This document shows, piece by piece, positions 1 to 64,000 of a DNA stretch of 64,000 nucleotides. This stretch comes from Ginglymostoma cirratum (Eukaryota). Position numbers and translations under genes: made by a program. Under the pieces are notes generated by a model. It was given only the letters and a program-made list of their open reading frames with translations. It made no database searches and had not been told where the DNA came from. Positions within the stretch are counted from its first letter, which is position 1. The number at the start of each line of letters is the position of its first letter. The stretch spans positions 12,756,620 to 12,820,619 of the forward strand of contig JAHRHZ010000133.1 of assembly GCA_024137785.1 (NCBI GenBank), read 5' to 3'.

Positions 1-330
1 GCCTACCATGAGGGACCTTGTCAAAAGCTTCAGTAAAGTCCATGTAGACAATATCTGTGGCCTTACCATCATCAATCATTTTCGTCACTTCCTCAATAAA
101 CTCAAACAAATTTGTGATACAAGACTGCCCCCACAAAAAGCCATGCTGACTATCCCTAATAAGTTCATTTCTTTCTTCTCTAAATGTCAGTAAATCCTGT
201 CCCTCAGAATTTTCCCAACACTGATATGAGACTCACTGGCCTATAACTTCATGGATTATGCTGTTTCCATTCTATATCAAAGGAACAACATTGGCTATTG
301 TCCCATCTTCTGGAACCTCACCATCTGCTG
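1..330 (-). mobile_element. CR1-type LINE, reverse transcriptase fragment (runs off the window start)
   Basis: Minus strand translates to IRDSQHGF..GQSCITNLFEFIEEVTKMIDDGKATDIVYMDFTEAFDKVPHGR, the canonical CR1 RT N-terminal motifs. Confidence 0.85.
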
Positions 331-624
331 TACATCCATGGTAAGCCTGGAGGCTCCTATAACTAATTTTGTTTCACTACTTCTTATGTTGTTTCCTATA
401 TGGACCCAGTTCCATTTTCTGATTTTTTCTGTTTCTATCATAGCTCTTTTTCCAATATTAAATTTCTAATTAGATACAAATGTTTTCTGTTTTACCTCGT
501 TCAAGGATTGTTCTCCATTATGTAAACAGCGGTCTGACCTGTGCCTGCCCCATTTCCTGTGCTTCCACGTGAAGCCTTGTCCTTTGCCCAGAAACATGAT
601 GGAGTTAGAATGATAGGAGATACG

Positions 625-1450
625 TGGCCAATTTTCCACATTGACAGATAGATGCCAGTGTTGTAACTGTATTGAAAAGTTTATCTAGAGATGCAGCTAG
701 TTGTGGAGCACAAGTCTTCAGTGATATGACTGAAATCTCGTCAGGGCCCATAGCCTTTGCAGTACCCAATGCCTTCAGCTGTTTCTTGATATCATATGAA
801 GTGAATTGAATTGAAAGCTGGCAGCTGTGATGTTAGGAACATGGGAGGAGGCTGAGATGGATCATCTACTTGACATTTCTGGCTGAAGATTGCTGCGAAT
901 GCTTCCGCCTTATTTTATACTGATGTGTTGGGCTCCACCATTGTTGAAGATGGGAATATTTATTTATTGGCCACCACCATTCACTGCTGGATGTGGCAGG
1001 TCTGCAGCGCTTAGATCTGTTCAATTGATTGTCAATTGCATGCTATTTCTGCTGTTTGACTTGCTGGAAGTTGTCTGTAGTAGCTTCATTAGGCTTACAC
1101 TACATTTTTAGGGATCCCTGGTGATTCTCTGACATGCCTTCTGCACTGGTCACTGAACCAACAGTGATTCCTCTGGCTTTTTAGTAATCATAGATTGGCA
1201 TATATGCTGGTACATGAAGTTACAGAGTGTGGCTGAAGATGATTCTGCTAACGATGATAGCTTGTTGATGGCCACAGCATGTCTGGAGTGCTCAGTTCTT
1301 GAGTTTTTAGATCTATTCAAAAGCTATTCCATTTAACAAGGTTATGATGCCACACATCATGAAGGGTACCCTCAATGTGAGCATAGGAAGTTCTACTCTA
1401 CTATGACCTTAAGGTGGTCATTCCAACTAATACAGCCAGGGACTGAAACA
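625..1450 (-). mobile_element. Decayed internal fragment of the CR1-group LINE family also seen at 18376-20172
   Basis: Colinear similarity to 19680-20170 (ggagcacaagtctt, cccatagc.tttgcagta, ggctgaagattg.tgc.aa, ctggatgtggcagg). Confidence 0.7.
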
Positions 1451-1699
1451 GAACCTAACTAACGTTATTCTTGTATTTCCTTAAGAGTGGAAGATGATGG
1501 GCTGATAATATTGAAGATTAAAGGAGTTGAAAGGCAAAAAATATTTCATCTGGTGAGCATGTCCCTCCATGAAAGATATTGCTCTGCCATTTCCACCACT
1601 TCAGTTGACGATGCCCTGCAATATACCTTCTCCTCCATTCCCCTTTCAGCATTCCAAAACCCCGGGCCACGCCTCAACCAATTGGTCAGACCACTTGGG

Positions 1700-1985
1700 G
1701 AAGCCCCTGCGCTGAGCTGCTGCAATGTAATGTTTATTTGGAATGTTTTTTATATCTGACTGTAATATCAATCCTTTGACTACGTATTATTTCTAACTTA
1801 TTCTTTAAACCCTGTAAAGTAATGCAACTACTTTTCCTTTTATTCTTCTTTTGTATCTAAGATTTGTACCTAGGTACTTTTCCCCAAGGTGGCACCATAA
1901 GAGGAGACATTGTAAAAATTTTCACTGTACTCCTGCACTTCTGTCCTGGGTTACACATGGCAATGAAGGATATTCTATTCTATTC
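1700..1985 (+). mobile_element. Rex1/Babar-like LINE 3' tail
   Basis: Ends ttttcactgtac...acacatggcaatgaagga(tattc)n; similar to the Rex1 tail at 47880-47930 and to 11654-11860. Confidence 0.45.
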
Positions 1986-2004
1986 ATGAATCCAATCCGC
2001 TAAT

Positions 2005-2160
2005 AACACCTCAAAGAGACCAGATACAATCTGCATGATCATTTTGCAGAGCACCTTCATTCAATCCTCAAATGTGACCCTGAGTTTCCAGTTCCTTATT
2101 CTCTTAATACTTTGCCCCTTCCCACACTGCCCATGGCCTCCTCATAGTCCTCCACTTCCT
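2005..2160 (+). mobile_element. Penelope-like element, GIY-YIG C-terminal fragment
   Basis: Degenerate ETRYNLHDHFAEHLHSILKCDPEFPV; resembles the Penelope ETKRRLGDRFAEHLRSV..PELPV pattern. Confidence 0.55.
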
Positions 2161-2194
2161 AAAAATAAAACACAGATGCTTTAATTTTGCTTTC

Positions 2195-2431
2195 ATGCAG
2201 TTCCTAAAGAAAGGCTTAAAAGTGACTTTCAGAGTCTCAGGACATTCCAAAGTACAACACGGCTGATGGAACAATTATTGAAGTATAGCCTTTATGGTAA
2301 TATTGCAAATGCATCAGCCAATCTGTGTACGGCAAGGCCCACAAATAGCCATTAGATAATGATCAAATAATTTATTTTTGATTCATATCAGTTCAGGATA
2401 AATATTGAGTTATTGGGAAGAAGCTCTCTGC
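2195..2431 (-). mobile_element. Deu-domain tRNA SINE (SacSINE1-like), 3' part, split by the Gypsy insertion
   Basis: Tail ctcaggacattccaaagt...gcatcagccaatctgtgtacggcaag; the element resumes after the TSD at 7799. Confidence 0.55.
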
Positions 2432-2663
2432 TGTAGTGATTGTAACAAAGTCAGCCAGATGGACCACATAGAATATGAGTTCCCTGATTGGGGCTGTTAA
2501 CCTGGACCAATCAGGGAGCCCTGGCTGACAGACATAAACAGGAGTGTCAGAGGTTCTGTTTACTCTGACAGCTGGCTCTGAGGGATCTGGATGTCAAGGA
2601 CTCTTCAAGTATAAATAAAGGGTGACTTGGCGACAGGATATCGGCCCCCGTGGACTTAGTTCA
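2432..2663 (+). repeat. 5' LTR of the Gypsy element; inverted CCAAT boxes and AATAAA
   Basis: tgtagtgattgtaac...ttagttca; contains tccctgattgg...ccaatcaggga and aaataaaggg. Confidence 0.9.
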
Positions 2664-2687
2664 GTGACGATGAGAGAAAAGCATGGT

Positions 2688-3632
2688 TTTTAGATGTGAA
2701 TAAAGGAGGTATGGTTAGTATGTTTACAGATGACACCAAAATGGATGGTGAAGAAGGTTACCTCAGAGTATAATAGGACCTTGAGGCATGCCAGATGGAG
2801 TTTAACCTAGATAAGTGTGAGATGTTACATTTTGTAGGACAAATCAGGGCAGAACCTATACCCTTAATGGTAAGGTTTTGGGGAAAGTTGCTGAACAAAG
2901 AGACCTTGGACTGTAGGTTCATAATTCCTTGAAAGTGGAGTTGGAAGTAGATAGTATAGTGAAGAAGGCATTTGGTACGCTTATTTATTGGTGGGTGTAT
3001 TGAGTATAGGAGTTGGGAGGTGATGTTAGGGCTTTACAGGACATTGATTAGGACGCTTTTGAAATACTCTATTTAATCCTGGTTTTCCTGCTATAGGAAA
3101 GATGTTGTAAAACCCCTGAAAGGGTTCAGAAAATATTGACAAGAATGTGGCCAGGGTTGGAGGGTTTGAGCTATAGGGAGAGGCTGAATAGGGTGGGGCT
3201 ATTTTCCCTGTGCCCCTCCGACACAGCCTCAGTGTCAGAGGCTGAGGGATGACCTTATACAGGTTTATAAAATCATGAGGGGCATGAATAGGGTAAATAG
3301 ACAAGGTCTTTTCCCCAGGGTGGGGGAGTCCAAAACAAGTTGGCATAGGTTTAAGGTAAGAGCGAAAAGATTTAAAAAGGATGCAAGGGACAACTTTTTC
3401 ATGCAGAGTGTGGTGCATGTATTGAGTGGACTGCCAGAAGAGGTGGTGGAGACTGGTATAATTACAACTTTTTAAAGGCTTCTGAAACTAGGTATGAAAC
3501 TAGGGAGGGTTTAGTTGGGTATGAGCCAAATACTGGCAAATGAGATCAGACTAATTTAGAATATCTGGTTGACATGGACAAGTTGGACTGAAGAGTCTGT
3601 TTCAGTCCTGTACATCTTTATGACTTTGTGAC
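2688..3632 (+). mobile_element. 5'-truncated CR1 (HER1-like) LINE nested just behind the Gypsy PBS
   Basis: LDVNKGGMVSMFTDDTK (FADD motif), RT C-terminus ..MRGMNRVNRQGLFPRVGESKT.., CR1 tail ending in atgact-like repeats. Confidence 0.9.
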
Positions 3633-3689
3633 TGTTGAAGAAATTCGATCGCAATATTGTCTTTAAGTTGGGGTAAATATTACTGGCTT

Positions 3690-6600
3690 CATGCCAGTAT
3701 TTGGGAAGCTTGACTCGTTCAATCCTGCTGTTGAACACTGGGTCCAGTATGTGGAAAGAATGCGTTACTTTTTATGGGTAAATGACACCAAGGCAGATGA
3801 AAAGCAATGAGTAATTCTCCTGACAGTTTGCAGACCCGCAGCTTTTTCAGTCATTTGGAGCCTAACTTTCCCTAATGCACCAGATACTAAAACCTATCAA
3901 GAATTGACGGATTTAGTTAGCCTCTTCTAATTCTGAGATGCTATTGGTTTTACTTGGCCATTCAAGAGCCAGGGGAATCTGCATCAGGATGTTTGATGAG
4001 GTTAAGATGACTGGCAGGGGCATGCGACTTTGGTTTAACCCTAATGGAATGCTGAGAGACCACTTGGCATTTGGGATTGATGATGTAACTGTGCAAAAGC
4101 CCGTACTAGTTGAACCCCAACTGGTCTTCAAATAGGCACTGCAACTGGTTTTATCATTGTAAAATTCAGCAAGTGAAGTATATAGGGCATTCCAATGGAA
4201 GTGGACACCCTCGCGAGTCCAAATAAGCTTGGGGAACTCCACGTGTATGAAAGTAATTGCATAGCCCCACTCAGGACATATCCTGAAAAGAGGGATTCTA
4301 AGTCGGTCCACAGCAAAATCTCAACATAAAGTCAAGCCTCAGCCAAATGGTTAACATTTTTTTTCAGCATCTGAGCCAGCAAGCCATCGCGGTTGCTGTG
4401 GATTCCAGTCAGCTAAAGAGTCAAATGGAATCAAGGAACTCATAGGCTGGTATCCAGGAGAGTGCACGCCCTGGAAAGTTCTCCTACATCTGGTTTGGAA
4501 CAGTCAAGACGTTCAAATTAGAACCGATTAAAATAAAAGACTGGTTAAATGGTCACCCGGATATAAAGGAGGTCGATACCAGCGCGGCTGTTTCAGTGAT
4601 CGCAGAACCAGTCTTTAATGAAATTTGCACTGGACTCCAACCCTTGAATTTGCGCAAGATCTTGGCTAGCCTGAGAACCTATACCGGGCAGACTTTACAG
4701 GTTAAGGGTACAACAGTCTCTTTTGAGAAGCAGCTGGTTCAGTTACCACTGTTTGTAGTAAAAGGCTTGGGCCTAAGCTTGATGGGGCAGAATTGGTTGA
4801 GAAAGATTCATCTAAATTGGCTCAACATTTTTCGATTAGAAAATGGCTGCCTGAATGAAGTTCTAATTAAATACACAGAACTTTTTCAGTAAAGTCGAGG
4901 GTCTATCAAAGGAGCCAAGCCCGCCTTGCATGTTGACCAGGAAGCAATTCAATGATAACTGCATGGCCTGCCTAATGACATTTGCCTTATGAGCAAAAGT
5001 AAAGGCAGAAATCAGGAGGCTGGAAAGCGAAGGAATCATCAAACCGGTCCAATTTGAGGAATGGGCAGCACTGGTCGTACCGATTGTGAAGTCCAATGGG
5101 TTGGTTCACCTTTGTGGGGATTTTAAACAAATGGTAAACCCCTTTTTGCAAATACCCAAACCCTTGTGTAGAGGATTTATATGCAAAACTGGCAGGACGG
5201 CTGTCCTTCACAAAGCTGGACATGAGCCATGCGTACTTGCAATTATGATTAGATGAGGATTCCTCGAAGTGTGCTCCAATTAATACCCATAAGAGTTTGC
5301 ACCGATATATGAGACTGCCATTTGGGGTATCATCAGCCTATGCAATTTTCCAGAGGACAATGGAGAACTGTTTACAAAGTCTAACCCAGGTCACAAGATA
5401 ACGTGCTAATTACCAATAAGGAGCACTTAGAGAACCTGGACATAATCCTTAGATGTTTCTCCCAGGCAGGTGTATGCCTTAGAAGGAAAAAATGTATGTT
5501 CCAGGCATCCCAAGTGACCTACTTGGGCTACAATGTCGATAAGACTGGGTTACATGCATTAGAAGATAAAGTGTGGGCAATCAAAGGTGACCTGACTTCC
5601 ACTTCTGTACCAGAGCCTTGGTCTTTCCTTGGCCTGGTGAACTATTACAGAAAGTTCATACATAACCTGGTGTCCATCCTGGCACCTTTGCATCAACTCT
5701 TAATAAAGGGTCAACGTTGGAAATGTCTACATAGCCAACCATAGCCTTCAGGGAAGTGAAGAAACAGCTATCATCATCTAAAGTACATTGTAATCCCAAG
5801 TGAGATCTGATATGGACATGCGATGCCTTCCCACGTAGCATTGTGGTCAGATGAGCTCATAGGTGGCCCAATGGAGAGGAATACCCAATAGCGTATGCAT
5901 CCAGGACTTGGTCAAATGCAGAGCGTAAATTTGCTCAGATAGAGAAGGAAGGTTTGGTGGTATTATTTAGAGTCAGGAAGTTCCACCAATACCTTTACCG
6001 ATGTAAATTTGTAGTAATAACAGACCACAAACCCCTGCTAGGTCTGCTTAAAGAGGACAAGGCAGTGCTACTCATAGCTTCAGGCTGGAATCAGTGGTGG
6101 GCTCTAATACTTGTGCGTATAATTACAAGTTGGAACACAGTCCGGGAGGCTAAGTAGCAAATGCAGATGCATTGAGCTGCCTCCCACCAGCAGATACATC
6201 ACCAATGGTACCACCATTGGAAGCGTCCGTAATGGTTTTAAATTTACTTGACACACTTTTAGCCACAGCTGACAATATCCAACTTCGGAAGTGGAAAGAT
6301 CCAGTCTTGGTAAAACTAAAACAGTTGGTGGTGATGGGCTAAACCAACTGGCCGCCACAACTAGAATAGAAAATTTTTTGGAGCCGGATAGACCAGACCA
6401 TCATAGACGATGGCATTTTATTATGGGGATCAAGAGTGATTGTCCTGAACTAAGGTCACCACCAGACACTGTGTTTCCAAAATGAAGATGTTGGCGAGAA
6501 GTTGTGTCTGATGGCCAGAATTGGATTTCGACAGACCTGCGTTGGTGGGCAACTCCCAGAGTGTCAACAAGGACAAAAATTACCACCAGGAACTCCCCCA

Positions 6601-7300
6601 CATTCTTTGGGATGGCTGAGTAAAGCCTGGGCTTAGTTATATGCCAGCTACGCAGTCCTTTCATGAGTTCAATGTTCTTTGTCAATGTGGGCGCCTACTC
6701 AAAATGGCTGGACTTGCATAGAGTTCATTCATCAAATACGAGGACGGCAATAGATAACTGTGTGATCTTTTGCAATACATTGAGTCCCAGAAGTATTTGT
6801 CATAGATAATAGGGCCATCGTTTACCAGCAGAGAATTCAAGTATTTCCAAATTGACAGTTCCATACTATCCGTCGTCTAATGGTCTGGCAGAAATAACAG
6901 TCTAAACTTTGAAGGTTGGCTTAAAGAAGCAGCTTACAACTTCACTAGATACCAAATTGTCCTAGTTCTGATTTGATTGTAGGATAACCCTTTGTGCAAC
7001 TATAGGGATAGCTCCAGCTCCAGCAGATTTGCTAATGGGGAGAAGACTCCACACCAGGTTAAATCTGATCTTCCTGGATCTGGCGGGGGGAAGGTAAAAC
7101 AGCATCAGAATTGGAAACAAGACACCACTAAGTGAGAGAGACAGTTTAATTCAGGGGATGAAGTTTAGTGTAGGAACATAGGAGTGGTCCTGCATAGGTA
7201 AGAGCCATGAACGATGCGAGAACAGGTCCAGTGCTGTATAAAATTCGGGTAGGTATGATGGTCCTGAACAAGCACGTGGATGATATGAAAGCTGCAAACT
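3690..7300 (+). pseudogene. Gypsy gag-pol, frameshifted with multiple stops
   Basis: gag start MPVFGKLDSFNPAVEHWVQYVERMRYF; protease EVDTSAAVSVI (~4570); RT/connection ..SFLGLVNYYRKFI; RNase H ..KFVVITDHKPLLGLL; integrase DN.GPSFTS (~6806). Confidence 0.9.
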
Positions 7301-7599
7301 TCCAAACGGTGCGGGAGCAAAATGTGCCTGGCTCCTCGACAGCCTTTCCGACTGTTTTGGAACCTGAACATCCTCCCTCTCCCTCAAGCTTTGAAGTTAC
7401 CTCGGAACCTGCGATGGCTGCATAAAGAGAGAATGAATTTATTCCGAGATGCTCTGGATGCAGGAGGCGAGCCACTGTGCATTACATGCCACCCGTATCA
7501 AAGGCAGAGTTGGAGGAACCTGACCCGGTGCTTAAATGCCCCACGAGGAGCAACAAAAAAAAAAATCCAGCTTACATCTTTGGACTCAGGAGGGTGAGA

Positions 7600-7798
7600 T
7601 GTCGTGATTGTACGAGTATGAGTCCCCCGATTGAGGCTGTTAATTTGTTCCGATCATACGTTAAAAGATCAGGAGTGTCAGACATCCTGCTCACCCTGAG
7701 ATCTAGTTCTGAGGGAGCTGGATCAGTGTCAAGGACACTCCATGTGTAAATAAAGGGTGACTTGGTGACGGGATACCAGCCTCTGTGGAGTTATTTCA
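7600..7798 (+). repeat. 3' LTR of the Gypsy element
   Basis: tgtcgtgattgtac...ggagttatttca; homologous to 2432-2663 with small deletions. Confidence 0.9.
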
Positions 7799-7962
7799 TC
7801 TGCTATTCTTTACTCTGAGAATTTTCACATCCATCTGAGATAGCAGAATCTCATTAGAAGGATGGTACAGCCTAGATGTCATATGCATGTCTTCGGAATG
7901 GCACCTGAACTGTCAGCCTTCTGACTCAGACACTAGAATTCACCTAGTGAGCCAAAGTTGAC
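7799..7962 (-). mobile_element. Deu-domain SINE, 5' part with tRNA-like head
   Basis: Minus strand reads tggctcactaggtg...ctgagtcagaagg...gttcaggtgcc; continues 2195-2431. Confidence 0.55.
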
Positions 7963-9193
7963 GCATGAATTCTCACCCGAGTCTCTTCGACACAACTCCC
8001 ACACATAACACAATGTACAGCTGGCCTCTTTAACTCTGCTCGCGTTCACCTCCTAGCTCCTAACTTGAATTCTGCACTGTCTGCTAAGAAATGAGAATGA
8101 ATAGCTAGTATTGACTTGCTCTTTAATTTTCCCTCCAATTTGCAGAAAATATTGTTTCCTTTGCTCTGCACGTCAACCCAAACATAAGTGTGGTGGAAAA
8201 TCTGTGGTTAATAGCTGGAAATGTTAAATCTGCTACTTTGTATCACAATGGAATACTATATCATTGCACTGTACCGTTGACTGCTTTACACAAAATAAGG
8301 TTGTCAAATAATTCAACGTCAAGTCATAATTAAATAATGCTGATCACACATCATTTCTTTCAAAAATGAATGTATTTAAGGTTTGTAACATGAACTAAAA
8401 AGATGTTGACAGCATAACAATGAATGAGGAGTATGCATTGCCAAATTGTGCAGCTTCCCCTTTGTCATTTAATCTTGGACTCTGATTCCAATAAAACCAA
8501 TAACTATAGAGATGTAACCAGCCTAAAATTACAGTGTGCTGCGTTTGGCAAAGCCTTTGAAATAGTTGAAAAATGTCAGCTTGGATTTTTCGTCACAATG
8601 GAGTGGCTGTCTCAAATTACGAAAATGGCAGATGAGCCTGGAAATCAGTGGTTTTGCCCTGAGCACAGCACTTCCTATTTTTGTGGGCAGAAATGGGTCA
8701 CTTCTGGATTCAAACACGTGTGGTTCACAGAGGCATCTGGCCATTTAAATCATCAGCTAGTACCAGCCATGCGATTTTTGTTGACCAAGGGCATGAAACC
8801 CAAACTGTCTAGAGTATACTGAATAAGAACAGGACTGAATTTTGTGCACTTCTTTGGATAGCCAGGGTACCCCTGAGGAGAGGTAATGTATCCCTTTCAA
8901 TGTGATTCCTGGGCACCTTTGGTGGTGGTCTGGTGATGTTTGGGGAAAGGTTAGCTGCTTTTTTTTTTCAGCAGGTAACGTGCACTTTGGCATGGTTGAA
9001 AGTAAACGCATCAAATGCGCAGACACATTATTTGTAAAGCTCATTGGAAATGTTGACAGACCTGTCAATGTCAACTGGCAAGTGTCAAAAATATCTGTCA
9101 AGAAGATTGGTCAAAAATCTCAAGAGGACTTGTTAAGCAGAGCTGTTAGAAGTGCCAAGATGGCTTGTTGAAAGCATCTCTCAAGGCAAACTA

Positions 9194-9781
9194 GAGATAA
9201 CAAGCATGGGGCTGGATGAACACAGCAGGTCAAGCAGCATCATAGGAGCAGTGCTGCTTGACCTNNNNNNNNNNNNNNNNNNNNNNNNNNNNNNNNNNNN
9301 NNNNNNNNNNNNNNNNNNNNNNNNNNNNNNNNNNNNNNNNNNNNNNNNNNNNNNNNNNNNNNNNNNNNNNNNNNNNNNNNNNNNNNNNNNNNNNNNNNNN
9401 NNNNNNNNNNNNNNNNNNNNNNNNNNNNNNNNNNNNNNNNNNNNNNNNNNNNNNNNNNNNNNNNNNNNNNNNNNNNNNNNNNNNNNNNNNNNNNNNNNNN
9501 NNNNNNNNNNNNNNNNNNNNNNNNNNNNNNNNNNNNNNNNNNNNNNNNNNNNNNNNNNNNNNNNNNNNNNNNNNNNNNNNNNNNNNNNNNNNNNNNNNNN
9601 NNNNNNNNNNNNNNNNNNNNNNNNNNNNNNNNNNNNNNNNNNNNNNNNNNNNNNNNNNNNNNNNCTTCTTCAGGGTAGGCATCCTTAGAAGAGGCTTCGC
9701 AGTGCTGCTTGACCTGCTGTGTTCATCCAGCCCCATGCTTGTTATCTCTGATTCTCCAGCATCTGCAGTACCTTTTATCTC
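9194..9781. mobile_element. Penelope-like insertion with inverted termini, spanning a 400-N gap (9265-9664)
   Basis: Inverted pLTR arms 9194-9250 and 9700-9781; TSD tcaaggcaaacta at 9181-9193 and 9782-9794. Confidence 0.85.
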
Positions 9782-11653
9782 TCAAGGCAAACTATCAAGT
9801 TTTGAAAGTCTTTAAACATTTCTAAAAGTGCCTGAAGTGTGAAAAAATTATCTCGTCTTATTTCGCTCTGTTGACATAAGCCTGAGGGTTTTGATTACTG
9901 CTGCATGACTGATTTCACAATCAGCCATTAGTGTAGTAACGTACTTCCCAATTGACAAATTGATGATCAGGACCAAGTAGTTAAAGAATCTTTGAACTTG
10001 GACCAAAAATTAATTTAAGTGCTTGTGTTATAAGGGATTATGTACTTGAATGAAAAAATTTATTTCATACTGACTACATTTTTTGTTTTGGGGGGCCAGG
10101 AGGAGGCCGCAAAATGATTTGGAAATGAGTACAAGGATTCTGAATTTGTTTGATCTTGAATTCTGTTGCCAGAAAGGGGTGAAATGGATGTTGAACAGAA
10201 CAGGAGTAAAGAATGAGCAAAGCCTTGTGCAAAACAGTATTTAGGCAGTGAAGATTTAGACAAATATAGAGCTCCAGAGGTGGCAGTGAGGAAGTGAATC
10301 CAGAAGCAAAAAAAAGAAAGTCTCAGCAGCAGTACACAAATTCCAAATTGAATAAATTTACATGAATTTGAAGACTATAAAAAAGTTTTCTCAAGTGCTG
10401 TAGTATTCTATGATGGTGGCAGCCTGTATAATGCAGCATCTTTTTGCAACGAGCATGATTATCCTTACGGTTAATTATATCATGGCAAACATGTTCATCA
10501 TAAATCAACCTACTGCTTGAATTCCCTAAGGATTCTGTGATTCACCATTCTATCCTTCACCATTAGAGCAGGTGAACCTGTAACTCTGCTCTAGCTCCGT
10601 ATGGTTTAAAGGGAGATTCACCTCTTCAGTGGACCATTTAACATATTGGCTTTCTTTCAATGAGGTATTAAAGAAAAACATATCCAATGACTCTATTGTA
10701 ATAGAAACCTCCTGCAAAATGAATTGCCTCAGGTGTTAAGTCAAAATATGAAAAAGTTCGCTGTCACCCGCGTTCATAAAGATATGACATGTTATTTCTG
10801 CTTGCATGCCCCGGAACAAATATCCAATTGAGAAATCCTTTAACTTGATATTTGTGAATGCAGTCAGACGTCATCAGACAGGACACGGCCTTCACCATAA
10901 TCAAAATCAAATATACTTGTCACACCTTTAGGCTTTTCAAAATAATTGCTCTGTTGTCAATAACCCTGTGGTATATCTGACCTGTGTTAGCATTGACACC
11001 GTGATGGTGAAGCATCAGCCTAAGGGTTTCCTGGCAGATCAAGATGAAGGATTATGGCAGGATTTGTTGTCAGGGTTAAATAAAAGTTCATCTATGTGTG
11101 TGGGTGTATAGAACAAGGAACTGTTTGATCCCTCTTGGAGTCTTGTGCGACTACTTTTGACAAAGAGAGTGAAGAAAAAACTGACACAAATTGATAGTGA
11201 ATATCCCCCTGACTTGAATATGTCACTGAACACAAGGCCACAATCAAAAAGAGGGGAATGGAAATAAGGATTCACTGACTGGCCTCAGAAGTGAAACAAA
11301 TTGTCCAGTATTGCAGAGGGTGATGTTAGGGGTTAGAGGAGTTAGCTTGGGGGAGCTGGTGATAGTGCCAACAAGCACTATCAGCTTGAATTTGTGGGGT
11401 TGCTTAAACATGATTCTGAGTCTGATAACTCAGCGGGGATGGATGAAGCTCCCTCACACCCCTTTATACCAAGTCTATCGAGATGACAAAATTATCAATG
11501 AAATTCCTGCTATTCGAGTCCGTGCCCATGAAAATAAATTTTACCAATGCCTAACGCTTGCACCAATTATTAGCTGTCCTGATTGCCTTTACTTGCTCTC
11601 AGGATGCGGTAACCAGGGATGCACAGCATTCATTCCCACCCTTTGCTTCATTG

Positions 11654-11860
11654 AATTGAAATAACTTTATTGTCACATGTACTCAAATGAGTACAGTGAA
11701 AAGTTTACAAGTTGCCACTTACAGTGCCACCTTAGGGTCAAGCTATCTTGGTACAGATTCTCCAGTACAAGTTCTGAGGAAAAAAGACAGAAAAAAAAAT
11801 AAGAAGTCCAGCATTATAGATCACAGGAATGAATTACAAAATAGGGAATTTATGAAATAG
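11654..11860 (-). mobile_element. Rex1-like LINE 3' tail
   Basis: Plus strand tttattgtcacatgtactc...tacagtgaaaagttt is the reverse complement of the Rex1 tail motif. Confidence 0.55.
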
Positions 11861-11879
11861 AGAGAGAGAGAGAGATGAT

Positions 11880-12961
11880 ATCCTGTGGAGTAGATAAAGT
11901 TTGCCCTTGACGAGTATGCAAAATGCTTGATCAGTTAACAGGCAGAAAACAGGAAGTAGGAATAATTAGGTCATTCTCAAGTTGGCAAACTGTGATCAGT
12001 GGAATACCGTAAAGATCAATGCTTTAACCCTACCTGTTCACAGTCTGTATAAATAATTTGGATGTCAGCACCAATTGTAACATTTTCATATTTGCCTATT
12101 TCACAAAACAATGCCGTGAATATGAGTTGTGAGGAAGATGTAAAGAGGTTTCAAGGAGATTCAGACAGACTGGGTGAGTGAGCAAGAGTGCAGCAGATGG
12201 AATATAATGTGGATAAGTGTGAAATTAACCATAATTAATGATCAGATGAAAGGACGTGCACAGCATTTTCTTAAATATTGATTAAATTAGGAAGTGTTCC
12301 CTTGTTCATAAGTCACTGAAGCTACCTTGCTGGTGCAGCAAGCAATTCAGAAGATAAACAGCATGTTGGCCTTTATCACAAGGGGGTTTCAGCACAGGAA
12401 CAAAGTGCTCCTCCTTCAATTGCACAGAACATTTGTGAATCACACCTGGAGTTTTGTGTGATCTCTGGTCGGCTTTACAAAGAAAGGATGGGAGAATGCA
12501 ATGGACATTCACCAGACTGATTCCTGGTTTGTGGGATTAACCTATGATGAGGTACTGAAGGGATTAATCTGTCTTCTCTGGTATTTAGAACAATGACAGG
12601 CAATCTAGTAGAAACTTATAAATTCTTAAAAAGATAGACAAAATAGATTCAGAAGTGATTTCTTTCCCCTTGGCTATGGGGTCTAGAATCAGGGAGCACA
12701 ATCTCTGAATACAAGGCAAGCTGTTTAGGACTGAAATGAGGAAGAACGTCTTCACTCAAAACAGGGAGTCTTTGGAATTCTCTATCCTGGAGGGATGTGG
12801 AAGCTCATTAAATAAGTTCAAGGCAGGTATCAACCAATGGATTTCTATTGACAAATGAAATAATGCAGAATGTGGCATTGAGGTAGATGTTTAGTCATGG
12901 TCTAGAATGGCAGAGCAGGTTTGAGGGGCTAAATGGCCTGCTGCTGTCTCAAGTTCCTATG
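11880..12961 (+). mobile_element. Old CR1 LINE, 3' half
   Basis: Decayed RT (gcagatggaatataatgtggataagtgtgaa) and CR1 tail gcagagcaggtttgaggggctaaatggcctgct...ttcctatg. Confidence 0.85.
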
Positions 12962-13454
12962 GCCATAATTCTACCATATGCAGACCACGAAAATGACCTC
13001 AATTTCAAGATCCTACCCAAATTCATGCCCCACTGGCTATTTTACAAGTGAGTTTTGCCCCGAACCAACAACCATCTGATGGATTTCAGATCTTTGTGTC
13101 TTTAATACTGTGTTCAAGTGCCTTCATGGCCTTGTCTTCCCTATCCTTGCAAACCCTGCCAGCTCAACACCACACCCAGCTCCTCAAACTTTCCTTGTCT
13201 CTCCCTTTGGCATCATGCAAGAGATACAGAAAATATCCTTTGTTCTGGGCAACTTTTGAAAAAACAACATGCCACTGATCGCTCAGGTAATTTGTTCCTC
13301 CTTAAGTTCCACTGTCTTTTCACTAAGTAGCTACACACTGAACAATCACAATACTCACTGTGATCACAATAGTTTCATAAGCTGTAACTATTCACCATAG
13401 AGTTTCCTACAATGTAATGGATCACTTCCAAGTTACAATGCATTATTTTTTATT

Positions 13455-13790
13455 TGTACATGGGATATAGACATCTCTGAGTGGGTCAACACTTACTGCT
13501 CATCCATCATTGTCCCATTATTCTGAATGGCTTCCTCTGGCCATTTCAGAGGACAGTTAAGAGTTAATCGCTTTGCTGTGGGTCTGGCATCACATGTAGG
13601 CCAGGCGAGGTCAGGATAGCAGATCTCCGTCCCTAAAGGACATTAGTAAACCAGATGGATTTTTACAACATCACCAACGGTTGCATGGCTAGCTAATAGT
13701 TCCAGATTGATATTGAATTCTAATTTCACCATATTGTATAAATGGCTAGTCCAGTGACATTACCATCAAGCCCCTACATCTCCCCCACCT
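13455..13790 (-). mobile_element. tRNA-headed SINE (same family as 54849-55210)
   Basis: Central domain ccctaaaggacattagtaaaccagatgg; tail shared with the LINE. Confidence 0.8.
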
Positions 13791-14324
13791 CACTTCAACT
13801 GAAGTCTTAGCTTTTCGTTACATCCACAACATTATAATGTAATCCATTGCATATATTTTTTTAGAAGGCTCAAACCCCATAGTGAGAATATAACTGGTCT
13901 GCATGTTGTAACCGACTATAACTAAATTCTCTCACAATAGAAAAATAAATAAAACAGAGGTAGCACAAAGGATTGAGAAAAAAATTTAAACTAGCGAGAC
14001 ACATTGCAAATTCAATTTAACATTAATAAAGTATGGAGATACTTTATGGACATAAGAAATTGAATAATTAGTGTATAAGTAATGTGAATGAAATTACACA
14101 TGGGAATAGACACTAATAATAACCGCGTCAATGCCAATATCCAGAGAAATCCATGAAGAAATGATGGATCATAAAGCCGGCAGAGCACTCAATAGACATT
14201 GCACTTCAATGCTCGTGTCAGAGAAAACAAGAATAAAATATTAGCACAAATAATCTGATATTGGTCAGAATCACTATTTCTGACCCAGAGCAGACAGAAA
14301 GTTAACTACTGACTTTAGTATGAT

Positions 14325-14371
14325 CCTCCTGGTGAGTTCGCTCGCCAAGCTGGTTCGTTAGTTCGCAGATG
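14325..14371. mobile_element. 47-bp Penelope-terminus-like insertion, present only in the left duplication arm
   Basis: TSD ttagtatgat at 14315-14324 and 14372-14381; absent from the right arm (~34885). Confidence 0.6.
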
Positions 14372-17227
14372 TTAGTATGATTTTCTTTCAAGCCCATCTT
14401 CTGATGCAGGATCCTTTCTAATAGATGCAGTGCAGCAATCCTCCCAGAAAGCCACAGTGACAGACTTTGTAGAAAACACATCTTTTTCTTGACGGTGGCT
14501 ACCATATTCCATAAGTAAAAGTAGTCAAATGTCTGAGAGTCTACAGAGACAAGGCAAGTGTGTAAAGTAATTGGATAAGGGGTAGTGTTGTGCGTGGTTG
14601 AATGAAGGTGTGAACGACTGTGTGGATGAGACGACAGGTGGTGGGTAGGAGAGGCAGTAGGTGGTATGTCATTAAAGCAGTAGGCTGGCAGGAGGATCCG
14701 TGAGGGGTAGGGTGGCAGGTTAGTGATGGGGTAGGTTGAGTTTCAGGGTAATCTCGTCAGCACAGTGAGGGGTATGGGGGCTCTTAGGTTAAGGGAATAG
14801 ATGTGTCTGTAAGAGGGTGAATAGGTTGTTCATGTTGTGGGGATCAAGTAAGGAGGTGGTTGGAAGAGCTGGGATAGCCAGAGATTTGGGGAGGCGTGCA
14901 ATTGGATCAGTTATATTGTTACCCATGAGTTGCAGCCTGTATTAATTGTCTAACATTTCCTGGGTACTGATTCAGAACCCTGTGAAGACTCCAACTTTAG
15001 TTTAATGTTGGAGACCTTCCATGAGAGTTCTGTTTGGCGGTACTTGCCCATTGTAAGCTTAAACTTTGCAAATATTCTCTCAAAGACAATGTATCAGAAT
15101 GTCTGGATGGCCTGACATACATCCTTTGAGGTATGTCTGGTTTCTGACTCTTTAGAGTCTGGAAGACCTGGACCATTATGTTCTGATTTCTTTACCTGAC
15201 CACAAAATGGTGCACATTGAGTACAGATTTATGTGCCTGTTGTGAAGAAATTTAAATTTGATTTTCATTTTTGTCTATGTAGCATAGATTCACTTAGAAA
15301 GATGCATGGAAATGCGGAAATAATGGGACAATATGATCAGGTTTGGATTGCTTGAGCAGAAACGCGATGGACGTCTGGCCTTCTTTTGCAGTCTAAGCGT
15401 CTCTATTTTTTTACAATATTTACAGTAAAGAAAGTACAGAGCAGACCACAAAGTCTGAACCCATAAGGGATAATTGTTCCTGAGCCTGATGGTCAGCCAA
15501 TGGAAGACCTCAATGAACGGCCCAGATAAAGAGAATATTTCTCAGTCTATACCAAACAAGTCAGATTAGGGGCTATAAATAGAGTTTAGTAAAAATCAAT
15601 TTGCAAGAAGTATTCAAAAAACGTCTCATTCAAACAACGATAAATCATTGAATCTTAAAAGCAAATGAAGCATAATAAATTTGGAAATAGGAGCAGAATT
15701 GTAATATTTAAAAAAAACCTATTCAGCAATGAACTGGAAACTTCATTAATTTTTAATGACGACATGAGGATAGATTTTTCTCTCGTTATTATTCAGTGTG
15801 ACCAGACAGCAGGCAGGCAATTTTTAAAAAAAGAACTTGTTTTTGTCCTCTTACACGAGGTCCATTTGATGAGACAGTCATGGCTAACATGGCTAACCCT
15901 TCTGCTTGGAACATGTGGGAGTCTCAGTAATATATTATAAATCACTGTCCTATGATCGAGAGGAGAGTCTCTTTGGAAAATATTTTCATTTATTTTTAGA
16001 AATGGATGTTGCTGCTTGACCCCATAGAAGCTTTACTATCAGTCCCTCACCTGCCATCTCCTTTTAAGGTGTCCCTGCTTGCTCAGGCTCACAGAGTAGA
16101 AGTACTCAGGGATTCAGTTCCTTTGCTTCCTTTTAAGCTACTGATTTTCCTGAGGACTGAGTAAAATGACTAACAGTGTTTGGAAAGTGCAAAGCGTTGT
16201 TTATATAAGTTGTGTAATTTATCTACATTTTAATATCCTTTGTTTCAAATTTTTGAATTTTGAATTGGTGACAATTGTTTTTTCTGTATGCCTGAAGGTG
16301 TTTAATGATTAAAAGTTCTAAGTATTCCTAAAGTTATGGTAATTTATTTTTAAAACATTTCGTGAGAGAGAGAGTTCCTGGAGTGTGAAATAACTCCACA
16401 GAGGCTGGTATCCCATCACCAAGCCACCCTTTATTTCCATGTGGACTGTTGTTGACACTGATCCGGCACCCTCAGAGCCAGCTCTCAGAGTGCACAAGAT
16501 GTCTGACACTCCTGTTCGTATCTGTCAGCCAGGGCTCCCTGATTAGACCAGATTAACAGCCCCAATCAGGGAACTCATATTCGATGAGGTCCCCTGGCTG
16601 ACCTCATTACAGTCATGACATCCCTCCCCGTCTGAGTCTAAGGACATAGGTCTGTTCATTTTTTTTTGTATCTCCTCCTTGGGCATTTTATTACTGTGTC
16701 TGGTTCTTCTGAATCTGCTTTTGATATGGGTGGTGTGTTATGCACAGTAGCTTGACTCTTGCGCATGGAGCATTCCAGAAGAAATTTATTCTCCTCTTCA
16801 GGCAGCAAAGGTGACATCTGCCATGTCCATATCAGATTCCAAAGTATCTTGAACACTTGACAGTGAGGGAGAACCCACAGTTGGAAAGGCTGTCAAAGAA
16901 GCGGGTACACTTTGCTTCCTCACCATTTGTGGGTTTGCAGCTTTCATATGATCTACTTGCTTGTTCAGGACTGAACAGTTACCCGAACATTATATGTCAC
17001 TAGATCTGACCTCGCAACAACCTTGCCTCTTACCCATACAGAACCATTCCCATGGTTTCTACAACAAACTTCATTTCCTGAAGTAAACTGTCCCTCTCGC
17101 TTAGATGAGTCTTACGTCCAGCATTGGCATTCCTGATTCCATTACACCCTCCATCCCCCAAGTCTGGAAAGATCAGAATTAACCTGGTATGGATTCTCTC
17201 CCCAGAAGCAACTTGCTGCATTTTCTT

Positions 17228-17555
17228 AAAAAAAAACCATTCACAGGATGAGGGCATTGCTGGCTAGGCCAGCATTTATTGCCCGATGGGAATTAAGAGT
17301 CAACTACATTGCTGTGGGTCTGGAGTCACATGCAGGCCAGGGAAGGATGGCAGTTTCCCTCCCTAAAGGGAATTAGTGAATCAAGTGGACTTTCCAACAA
17401 CGGATTCATTTTCATCAGTAGATTCTTAATTTTCAATTTTTATTGAATTCACAATCCACATCTGCCATGGTAGGATTTAAACTCATCTCTCCAGAATATT
17501 ACCTATTTCTCTGAATTAGCAGTGCAGTGATAACGCCACGAGGCCATAACCTGCC
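17228..17555 (-). mobile_element. tRNA-headed SINE inserted in the Gypsy integrase region
   Basis: Tail cattcacaggatgagggc...gcatttattgccc; central domain; head cgccacgaggccat. Confidence 0.85.
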
Positions 17556-18375
17556 TGCTGGTGAGGGGTTGGTACTATAAACAAATAGGAACTGGGACAG
17601 TTTGGTACCTAGTGAAGCTGAAAGCTATTTCTTTCACCCAGCCTTCAAAGGTTGGACTGCTCTTTCAGCCAGACCACTGCGTGATTGATGATATGGAGCT
17701 GTCCTGATATTTCAAATATCATTTCCGCTTCTGGAAATTCTCACATTCCCTGCTGGTAAACAATGGCCCGTTATCTGTGACAAGCATTTCCTGGAGTCCA
17801 TGTATTGCAAAAGGTGCGTGCAGTTTTTCTATCATCGTCCCTGTGACTGACGAATGAACACAATGCATGTCCCTCTACTCTTAATGCACACCCACAATGA
17901 GTAAGAACATCAAGTCTGCATCACCAACATTTAACTGAGTCCAGGGTTCACCCAGCCATTCCCTTGAATGTGGGGGTTTTGTTGGCAGTAACTTAGTGCT
18001 GGGCTGTAATTCTAAGTGCATATAATTACAAGTTGGAATACCACCCAGGAGGACAAGTAGCAAATGCAGATGCATTGAGCTGCGTCCCACTGGCAGACAC
18101 ACCACCAGTGGTACAAACACTGGAAGAGTCCCATAATAGTTCTAAATTTTCTGGGCCCACTTCCAGTCACAGCTGAGAATATCAGACTTTGGACAGAGAA
18201 AGGTCCAGTCCTGCCAAAACCAAATAATCCGCAAAGGCTGATATACCGTCACCAACTCAGGCTTTATTTACATATGGAGAGCCCTTGACACTGATCCGGC
18301 TCCCTCAGAACCAGCTGTCAGAGCGAGCAAGATGCCTGACACTCCTTTCTTATTTGTCAGCCAGGGCTCCCTGAC

Positions 18376-20172
18376 TTTTTAGAATTCATTCTGCAGGATG
18401 TGAGCTTTGCTAGCTGGCCAGCATTTACTGCCCGTCCCTAGTTGCCCTTGACAAGGTGGTGGTGAGTTGCCTTCTTGAGACGCTGTAGACCACCTGCCAT
18501 GGGTTGACCCACAGTATCCTGAGGGAGGGAATTCCAGGAATTTGTCTCAGCGACAGTGAAGGAATGGCGAAATATTTCCAAGTCAGGACAGTGAGTGGCT
18601 TGGAGGGGAACCTAAAGGTAGTGGTGTTCCCATATATGTGCTGCCTTTGTCCTTCTGGAAGGAAGTGGTCATGGGTTCAGAAGGTGCTGTCTGAGGATCT
18701 TTGGTGAATTCGTGCAGTTCATCTTGTAGATAGCACACACTGCTGTTACTGAGTGCCGGTGATGGGCAGAGTGGATGCTCGTGAATGTAATGCCAATCAA
18801 GCAGGTTGCTTTGTCCTGGATGGTGTCAAGCTTCTTGAGTGTTGTTTGGGCTGCACTCATCCAGGCAAATGGGGAGTATTCCATCACACTCCTGACTTAT
18901 GCCTTGTAGATGGTAAACAGGCTTTGAGGAGTCAGGAGGTGAATTACTCGCTGCAATATTCCTAGCCTCTGACCGCTCTTGTAGCCATTGCATTTATATG
19001 GTGAGTCCACTTGAGTTTCTGATTTTTTGATAACACCCAAGCTGGTGCTAGTGGGGGATTCAGAGATGGTAACACCATAGAATGTCAAGGGCAGTGGTTA
19101 GATCGTCTCTTGTTGGCGATGGTCATAGCCTGGCATTTGTGTGGCACAAATGTCACTTGCCACCTGTCAGCTCAAGCCTGGATATTGTCCAGATCCTGCT
19201 GCATGTGAATATGGAATGCTTCAGTGTCTGAAGCCGAGGTTTCCTGAGGAACTCCTGCAGAGATGTCCTGGAGCTGAGATGACTGACTTCCAACAACTAC
19301 AATCATCTTCCTAAGTGTCAGGCATGATTCTAACCACCAGAGAATTTGCCCCTGGTACACATTGATTCAAGTTTTGCCAGGGCTCCTTGATGCCACACTC
19401 ATTCGAATGGAGCCTCGATATCAAGGGCTGTCACTCTCACCTCACCTCTGGAATTCGGCTCTTTTGTCCATGCTTGATCTAAGGCTGTAATGAGGTCAGG
19501 AGCTGAGTGGCTCTGGTGGAACGCAAATTGGGCTTCACTGAGCAGGTTATTGCTGAGCAGGTGCTGCTTGATAACATTGTTGCTAACACCTTCCATCACT
19601 TTACTGATGATTGAGAGTAGACTGATGGAGTGGTAATCAGCCGGGTTGGATTTGTCCTGCTTTTTATACAAGAAGTACTAGGGAAATTTTCCGCATTGTC
19701 GAGCAGATACCAGTGTTGTAACGATTCTGGAACAGCTTGGCTAGAGGAGCGGCACGTTCTGGAGCACAAGTCTTTAGTAATATTGCCAGAATGTTGTCAG
19801 GACCCATAGCATTTGCAGTATCCAGTGTTTTCAACCATTTCTTGGTATCATTTTGGAATGAATCGATTGACTAAAGACTGGTATCTGTAGTATTGGGAAT
19901 GACTGGAGGAGACCGACCGAATTGGATCATCCACTCGGCACGTCTGGCTGAAGATTGTTGCAAAACTTTCAGCCTTATCTTTTGCACTAATGTGATGGGC
20001 TCTTCCATCATTGAGGATGGGGATATTTTTGGAGTCTCCTCCAAAGTTGTCTAATTGTGAGTTGTCTAATTGTCCACCATCATTCACGACTGGATGTGGC
20101 AGGACTGCAGAGCTTGAATCTGATCCATTGGTTGTGGGATTGCTTAGCTCTGTCTATCACTTGCTGCTTCTG
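18376..20172 (-). mobile_element. CR1-group LINE (RT plus 3' tail) inserted in the Gypsy 5' LTR
   Basis: KKQDKSNPADYHSISLLSIISKVME..AQFAF..TALDIEAPF; WLESCL..AGVPQ; 3' tail the same type as the SINE tail. Confidence 0.9.
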
Positions 20173-21094
20173 TTGACCAGATAAATAGCCCCAATCAAGG
20201 AACTCATATTCTGTGAGATCCACCAGGCTGACTTCATTACAATCACTACAGATTATATTGCGAGAGTTTACAACTGAACAAAATGAACAGTGCACTGTGC
20301 TAAATTTTCAGATTGAAGATTTAGAATTATTTTATAAGAAAAAATGTTTGTAGTTTCAGTTTGGGTGGGTTTGTAGGAGTCTTGGCTGAATCTGGGTATG
20401 TGAACACTTGCTCCTAAAAATGGGAGGCATTTTGAAAACTGATAAAGAAGAGGTTACTTCAGTATAGAGAGTTTATTTTAAAAGTTATAGACCCAAGGTG
20501 ATTGGTTAAAACCCTGATGGTGTTATTTGAAGCCAAAAAAGTCCAAGTTCAGTTGTAGGAAGACCCCTGGAAGAGGCTGTCAAATTCTCAAGATGGGAAA
20601 TTAAATGTTATAGAGGTGAAATAGAAGGAAATTCTGTTTGATGTGAATACTGTACAAGATTAATTGGATTATGTTTACAATTTTACAGTTAAATGTTTAC
20701 ATTTGTGTTGTCTGCAAATAGTTTAGTTTATTTTATATTATCTTCATTTCTTTTGTATAAACAGCTTCTGATTTATTGTTTAACCCAAATCTATAGTGTT
20801 GCATGTTTATGTTTCAGTGAAAGATCGCCTTGATGAAATTTTAAACAAATGATTGATCAAGTCAGATTAAAGCCTGAATCTGAGTTAGTCTGTAGTGAGA
20901 CCAGCTGGAATCATATTAGCATGTTAAATTCTATAACAATACCAGAACCAAAGAAGTTCCCATACCTAACAGACCAAGGAGTAGGAGCAATGAGCCACAG
21001 AATGAGGATGGTCTTACATGCAGATGATGAGGCTGATGGGTGGACAAATTGATTTGGTGATCTTGCCTCATTATACAAAACTTCTGAAGAAAAG

Positions 21095-21220
21095 ATATGC
21101 AATGTTGAAGATTTTCATCTTACACTCATCAGGGAAATTCATAAGTAATGCCAATGTTAAGGGAAAACAATATCCACATTGAATGAGGGGAATGTGATGA
21201 TTATCTGACAAACAGATTCT
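21095..21220 (-). mobile_element. Penelope-type terminal fragment with a hammerhead-like core
   Basis: Minus strand cCTGATGAgtgtaagatGAAAatc at ~21110-21133. Confidence 0.45.
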
Positions 21221-21381
21221 GACTGCGGGAGGAAAGCGGTGCACCTAGAGGAAACCCACACAGACACAGGGAGAACATGCAAACTCCACACCGACAGTCG
21301 CCCAAGGTTGGAATCGAACCTAGGTCCCTGGTGCTGTGAGGGGGTGGGGGCAACAATGCTAAGCACTAAGTCACCATGTCG
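21221..21381 (-). mobile_element. HE1 (V-SINE), 5' half
   Basis: Minus strand catggtgacttagtgcttagca...ggttcgattcc...gtttgcatgttctccctgtgtctgtgtgggtttcctc (tRNA head plus V-domain). Confidence 0.85.
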
Positions 21382-22599
21382 CCCCTTCCCTGTATGATCA
21401 GGAAACCTTAGAAGCTCCACTGCACCGTCCACATAAGGCCATAATTGAAGTATCACACTGTGTTCAGGACCTACCAATGCACACTTACCTACATGTTTAG
21501 CACCTCACAATCCAGGCAATCTACTATACAGCCCTGTGATCCAGATCATCCCCAGCCACCATTTCTCACATCTACAATATGCCTAGTTTCTTTCAAACAC
21601 TTGTGAGCATACTCCCTGCACCAACGGATCCATCCAGCCTGTCAGGCTGTATGCCTGTGGTTGAGGACTCACAGATAAAGTCTGAAGCAGCCCTGCAATG
21701 AAATTGTGCAGGACGGTTAGGAAACCTGTTCATCCAGACTCCCGCGCCTCACAATAATCTCCCACCACCTCAACCGCATGAAACTCACCTCCAGGCTAGA
21801 TTCCGGTTATCAGATTCAGATTGGCCAGTTTCATTGCCAATCTGAGTCAGTGCATTGTGAATGGTGAGCAGTTTTAAACTGAGCTTATGCTGTTCAAAAT
21901 ATGACACAAATTTATTCCAGCAGAGAAAAGAGCCTTTCATCCAATCAAAACGGGTTGATTTTGAACCAAGGACATGGAAGTGAAATTTATAATATAATGA
22001 ACTCCATAGCACCATGGTAATTCCCTTGCCGAATGTTTTTTGAGATTCCTGATGCACCATTTGGGAATGTTAAGTAGGTGAATTCCAGCCTGGAAAGTTA
22101 CAGAAAGGAAAGCACTTATCCAGCTGTATGAAACAACAATATTGATTTAATTGCTAGTACACACATCCCACATCCACGGATGTTGGCCAGCCTCTACGAA
22201 ACTTGATGGCACATCTCAGACTCACTTACAGGATGCTTCTTCTCTTCAATGCTGAACCTCAGATAGCAATTGCTGCAACTATCATTGTAATGCTGCAGTG
22301 AGGTGACTGCAAACTGAGGGCTATACGCCCAGTTTATTGTTTGGACCAGAGTGCATCTCTAGTTCACTTTAGTCATTATGCTCATCACACTGAGTGTACC
22401 TGAATGTTCACAGCATCCCTGCCTTGCTTTTTTTGCATTTTGGTCCCTCAGCCAGAGGTATTAGGTTCATATTACTCCAGCTCGTCTTGCCATTTAGCAT
22501 AGACCCAAAGGCAAGAAGCCAGCCATGTTGCTATCTGGCCTCAATCAAGTCATTGGGGATAATATTCAGTCACGATGTCCTGGCAGTAAGTCAAAGACA

Positions 22600-23185
22600 A
22601 TTTCTGTTACCGGCCCAGGGGCTTGGAATCAGTCAGTTGGCCACTCAGGGTTACATAAGGATGAGGAGCCGAATGTTGGGCAGTCTATCATCTACCACAA
22701 ATCTTTCCGGCCAATCGTGGGCTGTTCTTCTCCTGGAATGAGACAGGAGCAGGTGTTGCTAGATATTTCTGGAATAGGTGCCCTGAGTGAGTGAGTAGGC
22801 AGCAAGCAGGCATGCAGGATTAGTGTTGAGGATTGGACTGGGTGAGGATGAGTACAGAAGATATCGCAAGCAGACGTCAGATTGGAAAGTATGAGGCTTG
22901 ATGAGAGTTGGGTACAGTGTTGGAGGTAGAATGAGTGAGACCTATTGGTGGCACTTACGTTGGCAGAGTGGGGAAGTAGATTTATTTTCCTCCAGTGCTC
23001 TGCTCCAGACAGCTGAGGCTTCTTGAACCCCAGTAGCAACATCGAATGAGTCTGGTATGGTTAGGTGCTGTGGCTTCCCTGGCTGGTTCTGAGGGAGGAG
23101 AAAGTCTTTCAGCCTGCACCTTCCTCTCCAGCAGAATTTCCAGGTCCCTGTCTGCAAAGCAAGTGGATAATATTTTCCCCCTAAT
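22600..23185 (-). pseudogene. PIF/Harbinger Myb/SANT (NAIF1/MSANTD-like) gene relic, two exons
   Basis: Mosaic translation CFADRDLEILLE..LLPQNQPGKPQHLTIPDSFDVATGVQEASAV..WRKINLLPHSA; donor GTAAGT at 22958; acceptor cattccAG at 22733; exon 2 EK.TAH..ER....LPNIRLL. Confidence 0.6.
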
Positions 23186-23620
23186 CTGCTGTGTCTGGGG
23201 CAAACATTAGAATCTGTGCCAAGAAACTCTGAACTGAGAGTGGATGTCCTGATGCACAACAGGCTGTTAAAGATGATGTGGTGAATTTTATGATTATCAC
23301 TGAGTGGCAAGTTGTTTCAGGAATGGGTAAGAAGAGGCTAAAGTCATTCTTGAAGGATGCCACAAGGGCGGAGTAGGTTGTTACTGAGGCGAGTTTGGTA
23401 AGATACGATGAGAAAGCTCACTGTTCCTGGTGACAAAAAAAAACTCAATGTAACACACATTGCCAAAAGAAAAATGCCATAGCTTTGCTGAGCTCCATTA
23501 TTGGAGTTCTGATGGAAGACCACCAACCTGAAAGTTTGGACAGAATTTTACCAACCTCCAAGAGGTGGCCAGAGAGGCAAAAAATCAAGGGGAGCCATGT
23601 CAGATGGCTCTCCCACCATT

Positions 23621-23817
23621 CACCAATGCGGAGTCTGAGATAACACAGTGTGGAACTGAAGGAGCACAGCAGGCCCAGGCAGCATCAGAGGAGCAAGAAA
23701 GCTGATGTTTCGGCTCGGGACCCTTTTTCATTTCTGAAGAAGGGTCCTGACCTGAAACGTCAGCTTTCCTGCTCCTCCGATGCTGCCTGGCCTGCTGTGT
23801 TCTTCCACCTCCACACT
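23621..23817. mobile_element. Palindromic Penelope pLTR pair
   Basis: Inverted arms meet at ~23730; plus-strand ctgaagaagggtcctgacctgaaacgtc core. Confidence 0.85.
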
Positions 23818-24260
23818 TCATTATATACCACTGAGGGGTTGTTTTACTGATGGTGGGATCACAATTAGGGCAGCTGAACTAAAGATGCATAGGCCTTATT
23901 GTAGGCTCTTTAACCAGAACATTAGTATTTTTCCAATATCAGATCAAATCACTTGCCTGGTCACCAGGTGGATGAAGGTGGTCTCTCAGTATCAACACAG
24001 GGGAGGAAGGATATTTGAAGAAATGGGTAGGGAAGGAAGACCCTGCAATTTTCTTGGCAAAATTACCTTTTAAGCAATTGTCCCTTTTTTCCTTCTCATT
24101 GCCTGCCAAATATGGCTGGTCTCCTGTCTGGCTTAACAATGATCACCACTGGTACTGGTGGCGCTATTGAGCTGCTGTCTTCAATAGGACAGCATCCATT
24201 TGACTGTTTCTTTATTCTTTCACTGGAAGTTAGTCTCACTGGCTAGACCAGTATTTATTG

Positions 24261-24883
24261 TGTTATGGACCAGACCAGACCCCTCAAATATTTCAACAAG
24301 GTAGCCTAGACCTTAACTTTTTCTTATGTGATGCAACTGGTCAAACTACTTGACGTTAAGCAAAACACACGTTATTTAAACACTATAGTTAAATAGAAAC
24401 AAAATAAGGAGGAATTTAGAATAACTTAACTACTGAGAAGTTTAGCCGAATAATAGATAAAGTAACTATTACTAATTAACTGTTCCAATATAGTAACATT
24501 CCAGAAACACACCTCTTGGCAAAAAGGTAAATTCAGACATAGGTTCTTACATGCAATTCTCCAATCCAGGAGGAAACAACTTCAAGAGAAATTTCAGAGA
24601 AAGTAGAGGTTAGGAATCATTTTTTGAAGCTCTAACACTTCTGGGACCCAAACAGCTTCTGACTGCTACAGCTAAAATAAAACTTGAAAGCTTGATATGT
24701 GAGAACTGACCACTCCCCTTCTATTGTTACAACAGTTGTTTAAAAAAAAAATCACCTAAAGGCCTCATCAACTATTGACTTAGGCCGTCACTGGCAGCCA
24801 CTTCGGTACCTCTGCCTTTACACCCTTTCTTCAAAAAAAAACTCATGACAAAGTAACATTTTTAAAGTGACAACATTGTCACA
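24261..24883. repeat. Solo LTR (623 bp) inserted in a LINE 3' tail
   Basis: tgttatgg...tgtcaca termini; 4-bp TSD ATTG (24257-24260 and 24884-24887); flanks rejoin into the LINE tail tatttattg|tccatatctaattgc. Confidence 0.85.
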
Positions 24884-25323
24884 ATTGTCCATATCTAATT
24901 GCATCTGAAAAAGTGGTTGTGAGCTGCCTTTTTGAATCACCAGAGTCCACATGTACTTTTAGGAAGAGATTTCCAGGATTTCAACATGATCCATAAAACT
25001 GAGGGAAAGGTCTCACCTGCCATACATGAGCACTGGTGACCTCCTCTTCCAGCCAAAGTTGGTTCCACTGGTGGGGCAGCAAAATTAAGCCCGTCAACTT
25101 GGTTTCTCTCTCTACAGATGCTGCTTGAACTGGAGAGTATTTCCTTCATTGTTTGTCATATTTCGGATTTCAACCATCTGTAGAATTTTATTTCTAAACA
25201 CTTGGTTCAGGTCTCAGAACAAAATACATCTTTTACATAATGGACAATAGAAATATGCTACTCTCTGGACTTTGATGCCATTGTTTGTGGCCCTTACCTC
25301 CACTTACCTTAGAGCACCTAACT

Positions 25324-25900
25324 GGGAGATAGTAGGAACTGCCGATGCTGGAGTCTGAGATAACAAGGTGTGGAGCTGGATGAACACAGCAGGCCAGGCA
25401 GCATCAGAGGAGCAAGAAAGCTGAAGTTTCAGCTCTGGACTCTTCTTCAGAAATGGGGGAGGTGAAGGGGGTTCTGAAATAAATAGGGAGAGGGGGAGAC
25501 GATGATAGAAGGTGGGTAGTGAAGCAGATAGGTGGAGAGAGGATGGACAGGTCAAGGAGGCGGGGATGAAGCCAGTAAAGGTGAATGTAGGTCGGGAGTT
25601 GGGATGGGGGTTGGTCAGTGAGGTGGGAGGAGTGGATAGGTGGGTGAAAAGACGGACAGGTCGAGGGGGCGGGGACGAGAGGGGGTGCTGGTCTTGGGAT
25701 GAGGTCGGGACTGGGGAGATTTTGAAGCTTATAAAGTCCACATTGAGATCACTGGGCTGCAGGGTTCCCTGGCAGAAAACAAGGTGCTGTTCCTTCAGCC
25801 TTCGGGTGGCATCGTCGTGGCACTGGAGGAGGCCTAGGATGGACATGTCGTCCAAGGAGTGGGAGAGAGAGTTGAAGTGGTTCGCGACTGGGAGGTGTTG
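25324..25900 (-). mobile_element. Penelope-like element: GIY-YIG C-terminus, 3' UTR and pLTR
   Basis: HFNSLSHSLDDMSILGLLQCHDDATRRLKEQHLVFCQGTLQPSDLNVDF, then a pyrimidine-rich UTR and the pLTR. Confidence 0.9.
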
Positions 25901-26181
25901 TGGGAGATGTTTTCATAATGAGGCATTGACCCAAGTGTTGAAGCCAGGGGGATATGATGGAGCGGAAGGACTTCCAATTTTAAAACAAGTGTCTCTGGGT
26001 GCAATTAATTCATTTCTTTAAAAAAGCTGCCTCAGAGCTTAAGGAGAGGCCAAGGAAATGGAATTACTGTTTGACAAATTTGCACTTGCAGGCCACAAAG
26101 GTCAACTCCATAGACACTCCTTTTTGTCACTCTGGATCTATATTGACTTGAGAATGGTAACTGCATATATCTCTGAGCCAT

Positions 26182-26600
26182 AGATAAGAGATAAAAGGTA
26201 CTGCAGATGCTGGAGAATCCGAGATAACAAGGGTGGGGCTGGATGAACACAGCAGGCCAAGCAGCATCATAGGAGCAGGAAAGCTTGACGTTTCGGGCCT
26301 AGACCCTTCATCAGAAATGAGTAATCAACGAGAAATTCTCGAGTACTTTCTTTTCAGTTTCCTTTTAAAGGGTTCCCAATTCTCTGGCTTCCACTCATCT
26401 TCACCGCATTGTATAGTTTATCTTTTCCTTCTGCACTATCCCTGACTTCATTTATAGAAGATTTATAGCATAGAAGATGGATAGAGGAGAAGCTTCATTG
26501 TGTCAGATTTCTGATGAAGGGTCTAGGCCCAAAACGTCAAGCTTTCCTGCTCCTATGATGCTGCTTGGCCTGCTGTGTTCATCCAGCCCCACGCCTTGTT
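26182..26600. mobile_element. Inverted Penelope pLTRs flanking ~185 bp of unrelated filler
   Basis: Arms 26188-26319 (minus) and 26507-26605 (plus); TSD atctctgagccat at 26169-26181 and 26601-26613. Confidence 0.85.
26287..26314 (-). ncRNA. Minimal hammerhead ribozyme core (Penelope type)
   Basis: CUGAUGA-a-GGGUC(UA)GGCCC-GAAAC-GUC: intact core, stem II and palindromic ACGU stem III. Confidence 0.65.
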
Positions 26601-28314
26601 ATCTCTGAGCCATGGCTGGGTGCTGTTTTGATGAGAGCGTTTGTGTATGTGAAATGTCTGTTGGAAGTGGGGAGATTGTGACATGCTGAAAATCAGCCAG
26701 GTAAGGTCAAGTTCTCATTCTCTGATTCATACTCACTTTCAGAATTTCCATGACACAGGCAAAGCTTTAGAAATCCATGGATTGAAGCCCAATATGGGAA
26801 CGTATTTCATTCCTCAAAACTGAAGTGCAGAGTATTTCACTGGAAAAAAGGTGGGGAAATTCTGTGCAAAAGCATACTTTCCCAAGAAAATATAACCAGA
26901 CAACAATAATGGGTATTTACATATCGTGAAACAAGTCTTTGTCCTCTAATTGACTTGTCTATTCCCAATGACACATAATTCCGCACCTAAGAAGCTTATC
27001 TTCTTCTTAATTGGAGCCAAGAGTTGTATCCCACAGAAGCATACATAGCATTTTTAACAGTGCTTAATAATCAGGTACGGAGCTGAATTCAAAGAGCCCC
27101 AACAGTTTCTCTGAAGTCATCGAGCTTCCCATCTGCAGAGAAAAATGCGAAGGAAGTTACCCTTATTCAAGAAGAAGCTGGAGGCCAGTGCATTTGACAA
27201 CACAATGGCATGTTTACATGTTATGCAAGCAAATAGCTTCAATAGGCAGGAAGAACAGAATAGTAAGCACTGATTGTTTTGCCAGAGGACGTGACTTGCA
27301 TGTGGAGTAAGGGTTCCTGTCTGTGTGAGGCTAAGCCAGTTATAGATATGGTCATGCTAGCAGACCAAATGGAAAAAATTGAGAGCGACTGGGTAGAATC
27401 GCAGTGCTCAGTAATAATGATGCATCATCTACTTCATTGAACATTAGAATTGACAAGAAAGTGATGCAAATATGGAACCTGACATGGCTTCCCACAGCTT
27501 CATCCTTTTTCAGGATATATTTAAACTGCTATTTTTGTACATCTGTGCTATTGAATCAACTGAGGCAATTTTTTAAAAAAGGACTGTATTATGAAACTAT
27601 AACTTCAAAGATGGAGTAAAGTCCACAGGCCTTCAGCACAGAATTAGAGTTATAATTTTGATCCCACCTCCGCTCACCCCCACACCCCACATCCCCCAAT
27701 CCTGCAATAAATTTACATATACTATGATGAAGAAGTGTGTGGAGAAAGGAAAGATTGTTGGAATATAATTTGTGAAGCCATTTGGAGAATAACACTGCAG
27801 AGGTCTGGAACTTGAGGACAGGAATGATAAAATATAGGGACCAAAATCTCTTTAAAAGTTGGCAAAAGTATGTTTTAGATTGTTTTCCCATCTCTTTCAG
27901 CTGTTGCAGTCTGGCAATTGCTTATCGTGCATTATTACACTCAATTGCACAAATAACATAATTGAATGAATTTTTGAAGACACTGAATTCCTCCATTAAA
28001 TGACAATGTCCTTTCAACTAAAATTGCAGTTAAGGCAACTGTTCAAATCATTTAGAACGTTACACACTACTTCTTCTGTTTCAATATATGGGGAGGAGAA
28101 GGGATTTCTTATCTGCATGAGGTTCTTAAGCCCCTAATTCAGCAATAAGTGTCAAGGTGACCATGTGTGGTTGGTGTGGAAAATCAAGGTAAAGTGCCAC
28201 ATTGGAGCAGCAAGAACTGCTCGCTGAGATTAAATGGCAAGAGCAATATTCAATCAGAATTGTTCAGAGTTTTGCTTAGCAGCTGTGTGTGTTTAACCTG
28301 ACCTGCAAACTTTC

Positions 28315-28492
28315 AGGTTCCAACACTGAGGGCTTGGAAGTCCCTCCCTAAGGGCATTGTGGATCTACCTACAGCAAGTGGACTGCAGCAATTCAGGAAG
28401 GCAGCTCACCACCACTTCCTCAAGGGTAACTGGGGATTAGTATTAAATGCTGGCCAGCCAGCAACTCCCATGTCCCACAAGTGAATAAACAA
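28315..28492 (+). mobile_element. 3' end of the CR1-group LINE
   Basis: ggactgcagcaattcaggaaggcagctcaccaccac...aaatgctggccagccagc...gtgaataaa. Confidence 0.8.
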
Positions 28493-28544
28493 AAAACTGG
28501 AAAGTGTTAATTTCTCTGATTCTGGCATCAACAGACATCATTAT

Positions 28545-29320
28545 TTTTAAATTTCATTCATGGGATGTGGGGATGACTGCTGGGCCCACATTAATTGCCC
28601 GTCTCTAGTTGCCTTTGAAAAGGTAGTGGTGAGCTGTCTTCTTAAATGGCTGCAGTCCATTTTGCGTAGGTGCACCCACAATGCTGTTAGGTAGGGAGTT
28701 CCAGAGTTTTGACCCAGTGACACTGAAGACCCAATGATATATTTCCAAGTCAGATGGTAAGGGGCTTGGAGGGCAACTTGCAGATGGTGATGTTCCATGC
28801 GTCTGCTCACCTTGCCCTTGAAGTGGTCATTGGTTTAGAAGGCGCTGATGAAGGAGCCTTGGTGAATTTGCGCAATACATTTTGTAGATGGGACACACTG
28901 CTGTTACTGAGCAATGGTGATGGAAAGAGTGAATGTTTGTGAATATAATGATTTGTGAATATGGGTGACAAACAAGCGGGTTGCTTTGTCTTGAATGGTA
29001 TCGAGTTTCTTGAGTGTGATCGGAGCTGCACTCATCCAGACAAGTGTGGAGTATTCTATAACACTCCAGATTTGTGCCTTGTAGATTAGTGGACAGGCTT
29101 TAGTGAGTGAAGATGATGGGTTATAGGCTTCCTAGCCTCTGACTAGCCATATTTTTTTGTGTAACTAGTCCAGTTTGGTATCTGGTCAATGATAATCCTA
29201 GGCTGTTGATAGTGGAGGATTCAGTGATGGAGAGGCCATTGAATGTCAAGGGATGGTGGTAGATTCTTTTTGTTGGATATGGTCATTGTCTAGTTCATAT
29301 GAGGCACAAATGTTACTTGA
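28545..29320 (-). mobile_element. 3' portion of the same LINE family, tail-to-tail with 28315-28492
   Basis: Colinear with 18380-19160. Confidence 0.85.
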
Positions 29321-29763
29321 AAAAAAATGCTAGAGTAATATAACTAGTTTGTGGCTTTTGGAAAAAAAATCAACTTCTTCTCATCTTCTACTTTGATGAG
29401 AGAATTATAGGTTATCTGATTGGAAATTGTTTCTTCACTACCTTTTGTTTTGTCATATTTATTTGAGCCTTTGGACTTCATAGCTAGAACATTTTATTCT
29501 GTTTTGGATGATTAATAGCCTGGTATCAGAAACAAACAATGTTTTCAGTCATAAATTAGAATAGGATGGGAGTAATTTCTGTGATGTAAATGGCTATTGC
29601 GAGCATGTAAATTAAACTATTGTTTCATTAGGAAGTGATGTAAAATCACATGACTAATAGGAGCTGGTTCTCTCTAGCTTTCTTGTGGCTATCTCATTGG
29701 TGTTTATCGTGTCCAAAAAAATCGACGTGACATGAAAAAATTGCTGAAATATTTACCAACCTC

Positions 29764-29898
29764 TCCTGAAGAACTACACCTGAAAAAGGATTAAGAAAGC
29801 TTGTGATTTCAAATAAACCTGTTGGACTATAACCTGGTGTCGTGTGATTTCTGACCTTGTTTACCCCAGTGCAACACTAGTGCCTCCAAATCATGGCT
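29764..29898 (+). mobile_element. pLTR of a second Penelope family (decayed hammerhead region)
   Basis: cacctgaaaaagga..gaaagcttgtgatttcaaataaacctgttggactataacctggtgtcgtg. Confidence 0.6.
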
Positions 29899-30181
29899 TC
29901 ACAAAGGTCAGCATGCAACAGAGCTACCTCCAGACAACACAAGCAGAGTAAAGCTAATTATGTTACAGTTTTGTTGCTCATTAAGGTGTGTTTCAGTCTC
30001 CCAGAATGTTGTATGGGCAAAGATTAGCACTAACGCCTAACAGAAGTTCATTTCATCAGTCTTGGCAGCCATTGAGGTGATGTTCAACTTGCTCAACAAT
30101 GTCATTGTCCATGGAAGAGACAAAGCAGAACATGATCTCTGGTTATCGCCCATGCTCATTCAATTCGCACAATGTAGCTTC

Positions 30182-30538
30182 CTTTATTCATTCACAGGAT
30201 GAGGGCGTCACTGGCCAGGCAGCATTTATTGCCCATCCCTAAATGCTCAGAGGGCAGTTAAGAGTCAACCACATTGCTGTGGGTCTGGAGTCACATGTAG
30301 GCCAGACCAGGTAAGGACAGCAGATTTCCTTCCCTAAAGGATATTAGTGAACCAGATGGGTTTTTCCTGACAATTGGCCATAGATTCATGGTCATCATTA
30401 GACTCTTAAGTCCAGATATTTATTGAATTCAAATTCTACTGTCTGCCGTGGTATGATTCGAACCTGGGTCCCCAGAACATTGCCTAGGTCTCTGGGTTAA
30501 CAATCCAGCGATGATACCACTAGGCCATCGCCTCCTCC
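30182..30538 (-). mobile_element. Full-length tRNA-headed SINE
   Basis: A box TGGCCTAGTGG and B box GGTTCGAATC on the minus strand; central domain; tail ending tgaatgaataaa. Confidence 0.9.
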
Positions 30539-30823
30539 GAGTTTGATGCTCAATAGGGACAAATACACATTTGCAGTATTTGAGATTGACTTCCAAGAGT
30601 ACATCATGACTGTAGCTGGAGTAAAACCAAACATAACAACATCAAAGTCATTCTTATACTTCCAAATTGGCAATATCACTAAAGAATTGGTATCTTCTTG
30701 TTTGACCAACTTTTATCACAAAGTTCTCTCCAAGTTTGCAGAGATCATGTAATTGCTTTGAAAGTTGCTGAGAAAAGTTGCCCCATGGGAATGGACAATC
30801 ACACAGTAAACATCATTTGACAA

Positions 30824-31012
30824 AGAAATAACTGCAAAGAGGCCAGTATCCCATCATCAAGACACCCTTCATTTACATGTGCACAGGACATGGCCTCTGA
30901 CCAGCCAACTCAGAGCAGTCCCTAGAACGAGGAGACTCTCTTACATCTATCAACAAGGATTCCCTGATTGGGCCAATCAGGGATCTCACAGTCAATGGTC
31001 CCAATCACTACA
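30824..31012 (-). repeat. Solo LTR related to the 2432 family
   Basis: agaaataact..aatcactaca; TSD gacaa/gacag; inverted repeat tccctgattgg-g-ccaatcaggga. Confidence 0.8.
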
Positions 31013-33689
31013 GACAGGTAAAACTGAACTTGACATCTCCGTCAGTCCTTGTGCATTTCAACCCAGACGAAGAAAGGTCTGTCACGAGAGGGCATCAGGA
31101 AATGTCTTTGGAGCTGTGCTTGCACCATACATTGAAGACAGCAAATGTACACATATTTACATGTCACATTGATTGTTGGAACTGGAATGTAAACACTACA
31201 CTGGAGAACAGGAAATACTAGCCTGCATCTTCATTTGTGAACATTGTCATGTTGCAGGAACTTCACTCTTCACATCGATCACCAAATGCTACAAGTGAAT
31301 ATGTGCAAGGGAGACATGATATGACATTAGAAATTGGGTTTGTATCAAATGGCCATCAAACAATTGCCCAATACCATTGTCTATCTGTTAGATACAACAC
31401 AACAAAGTAGAAAGATGCCTGATAAAGAATATGTGAATATATTTTGAGGAGAGTGATTGAGAGGATACATTTCCTTTTCTGATGAACAACAGCAAAGCTG
31501 ATCATATGCCTCATAAATTTGATCACCAAGAACTGTAACCTCAAGTTCATAGATCTGAGCATTGTCATCTGTAAGCTTCAAATTTCAAAGATTTTAGCCT
31601 GCTGTGTGCTAAATGTTCCCCATATAAAAGAATTGGATATGTGACCCTAGCTGCTCTGTAATTCTAAGTGCTTGCTTAGATGGAAGCACACTCCTCAGTA
31701 ATTGTTCCAGGATGCAATGTACTAAAACTGAATATTGAAATTCTTCTCTGTGCTGTTTAATGCAATACAGAAACTCCTACTCCTTCATGTTCAAATAAAG
31801 GACCATTCCTCAATCTGTAAATGTAGGATATGATAACACAACGGCCCTCTTTATCCTGAAGTGACCATTGCCTGACTGAATAACACCGTGTAATATTCGT
31901 TCATGTACAACCGAGACTAAGTGAAGATTCTATTTTAATATTAAGAAGAAAGAGTGAACACAAAACAGCTGGATTTTCCCTAGCACTTAGCCTCTGTTGA
32001 ATGGTCACAAGTACCCTCTTTTATATAGTCTAGTGTTTATCTTAGACACAAGTTGAGGTCTAGTAGGGTGAGAGGTATTTTGTCCTCACATTCTACAGAA
32101 AAATGTTTGGACTCTAATACTCCTCTCCTCATGCCAGTTGGCTCTTGGGAACACCCAAATGAAGGATGCACCTCAGGAACTTTTTCTTGGTCAACCTCGC
32201 ATTAACTTTCACAATTAAATATCATGGTTCTCTGAGAGAGTGCCCTGGCTTGTTCTGCTATCCTGAAGGAAGATAGGGTCAGCTAGGAAGATACCAAAGA
32301 TGCAAGCAGTGCTTCGACGAAGGTGGCTGGTTTAGGTTTGCTTCTAGCATGGGGTTTTGCTATATATTCTACCTCTGAAGCTGCCTGCAGCAGTGACTGT
32401 AAACTGCTGAATAAAGATCATTGCAGAGCTTTCTTGCAAGTACTTCTGACTACAAAGCACAGATAGAGTAACAAATCCAGATTTTTCTTTGTTGTATGGC
32501 AAAACTACTAAACTATGCCACTCATTCCAATTTGCTATGGAAAGGAAACGTCCTTGATGTTGCCACAAATGGGAACTACAGGCTCAAGAGTCAAAGTTGC
32601 CAGTTGTTGCACCATCTGAAGGACTGACCTCAGCATCCATACATACATGTAATATTCTTCAAACATTTTTCTTTGACCTATCAGATTCTCAAATTCACGA
32701 TTCCAAAGTCATTGCAGCCTTCTCCTCAGACTCCACTGAGAAGGTGAAACATCCTCAGGCACTCCCCACTCCTCCACTCTCTTACCGGATGCATCAGTCC
32801 GTATTACTATCTCATCTACAATGGATATGAATACCTGCAATGGTCTGTAAGAATGAAGATACATGTGATATACAGTAAAGATGAAAGTTTCTGGGCAGAT
32901 GGTTATGGAAGATTTTTCTACAGGAGTCAAAGATGGGCTTGGCTCTAGCTCGTCTCCTTCACCTCTAGCCATTCACAATCAGCTTACACCACCAGCCTAC
33001 ATACAATGGCTAGCCTCTGAAAATTTTAGTTCAAACGATTCTATCAGTGGGGAAACTAATTCCCTGTTGGAGTAAATGCCTAACAAACCCTGTTGTAGAA
33101 ACGGGAGTCTATGAAAATGACTTGCCCAGTATTTGACTGTTGAATATAACTGTATTTATATTTTGCTATTTAGGTTATGTCTGCAGCGATTTCACCCGAC
33201 GAGTTAACCTGGGTTCATGTACATAATAAGGTGCTGGATAAATAACTTCTTAACAAAGAATTTTGTGTATTAGTATTGTAAAATTCAATAGACTTGTCTG
33301 CCTCCCACAGTGGCCCAGGGAAGCACAGGCTGAAGTAATTTGCAGCTGGGTGAGTTTTTGATAAGGAACTTACAAAATTGCGCTAGCTGTCTTGGTATTA
33401 TTATTCTTAACAATCCCTTACCTGATAAAGAATAATCAAAATTGAAATTTTCATTTGAAGTGAGTAAAATTCATTACTTCATCTGACACAAAAACACACA
33501 CAGTGGAATGAAAGTTTGGCTTGTTCACATACTGAATGACAGATTCACAAAGTCAGTTTTAAACCCAGACAGATAAGTTAAAAATCTATGCCACTAAGGC
33601 TCTTCACAACCAAATGGATAGAATTCAGTCTTTATGACCCATTACTATATTTTTAGCTCATGTTATCATTTTGCTGTCTTTTTCAATCA

Positions 33690-34083
33690 CAGATGATACA
33701 ATTGCAGATGAAATGGAAATTAGTGGGGTGATAAGTAGTGAGGAAAATAGCCTTAGATCACAGGGAAATATAGACGGGCTGGTCAGATGGGCTAATCAGT
33801 GGCAAATAGGATTCAATCTGGATAAGTGTGAGGGTACTTGGGCAAGATGGTCAAGACAAGGGAATGCATGATGAATGGTAGGATCCTGGGAAGCACCAAG
33901 GATCAGAAGGACCTCAGTGTACACATGCAACAGTCCCATAAGCTATTTGGACAGGTGGATAAAATGGTTAAGAAGGCATTTGGTATACTTGCCTTTATCA
34001 GCTGAGGCATAGTGCTTAAGAACAGCGGCGTTATGCTAGAATTGTATTAAACATTAGTCAGGCCACATCTAGAGTGTTGTCCA
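33690..34083 (+). mobile_element. CR1 LINE, left part, interrupted by the LTR unit
   Basis: IADEMEISGVISSEE..GLVRWANQWQIGFNLDKCE; ends gtcaggccacatctagagtg. Confidence 0.85.
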
Positions 34084-36640
34084 TGAAATAACTTCACAGA
34101 GGCTGGTATCCCATCACCAAGTCACCCTTTATTTACACATGCGGAGTCCTTAACACTGATTCAGTTCCTTCAGAGCCAGTTCTCAGAGTGAACAGGATAT
34201 CTGACACTCCTGTTCTTGTCTGTCAGCCAGGGATACCTGATTGGACTGGATTAGCAGCCCAAATCAGGGAACTCATATTCTATAAGGCCTAACTGGCTGA
34301 CCTTGTTACAATCAGTACATCCTTCCCCCTCTGAGTTCAAAGACATAGGTACCCCAGACAATAGGCAAGTAGCCAACATCCAGAAACCTCTTAGAAGGCC
34401 TCCAACACTGAGCTAGAGTCAGAGGCTTCAGAGGGTTCTGAACCATTACCTGGATAGTTACCCAGAAAATGTTAGAGCATCAATACAGGCTCCAGCTCGT
34501 GAGTAAAAATAGAACTGAAACCCCCTAACACATTCCACCTCCTCTCTGAATCTCTGGCCACTCCTGTCCTTCCAACTATCTCCTTGCATAATACCTGCAA
34601 CCTGAACAATCATCTCACCCACACACTGTCATCCTGCACCTTCATTCAACCACCCGCAACACTACTCTTTATCCAATTACCTTACATGCCTAGCTTGCTC
34701 ATGTAGCCCTTCAAAGGAGCTTTCAGGCATTTAACTACTTTTACTTACTGGAGTATGAAAGCCAGAGTCATGATAAAAGGAAGTGTTCTCCACAAAAACT
34801 ATCTCTGCTGCTCCCTGGGAGGATTGGTGCACTGCAATTATGAGGAAGGATCCTGCATTGGAAGATGGGCTTGAACAAAAAAATGTCATACAAGGGAATT
34901 AGTTAAACTTTCTGCCTGCTCTGGGTCAGAAATAGTGAATCTGACCAAGTTCAGAAGATTTTTATAATTTTGATTGTTTTCTCTGACATGAGCATTGAAG
35001 TGTAATGTCTGTTGACTACACTGCAGGCTCTATAATCCATCATTTCTTCTCCATTTTCTCCAGATATTGGCATTGACACGGTTACTATTAGTGTCTATTC
35101 CCCTTCTAAATTACTGTGTAATTTCACTCACATTACTTATATCTTAATTATTTAATTACTTATGTCCATACTTCTGTGACCAACGTATCATACCTTAATG
35201 TTAAATTTAATTTGCAATATGTCTCGCTAGTTTCAATTTTTTCTCAATCCTTCATGCTACCTCTGTTTTATTTATTTTCTTATTGTGTGAGAATTTAGTT
35301 ACAGTTGGTTACAATATGCAGACCATTTATATGCTGACAATGGGGTCTGAACCTTTTAAAACAAATTTGCAATGGATTACATAATAATGTCACGGATGTA
35401 ACAAAAAGCTATGACATCAGTTGAAGGGGGGAGAGGAGAGTTAATGGGTTAGTGGTAATGACACAGACCTAGTCATCTATAGAATATGGAGAAATTAGAA
35501 TTCATTATCAATCTGGAATTATTAGCTAGCCTAATGACAGCCATGTAACCATTGGTGATGTTCTAAAAATCCATCTGGTTTACTAATGTCCTTTAGGGAA
35601 GGAAATCTGCTATCCTGACCTAGTCTGGCCTACGTGTGACTCCAGATCCACAGCAAAGCAACTCATTCTTAACTGTCCTCTGAAATGGCCATAGGAGGCC
35701 ATTCAGAATAATTGGGCATGATGGATGAGCAATAAGTGTTGACCTAGTCAGAGATGCCTATATCCGATGAACAAGTAAAAAAAATGCATTGTAACTCGGA
35801 AGTAATCCAATATATTGTAGGAAACTCTGTGGTGAATAGTTACAGCTTATGAAACTATTGTGATCACAGTGAGGGGAGATGTGATTGTTCAGTGTGTAGC
35901 TACTTAGTGAAAAGACAGTGGAACTTAAGGAGGAACAAATTACCTGAGCGATCATAAGTAAGTTGTTTTTTTCAAAAGTTGCACAGAACAAAGGATATTT
36001 TCTGTATCTCTTGCATGATGCCAAAGGGAGAGACAAGGAAAGTTTGAGGAGCTGGGTGTGGTGTTGAGCTGGCAGGGTTTGCAAGGATAGGGAAGACAAG
36101 GCCATGAAGGCACTTGAACACAGTATTAAAGATGCAAAGATCTGAAATCCATCAGGTGATTGTTGGTTCGGGGCAAAACTCACTTGTAAAATAGCCAGTG
36201 GGGCATGAATTTGGGTAGGATCTTAAAACTGAGGTCATTTTCGTGGTCTGCATATGGTAGAATTATGGCCATAGGAACTTGGCAGCAGGCCATTTAGCCC
36301 CTCAAACCTGCTCTGCCTTTCTAGACGATGATTAAACATCGACCTCAATGCCACATTTCTGCATTATTTCCATATCCTTCTGAGTCATTAATCAATAGAA
36401 AGCTATTGATCAATATGGAATAACTCAATTCAGGCCAGTATCCCATCACCAAGTCACCCCTTATTTACGTGTAGAGAGTCATTGACACTGATCCAGCTCT
36501 TGCAGCGCCAGCTCTCAGAGTGAACAGAACCTTTTCTTATCTGTCAGCCAAAGCTCCCTGATTGGACCAGGTTAACAGCCCCAATCAGGGAACTCGTATT
36601 CTATGAGGTCCACCCAGGTGACCATCTTATAATCACTCCA
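34084..36640 (-). mobile_element. LTR-bounded unit with gag-pol replaced by duplicated host DNA
   Basis: Same-orientation LTRs at 34084-34319 (followed by PPT complement tccttccccct) and 36416-36640; the interrupted CR1 resumes at 36641; no clean TSD. Confidence 0.85.
34358..36415 (-). repeat. Right arm of the inverted duplication (copy of 12828-15054)
   Basis: Reverse-complement alignment; includes copies of the CR1 tail, an L2-like fragment and the SINE (35425-35775). Confidence 0.95.
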
Positions 36641-36880
36641 GCGTGCAATTTTGAAATCCGCATTATAAGGAAGGATGTGATTGCACCGGAGAGGGTGCAG
36701 AGCAGATTGAGCAGGATATTGCCTGGGTTGGAGAGTTTCTCTTATGAAGGGAAGTTTGGAGAGAGTGGGGTTGTTTACCTTAGACCAGAGAAGATTAAGA
36801 GGGGATATGACTGAGATGGTTAATAATTATGAGGGGCAGAGACAGAAAAAAAAAATTTTCCCTTAATGGAGGGGTCAAAT
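36641..36880 (+). mobile_element. CR1 LINE, right part
   Basis: gcattataaggaaggatgtgattgcaccggagagggtgcagag continues the RT from 34083. Confidence 0.85.
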
Positions 36881-36883
36881 CCC

Positions 36884-36984
36884 TTTTTCTGGAGAAGGGT
36901 CTAGACCCAAAACGTCAGCTTTCCTGCTCCTCTGATGCTGCTTGGCCTGCTTTGTTCAACCAGCTCTACACCTTGTTATCTCAA
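36884..36984 (+). mobile_element. Penelope pLTR fragment
   Basis: ttctggagaagggtctagacccaaaacgtcagctttcctgctcctctgatgctgcttgg. Confidence 0.85.
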
Positions 36985-38957
36985 ATCCCAATGAGCATGG
37001 GCCATTACAATGAAAAAGATATTCGTAAAAGTGACAAGAAAAGTACAGAATTTTCAGAATGTTTTATACTGGCCAAAATGCAATCAAAGTGGCTTTGTTT
37101 GCATAAAGAAAGTATTTTAAAAAGTAACTCTATCCTTTGTTCATAAATGCAGGAAGTCACAGATCAATTTCTACTAAAATATAGCATCAGGTCACAAGTT
37201 TATTGTGAAATAAAGGACCTAGGCCTATTCACCCTCTTCCCAATCACCTTCACCTCCAACACACCCTGCAGACCGCCTGCCCAAAATGAATAAGATTGAT
37301 AAAGGTGGTTTTGATGGAATTGCCACCTTTAATGTTAGTGACAAACAAGCCATGGCTGCTACTGAATGATATTGGATACTTCAGGAACCCAAAAATAATA
37401 AATAGCTTTCCAAAAATAATGTTAACTGAAAATTGCGCGCTCATCTTTGACATAACGCAGGAACTGGCAGATGTACCATCTGTCTAAATCTGCAGGGACT
37501 GGGTGGTGCAGTCTGTTGAAATACTATCTGCTCCCCTTTGGAACAGGTTTTGTGTGCAAAGCAGGCCAAGAAACTTAAATCCTCCTCTCGCTGCCAGATG
37601 TAAGTGTCCCACAATACCACTCACTGAATAGGGAAAATGCAATTCATTGCTTTTCATACTTTCAAGGCCACTTATCGTGGTTTTCATGGAAATGTGCACG
37701 GATTGTGGAATGCAATCTCCAAGTCAATGTCACAATTCCAGGAGAGTTCTGTAATCCCATGGTATTACAGTGGAATTTTACTTATTCAGTCATTATAAAC
37801 CGGGGGCCTGCTTGTAAACAGATAGGAACAGAATGTAATCCTTAAACCCTCAGTAAAAATTCCAGATTCCATCAATATAGAAAAAATATACTGTTCACTA
37901 ATAAATTTAGCTCAATGTAGGAATTCTATGTTTTTTTTCATTATCTTTGAGTCCTAAAGTCCGGGGAAAATTACATTTACCTCAGCAAATAGTCAAAGTT
38001 CACTGCTTCCATTAAGCTCCATGTAACCCATCGGAATCTGCTGAATAGATTATTTTCAAGTATTGTTTATTCTGCAAATTTAATGCATGCTCAGATCATT
38101 AAGGCGGGATTCAAATGCAAGGACACATCTGCTATGCTGTGCAACTTCTATCTTTCATGCAGAGAATGAATGGATTAATGGGCTGGAGGATTAAAAATTA
38201 CACCTTCTTTGATTATATCTTGAAAAGTAGACTGGAGGCTGACTGTAATTCCCTCTGCTTCAACTGGAAAGCATCACACATGCAGGCCATTTGTCTTGAG
38301 GTGAACAACAACATATTATTTACTGTAATAATTTAATTTATGCAGAAGCAATATAAGACAGCAATGCAATACTTACATTTCACCAATCCAAAATGACAAT
38401 GCATTACAAAATTCTTATTGGTCAGCATCATTTACATTTACATTTGCTAATATGTTCCATTTCACAACAGTTATTTGTTTAGTATTCATTCTTGGGATAT
38501 GGATATTGCTGACTGGGTCAACATTTATTGCCCATCCCTAATTGCCCTTGAGTAATTGGTAGTGAGCTGTCTTCTTAAACATGCTGCAATTCATTTGGCG
38601 TAGGTGGGCACAGAATGCCATTAGGGAAGGAGTTCCACCTTTTTGAAGAAATGGTGATAAATTTCCAAGTCGGGCGATTGGCTTTGAGAGGAAGTTTCAG
38701 GTGGTGGAATTCCCAAGTATCTGTCATCCTTGTCTATCTAAGTGGAAGTGGTTGTGGGGTTAGAAAGTGCTAGCTTTGGTGAATTTTTGCAATGCATCGT
38801 GTAGATAGTTCACACTGTTGCTGCAAAGTGTCGATGGTGGGTGGAATTTGTGTTGTGCAAGCATTGATGAACATCCTCATTTTTGACCTTACAATGGAGG
38901 GAAGGTAATTGATGAAAAAGCTGAAGATGACTGTGCCTAGGACACTACCTGAGGAAT

Positions 38958-39058
38958 GCAGTCTCTTGTGGCTCTGTGGTAATGTCCTTACCTGTGGATC
39001 AGGAGGCTCCAGAGTTGTGTAATAACATCTCTGAACAGATTAATTAGAAAATATCTAC
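38958..39058 (+). mobile_element. Short tRNA-like SINE nested in the LINE
   Basis: gtggctctgtggtaatgtccttacc...ctccagag..tgtaataacatctctgaacag; imperfect flanking repeat ctac(c)ctga. Confidence 0.45.
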
Positions 39059-39641
39059 CCTGAAGCACACTAGCACAGACGCCTTGGAGCTCAGGTGACT
39101 TTCAATTAAGTACGGCTTCAACCAGCAGAGAGTAAACTCATGATTCCCATTGACTTCAGTTTTGCTAGGACTCCTTGGTGGCTGGCTGTCTTGCTGGTGA
39201 GACAAGACTTACCCAGGGATTTGTAATGCTGCATCTGGGACATTGTCTGCAAGGTATGATTCTGAGAGTATGACTGTGTCAGGCTATTGTTTAACTAGAC
39301 AGCTCTCCCAAATTAGGCACTAGGCCATCGGTATTAGTACAAAAGACTTTGCAGGTTAATGGGGCTATGTTTGCTGTTATCAGTGCCTTAGGCGCAATGC
39401 CTAGTGGTCTGTCCAGTTTTAAACTTTGTTTTGGAACAACTAAGTGCCTTACTAAGCTATTTCAGATGTTAGCTAAGAGTAAATCACACTTCTGTGGGTC
39501 TGGACTCACATATAAGCAAGACCATGTAAGTTTAGTAGCTCCATTCTCTGAAGGACATTAGTGAACCAGATGGGTTTTTAGAACAATCGCTACCATTTCA
39601 TGGTCATCATTAGGCCTTTCATTCCAGATTTATTTTATTGA

Positions 39642-39752
39642 ATGGGCTTCAGATTGGTTTGATGGGCTTCAGATTGGTTTCACAGGTCGGTGCAACATCG
39701 AGGGCCGAAGGGCCTGTACTGCGCTGTAGTGTTCTATGTTCTATGCTCTATG
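39642..39752 (+). mobile_element. Young, extremely 5'-truncated CR1 tail with a 19-bp tandem duplication
   Basis: (atgggcttcagattggttt)x2, then cacaggtcggtgcaacatcgagggccgaagggcctgtactgcgctgtagtg(ttctatg)n; CpGs retained. Confidence 0.8.
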
Positions 39753-40544
39753 AATTCAAATTCCACAATCTGCCATGGTGTGACTTGATCCTCGGATCAT
39801 AACATGGGTCTATGGAAAACGATCTACCAACAACGCCACGAGGCCATCACCTCCTCATGCCAAGTTTAGGAAACAGCATTTATGAAATGGTTAACCTGCT
39901 GCACAAATATGTTATCCATCTTTTCAATTCCTTGAATGTATTTCTCAGATACCTGAGGATGCTCTGGGCATATAACTGTCTATTAATCAAGATCAAAGAC
40001 GATATTTGAACATAATTGTCTTCTTAGTTAATGAGTAGTGATATGGTCTGTGCTGTCAGGGACTGCAAATGTACTCAATGAAGTTTGATGTTGATAGATG
40101 ATCCATTACATATTTTAAATATGGAGGTTAGACTTCTTGGAGTTGCCACTGCTCTCCTGTTACATCTCTTCTTCTGAGAGTTTCCAATTTGTTCCGTTGC
40201 ATGACAGATTTATACCTACTCTTTCTATCGGGGGATAGAGCCTCAGCAGAGGACTCCTTGGTCCAAGAGTTTCTGATAGAGAAACAGTCAGTTTACCCAA
40301 AGAATGGCAGCATTGTTGAATGGTCCATCCACTTACGGGGTTGTGGACAATGTTATTAATTTTTGGAGCGACGTACTAACTCCCTACCCACAACATCCCG
40401 TGCCAAAATTGTCAGCAATGAGAAAGGCAGGCATCAGGCAATGCAACACATTTTCTTCTGATGTCTGTACATCAGCTCACCTTGACACCTATCTAACCGA
40501 AAAGTGAGGATAGAATCATCAGTGACCTTCATTCATTGGGTATA

Positions 40545-42465
40545 TCACAGCAGTTATTCACTGGAATAATAATCCAGAGGTCTCCAGGTTAATGATCTGG
40601 AGACACAAATTCAAATCCTATCTTAGAAGCTGAGGAATTTAACTTAATTAAAATATACCCATCATAAAAAAGATAATATCAGAAGCGGTGACTATGAAAC
40701 TACCTGATGTATAAAAACACATCTGGTTCAATAATATGAGATAACAAGGTGTAGACCTGGATGAACACAGCAGGCCAAGCAACATCAGAGGAGCAGGAAA
40801 GCTTGACTTTTCGGGCCTAGACCTGTCTTCAGAAATGCTGAAGAAGGGTCTAGGCCCGAAACGTCAGCTTTCCTGCTCCTCTGATGCTGCTTGGCCTGCT
40901 GTGTTCATCCAGCTCTACACCTTGTTATCTCAGATTCTCCAGCATCTGCAGTTCCTACTACCTCTGGTTCAATAATGTCCTTATCCAGTCTGACCTACGA
41001 TGTGTCTCCTGACTCACAGCATCATGGCTGACACTTAGCTACCTTCTAACATGACGTAGAAAATCACTCAGTTGTATCAAAACCTAATAAGAATATAACA
41101 GGATCAACCCATGCATCAGGAATGATAAAGACATATCTTGCCCAGGCAAACTTGCAATGTTCTCCTCACTAACACTTGTTTCAAAGCTGTGAGTTCTAGC
41201 CACAAATTAGTCTGATGTAGTCACACTCATGCACTCACCTAGCACAGACGGCAGCAGCACATGGCATACTATCAGCTGGGAGAGGTCTAGGAAGTCTACA
41301 ACATTGACGCTGGACTACATGAGGTCTCCTAGCATCAGGTCTAACAACACAGCAATCAAACAATCTATTGATTACTACGTACCGCCTTCCACCTTGGCTA
41401 ATCAATTAGTACCTCTTAGTGTTGAGTGTTGTTTATAAGAAATACTGAAGTTAACATTGGCATTAGAATATATTCTTAATGTGTGAACTTTGTCCATCAC
41501 AAAGTTTGGCCTGTTAGCATCACTACTGACTGAAGTTGCCGTGTTATGACGGATATATCAGCCAGAGTAGGTTAATGGCAGGTAGTGAAATAATTAACAT
41601 GAGGGAAAAGCATATTGACCTCATCGTTGTATGTATCCATGGCAATGGTTGGTAGGAGTGATTGCCACATGTCTTTTCGCTTTGCACTGTGAATTCCATC
41701 CAATGGATTGTATTACATTACCATTACCCGAAATGAGATAGAGTCAGAACAGATCTTGGGCAGAACTCAGACCTGGGCATCTACGAAATGTTGTGAACAT
41801 CCAGCTGTGGCAGCAGAATTCTACTCGCCCACAATCTGAACTCTCATGGCCCAGCAAATCTATCATTCAAACATTATTATCAAGTCAGGGAACCTATCCT
41901 TACTTCATGATAACAGCATACCAGAGGTCTATAAATAAGGTTCTAACCTGGAAAAGCAGAAGGCTACGGAGCGAGCTAAGCCCATGTTCCATGGATTAAA
42001 ACTAGCCTCAGCAGTCTTGCACTTATGATCATGAATGTTGATGGACAATGAAACAAATAATAGGAGGAGGAGCCTCCCAGAACATTTAGATTCTTAACAA
42101 TTGTGGAATCCAAGACCTTAGTGCAAAAGATGAGGCTGGATTATTTGTGACAATTTGCCAGGGCTTCTTTGATAGCTCCTTTCAAAACTGTCAGTTTTAC
42201 CTCCTGGAAGAACAATAGTTGCATGAGAACAGCACCATTCGCAAGTTCACCTTCCTGTCACAGACTACCCTGATTTGGAAATATTGCTTCATCATCGCTG
42301 AGTTAAAATCCTGGAACACATCCACCCCATAAAAGTGTCTTGTGTGTATCTACACCACATGTACTGCAGTGGTTCAAGAAGGCAGCTCACCACCATCTTC
42401 TCAAGGTCAATTAGAAATGGATCATTAATGCTGGTCTAGCCACTGATGCTCACTTACCATGAATA
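40545..42465 (+). mobile_element. Second LINE copy: tRNA/SINE head + central domain + APE ORF + 3' tail
   Basis: Head ..taatccagagg..ttcaaatcc; catctggttcaataatgtcc domain; APE CNVLLTN, SDVVTL, NIDAGLHEVS*HQV, LLITTYRLP; tail attaatgctggtctagcc..catgaat. Confidence 0.78.
40736..40962. mobile_element. Near-perfect palindromic Penelope pLTR pair with a hammerhead core
   Basis: TSD tctggttcaataat at 40722-40735 and 40963-40976; CUGAAGA..GAAACGUC at 40838-40865. Confidence 0.92.
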
Positions 42466-43179
42466 TTTTTTTAAAAGGTTAGCTGTGGTTCAAAACATAT
42501 TTGACCATCCAAAGATTCACACCATGAGGACGTAAACTTGATTGCAATTTAACTGACTACACTGATGTGTTTGAGGGTGAGCCAGATAGATACAGAAGGA
42601 ATAAAATATTATGCTGATGAGATGAGATCCAAGTGGGAAGGGAGGAGGCTCTTGTGGAGTGTAAACACTATCATGGAACTGTTTATGTGGTTCACCCTTC
42701 AGATGTTCAAGACTAGAGTTTAATGGGAGTCTTCTCAGAAACAGATACATTGTATACCATTTACAAATCTGAGTAAACTAGCCTTAAATGATCTCGTACA
42801 GAGGATTCCCCACATTAAATACAAGGCACATTGAATACATTGCTGTTAATCTGGGCAGGCACCTTCAAATTACATACAGAAGTCAAGAATATCTCATCTG
42901 GTGTATTTCCTATCAATCATGACCTGGTGATACTGGACATGTCACTAGCATCCAGCGTTGCTGTGGCGACGTTTTTTAAAGGACATTTTTTTGAAATCGA
43001 TGTTTAAAATCAACGTGGCGACGTTTTTAAAATCCCATTTAAAGGGCATAGTCATGCTATCAATCACAGGGAAATCAGCATTGTAACAGGCAATTCAACC
43101 TAACCGGTCTTTGTATGGCTTCATTCTCCACTTAAGCCTCCTTCCATCTTCCTTCATCTCCTCCCACTTTATGAATTGA

Positions 43180-43285
43180 GTTTAAGTTCCACCAGCTGCT
43201 GTTGGCGAAATTTGAGCCCATGTCCTCAGAACATTAGCCTGGGCTTTTGGAACACTAGTCCAGCAACATTACCGCTATGCAACTG
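43180..43285 (-). mobile_element. Isolated tRNA-derived head of the SINE/LINE family
   Basis: ttccaccagctgct..tttgagcccatgtcctcagaacattagcctggg..ctagtccagcaacattacc. Confidence 0.6.
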
Positions 43286-43679
43286 TTGTTGCTACATATA
43301 TCCTATAAACTCCACGTTGGGGAACCCTGCCAAATCTATTCAAATGATCATACACTGATATTGGTAAGGTTCAGGGGTGTCAAGTGGAGGGAGATATTCC
43401 CCCTCCATCGTGCACTGGAATTCTGCCAAAGCAGAACGTTACTCTTAATATCAGATACTGTCATCATAAATGGCAAAGCTAGGTTTGTCACAAAAATGAA
43501 GCTGCACAAACTTGTAGCAAATCTATGAATGCAAATACCAGCATACGTGATTCCTTTATTCAAAATGGGGGGTACAGATAGAAAGCAGGACACTGTAGGC
43601 TACTTAGCTTAACAGTTGCCATAGGAAATTAAAGAAATTAAGGATGGACACGAACATTCATTCAAAGTAGAAGCAGATT

Positions 43680-44925
43680 CAACATGATTTCATGAAAGGG
43701 AATTTTGATTGTTGATTTTTTTCAAGGAATTAACATGCTGTAAGTAAAGGACAACTGGTGAGTTAACTGTATTTAGATTTCAGAAGTCATTTTATGTAAC
43801 TGTTACTGCAGAAAATAAAAATTCATTATGTAGTGATTCGCATTTTGGCATAGCTCAAAGATTGGCTAGAAACAAGAAGCAGTGAATAGGCATAAGATTG
43901 TCTTTTTCAGGTTGGCAGGAGTGGTGTGTGACAGGGATTGGTGCTGGGACCCCATCAATTTACGATTCATATAAATTACTTTAGTGAAGGGACAAAAAGA
44001 CTGATTGCCAAATTTTCTGATGATGCAAAGATGGTGGGAAAATATTCTTTGAAGACAACAAAAAGATTTATGAAGATATAGATAAGGTAATTGAGTGAGC
44101 AAAAGTGTGACTAATGTGGGATAATGTGAAATTGTCCATTTTGGCAGAAAGAACAGACCATGTAAATAGTAAGAGATTGTAGAGTCTAGATATGCAGAGG
44201 GATGAGTGTACCAGTGCATGAGTCATGAGAAGTTAAGTATACAGGTATAGCAAATAATTAGGAAAACCAATTATGTTATGAATATTATCATTTGAATGAA
44301 TGTCACCATTTACTTTGAGGGGAATTGAATAAAGAAGAAGAAAGGTTCCATTCAGTTAAACAGGGGCCTGGAGAAACCACATGTGGAGCACTGCGTGCGC
44401 TATTGGTCACCTTATTTAAGGAAAGATGTCAATGCATTTGAAGCAGTTCAAAACAGACCAGTACTTGGGATAAGTGGGCTGTTTTATTAAGAAAGGTTGG
44501 ACAGGCTAGATTTGTATCTGCTGGAGTTTAGAAGAATAAAGGCGTAACTTCAACATAAGATCCTGAAGTGTTGTAACAGGTAGGTGCGCAGAGGATGCTT
44601 TTTCTTATGGGAGAATCCAGAACTGGGGAATCACTGTTTAAGAATCAGGGTTTAGCCTTTAAAACAGTGATTAGACATTTTTATTCCTTTCTGTGGGTCT
44701 TGAGTCATTGGAACTCTCTCTCTGAAAAGATGATAGAAGCAGAGGCTTTGAAAGTGCTTAATGTAAATAAATTCTTGTTAAACAAAGGGTGAATTGTTAT
44801 CAGGGATCGGTGGAAATGTGAATTTGAGGTTTCAATCAAGTAGGCCATGATCTTATTAAATAGTGGAGCAGGCTCGAGGGACTGATTGGCCTACTCTTGC
44901 TCCTTAAATGCATGTTCATATGTTC
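43680..44925 (+). mobile_element. Old CR1 LINE RT plus tail
   Basis: tatttagatttcagaag (YLDF), aaattttctgatgatgcaaag (KFSDDAK), tail gtggagcaggctcgaggg..ggcctactcttgctcct. Confidence 0.85.
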
Positions 44926-46857
44926 AGATACAAAATTAAATGTTCTGTCATTTTAGCAAATTTCTTATTCTGCTTGGTTTAAAAACTTTGTTAAAAAGAG
45001 GAAAAGGAATTTTAAGCCAGTAAATTAATATTCCCCTTGTCAATATTGCACAATGCAGTTTCAATCCATATCATTTCTTCATGATTGGGAACAGTTGATT
45101 TGGGAGTCAGGGAGCTGGATCTTAATGCCCAGCACAAGGTAGGGGTAGTTTAATTTGTTATCTTTCCCCACAGAGAGCTGTCAGATAATAATGTTCTTCC
45201 ACTGACCTCATTCATTAAGCATGTTCTTGTAGCTGAGTGAGTGTGTGGAGCTAAACTCAAGGGTTCTGCTTCACCTCCTCTGCCCTCCACAATAAATGAT
45301 GGTATTCTGTGGTGAAAGAAAATTGTACAAACTAAATAATACGAAAGCTCAGTGGCTGGGATTTAATATAGACGCCGTAGCCCTGATTTCAGGCTTGATA
45401 TGTCGAGTGTGGGTAACGGGGGTAGGTAGTGGTGTACGTGACTCTATCTCTGCTAGATCAGGACGTTGCAATAATTTTACAGTTATCCCGTCTCAAGGCA
45501 GGATTTCCTTCTCCATCTGAAAGTCAAATGGCCAGCAGCTCTTTAGTCCCAGCAGAGCTACCAGGAACGAACACTAACGAAACGAATCACTGTTTGAAAA
45601 AGAGATGCCATGCATCTGGCCTAAACATTAGCGAGGTTTTCAGGTCAGGCTTACTGGCAGACCCTGACGGCATGAAGGAGGGATAGGGATGCTGAAGTTG
45701 AGAGGTGTTGCCAGGGGTGCTGGGGGTCCCTGCTGGGTAGAGGCAGATGTCCCAGCTCACATTGATATCTCCTTCATTGTAACAGTGGCAATGTATGGTC
45801 CATCAATTATCCTATAGGTTTTTGGGCTCCCTGATGCCTCCTCTATTGCAGGTAAATTCCCAGTGGGGGCAGACGGGTGATGGCATACTGTTGCTCCCTT
45901 GGCATCAATTTTGAACCGAACAGTAGGGTAGGGGTAGGGCCTGTTGAATCCATGCAGCTAGTGTGTTTTTATGATAGCACTCTGTGCACTTTACCCACGA
46001 TGAACCACTTTTCCACCATAACAGCTCCTTGTTTTTATATAACACCTTTAACAGAACAATTCACGGGAACATTATAGAGCAAAGTTGTTTTGACCAGAAG
46101 AAAGCGAGCTGGCTCCCCTCTCTCAAACTCCTCATTTGAATGAGGCTATAGGTCTCTTCAATGAACTATGTGGTAAACTATTTCTGCTGCGAGCAACGAG
46201 AAGCCCAATCAACAAGAATTTCTTAAAACAAAGAAAGAGCTAATTTATTAAATATTAAACCTGAGGAAAATTATAAACATCAAGCGTGGGGTATTTGTGT
46301 GCTGCAGCAGGGACCCAGATCACAGTTACAACAGTCTGCATCTCAGAGCTGTGCACATGTGTTCACAGCATTCGCTCACTTAGCACCTACCTGCGTCTAC
46401 ACCTTGCCATGTCAATTAGCGTTATCACATGAGAAGGCATCTTGCCTTGTTTGTCAGCAGTCCACATTCAAAGGAGTGTACATGTTGCTGCTGTACAGCA
46501 TTGTGCTATTTGAATCTCATACCCGAACCATGTCTCAAAGTCTTAGGGGAGTAGTCCTCACTGAAACATCTGTCCGTCAGGGGATCCTGGCATAGTAAGT
46601 CAAGGGCAGTAGCCTCCCTACCCGTCCAGGGGATTGTCTATGGTCAGGTTTCCACTGAAGATGTTCTCAGTCAGGAGTCCATATTTCTGCAGTGTAGGGA
46701 GTGGGTCAAGGTCAGTCCTGTGTCTCCATGGCTGCCTGTCTGGGCTTCAGGGTTAAAATGGTCAGGTAGATGTACACATATCAATCAGGGGTCTGGATAC
46801 ATCTCGTCCAGGTTTGAGTGCTCAGCTCATTGAAAGGGTAGGCCCTGGTCAGTCCAT

Positions 46858-48838
46858 CGAAATTCCTCCTCATCTAAAGTGTTGTCCCTTCACTTTGAGG
46901 CTGGGCCCTCAGGTCTTAGTTTCTACCACTTCTACTACTTCTCCAGATCCACTGTCTCAGTATTCAGCAAGTTTCAATCAGGTCAACCTCCTCATCCTTC
47001 TAAACTCCATCAACTATAGGCCAGAGTCCTCAACCACTCCTCATATCATAAGCCCTTCATTCCCGGGATCATTCTTGCAAACTTCCTCTGGAGTTCCTCC
47101 TAGGCTAGCACATCTTTCTTTAGGGGCCCAAAACTATTCACAATATTCCAAATGTAATCTGACCAGAGCCTTATACAGCCTCAGCAGTACATCCCTTCTC
47201 TTGTTTTCTAGCCTCTTGAAATGAATGTTAACATTTTGATCACTGACTTCAGACTGAGGCTGAGAGAGTGGAGAGCGCCAAGTTCCTCAGCGTGATGGTA
47301 ACCGACAACCTGTCCTGGATTTCCCATTTAAATGTGACAGTCAAGAAGGTACAACAACATCTCTTCTTCCTCGAGCAGCTCAGGAAATTTGGCATGTTCA
47401 TAAGGACCTTCACCAACTTCTACAGATGCACAATTGAAAGCATATTGTCCGGGTGCACAACGGCTTGGTGTAGCAACTTCTCTGATGAGGACCATAAGAA
47501 ACTACAGAATGTGGTGTGCACAGCCCAAACTATCACAGAAACCAACCTTCCATGCATGGACTCTATTTACATGGCTTGCTGCCACGGAAAGGCTGCCAGC
47601 ATCATCAAAGACCCATCGCACCCTGGTAATGATCTCCTACAACCTCTTCCATCAGGCAGAAGGTACAGAAGCCTGAACACACGAGGCAGCAGGTTCAGTA
47701 ACAGCTTCTTCCAGGCCACTATCAGGCTGATGAATGTACTCTCTAGCCTCAAATGATGCTGACCTTGCTAATGTTGATTTTGCCTAGCACACACCCTGTG
47801 CAATGTGACCTGTATGCCTCTGTCTAAGTCTTTTTGATCTGTACATCCAAGCTTACTATGATCTGCCTGTTCTGCTAGTAAACAAAGCTTTTCACTGTAC
47901 TTCAGTGCATGTGGCATAAATAAATCGATCAAATATTGTATTTGCCTTCGTAACTGTTAAATGAAACTGCCTATTAACCTTCAGAGAATACTTAACTAGG
48001 ACTGCTAAGTCCCTTTGTGCTTCAGCTTTCTACCCAAGAGCATAATCTCACACTTTCCCATATTGTGTTCTGCCTACTACTTCTTTGCTCACTCTTCTAG
48101 TCTGTCCAACTCCTTTGCAGCCTCACTGCCTCCTCAACACTGCCTGCTCCTCCACATAATTTTACATCATCTTAAAAAGTATGAACTATGCCCTCAGTTT
48201 CTTTGTCCACATCATTACTGTACAATGTGAATAGCTGTGGTCCCAATACGGACTCTTGTGGGACTTCAGGGGTCACTGGTTGCCATCCTGAAAGAGACCC
48301 CTTTATCCTCAGCTTCTGCCTTTTGCCAGTCAGCCAATTGTTTATCCATGCCGGTATCTTGCCCCTAACGCCATGGGCTCTTATCTTATTTAGCAGTCAT
48401 CTGCGCAGCACCTTGTCAAAGGCCATCTAGAAATCCAAATCAATCATGTTCACCGTCTCTCCTTTGTCTAACTTGCTCATTACGTCTGCAAAGAATTCTA
48501 ACAGATTTTTCAGGCATGAATGCCCCTTTGACAAAGCCTCGCTGACTCAGCCCTATTTTACCAAGCACTTCCAAGTCCTCTGCAATCTCACTCTTAATAA
48601 TGGACTCTAAAATTTTACTGAAGACCAAGGTCAGGCTAACCGGCCTATATTTTCCCATCTTTTGCCTTCCAGCTTTCTTAGACAGGGGTGTAACATTAGC
48701 TATTTTCCAGTCCTCTGGGACCCTCTCTAACTCCCGTGATTCCTGAAGATCACCACCAATGCCTCCACAATCTCCTTAGCTATCTCCTTCAGAACCTTGC
48801 AGTGTAGTCCATCCAGCCTGGGTGATATACCCACCTCC
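46858..48838 (-). mobile_element. CR1 LINE interrupted by Rex1
   Basis: GKYRPVSLTLVFSKILESIIK..SQRGFVKG; SPRLDGLHCKVLKEIAKEIVEALVVIF. Confidence 0.9.
47236..47932 (+). mobile_element. Rex1/Babar LINE 3' fragment (ORF 47268-47756)
   Basis: VESAKFLSVMVTDNLSW..KKVQQHLFFL..LRKF..FYRCTIESILS..DPSHPG..LPSGRRYRS; TSD-like aacatt/aatatt. Confidence 0.92.
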
Positions 48839-49112
48839 CTGAAGCCATGATCGGTCTCGATGGGCGAACATCTGACTTTTAGCCCAGAATGGGGGCTCCC
48901 CATTTTCACAAAGCATTTTGCTAGTCCTTTTTTTTTGAGTTCACTTATCATTTTTTTGATATAGATGGGCTGGCAGGTTCAATCCTTCTCTTTGCATAAT
49001 AAGTTGCAGATTTAAGTCTTTGTTCCAAAATAAAAACTGGAGTCTCGTCCAATACAGAGCCATTTGAAGGTCTCATTGTTAGCTGGACATTCCCCAAATG
49101 GTGAATTTTAAT

Positions 49113-49616
49113 AAAAACCAAAAGAACTGTGGATGCTGTNNNNNNNNNNNNNNNNNNNNNNNNNNNNNNNNNNNNNNNNNNNNNNNNNNNNNNNNNNNNN
49201 NNNNNNNNNNNNNNNNNNNNNNNNNNNNNNNNNNNNNNNNNNNNNNNNNNNNNNNNNNNNNNNNNNNNNNNNNNNNNNNNNNNNNNNNNNNNNNNNNNNN
49301 NNNNNNNNNNNNNNNNNNNNNNNNNNNNNNNNNNNNNNNNNNNNNNNNNNNNNNNNNNNNNNNNNNNNNNNNNNNNNNNNNNNNNNNNNNNNNNNNNNNN
49401 NNNNNNNNNNNNNNNNNNNNNNNNNNNNNNNNNNNNNNNNNNNNNNNNNNNNNNNNNNNNNNNNNNNNNNNNNNNNNNNNNNNNNNNNNNNNNNNNNNNN
49501 NNNNNNNNNNNNNNNNNNNNNNNNNNNNNNNNNNNNNNNGACCCAAAACGTTAACTCTGATTTTTTTTCTTCACAGATACTGCCAGACCTGCTGAGCTTT
49601 CCCAGCAACTTCTGGT
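49113..49616. mobile_element. Penelope-like insertion (another subfamily) spanning a 400-N gap (49140-49539)
   Basis: Opposite-orientation termini; TSD gtgaattttaat at 49101-49112 and 49617-49628. Confidence 0.8.
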
Positions 49617-50639
49617 GTGAATTTTAATGCCCAGGTAATTACCCCTGCATAGATTTTTTTCAGGTGTCTTCATTAGATCCAGCCATTAGACATGCCTTTT
49701 TATATTCCTGTAATTTCAACTACTTTCACACCAGGTGACTTTAGTGGCTATTTCAAAGTGTTCAGCTCATTTTTAATTGTTTTTCTCTTAGCTTCCAAAG
49801 ACTAAGGCTTTCAAGTTAGTCTATAAAGTTTTAAAGATTAATAGTCTGTACTTTATCATCATGACATTCACAAAGCCACATAAGGAAAATGCCAGGGCAG
49901 ATGGCCAAAAACCAGATGAAAGCAGTCAGCTTTAGGGAGTGTCTTAAAGGAGATATCTGGGAGTGGAACTCCAGAGCTGGCGGTCTTGGCTGCTGAAGTG
50001 CTCTAAAAACACTAAATTAACGCAAGCTATTGATGTTCTTTAGTGTTTTGTAGAATTCAAAATAGTGTACTAAACAAATGTTGTTTAGCTCATAAAATAG
50101 CATGTGTACTGTTCTAACATTGAAGAGCACAGCCTCTGCTGTCAGTGGTGCAAGATAACATTAACAGAAATGGCAGGCAGACAGAGATTAACAATCTCAT
50201 GTTGTGAAAGTTACTTTTGCCACAGTGCATTGACAATCTGCCCAAATATAGTGATAGGAGGCCTGTATCTCTGCAAGTTTCCCACAAATACAATTCTTAA
50301 TCTCACTTAAGATCATCTGTGGTCTGGTATTGAAGGATATGGTGTCATACTCTATGGAACAGGGGGAGCTCAATCACTTATTGAGGTGACATTGCTCTTC
50401 TTCATCATTTCCATATCAAGAGGGCTGACACCAGCATCTAATTTTATGCCTCTGCCAATATTATTCATGTATCAAGACTGTCATAGGGTTCCTGGATGAA
50501 TTACCTTGAAATTTCTTTATATTCCTGCCTGGGCTCTTCATTATGTCCGCTGGCAGTTAGACACACATTGGTTGCTTACCGCATACTGTAGAAATTTGCT
50601 CATGTGGCAGATGTCCAAAGCATTAAAAAAAAACTTTTC

Positions 50640-51005
50640 AATTAGCATTGTGATGAAGTGGGAAAACTGAGGTTACTTGAACAAGTCTGGCTTTGTTGCA
50701 GATACAGTTGAAAGAGAATAGAATTAAAGCAGAATCTGGGAAAGATTTCTTAAGGCTAGAGTGAAGAATTATTTGTCAAAATTCATTGTCGAAGCAGAAT
50801 CCATAACACTATTCAAACTCTGGACAGAAGCTTGATCCTGCCTTCATCAAGTGCCCATATAGATATGGATGGGGGTCCCTGGATAACCTTAAAAACACAA
50901 TAACATAGCTGTTTGTATAAGAACACAACTGAAGGATGAGCTAGATATTGGAATTGCTCCTGTGGATCAAAGGTCAGCAACGGACATGATGGGCCGAAAG
51001 GCACA
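50640..51005 (+). mobile_element. Old CR1 3' fragment
   Basis: Tail ggacatgatgggccgaaaggc; degenerate RT C-terminus. Confidence 0.5.
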
Positions 51006-53399
51006 CAAGATTCTTGTTCGCATTTTCAGGAGTGAACCAGATTCCTGAGGTGTAATGTATTTTCACTTTATTGCTTTGCTATGGCATTGATTTCACTCGT
51101 TCGGATGTGGCTCAGCGTCAGATGGAGGTCCCATTCTCATTGCTATAACTGGACTCTGTCGTTCAGCAGACAATCATCCCCGTTGCTAAAACAGAATATG
51201 TCACAGACTTCTGCTCCGTGTTGTTAAGATAGCAACATGATCATGGCTCAGCCTGTGCATTTCCTGGGCTGCTAAATCTGATGTTTCGCAAGCTATGTTT
51301 AATCAAATGCCCTCAAAACAGGAGGGGATGTGCTTGCAAATATCTATATTTAGACAAGTTTTGATTTAGTTAGAGCTTTCATTTACAGATAAGCTTGTAA
51401 TGTGCACTAAATCATGAAAAGTAGTAGGTAATTCTCATTACTGTTCCACCTGCCCATTTATTTTCTTTCCCTCCCACTCCCCACCACCAACATCTATTCT
51501 AAGCCATAACCTCACCTTTCCCACATAATCTCCCATAACGAATTCTTTGTTGTTTTTGGAATGTGCTCATTGTACCTGGGCTGATAATGCTCTTCAGTCT
51601 GAAGTGGGGGTGCGTGAGTCAATTTGTTCCAGTTTGGCTTCCTCTAAGAAAACAATTTGATGTTATTCGCTACTGTCCTCGAACTCAGAACTGGAGTAGG
51701 GACTGAACTGAGGCATCAGTTGGGTTGATATAACCAGACCCTGGATTTTTGGAGAAGGAAAGAAAAGACATCACCTGGATTGAGATCATATCCTGAGATC
51801 CCCACGCTTATTAGGCAAAGACAGGATTAATCTTCCAGTCCAATGGTCCACTCATTTATACCGTTCGCTGTCAAAATTCACCGAGGTGGTGAATGAGATG
51901 AAATCTCACTGAGGCAGTGGGAGTCTCATCAGCTGGCCAGAGATAAAGCAAAAGATCCGCCCTGCCTCTTCGAGGAAAGATCCAGCGAAACTAATGTCAG
52001 TCAGGTATCGGCAAGGCCACTAATGCGTCTTCACCTCAAATTAAGTTGCAGTGTGAGGAGGTCCTGTCCAGCAAGAGCTGCCAATCAGAGGCCGACAGCA
52101 CTGTAGAGAAAGTGGTGACTGATGCTGGAAGAGCAGTGAAAATCGCTTAGAAGAAATTTGTGGTCTTGGTAGTTTCTGGGTTAGGTGTAGGAGAGAGAAG
52201 GGGGTAGGAATGTTGGAAGCAAGGAGGGCATTACTGTCAGTAGCTACCCCTTGCCTGATGTCCAGTCCCTCAATCTGGCAGTGACTGCGTTTGAAGGTCG
52301 TACCCCACAGCTGACAAGCTACCTGTAAAGTTGTCCTATTGTGTACGCTGTTCATTGGCAGGCCTGCTTGCTGCTGGGTTAGTTTAACAGTGGCCTTAAA
52401 TTGTCCTTAACTGGCAGGATTGTCGTCATTGGAGCTTCCTGCTGTGAACTTAATTCTGGTGGAGACGAGAAGTTGCTGTGCTTTGGATACGCTCCATCTA
52501 ATTAAGTGCCTTTCCTCCCTCTAAGCTCAATGCATCTTCAGAACCATGAAGGTTACAACCTTCAGCATCCATTCTCTTCAAATTTACAACCATTGCAATA
52601 AGCAATTGAGATATCAAGGAGTTGTAGGCTCATTAATTTTATCAACCATCCCATCAGCTCTACAACCGATGCATAAACTCAGAAGATATACCTCTTTGGC
52701 TTGGTGTACCCCACACAAATTTATAGACAGGGTAGATTGGTGAAAGATCACCATTCAAACAACAGGTTTGAATGGTATATTTTTTCATTACTCTGACTTT
52801 GTGCTCTTCAGTAATCCAATAACAGAAAACTCTTGAATAACAGTCTTTAAGGTAATATTTTCTAAGTGACTACTAAAGACACATTTATCAAAAAAATGTA
52901 ATTCTTAAAAAGCAATCCTGTGAATGTTGACTTAAGCAAGACAGAGAGAAACCACCTGCAAGGTTAAATTGAGTGGACATTTCACAAACAGCTTTTCATA
53001 AAAAAAGAAAATATCTATCCTGGATAAAAGATGCCGTGACATTGAATTACAATTTGGCAAAAGAAGAGTTTTGGTGAACTGTGTTTCTGCTGGGCACTGA
53101 GAATAAAACTGTACTCTGAAGTGAAAGATGTGCTATTTTTAATTGAAGCGAGTACAAAAAATATTATTTATAATACTATTGTGTTCCGAGGAAGAGTCAA
53201 CAGAACATGTTTTCAACATGGCAGGCCAGGCACAGCTCCAAGTACTAAATGGTGTGCTTAATAAAGAATGACAGTGAACGACATTTTAAAAAGGGAGATC
53301 TGATATCATCATCTTACATTATGTAGATTGGGTGATCTACAGTAATTGTTCACCTATTCAAATATATTAAAGGTAGTGTTGTTTAACATAAAAAGAGAA

Positions 53400-53540
53400 T
53401 TATCATAACCTGAAGTGCAAATGGTTTGTAGGGCCTCAAGCAAAAGGCAAGGATGTAGCTGAGTTGTTCTTGCGGAGAGTCTGCACATGCACAATGGGCT
53501 GAATGGTCTCCTTCCCTCCTGTCACCATTCTATGATACTT
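53400..53540 (+). mobile_element. CR1 3' tail fragment
   Basis: gcacaatgggctgaatggtctccttc...attctatgat. Confidence 0.55.
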
Positions 53541-54589
53541 CCAGTGGAATTTTAAGCCTCAACTTGTGTGGTTTGCAGGTGACAAGCGGTCTTTAAAGTT
53601 CTGCTGCTGACTTTCTCGCCACCTTTCTGCCAGTCCCAACTTTGGCATTGTATTATGAACGTGGGGTAAGTTAGGGTAGCCTGCCCATCCTCACTGTCAT
53701 TGAGGCTCTAAGTGTTCAACTAAGGGTCAATACCCGTCTCGACTGCAATATTCCAACCAGTGAGGAGGAATCAGCATTCCCAGCAGGATAGCCTGTTTAG
53801 AAATTAAGTGGAAAAGAAGGGGTGTTTCCTTCACAGGCTATCTTTTGCAATCAGTTCCCCATCCCTCTCTCCATACCATTTCAACACCGTCAGTGCCCTC
53901 TCCTTACCTGTTATTTTCACTCACTCCTTGCACCTCTTCAATCCCATCACAGCAGTCCATCCTGTCCAGGCCGGTTACGAGCACCCCAGACATACTGTGC
54001 ACCTGGGTCTTCTTCACTGGGAGTGGCCACAATCCTCACAGTGTCCACTGTTCCCAGTGGTGCTCTTGGGACCAAACGGCTATTGGCTAATCCAGGTGGT
54101 CAGCAGCTCTTGGAGACAGGACTTCCTCAGCAGATGTCTGTCTGGCAAGGGTTGATAAACACAACGCTGGTGAATTAATAGTCCAGAGCTCTTGTGTCCT
54201 TCATTAAATGCTGTCTTATGGCTGAATATCATAAGGAATGTGATGATAGTGAACTGGATATAATGTTTCTGATGCCTGCCCTGCCCCAGTTGAAGAAGTA
54301 GAAGAAGGCCTAAGGCACTTCGATGAGGGAGACCTAACCAAATTCAGTTGTCAGGCACTTTAGTGGCCTGCACTGGGTCTTCCCTGAGAATTATGAATCC
54401 AGGCAGTGGAATTCCTGTCTCAGAGAGCTGCCGGTAAGTTAGAGACAGGCAGCTCTCCAATGCCCCATCAGCACCACTGGAAATAGAGACTCTAGCCAAT
54501 AATGCATCCACCGGAGGTCTACGCAGAGGGAAAAATTAAACTTTTTTATTTTTATAATTAATTAATATTTAGAAACAAACTTACAGGGC

Positions 54590-55310
54590 ATTGAATCGTA
54601 GAATCCCTACAGTATGGAAGCAGACCATTCAGCCCATCAAGACCACACTATCCTTCTGAAGAGCATCCCACCCAGACACAACCCCCACCCTCTACCATAT
54701 CCCTGTGACCCTTCATTTTCCCATGGCTAATCCATCTGGCCTGCACATCCCTGCACACTATGGGCAATTTAGCATGGCCAATAAATATAATTTGCGCATT
54801 GTTGGACTGTGGGAAGAAACCGGAGCACCTGGAAGAAACCCATGCAATGGGGAGGCGATGGCCTAGTGGTATTATCGCTGAACTGTTAATCCAGAGACCC
54901 AGATAATGTTCTGAGGATCCAGGCTCAAATCCCGCCATGACAGATGGTGGAATTTGAATTCAATAAATATCTGGAATTAAGAATCTAATGATGACCATGT
55001 ATCCATTATTGACTGTTGGGGGGAAAAGCCCATCTGGTTCACTAAGGCCCGTTAGGAAAGGAAACTGCCATCCTTACCTGGTCTGGCCTGCATGTGACTC
55101 CAGACCCGCAGCAATGTGGTTGACTCTTAACTGCTCTCTGGGCAATTAAAGATGGGCAATAAATGCTGCCTAACCAGCAACACCCTCATCCATTGAATGA
55201 ATTTTTAAAAAATGGGGAGAACATGCAATCTCCACACACATAGTTACCTGAGGGTGGAATTGAACCTAGGTCCCTGATGCTGTGAGGCATCCGTGCTAAC
55301 CATCGTGCCA
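54590..55310 (-). mobile_element. HE1 V-SINE interrupted by the tRNA-headed SINE
   Basis: Head ggcacgatggttagcac..ggttcaattcc; V-domain; CR1-like tail gatgggctgaatggtctgcttccatactgtagggattctacg. Confidence 0.92.
54849..55210 (+). mobile_element. Full-length tRNA-headed SINE (central domain recalls the MetaSINE domain)
   Basis: A box TGGCCTAGTGG, B box GGCTCAAATCC; catctggttcactaa..ggaaaggaaactgccatccttacctggtctggcc; tail ending gaatgaat; flanking repeat aatggggag at 54846-54854 and 55211-55219. Confidence 0.9.
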
Positions 55311-57080
55311 AAGTGGAGCATTTTGACGTACATAAGGGCTAGTCAAACAAGTTGACATAATTTGCAAGTTTTACTCGTTTTTCTTTCTAGATAGGTTCTG
55401 ACAAAGGACACAATGGCTGGATGGCAGGAGCTGGAGGCATTCGTAACTAAGTTGTAGGTCACTGTGGACATCAAACATCTCGAAGCCTGGTCCCTTGATT
55501 AGGCTGAGCGCATCTTTGATTGAAAGGACTCGCTGGGCGGCTGGACAGGGCTTGTTGAGTGGCCTTCAGGATTTGAAACCCATTCAAGTTAGGAGAGTGA
55601 CCAGTGATAAATGAACCTTAAGTGTCTCAATAAAGAGCATAATTAGCCAGCACCATGTCAATTAACCAGCACCATGTCACCCACTTCAACAGGTTCCTGT
55701 GGATCCAGCTCAGTGAATTTGCACGTTTTCTCTCACATTCATTACTTGAGTTTTTGTTTGGGCTGGTCAAACTGAGCCAGAAACACAAAAATGGGTTTTC
55801 CAGTTGTGTGAGTGACTTCTGTAGCCTCGTTCTCAACATGATTGGGTCAGAAACTGAGCCTCTGCCCTTACACTGTGTTCTTTTGGTGTCAGATCTTCGA
55901 AAAGCTCCTTTTGTTGTACAAAATGTGGATTTTAACCTGCAGATAGTGAAACAGGTTTAGATTAGGTCTGATGCTGGGGTCTCTGAAGTTCCAGCTGCAA
56001 TACAAGCTAAGTCCATAGCAACTGAGTGGATTGAAATATTTTGCACAGAAGTACATGTTTATCCAGCCATACAATGCCATCCGACATTGACAACAGCTGT
56101 TTCCAGTGCACACGAGGATCAGGTAATTGTCAAGTCCACACAAGACATCAATCTCAAAATCCTTTTCCTGTGAAATGGAACCAGCAAGTGGACAGAACAC
56201 ACACCTTTCATGTATAGGTTCTCTGATGAGCCAGAGGTTTACAGAACAGAAATCGAGGGGGATGAAGGATTTTCACATAAATCGCATACCTTGGAGAAGA
56301 GAGAACTGTACTCAAGCAATCTTCGGGGAATTCTGGTTAGAGAAATTCCACCCATTCCAGATATTGAAGCATGGGATTCAGCATGCATGCATCAGTCAGT
56401 GCTCACTTGTGTGTAAAAGTGTGCCAGATAGAATAGCTATAGTAAGTGTTTAGACAAATGTCCACATATTCTTACTACTCCGTTTGTAATAGCTATTCAA
56501 GAGGAGGTCTGGAATGTAGCTGAGACTTCTGCCTTAACTATTGATGAAAAATGCTAAGTAACAAAGTAAATCAGTCAAGAAATTATGAAAGGAGAAAAAA
56601 GTTTTGTTGCAGGTACACTGGAATGAGATGAATTGCTAATACTGCAGAGAACAAACAGCTATTTAAGTGTGGAATGTTGAGTGCGCAGTGAGCAATCTGA
56701 GACATCGAAGTGCTTGCACAACAAGCAATGGAAACTAGCCTCATCTCTAAAAAAACTTATGTATCAACAGCATACATACACAGAATATGATGATTAATAC
56801 TAAGCATATTTTTCTTACATAAATAAGCCTATAAAAGATATATACATTGGAGCTTGCAGGGAGTGTCAATTGATCTTGCTGAGATTAACATAAATAGACA
56901 ACAAGACACACACACAACCTACTGAAAATGTCCTTGATAACTGGAAAATAATTTTATAATTTGGTCAGTATATTTCACTGATGCTGTAAGCAAGGGATTC
57001 AATTTTATTACCTCATTGAGTTGATTTAATTAAGAATGCAATCTCAAATTTGTATTTGAGGCAAATAATGTGCAACAATA

Positions 57081-57192
57081 GGTCAAGCAGCATCATAGGA
57101 GCAGCTCCTATGATGCTGCTTGACCTGCTGTGCTCATCCAGCCCCATGCTTGTTATCTCGGATTCTCCAGCATCTGCAGTACCTTTTATCTC
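57081..57192 (+). mobile_element. Short Penelope pLTR with a 5' fold-back
   Basis: ggtcaagcagcatcataggagc-a-gctcctatgatgctgcttgacc hairpin; TSD taatgtgcaacaata at 57066-57080 and 57193-57207. Confidence 0.92.
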
Positions 57193-57532
57193 TAATGTGC
57201 AACAATACCCTGTTGTTCATAAGGACAGTGAGGTTGTGGGGATTTGTTAGCATAGATGGATAGAAATTGGAGCAAACAATGCCAACAGTGCAGATTGAAT
57301 CCATATGCTAGCTGTGGTAGTTTATGGAGATCTGTCTTCTTGCCTTACCCACCACTTGATATAGAATGGTATCCCTCAAATTCTTTTTATAACTAGTTGT
57401 CTGTCTGTCAGTCTCTCTCTCTCCTTCATGGACGGTGGGTAATTATTTCCATATCTAGTAGAGACGTGTGACAATATCCTGTATGAACACAACACTGCAT
57501 TTCTGAAAAATGAAATAACAGATTTAAGTATG

Positions 57533-58160
57533 AACATAGAACATAGAACGGTACAGAACAGGAACAGGCCATTCAGCCCACCATGTCTGTTCTGACCACG
57601 TTGCCATTCTAAACTAATCCCATTTGCCTCTATATGGTCCGTATCCCTTTATTCCCTGACTGTTCATATGTCTGTCCAAGTGCCTCTTAAACGTTGCTAC
57701 CATATCTGCTTCTACCACCTCCGCTGGCAGCGTGATCCAGGCAATTATTACCCTCTGCGTCAAAAACTTCTCTCACATGTCTTCTTTAAACTTTCCCCCT
57801 CTCACCATAAACTTATGCCCTGTAGTATTTGACATTTTTACCCTGGACAATAGACTCTGATTCTCCACCCTATACATGCCTCTCATAATTTTATATACTT
57901 CTATCAGGTCACCCTCAGCTTCCCACACTCTAGTGAAAACAATCCAAGTTCGTCCACCCTCTCCTTGTAGTGAATACGCCCCATTTCAGGCAACGTCCTG
58001 GTAAACTCCCTTTGGACCCTCTTCAAAGCCTCCATATTCTTCCTATAGTGTGGCGACCAGAACTGCATAAAATACTCCAAATGTGGCAAATTTTATAGAG
58101 CTGCAACATGACATCCAACCTTTTATAATCAATGCCTCAACCAATGCATGCAAGCATGCA
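57533..58160 (-). mobile_element. CR1 LINE 3' part
   Basis: PHLEYFMQFWSPHYRKNMEALKRVQREFTR; (catagaa)n tail. Confidence 0.9.
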
Positions 58161-61100
58161 TGGACTTGGAGGAGGTAAACTCCTGATCCAGGGATTGCAA
58201 CAATTACTTTTCTTAATTCCTATCATGAATGGTGGTTAACAGGTGACCAGACCTGGTGTAGGGTAGACGCACGCTGAACTATTCAGTGTAGTGCATATGC
58301 AGTGATTCTCCTAACAGTGAAGAAAGCTTTAAGCTTCGCAGTTGCACAATAGGGCACCAAAACTTGATATAATTATATCCTCAGGTGTGCAATTTCTCTC
58401 CTTAGATTCATGCCAGCCTTGATGGGATTGCACACAGTCAGGAATACCGACAAACTCTGAGACTACCCATCATTTCATTCAGCAAACTCCTTGCAGCTCA
58501 ACACAACATTTGCTTGCTCCAAGGAAACTGCTTGAATTCCAAGAACTGCAGAACTTCTTTAGATTGAGGGAACAGATTTTTCTGCATTTCTTCCATTGTG
58601 ATCAATAACTCTGCTTTTCTCTACCCATAACAACCTCCCCTTTAAAGCCTATCTTGAGTCCATTGAAAGATGGTCCTTGTTACTTTTCAAGAAGAACTGG
58701 GAGGCTGAAGTGTTTAACAACAGCAGGAGCTTTATATTAAGGAGGTGTTCATTCTGCAATCAGTAAGGTTAGATTAAGCTGTTTCCCTCCAAAATTGTCA
58801 ATGACATCACGTGATCAGACTCTTAAAGTGATAGTCCTTATATACAACAGTCAATAGGTAAGACAGAGGATGTTAATTCCACTGTAGCTGTCGGGACACC
58901 TCAGGCAACCATTTACTTTTCTTGTTGGCTTTAAGCTCTGGTGTTTTAGGTGTACTAGGAACATCATCTATTGTTATCTTTTCCTGACATGATTAAATGT
59001 TCAGAGGTTCAGACAATACCATGGTATTCTTCATTAAGGCACTGTCTCCCTCAGTTGCTGCTCTGTCCTGAGGTATATCCAGGTCTGTGTTTGTCACACT
59101 TACTTGTGAATCTTCGATCTCTGTACATTCTCTGGTTGTCTCTGGTACATTCTCTGGTTGCTAAGAATTGATCCGCATGTCTTCTCCATGCTATATTATC
59201 TCTCATCTGTACAGTATATGAAACTGATCTGGGCTGTGCACCAATGATGGCTGGTAACCCCTTCTTCCCAAGGTTTAATACATTGTTAGTTCTTGACCTT
59301 TTTGGAAATTATGGCATTTTTCCTTGTTCTCTTGTTGAAAACCTGATTCTGTTGCTTCCTGCTAACAATGTCTTTCATCATGGGTGGTTTCAACAAATCA
59401 AATGCCATGCACAGCTGACACGTCTCCAAGAACAATATGGAGAACTTTGAGTCATTGAGTGGGTTATATTTTGGTATGTTAACAAAAATTGCCTCAGTTC
59501 TTTGGATATTACTCCTTATTCTTCCTTAAACAATGTTTCAGCGTCTGAATGAATCTTTCTGACAAATCGTTTGAGGCTGGGTGATATGGAGCTGTTTGGA
59601 TACATTGAATTCCATTCTGCTTTAGACAGTCCATAAATTCTTGTGATATAAATTATGGACCATTATCACAAACACATGGTTCCAATAACCAAATCTCAGA
59701 GCAATCTCACCCAATTTTTCAATGTTTTTTTTGTTGTGAAGATGTCATCTTCATGATGGCAACTTCAGGTCATTTAGCATGTATGTCAACCACGATGCGA
59801 AACATTTGCCCTTCAAAAGGTCTGGTGTAGTCAATACGTATTATTTGTCAAAGCCTTTCTGGCTTTTCCCATGAGTGTAATGGTGCTAATGGAGGTAGGT
59901 TGTGAACTCCTGTGCAAGCAGTACATACATCTGCCTTATCCTCAATTTTACAGTCGAACTCTGGTCACCAATATCTTCTGGCTGTCTCCTTCATTCTGAC
60001 AATTCCACAGTGATTTTTATAGTGTTAATTTAACATATGTTTCCTTTCCTGCATTGGAATGATGCCCCTCATTCCCCACAGAAGACACCTTACTTGCATG
60101 GATTGTTCTAGCTTCCATGCGAGCAATTTTCTCATTTCCAGGGTTATTCCTGTGATCTTGCCACAACGTGCTATGCTCACCACTTTTGATAGTAGTGTAT
60201 CATTTCTAATGCACTTCTTAACTTGTCCTGCCATTAACGGAGTGTTGTCTAATTAATTCAAAGTTGAAAAAGTCTGCATATGAACTGTTTGTAATTGACT
60301 CATTTGGCTCAATCTAGAGAGCCAATCAACATTCCCATGGAAGTTGGATTGCTAATGCATATTTGTGATATGTTGTACATTACACATAGTAAGTGTGAGC
60401 TGATCGCAACAATATACACCTTTGCATACAGCTCACTGCGAGATAAGGTATCCCCACAGGAGGCCAAAATGTTGTAGTCAATAATTTGTGATCTGTTACT
60501 AGGGCAAATTCCCAGCCACAGGGTTAATGGTGGAAAGGTCCAATGCCAAATATGGTTCCTAGAGCTTCTTTTGCTATCTGTGAATTGTTCATTTCTGCTT
60601 TGATTAACATTCTTGATGCATGAGCTATTGGCTTTTCTTTACCATTGGGAAATATGTGAGAAACGATTGCTGTCATTCCATATGGTGATGCATTTAGTTG
60701 CAATGATAACTTTGGCTCAAAACGGGTCAGACTTCTGACTTTAAAAAAGCTTCTTTGGCTTGTGTAAAAGACTCTTTCTTATTGATCTTCCCATTTCCAA
60801 TTCTTGTTTTGACATAATAAATTGCACAACAGCTCAAGATGGCTACCATATTTGGAACAATATTGCCATAGCAAGTTAGTAATCCCAAAAATGATCAAAG
60901 TTTATTTATATCTTTAGATCCTGGTGCCCTAGTTTTCACTTTTGAAGGTAACTTGTATAATCCCTTAGTATCAATGACATGGCTTAAATATTCAAAACAA
61001 GATTTCAAAAAAAGCTACATTTGCCTTCTCTCACTGTTATACCATAATCTTCAAGTCTGTGCAGAGTAGCATCCAAAGAGTAGAGATGCTGTTTTTCATT

Positions 61101-61692
61101 TCTCTCCCTGACTGATATCATCCAGGTAATGCTGGATTCCTTCCAATCTACTTAAAATTTGATCCATGGAATACTGGAATATACCATGCAGATGTGATTC
61201 CTAAGAAAATCCCTTGTGTTTGAATAGTCCTTTATGTGTTACAATCATCAAGTATTTCTGTGACTTAATAGACATTCACAAGGAGATAGGCTTGAATAAG
61301 GCTAATTTTACTGAAGAGCTGATTTACAGCTTGTCCAGCAAGTAGGTCATCAATTAAAGATAAGGGGTACTGATCAGCACAGCACTAGTACTGAAATATC
61401 ACTGTAGATGTGTACTGATCCATCTATCTTCATCACTGGTACATTAGATATGGTCTAATCACTCACATTTACAGGTTGAAGGACTCACCCTCTCTAATTC
61501 TGACTCAAACCTTTGGTCTGATTGCATAAGGCACTGATCTAGTTTCGCAAAATTTTGCTTGACTCTCATCCTTGATTTTCAATTTGACAGAGATCTTTTC
61601 CATGCTTCTCAGGTCCCCATCAAAAACAACTGCATGTTTCTTTAGAATTTGTGAGAGATCAATCTCAGAATCTGACAAGCGATTTACTTCAG

Positions 61693-61786
61693 AAGAAGGG
61701 TCTAGGCCCGAAACGTCAGCCTTCCTGCTCCTCTGATGCTGCTTGGCCTGCTGTGTTCATCCAGCTCTACACCTTGTTATCTCTTT
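61693..61786 (+). mobile_element. Penelope pLTR fragment inserted in Gypsy pol
   Basis: 16-bp TSD aagcgatttacttcag at 61677-61692 and 61787-61802. Confidence 0.92.
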
Positions 61787-62243
61787 AAGCGATTTACTTC
61801 AGCCCAGTTTGAGCTTGATTTTGTTCAACCGCATCCTTCCTAATAAAATTCGAAAATTTCCTTTGTTATAATGTAATGACATTGACATTGATACAACGCC
61901 TTTAAGTAATTATTTCACCAGTGTACTTTTTAGAGCAGTTTTTGAGGTTCGCCGTGCAATGTGCCTCAGCTGCTTCTGACATTCACTTCCAAGTATCAAT
62001 GAAACTGCTGCTCCAGTGTCCATTTCCATTCTTACCAGTTTGTCATTCAGTGAAGGAGTGACCCTTTATTGGTTAGTCTCACCAGAAATAGACAGTATTT
62101 TAAATAACAGTTCCTTTTTGTAATGTGAATCTAGGCTTTTCTCATGGCCTTTTTTAATGTGTAGATTTTCTTCCTACTCTTTGGGTTCTGCACTTTTGTT
62201 GTATGTTGGTCGTGTTTCTTCCTCACGCACACCCGTTCAATAT

Positions 62244-62399
62244 GGGACGGTAAGAACTGCCAATGCTGGAGTCAGAGATAACACAGTGTGGAGCTGGAGG
62301 AGCACAGCAGGCCAGGCAGCATCACAGGAGTAGGAAGAAGGGTCCCGACCTGAAACCTCAACTTTCCTGCTCCTCTGATGCAGCCTGGCCTGCCGTGTT
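62244..62399. mobile_element. Inverted Penelope pLTR pair inserted in the gag zinc knuckle
   Basis: TSD cacccgttcaatat / cacccattcaatat at 62230-62243 and 62400-62413. Confidence 0.88.
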
Positions 62400-64000
62400 C
62401 ACCCATTCAATATACTTTTTCATTCCCACAGTTTCTGACTACAGCTTCTTTATACCAGCAATTTGCTGCTGCGTGAGTCGTTTCTCCATGTTAATGGCAG
62501 GTTTGAGTCTGCATTAGTGTTCTTCTTTCAGCTGCCACTTTGTGAACTTTCTCTATGCTTATGCCTCCCTGCAGCATGACCAACCAAATGCCCAAATGTA
62601 CTGCAAGCTAACTTAGTATGCAAGTTTTTCTTATGCCACTGGGCTACTTAAAATTACGGAGAGAGGCTTTCATTGGAAAATTGGCCCAGGCCAACCAGGG
62701 TGCAATTCAGCCTGCCCACAAGGCCAGTTCTATTTTTGACCTATTTGTCAAGTTTTAGTTATGATGTAAATCTAAAAAGGAGTTATGTTTTTTTTTTCAT
62801 ACATATAGGGAAAGGTACCCACCTTTCAAAATCATGTTATGGTGAAATGGAAACAAGTAGCCACTGACTCAAGCTGATCTCTTCAAGCTAATGAGAAAAC
62901 ATCGATGCTCTCCCTATGAAAATAATAAATATAACTTGACGGGTCTCACCACAAGTGGCCACAGAGACAATGGATATGGCAGGATTTAAAATACAATTGA
63001 GGAACATGAATCTTTCTTCAGGCTGATAATTATGCATACTTCGCATCAATGGATTGAGTATACTATGCACGACAGCCTCAGTTAAACCTTCAGTAGCTGT
63101 GTCATTGGATTTGCTAATTGTGCCATAAACAAGATTTCTTTTGCAATATTGCAGAAAGTTGATGATTGCAGACAAAATGGCTGCTCACCAAATGACTTTC
63201 AGAGCAACATTGTAATGAACTTGCACGCTGAAGAAGGTATGTGGTTTAATCATATCCAAGTCTGTAATTCAGGATTTCTGAAAGAGAGACCTGGGCCCAG
63301 TATTTGTAAATATACCAATGAAGGCTTGGAGTTAGAAGGAGCTTATAATAGTTTCTATTAATAACATAACATTGACTGTGCTCAACTTTGTTGAACTGTA
63401 AATCCAGGGAATGAGTATTTCCACGAAACTCTGCACTCTGGGAAAGCAACGTAATGCCAAGTGAGAGAAATATACAGCAATGTGTGGGAGGTATAAACAT
63501 AGCCAGCATTGACAAGTACTACATTTAAATAATTCCTTAATTAGATTATGATTATTCATGAAAGCACTTTATTTCAGTGGGTGGACAAGACTCATACAAA
63601 AATTTGGTAGAAAATGAAATGAGAGGTGTTGTTTCATAATAGGCCACAGAAATTACAAATGCTGGAAGTCTCGAACTGAAAACGAAAATGCTGGAAATAA
63701 TTAAGATTGAATAATAACTGCAGCTCCTAGCTTTAGCTCCCAAACCTCCCTGCTGGTAGAGAGCAAAAGCAGAAAATGCTACATCTGCTCAAAAGAGTTA
63801 GGCATCTGAGTGTAGAGAGGAACAGAGTTAACAGGGCTGAATTTTGTACAGTTGTGGGTCTCCCAGCAACTGAGTGAAAAGCTCTGTGGCGACCCCACCT
63901 TGGATGTTGGTGGATGCATTTTTCAGCTACCATGCACCTAAATTAGTTGCCGTTAAGGCTTTCATCATGTTAAATGCCTGCTGCCTAACCCCAGGAGCTG

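Follow-up and report, generated by a model that had tools for sequence, protein, structure and literature searches.

Two decayed LINE copies, A and B, lying in 64,000 nucleotides of Ginglymostoma cirratum DNA (the whole stretch analyzed, here termed the window), begin with a tRNA-like head and a SINE-type body. The same architecture is present in all seven elasmobranch Zenon consensus sequences, and the matching SINEs are built solely from the two ends of the LINE. On balance, A and B appear to be old, internally deleted copies of elasmobranch Zenon, whose 5' head and body would serve as an internal Pol III promoter driving the entire 3.3-kb element. By the textbook division, LINEs are transcribed by Pol II and Pol III heads belong to non-coding SINEs; a coding LINE with a tRNA head, carried across sharks and rays, blurs that division.

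Both copies, A on the minus strand and B on the plus, follow one order: tRNA-like head, central domain, spacer of about 120 nt, and endonuclease start (Table 1). This order and its coordinates, reported in a preliminary description, were borne out. The heads of A and B align with those of the free SINEs at scores of 96 and 49-71 (shuffle maxima 30-33), and their junction (extension, spacer, and endonuclease start) reaches 67 where shuffles reach at most 36, with 0/300 shuffles as good in each case. The spacer alone is weak (13/300), and the endonuclease start alone is nearly as weak (2/300). Measured from the CTTAGCT common to both, the endonuclease starts after 124 nt in A and after 119 nt in B; with just this distance separating central domain from endonuclease, neither copy has an ORF1. 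Also as first described, in neither A nor B is the central domain followed by a SINE tail (298 and 73 of 300 shuffles as good); that tail matches the 3' ends of both copies (0/300). A nested SINE insertion at these junctions was rejected, the same junction occurring twice without a SINE tail. Visual inspection of the flanking sequence examined showed no target duplication spanning either element.

Table 1. Features of the Zenon family in the window
Element	Feature	Position	Strand	Remarks
Copy A	tRNA-like head	39755..39856	minus	one mismatch in A box; decayed B box
Copy A	later insertion	39644..39754	plus	3' tail of CR1-type element, ~110 nt, between head and central domain
Copy A	central domain	39470..39643	minus	common to free SINEs and Zenon consensus 5' ends
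Copy A	extension and spacer up to endonuclease	39351..39469	minus	
Copy A	APE endonuclease N-terminus	39195..39350	minus	frameshifted; then ~530-codon deletion
Copy A	RT remnant	38854..39183	minus	broken near 38985-39058 by a fragment of a different repeat
Copy A	C-terminal remnant, 3' UTR, SINE-shared tail	38483..38841	minus	
Copy B	tRNA-like head	40545..40653	plus	decayed
Copy B	central domain	40654..41046	plus	split by palindromic insertion
Copy B	palindromic insertion in central domain	40736..40962		227 nt; later event
Copy B	extension and spacer	41047..41152	plus	
Copy B	endonuclease and linker	41153..42154	plus	decayed; then >1.2 kb deletion removing RT
Copy B	3' part and tail	42155..42465	plus	
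S1	free SINE	13443..13790	minus	longer form; ~30 nt more LINE 5' sequence kept
S2	free SINE	17231..17552	minus	head, central domain, short tail
S3	free SINE	30185..30537	minus	A and B boxes best kept
S4	free SINE	35440..35785	plus	segmental duplicate of S1
S5	free SINE	54847..55213	plus	
C	LINE copy	18375..20190	minus	5'-truncated: linker, RT, tail
D	LINE copy	28541..29291	minus	5'-truncated
E	LINE copy	612..1334	minus	5'-truncated: linker to RT start

Both copies are dead, with frameshifts, large internal deletions, later insertions, and no intact APE-RT ORF. Scored with a profile built from 15 related proteins, the endonuclease start of A gives 33.8 (null maximum 18.9; 0/40), and the APE start is followed in turn by RT and C-terminal remnants; the deletion in A is read from the profile, where a match at 3-51 is followed by the next at 584. 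The endonuclease start of B alone scores 17.9 (4/40, not significant), and the region runs on into linker sequence common to two other copies; B has no reverse transcriptase. Pfam found no LINE domain in single frames of A and B, and a protein search with the decayed B endonuclease gave no significant candidate (0/7). Copy C matches PF00078, and full-length relatives of the family carry both APE and RT domains.

The preliminary description had overlooked several later events: the CR1-type tail and the repeat fragment within the RT of A, the palindromic insertion in B, and the large deletions in both. Contigs join the head of A to its central domain across the CR1-type insertion, which by eye resembles the CR1 tails in one figure of PMC7245038 (Fig S5). 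Loose contig ends at 39006 and 39051-39057 mark the repeat fragment, and a 14-bp target duplication (40722-40735, 40963-40976) flanks the palindromic insertion. The spacer region of B contains ATG-ACG-TAG in the frame of the endonuclease motif.

A and B lie head to head, 0.7 kb apart, and the window contains an inverted segmental duplication elsewhere (S1 together with its flanks is duplicated as S4). That A and B are themselves one local inverted duplication is nonetheless scarcely credible, and was rejected: their flanks show no relationship (105/300 and 209/300 shuffles as good), their identity is 57-65% versus 86% for the true duplicate pair, and their deletions differ.

The published repeat sequences supply the family's name. 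The module stands at the 5' start of 7/7 elasmobranch Zenon consensus sequences (five species, 2.9-3.3 kb) and of 0/3 from hagfish and coelacanth (PMC13343379 supplement; first 400 nt). The window motif is present in six of the elasmobranch rows, and in the seventh minus one base; conversely, three consensus motifs each match just once, in A or B and where expected (at most 1/100 shuffles), that of the white shark consensus matching the spacer region of A at 39397-39414. By 5' sequence identity, the A/B family is assigned to elasmobranch Zenon (CR1 group), and is therefore already catalogued. The likeness to CarCar_, HypSab_, RhiTyp_, ScyCan_, and SquAca_Zenon spans the 5'-most 400 nt, from the head through central domain and spacer to the endonuclease start, and extends to an APE and RT without ORF1. 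Unlike the published consensus sequences, A and B are deleted, dead copies. The available part of PMC13343379 gives Zenon a poly-A tail, whereas the window copies appear to end in GAAT repeats followed by mixed A/T runs; ten decayed 3' ends in the window have mostly GAAT repeats, then A-rich or T-then-A runs.

According to the available text of PMC13343379 (Stuart et al. 2026), Zenon universally lacks ORF1, a single ORF being the rule. Families number 59 to 2313 copies (six of the seven elasmobranch rows) and intact ORFs are very rare (0/2313, 1/1419, and 3/612), so Zenon is largely extinct. The word tRNA is absent from that text, which describes no SINE-type head or partner SINE; the family sequence is published, yet its unusual tRNA-type start appears unremarked. 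The original proposal, that an autonomous LINE family acquired a tRNA/SINE 5' module and spread in that form, keeps the module and the spread, and none of the three outcomes named beforehand as overturning it was observed; A and B are not autonomous, the family was catalogued, and the single ORF is usual for Zenon. Scans of viral, metagenome, and prokaryote genome collections found nothing of the family.

The five free SINEs in the window each consist of the LINE 5' part joined to the LINE's last 50-65 nt. SINE and LINE could still be separate families, their junctions being chance nested insertions or consensus-extension chimeras. The SINE indeed greatly outnumbers the LINE 5' end (contig depth up to 1e6 versus 1e4-1e5), and among contigs aligned to copy A the spacer (39326-39439) is a coverage gap, no other copy spanning it at 80% likeness, a blank rather than evidence. 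Against this, two unrelated loci share the junction without a tail, and seven consensus sequences, representing five species, have the same junction; this very improbable reading is already largely refuted. The endonuclease stretch of A is high-copy among contigs, and one contig record from a related species shows the same insertion with the same junction. Contigs of a run guessed to be RNA-derived cover parts of A, which is no demonstration of transcription.

Against the A- and B-box patterns, in counts that carry no chance control, S3 and S5 have 0 mismatches in the A box and 1 in the B box, copy A has 1 and 2, and copy B has 2 and 2. Both boxes are legible by eye in most Zenon consensus heads; also by eye, the head is shortened in the stingray, and the B-box region is gone from one dogfish consensus. 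Runs of four or more T stop Pol III. Five copies in the window contain 9 such runs in 6088 nt, where 17.6 are expected (6/300), or 13.7 under a stricter shuffle (17/300). Of the four runs at which another copy aligns, three are private and the fourth recurs in 1/6; the T5 run of copy A is missing from most contigs. This depletion is weak. Together with the A and B boxes, it points to possible Pol III transcription of the full LINE.

The architecture may instead be real while Pol II makes the full-length RNA, by host-promoter read-through or from a Pol II element within the central domain; the tRNA head would then drive only short SINE forms and ride along on the LINE. This is a serious contender, though one we incline against. 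Non-LTR elements are as a rule Pol II-transcribed (PMC10886601 and PMC5786205, in their available parts), a cap would ease translation, and the head has decayed in two consensus sequences; yet full-length consensus sequences begin at the head in all five species, the A and B boxes are kept, and T-runs are depleted, if weakly. The accessible portion of PMC10886601 adds that Pol III RNAs are uncapped, and considers Pol III processivity to limit how long SINEs can be. In the stingray consensus, the sole one visible from head to endonuclease, the last stop is followed by no in-frame AUG; translation would therefore call for a further assumption.

Under the favored Pol III reading, the head would have become attached to a Zenon through template switching, before sharks and rays diverged. 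Because the promoter would be internal, it would be copied into each full-length insertion. The uncapped LINE RNA would be translated from a non-standard start, and the APE-RT protein would copy both its own RNA and short SINE RNAs via the shared tail. SINEs would arise, or be renewed, through internal deletion of the LINE. As for direction, either a SINE may have been captured by the LINE, or the SINEs may have been cut out of it. The tRNA-like module likely links the Zenon LINE to the genome's matching SINEs. Only tentatively do we go further, to a coding LINE that is Pol III-transcribed from a tRNA-derived promoter and translated from uncapped RNA lacking an in-frame AUG, that has persisted in this form in both sharks and rays, and from which its SINE family directly descends: a missing link between LINEs and SINE bodies. 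As the LINE contains every SINE part, the family provides a living case in which the origin of SINE bodies can be examined. For annotation, Zenon 5' ends will be labelled wrongly as SINEs by repeat libraries, and the SINEs as LINE fragments.

Related arrangements are known. The shark tRNA-SINE HE1 and the LINE HER1, reportedly described by Ogiwara in 1999, are said to share only a tail. SacSINE1 and L2-2_CM (Luchetti 2017, PMC5499810, as far as its available text goes) are likewise a shark tRNA-SINE and LINE with a common tail; there the tail alone is shared, and the published Deu motifs are absent from the window elements. A passing precedent is RTE-1_DAn with its relatives, a LINE holding tRNA-like sequence that matches many SINE2 elements (Kojima 2018, PMC5786205); unlike Zenon it belongs to the RTE clade, and the part of that paper available gives it a single sentence without position or function, its matches being filtered from the analysis. 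The bipartite LINE-derived SINEs Bov-tA, WALLSI2, and CoeSINE4 (same source, same extent) also have a body and tail that match LINE 5' and 3' ends. In those, the tRNA head was added to the deleted form only, and only RTE and Vingi contribute; here a full-length coding element of the CR1 group carries the head. The Helenus, Ajax, and Cassandra TRIMs (PMC10886601, available part) similarly took a small-RNA Pol III promoter into a non-SINE retroelement, but unlike Zenon are of LTR type, short, and non-coding.

Rfam and ARAGORN called no tRNA anywhere in the window, nor did Rfam in the two best heads, and the consensus fold of five heads is weak and not a cloverleaf. Read by eye, the head may have a long variable arm of the kind seen in serine tRNA; the central domain may resemble that of AmnSINE2. 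Two published Deu motifs gave 0 matches at 3 mismatches in the window, which holds no positive control copy, and an initial assignment to SacSINE1/Deu with an L2 partner was dropped; the Meta and UCON3 domain motifs gave 0 matches each in the window. Sub-threshold Rfam matches in the window are mostly miRNA-like hairpins on palindromic repeats.

Copies A and B, two decayed Zenon LINEs, show the same order of parts: a tRNA-like head and central domain (together, the module); a common extension and spacer; and then the start of the APE endonuclease. No tail is found at the SINE-tail position. The preliminary description had reported this order and the missing tail, and both hold: the junction aligns between the two copies with a score of 67, and no shuffle scores above 36. 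The likeness claimed for the spacers stands for the junction as a whole, but the spacer by itself aligns marginally (13/300 shuffles). Unrelated flanks argue against A and B being one local inverted duplication. Both copies carry later insertions. They contain the only Zenon endonuclease starts in the window, so that two of two are preceded by the head.

Coding remnants were scored with a frameshift-tolerant profile built from 15 related APE-RT proteins. Copy A aligns to it over positions 3-51, 584-666, and 829-927 (0/40 shuffles for each); copy B matches in three segments with weaker scores (4/40, 1/40, and 1/40 shuffles). Copy B runs colinearly with the linker found in the 5'-truncated copies E and C, after which it jumps to the 3' part, and its RT is lost. 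For an RT stretch of copy C, the closest named proteins are gene models from Mobula, Scyliorhinus, Heptranchias, Heterodontus, and Rhincodon.

Stuart et al. 2026 (PMC13343379), in the portions available, describe Zenon LINEs from five elasmobranchs, coelacanth, and hagfish, all lacking ORF1, with shark and ray members so far absent from repeat databases. The six readable rows of their Table 3 list 2313, 1419, 612, 396, 294, and 59 copies per family, with 0 to 3 intact ORFs. Within the first 400 nt of the sequences in Supplementary Table 2, all seven elasmobranch rows open with the head and central domain, and three extend to the endonuclease start or to just short of it; those 400 nt show no module in either hagfish row or in the coelacanth row, which is partly in low-confidence lower case. 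Three short Zenon-consensus motifs match the window once each: in the B extension, the A spacer, and the A endonuclease. Since all seven elasmobranch rows carry the module, the architecture is family-wide and predates the shark-ray split. This bears out the earlier proposal that a LINE family spread with a tRNA/SINE 5' module, and, judged from sequence, the architecture is almost certainly real and family-wide. (An initial Deu-type SINE label was dropped: published Deu, UCON3, and Meta motifs from the PMC7245038 supplement have no match in the window.)

As to cataloguing, the sequence is thus already published, and its tRNA-headed start appears undescribed: "tRNA" occurs nowhere in the main text and supplement of PMC13343379 (table cells to 400 characters; figures, Zenodo, and Dfam outside), and no account of a tRNA-headed shark LINE was found in the literature outside subscription papers and Repbase reports.

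Contigs from four of 24 listed sequencing runs were aligned to copy A. Summed depth, which does not equal copy number, is 8-40 over the unique flanks, 1e5-1e6 over head, central domain, and tail, and 2e4-1e5 over the endonuclease start, the last indicating a high-copy family. Other copies do not cover the A spacer in these contigs. A single contig from a second species covers 39253-39577 and differs at 25 of 325 positions; this rules out assembly error at the junction and makes the insertion older than the split of the two species. Contigs joining central domain to tail represent the SINE form.

When the window is compared with itself, seven elements share the head and central domain: copies A and B and five free SINEs, of which S1 and S4 represent one duplicated locus (86% alike). 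The SINE tail corresponds to the last 50-65 nt of the LINE. SINE junctions take three forms across four independent insertions, and the longer form retains more LINE 5' sequence. Repeated internal deletions in the LINE could account for this pattern; so could the capture of a long SINE by a Zenon, with later shortening of the SINE.

The architecture, the A/B boxes, and the ends common to LINE and SINE are observed. An internal A/B-box promoter would travel into each full-length LINE copy, as the internal Pol II promoter of other LINEs is likewise carried into copies. T-runs are a stop signal for Pol III; five decayed copies contain 9, versus 13.7-17.6 expected, and those comparable between copies look private. 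This scarcity weakly favors Pol III transcription, and a Pol III mechanism for the full-length LINE is slightly favored. PMC13343379, in its available part, gives Zenon a poly-A tail, whereas several window copies have T-runs after the tail; tail drift, target preference, or a terminator might account for them. By eye, a hairpin recurs in the variable-arm region of the published heads, its sequence differing from species to species.

Translation may start by read-through, frameshift, or non-AUG initiation. By eye, the stingray consensus has no in-frame AUG after the last stop. Three of five species carry AUG-GCC-UAG-CAA, in strong context, in the endonuclease frame, where copy B has ATG-ACG-TAG; the frame is broken in the whale shark and dogfish consensus sequences, and a second conserved AUG is offset by one frame. 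The AUG-x-UAG micro-ORF, also present in Zenon consensus rows, is possibly a read-through or reinitiation signal.

The window is cartilaginous-fish DNA rich in repeats. An abundant short repeat also forms head-to-head palindromes, and is the source of sub-threshold miRNA-like Rfam hits.

Coordinates of features in the window
Feature	Coordinates	Remark
Copy A	38483-39855	minus strand
Copy B	40545-42465	plus strand
Copy C	18375-20190	minus strand
Copy E	612-1334	minus strand
SINEs S1, S4	13443-13790, 35440-35785	
Inverted segmental duplication	12950-14490 / 34775-36281	22 kb apart; 78-98% alike; contains S1/S4
Perfect 8-bp hairpin stem	40587-40614	variable-arm region of B head
AUG-x-UAG micro-ORF	41051-41059	copy B, upstream of endonuclease, in frame
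3' ends directly followed by T-runs of 5-9	17231, 42465, 55213, 24830	T-runs after tail
Short-repeat palindromes	23631-23824, 40736-40962	second inside B, 14-bp target duplication
Short-repeat monomers	9194-9262, 25326-25455, 26187-26319, 26503-26608, 36886-36986, 57075-57211, 61688-61783, 62250-62436	
Further interspersed repeat family, unnamed	2430-2592, 7429-7799, 16379-16793, 18212-18346, 34077-34319, 36409-36642	
RT remnants of other LINEs	2792-3484, 11929-12096, 43803-44057, 47247-48950, 57674-58086	
400-N assembly gaps	9265-9664, 49140-49539	first with palindromic-repeat halves on both sides
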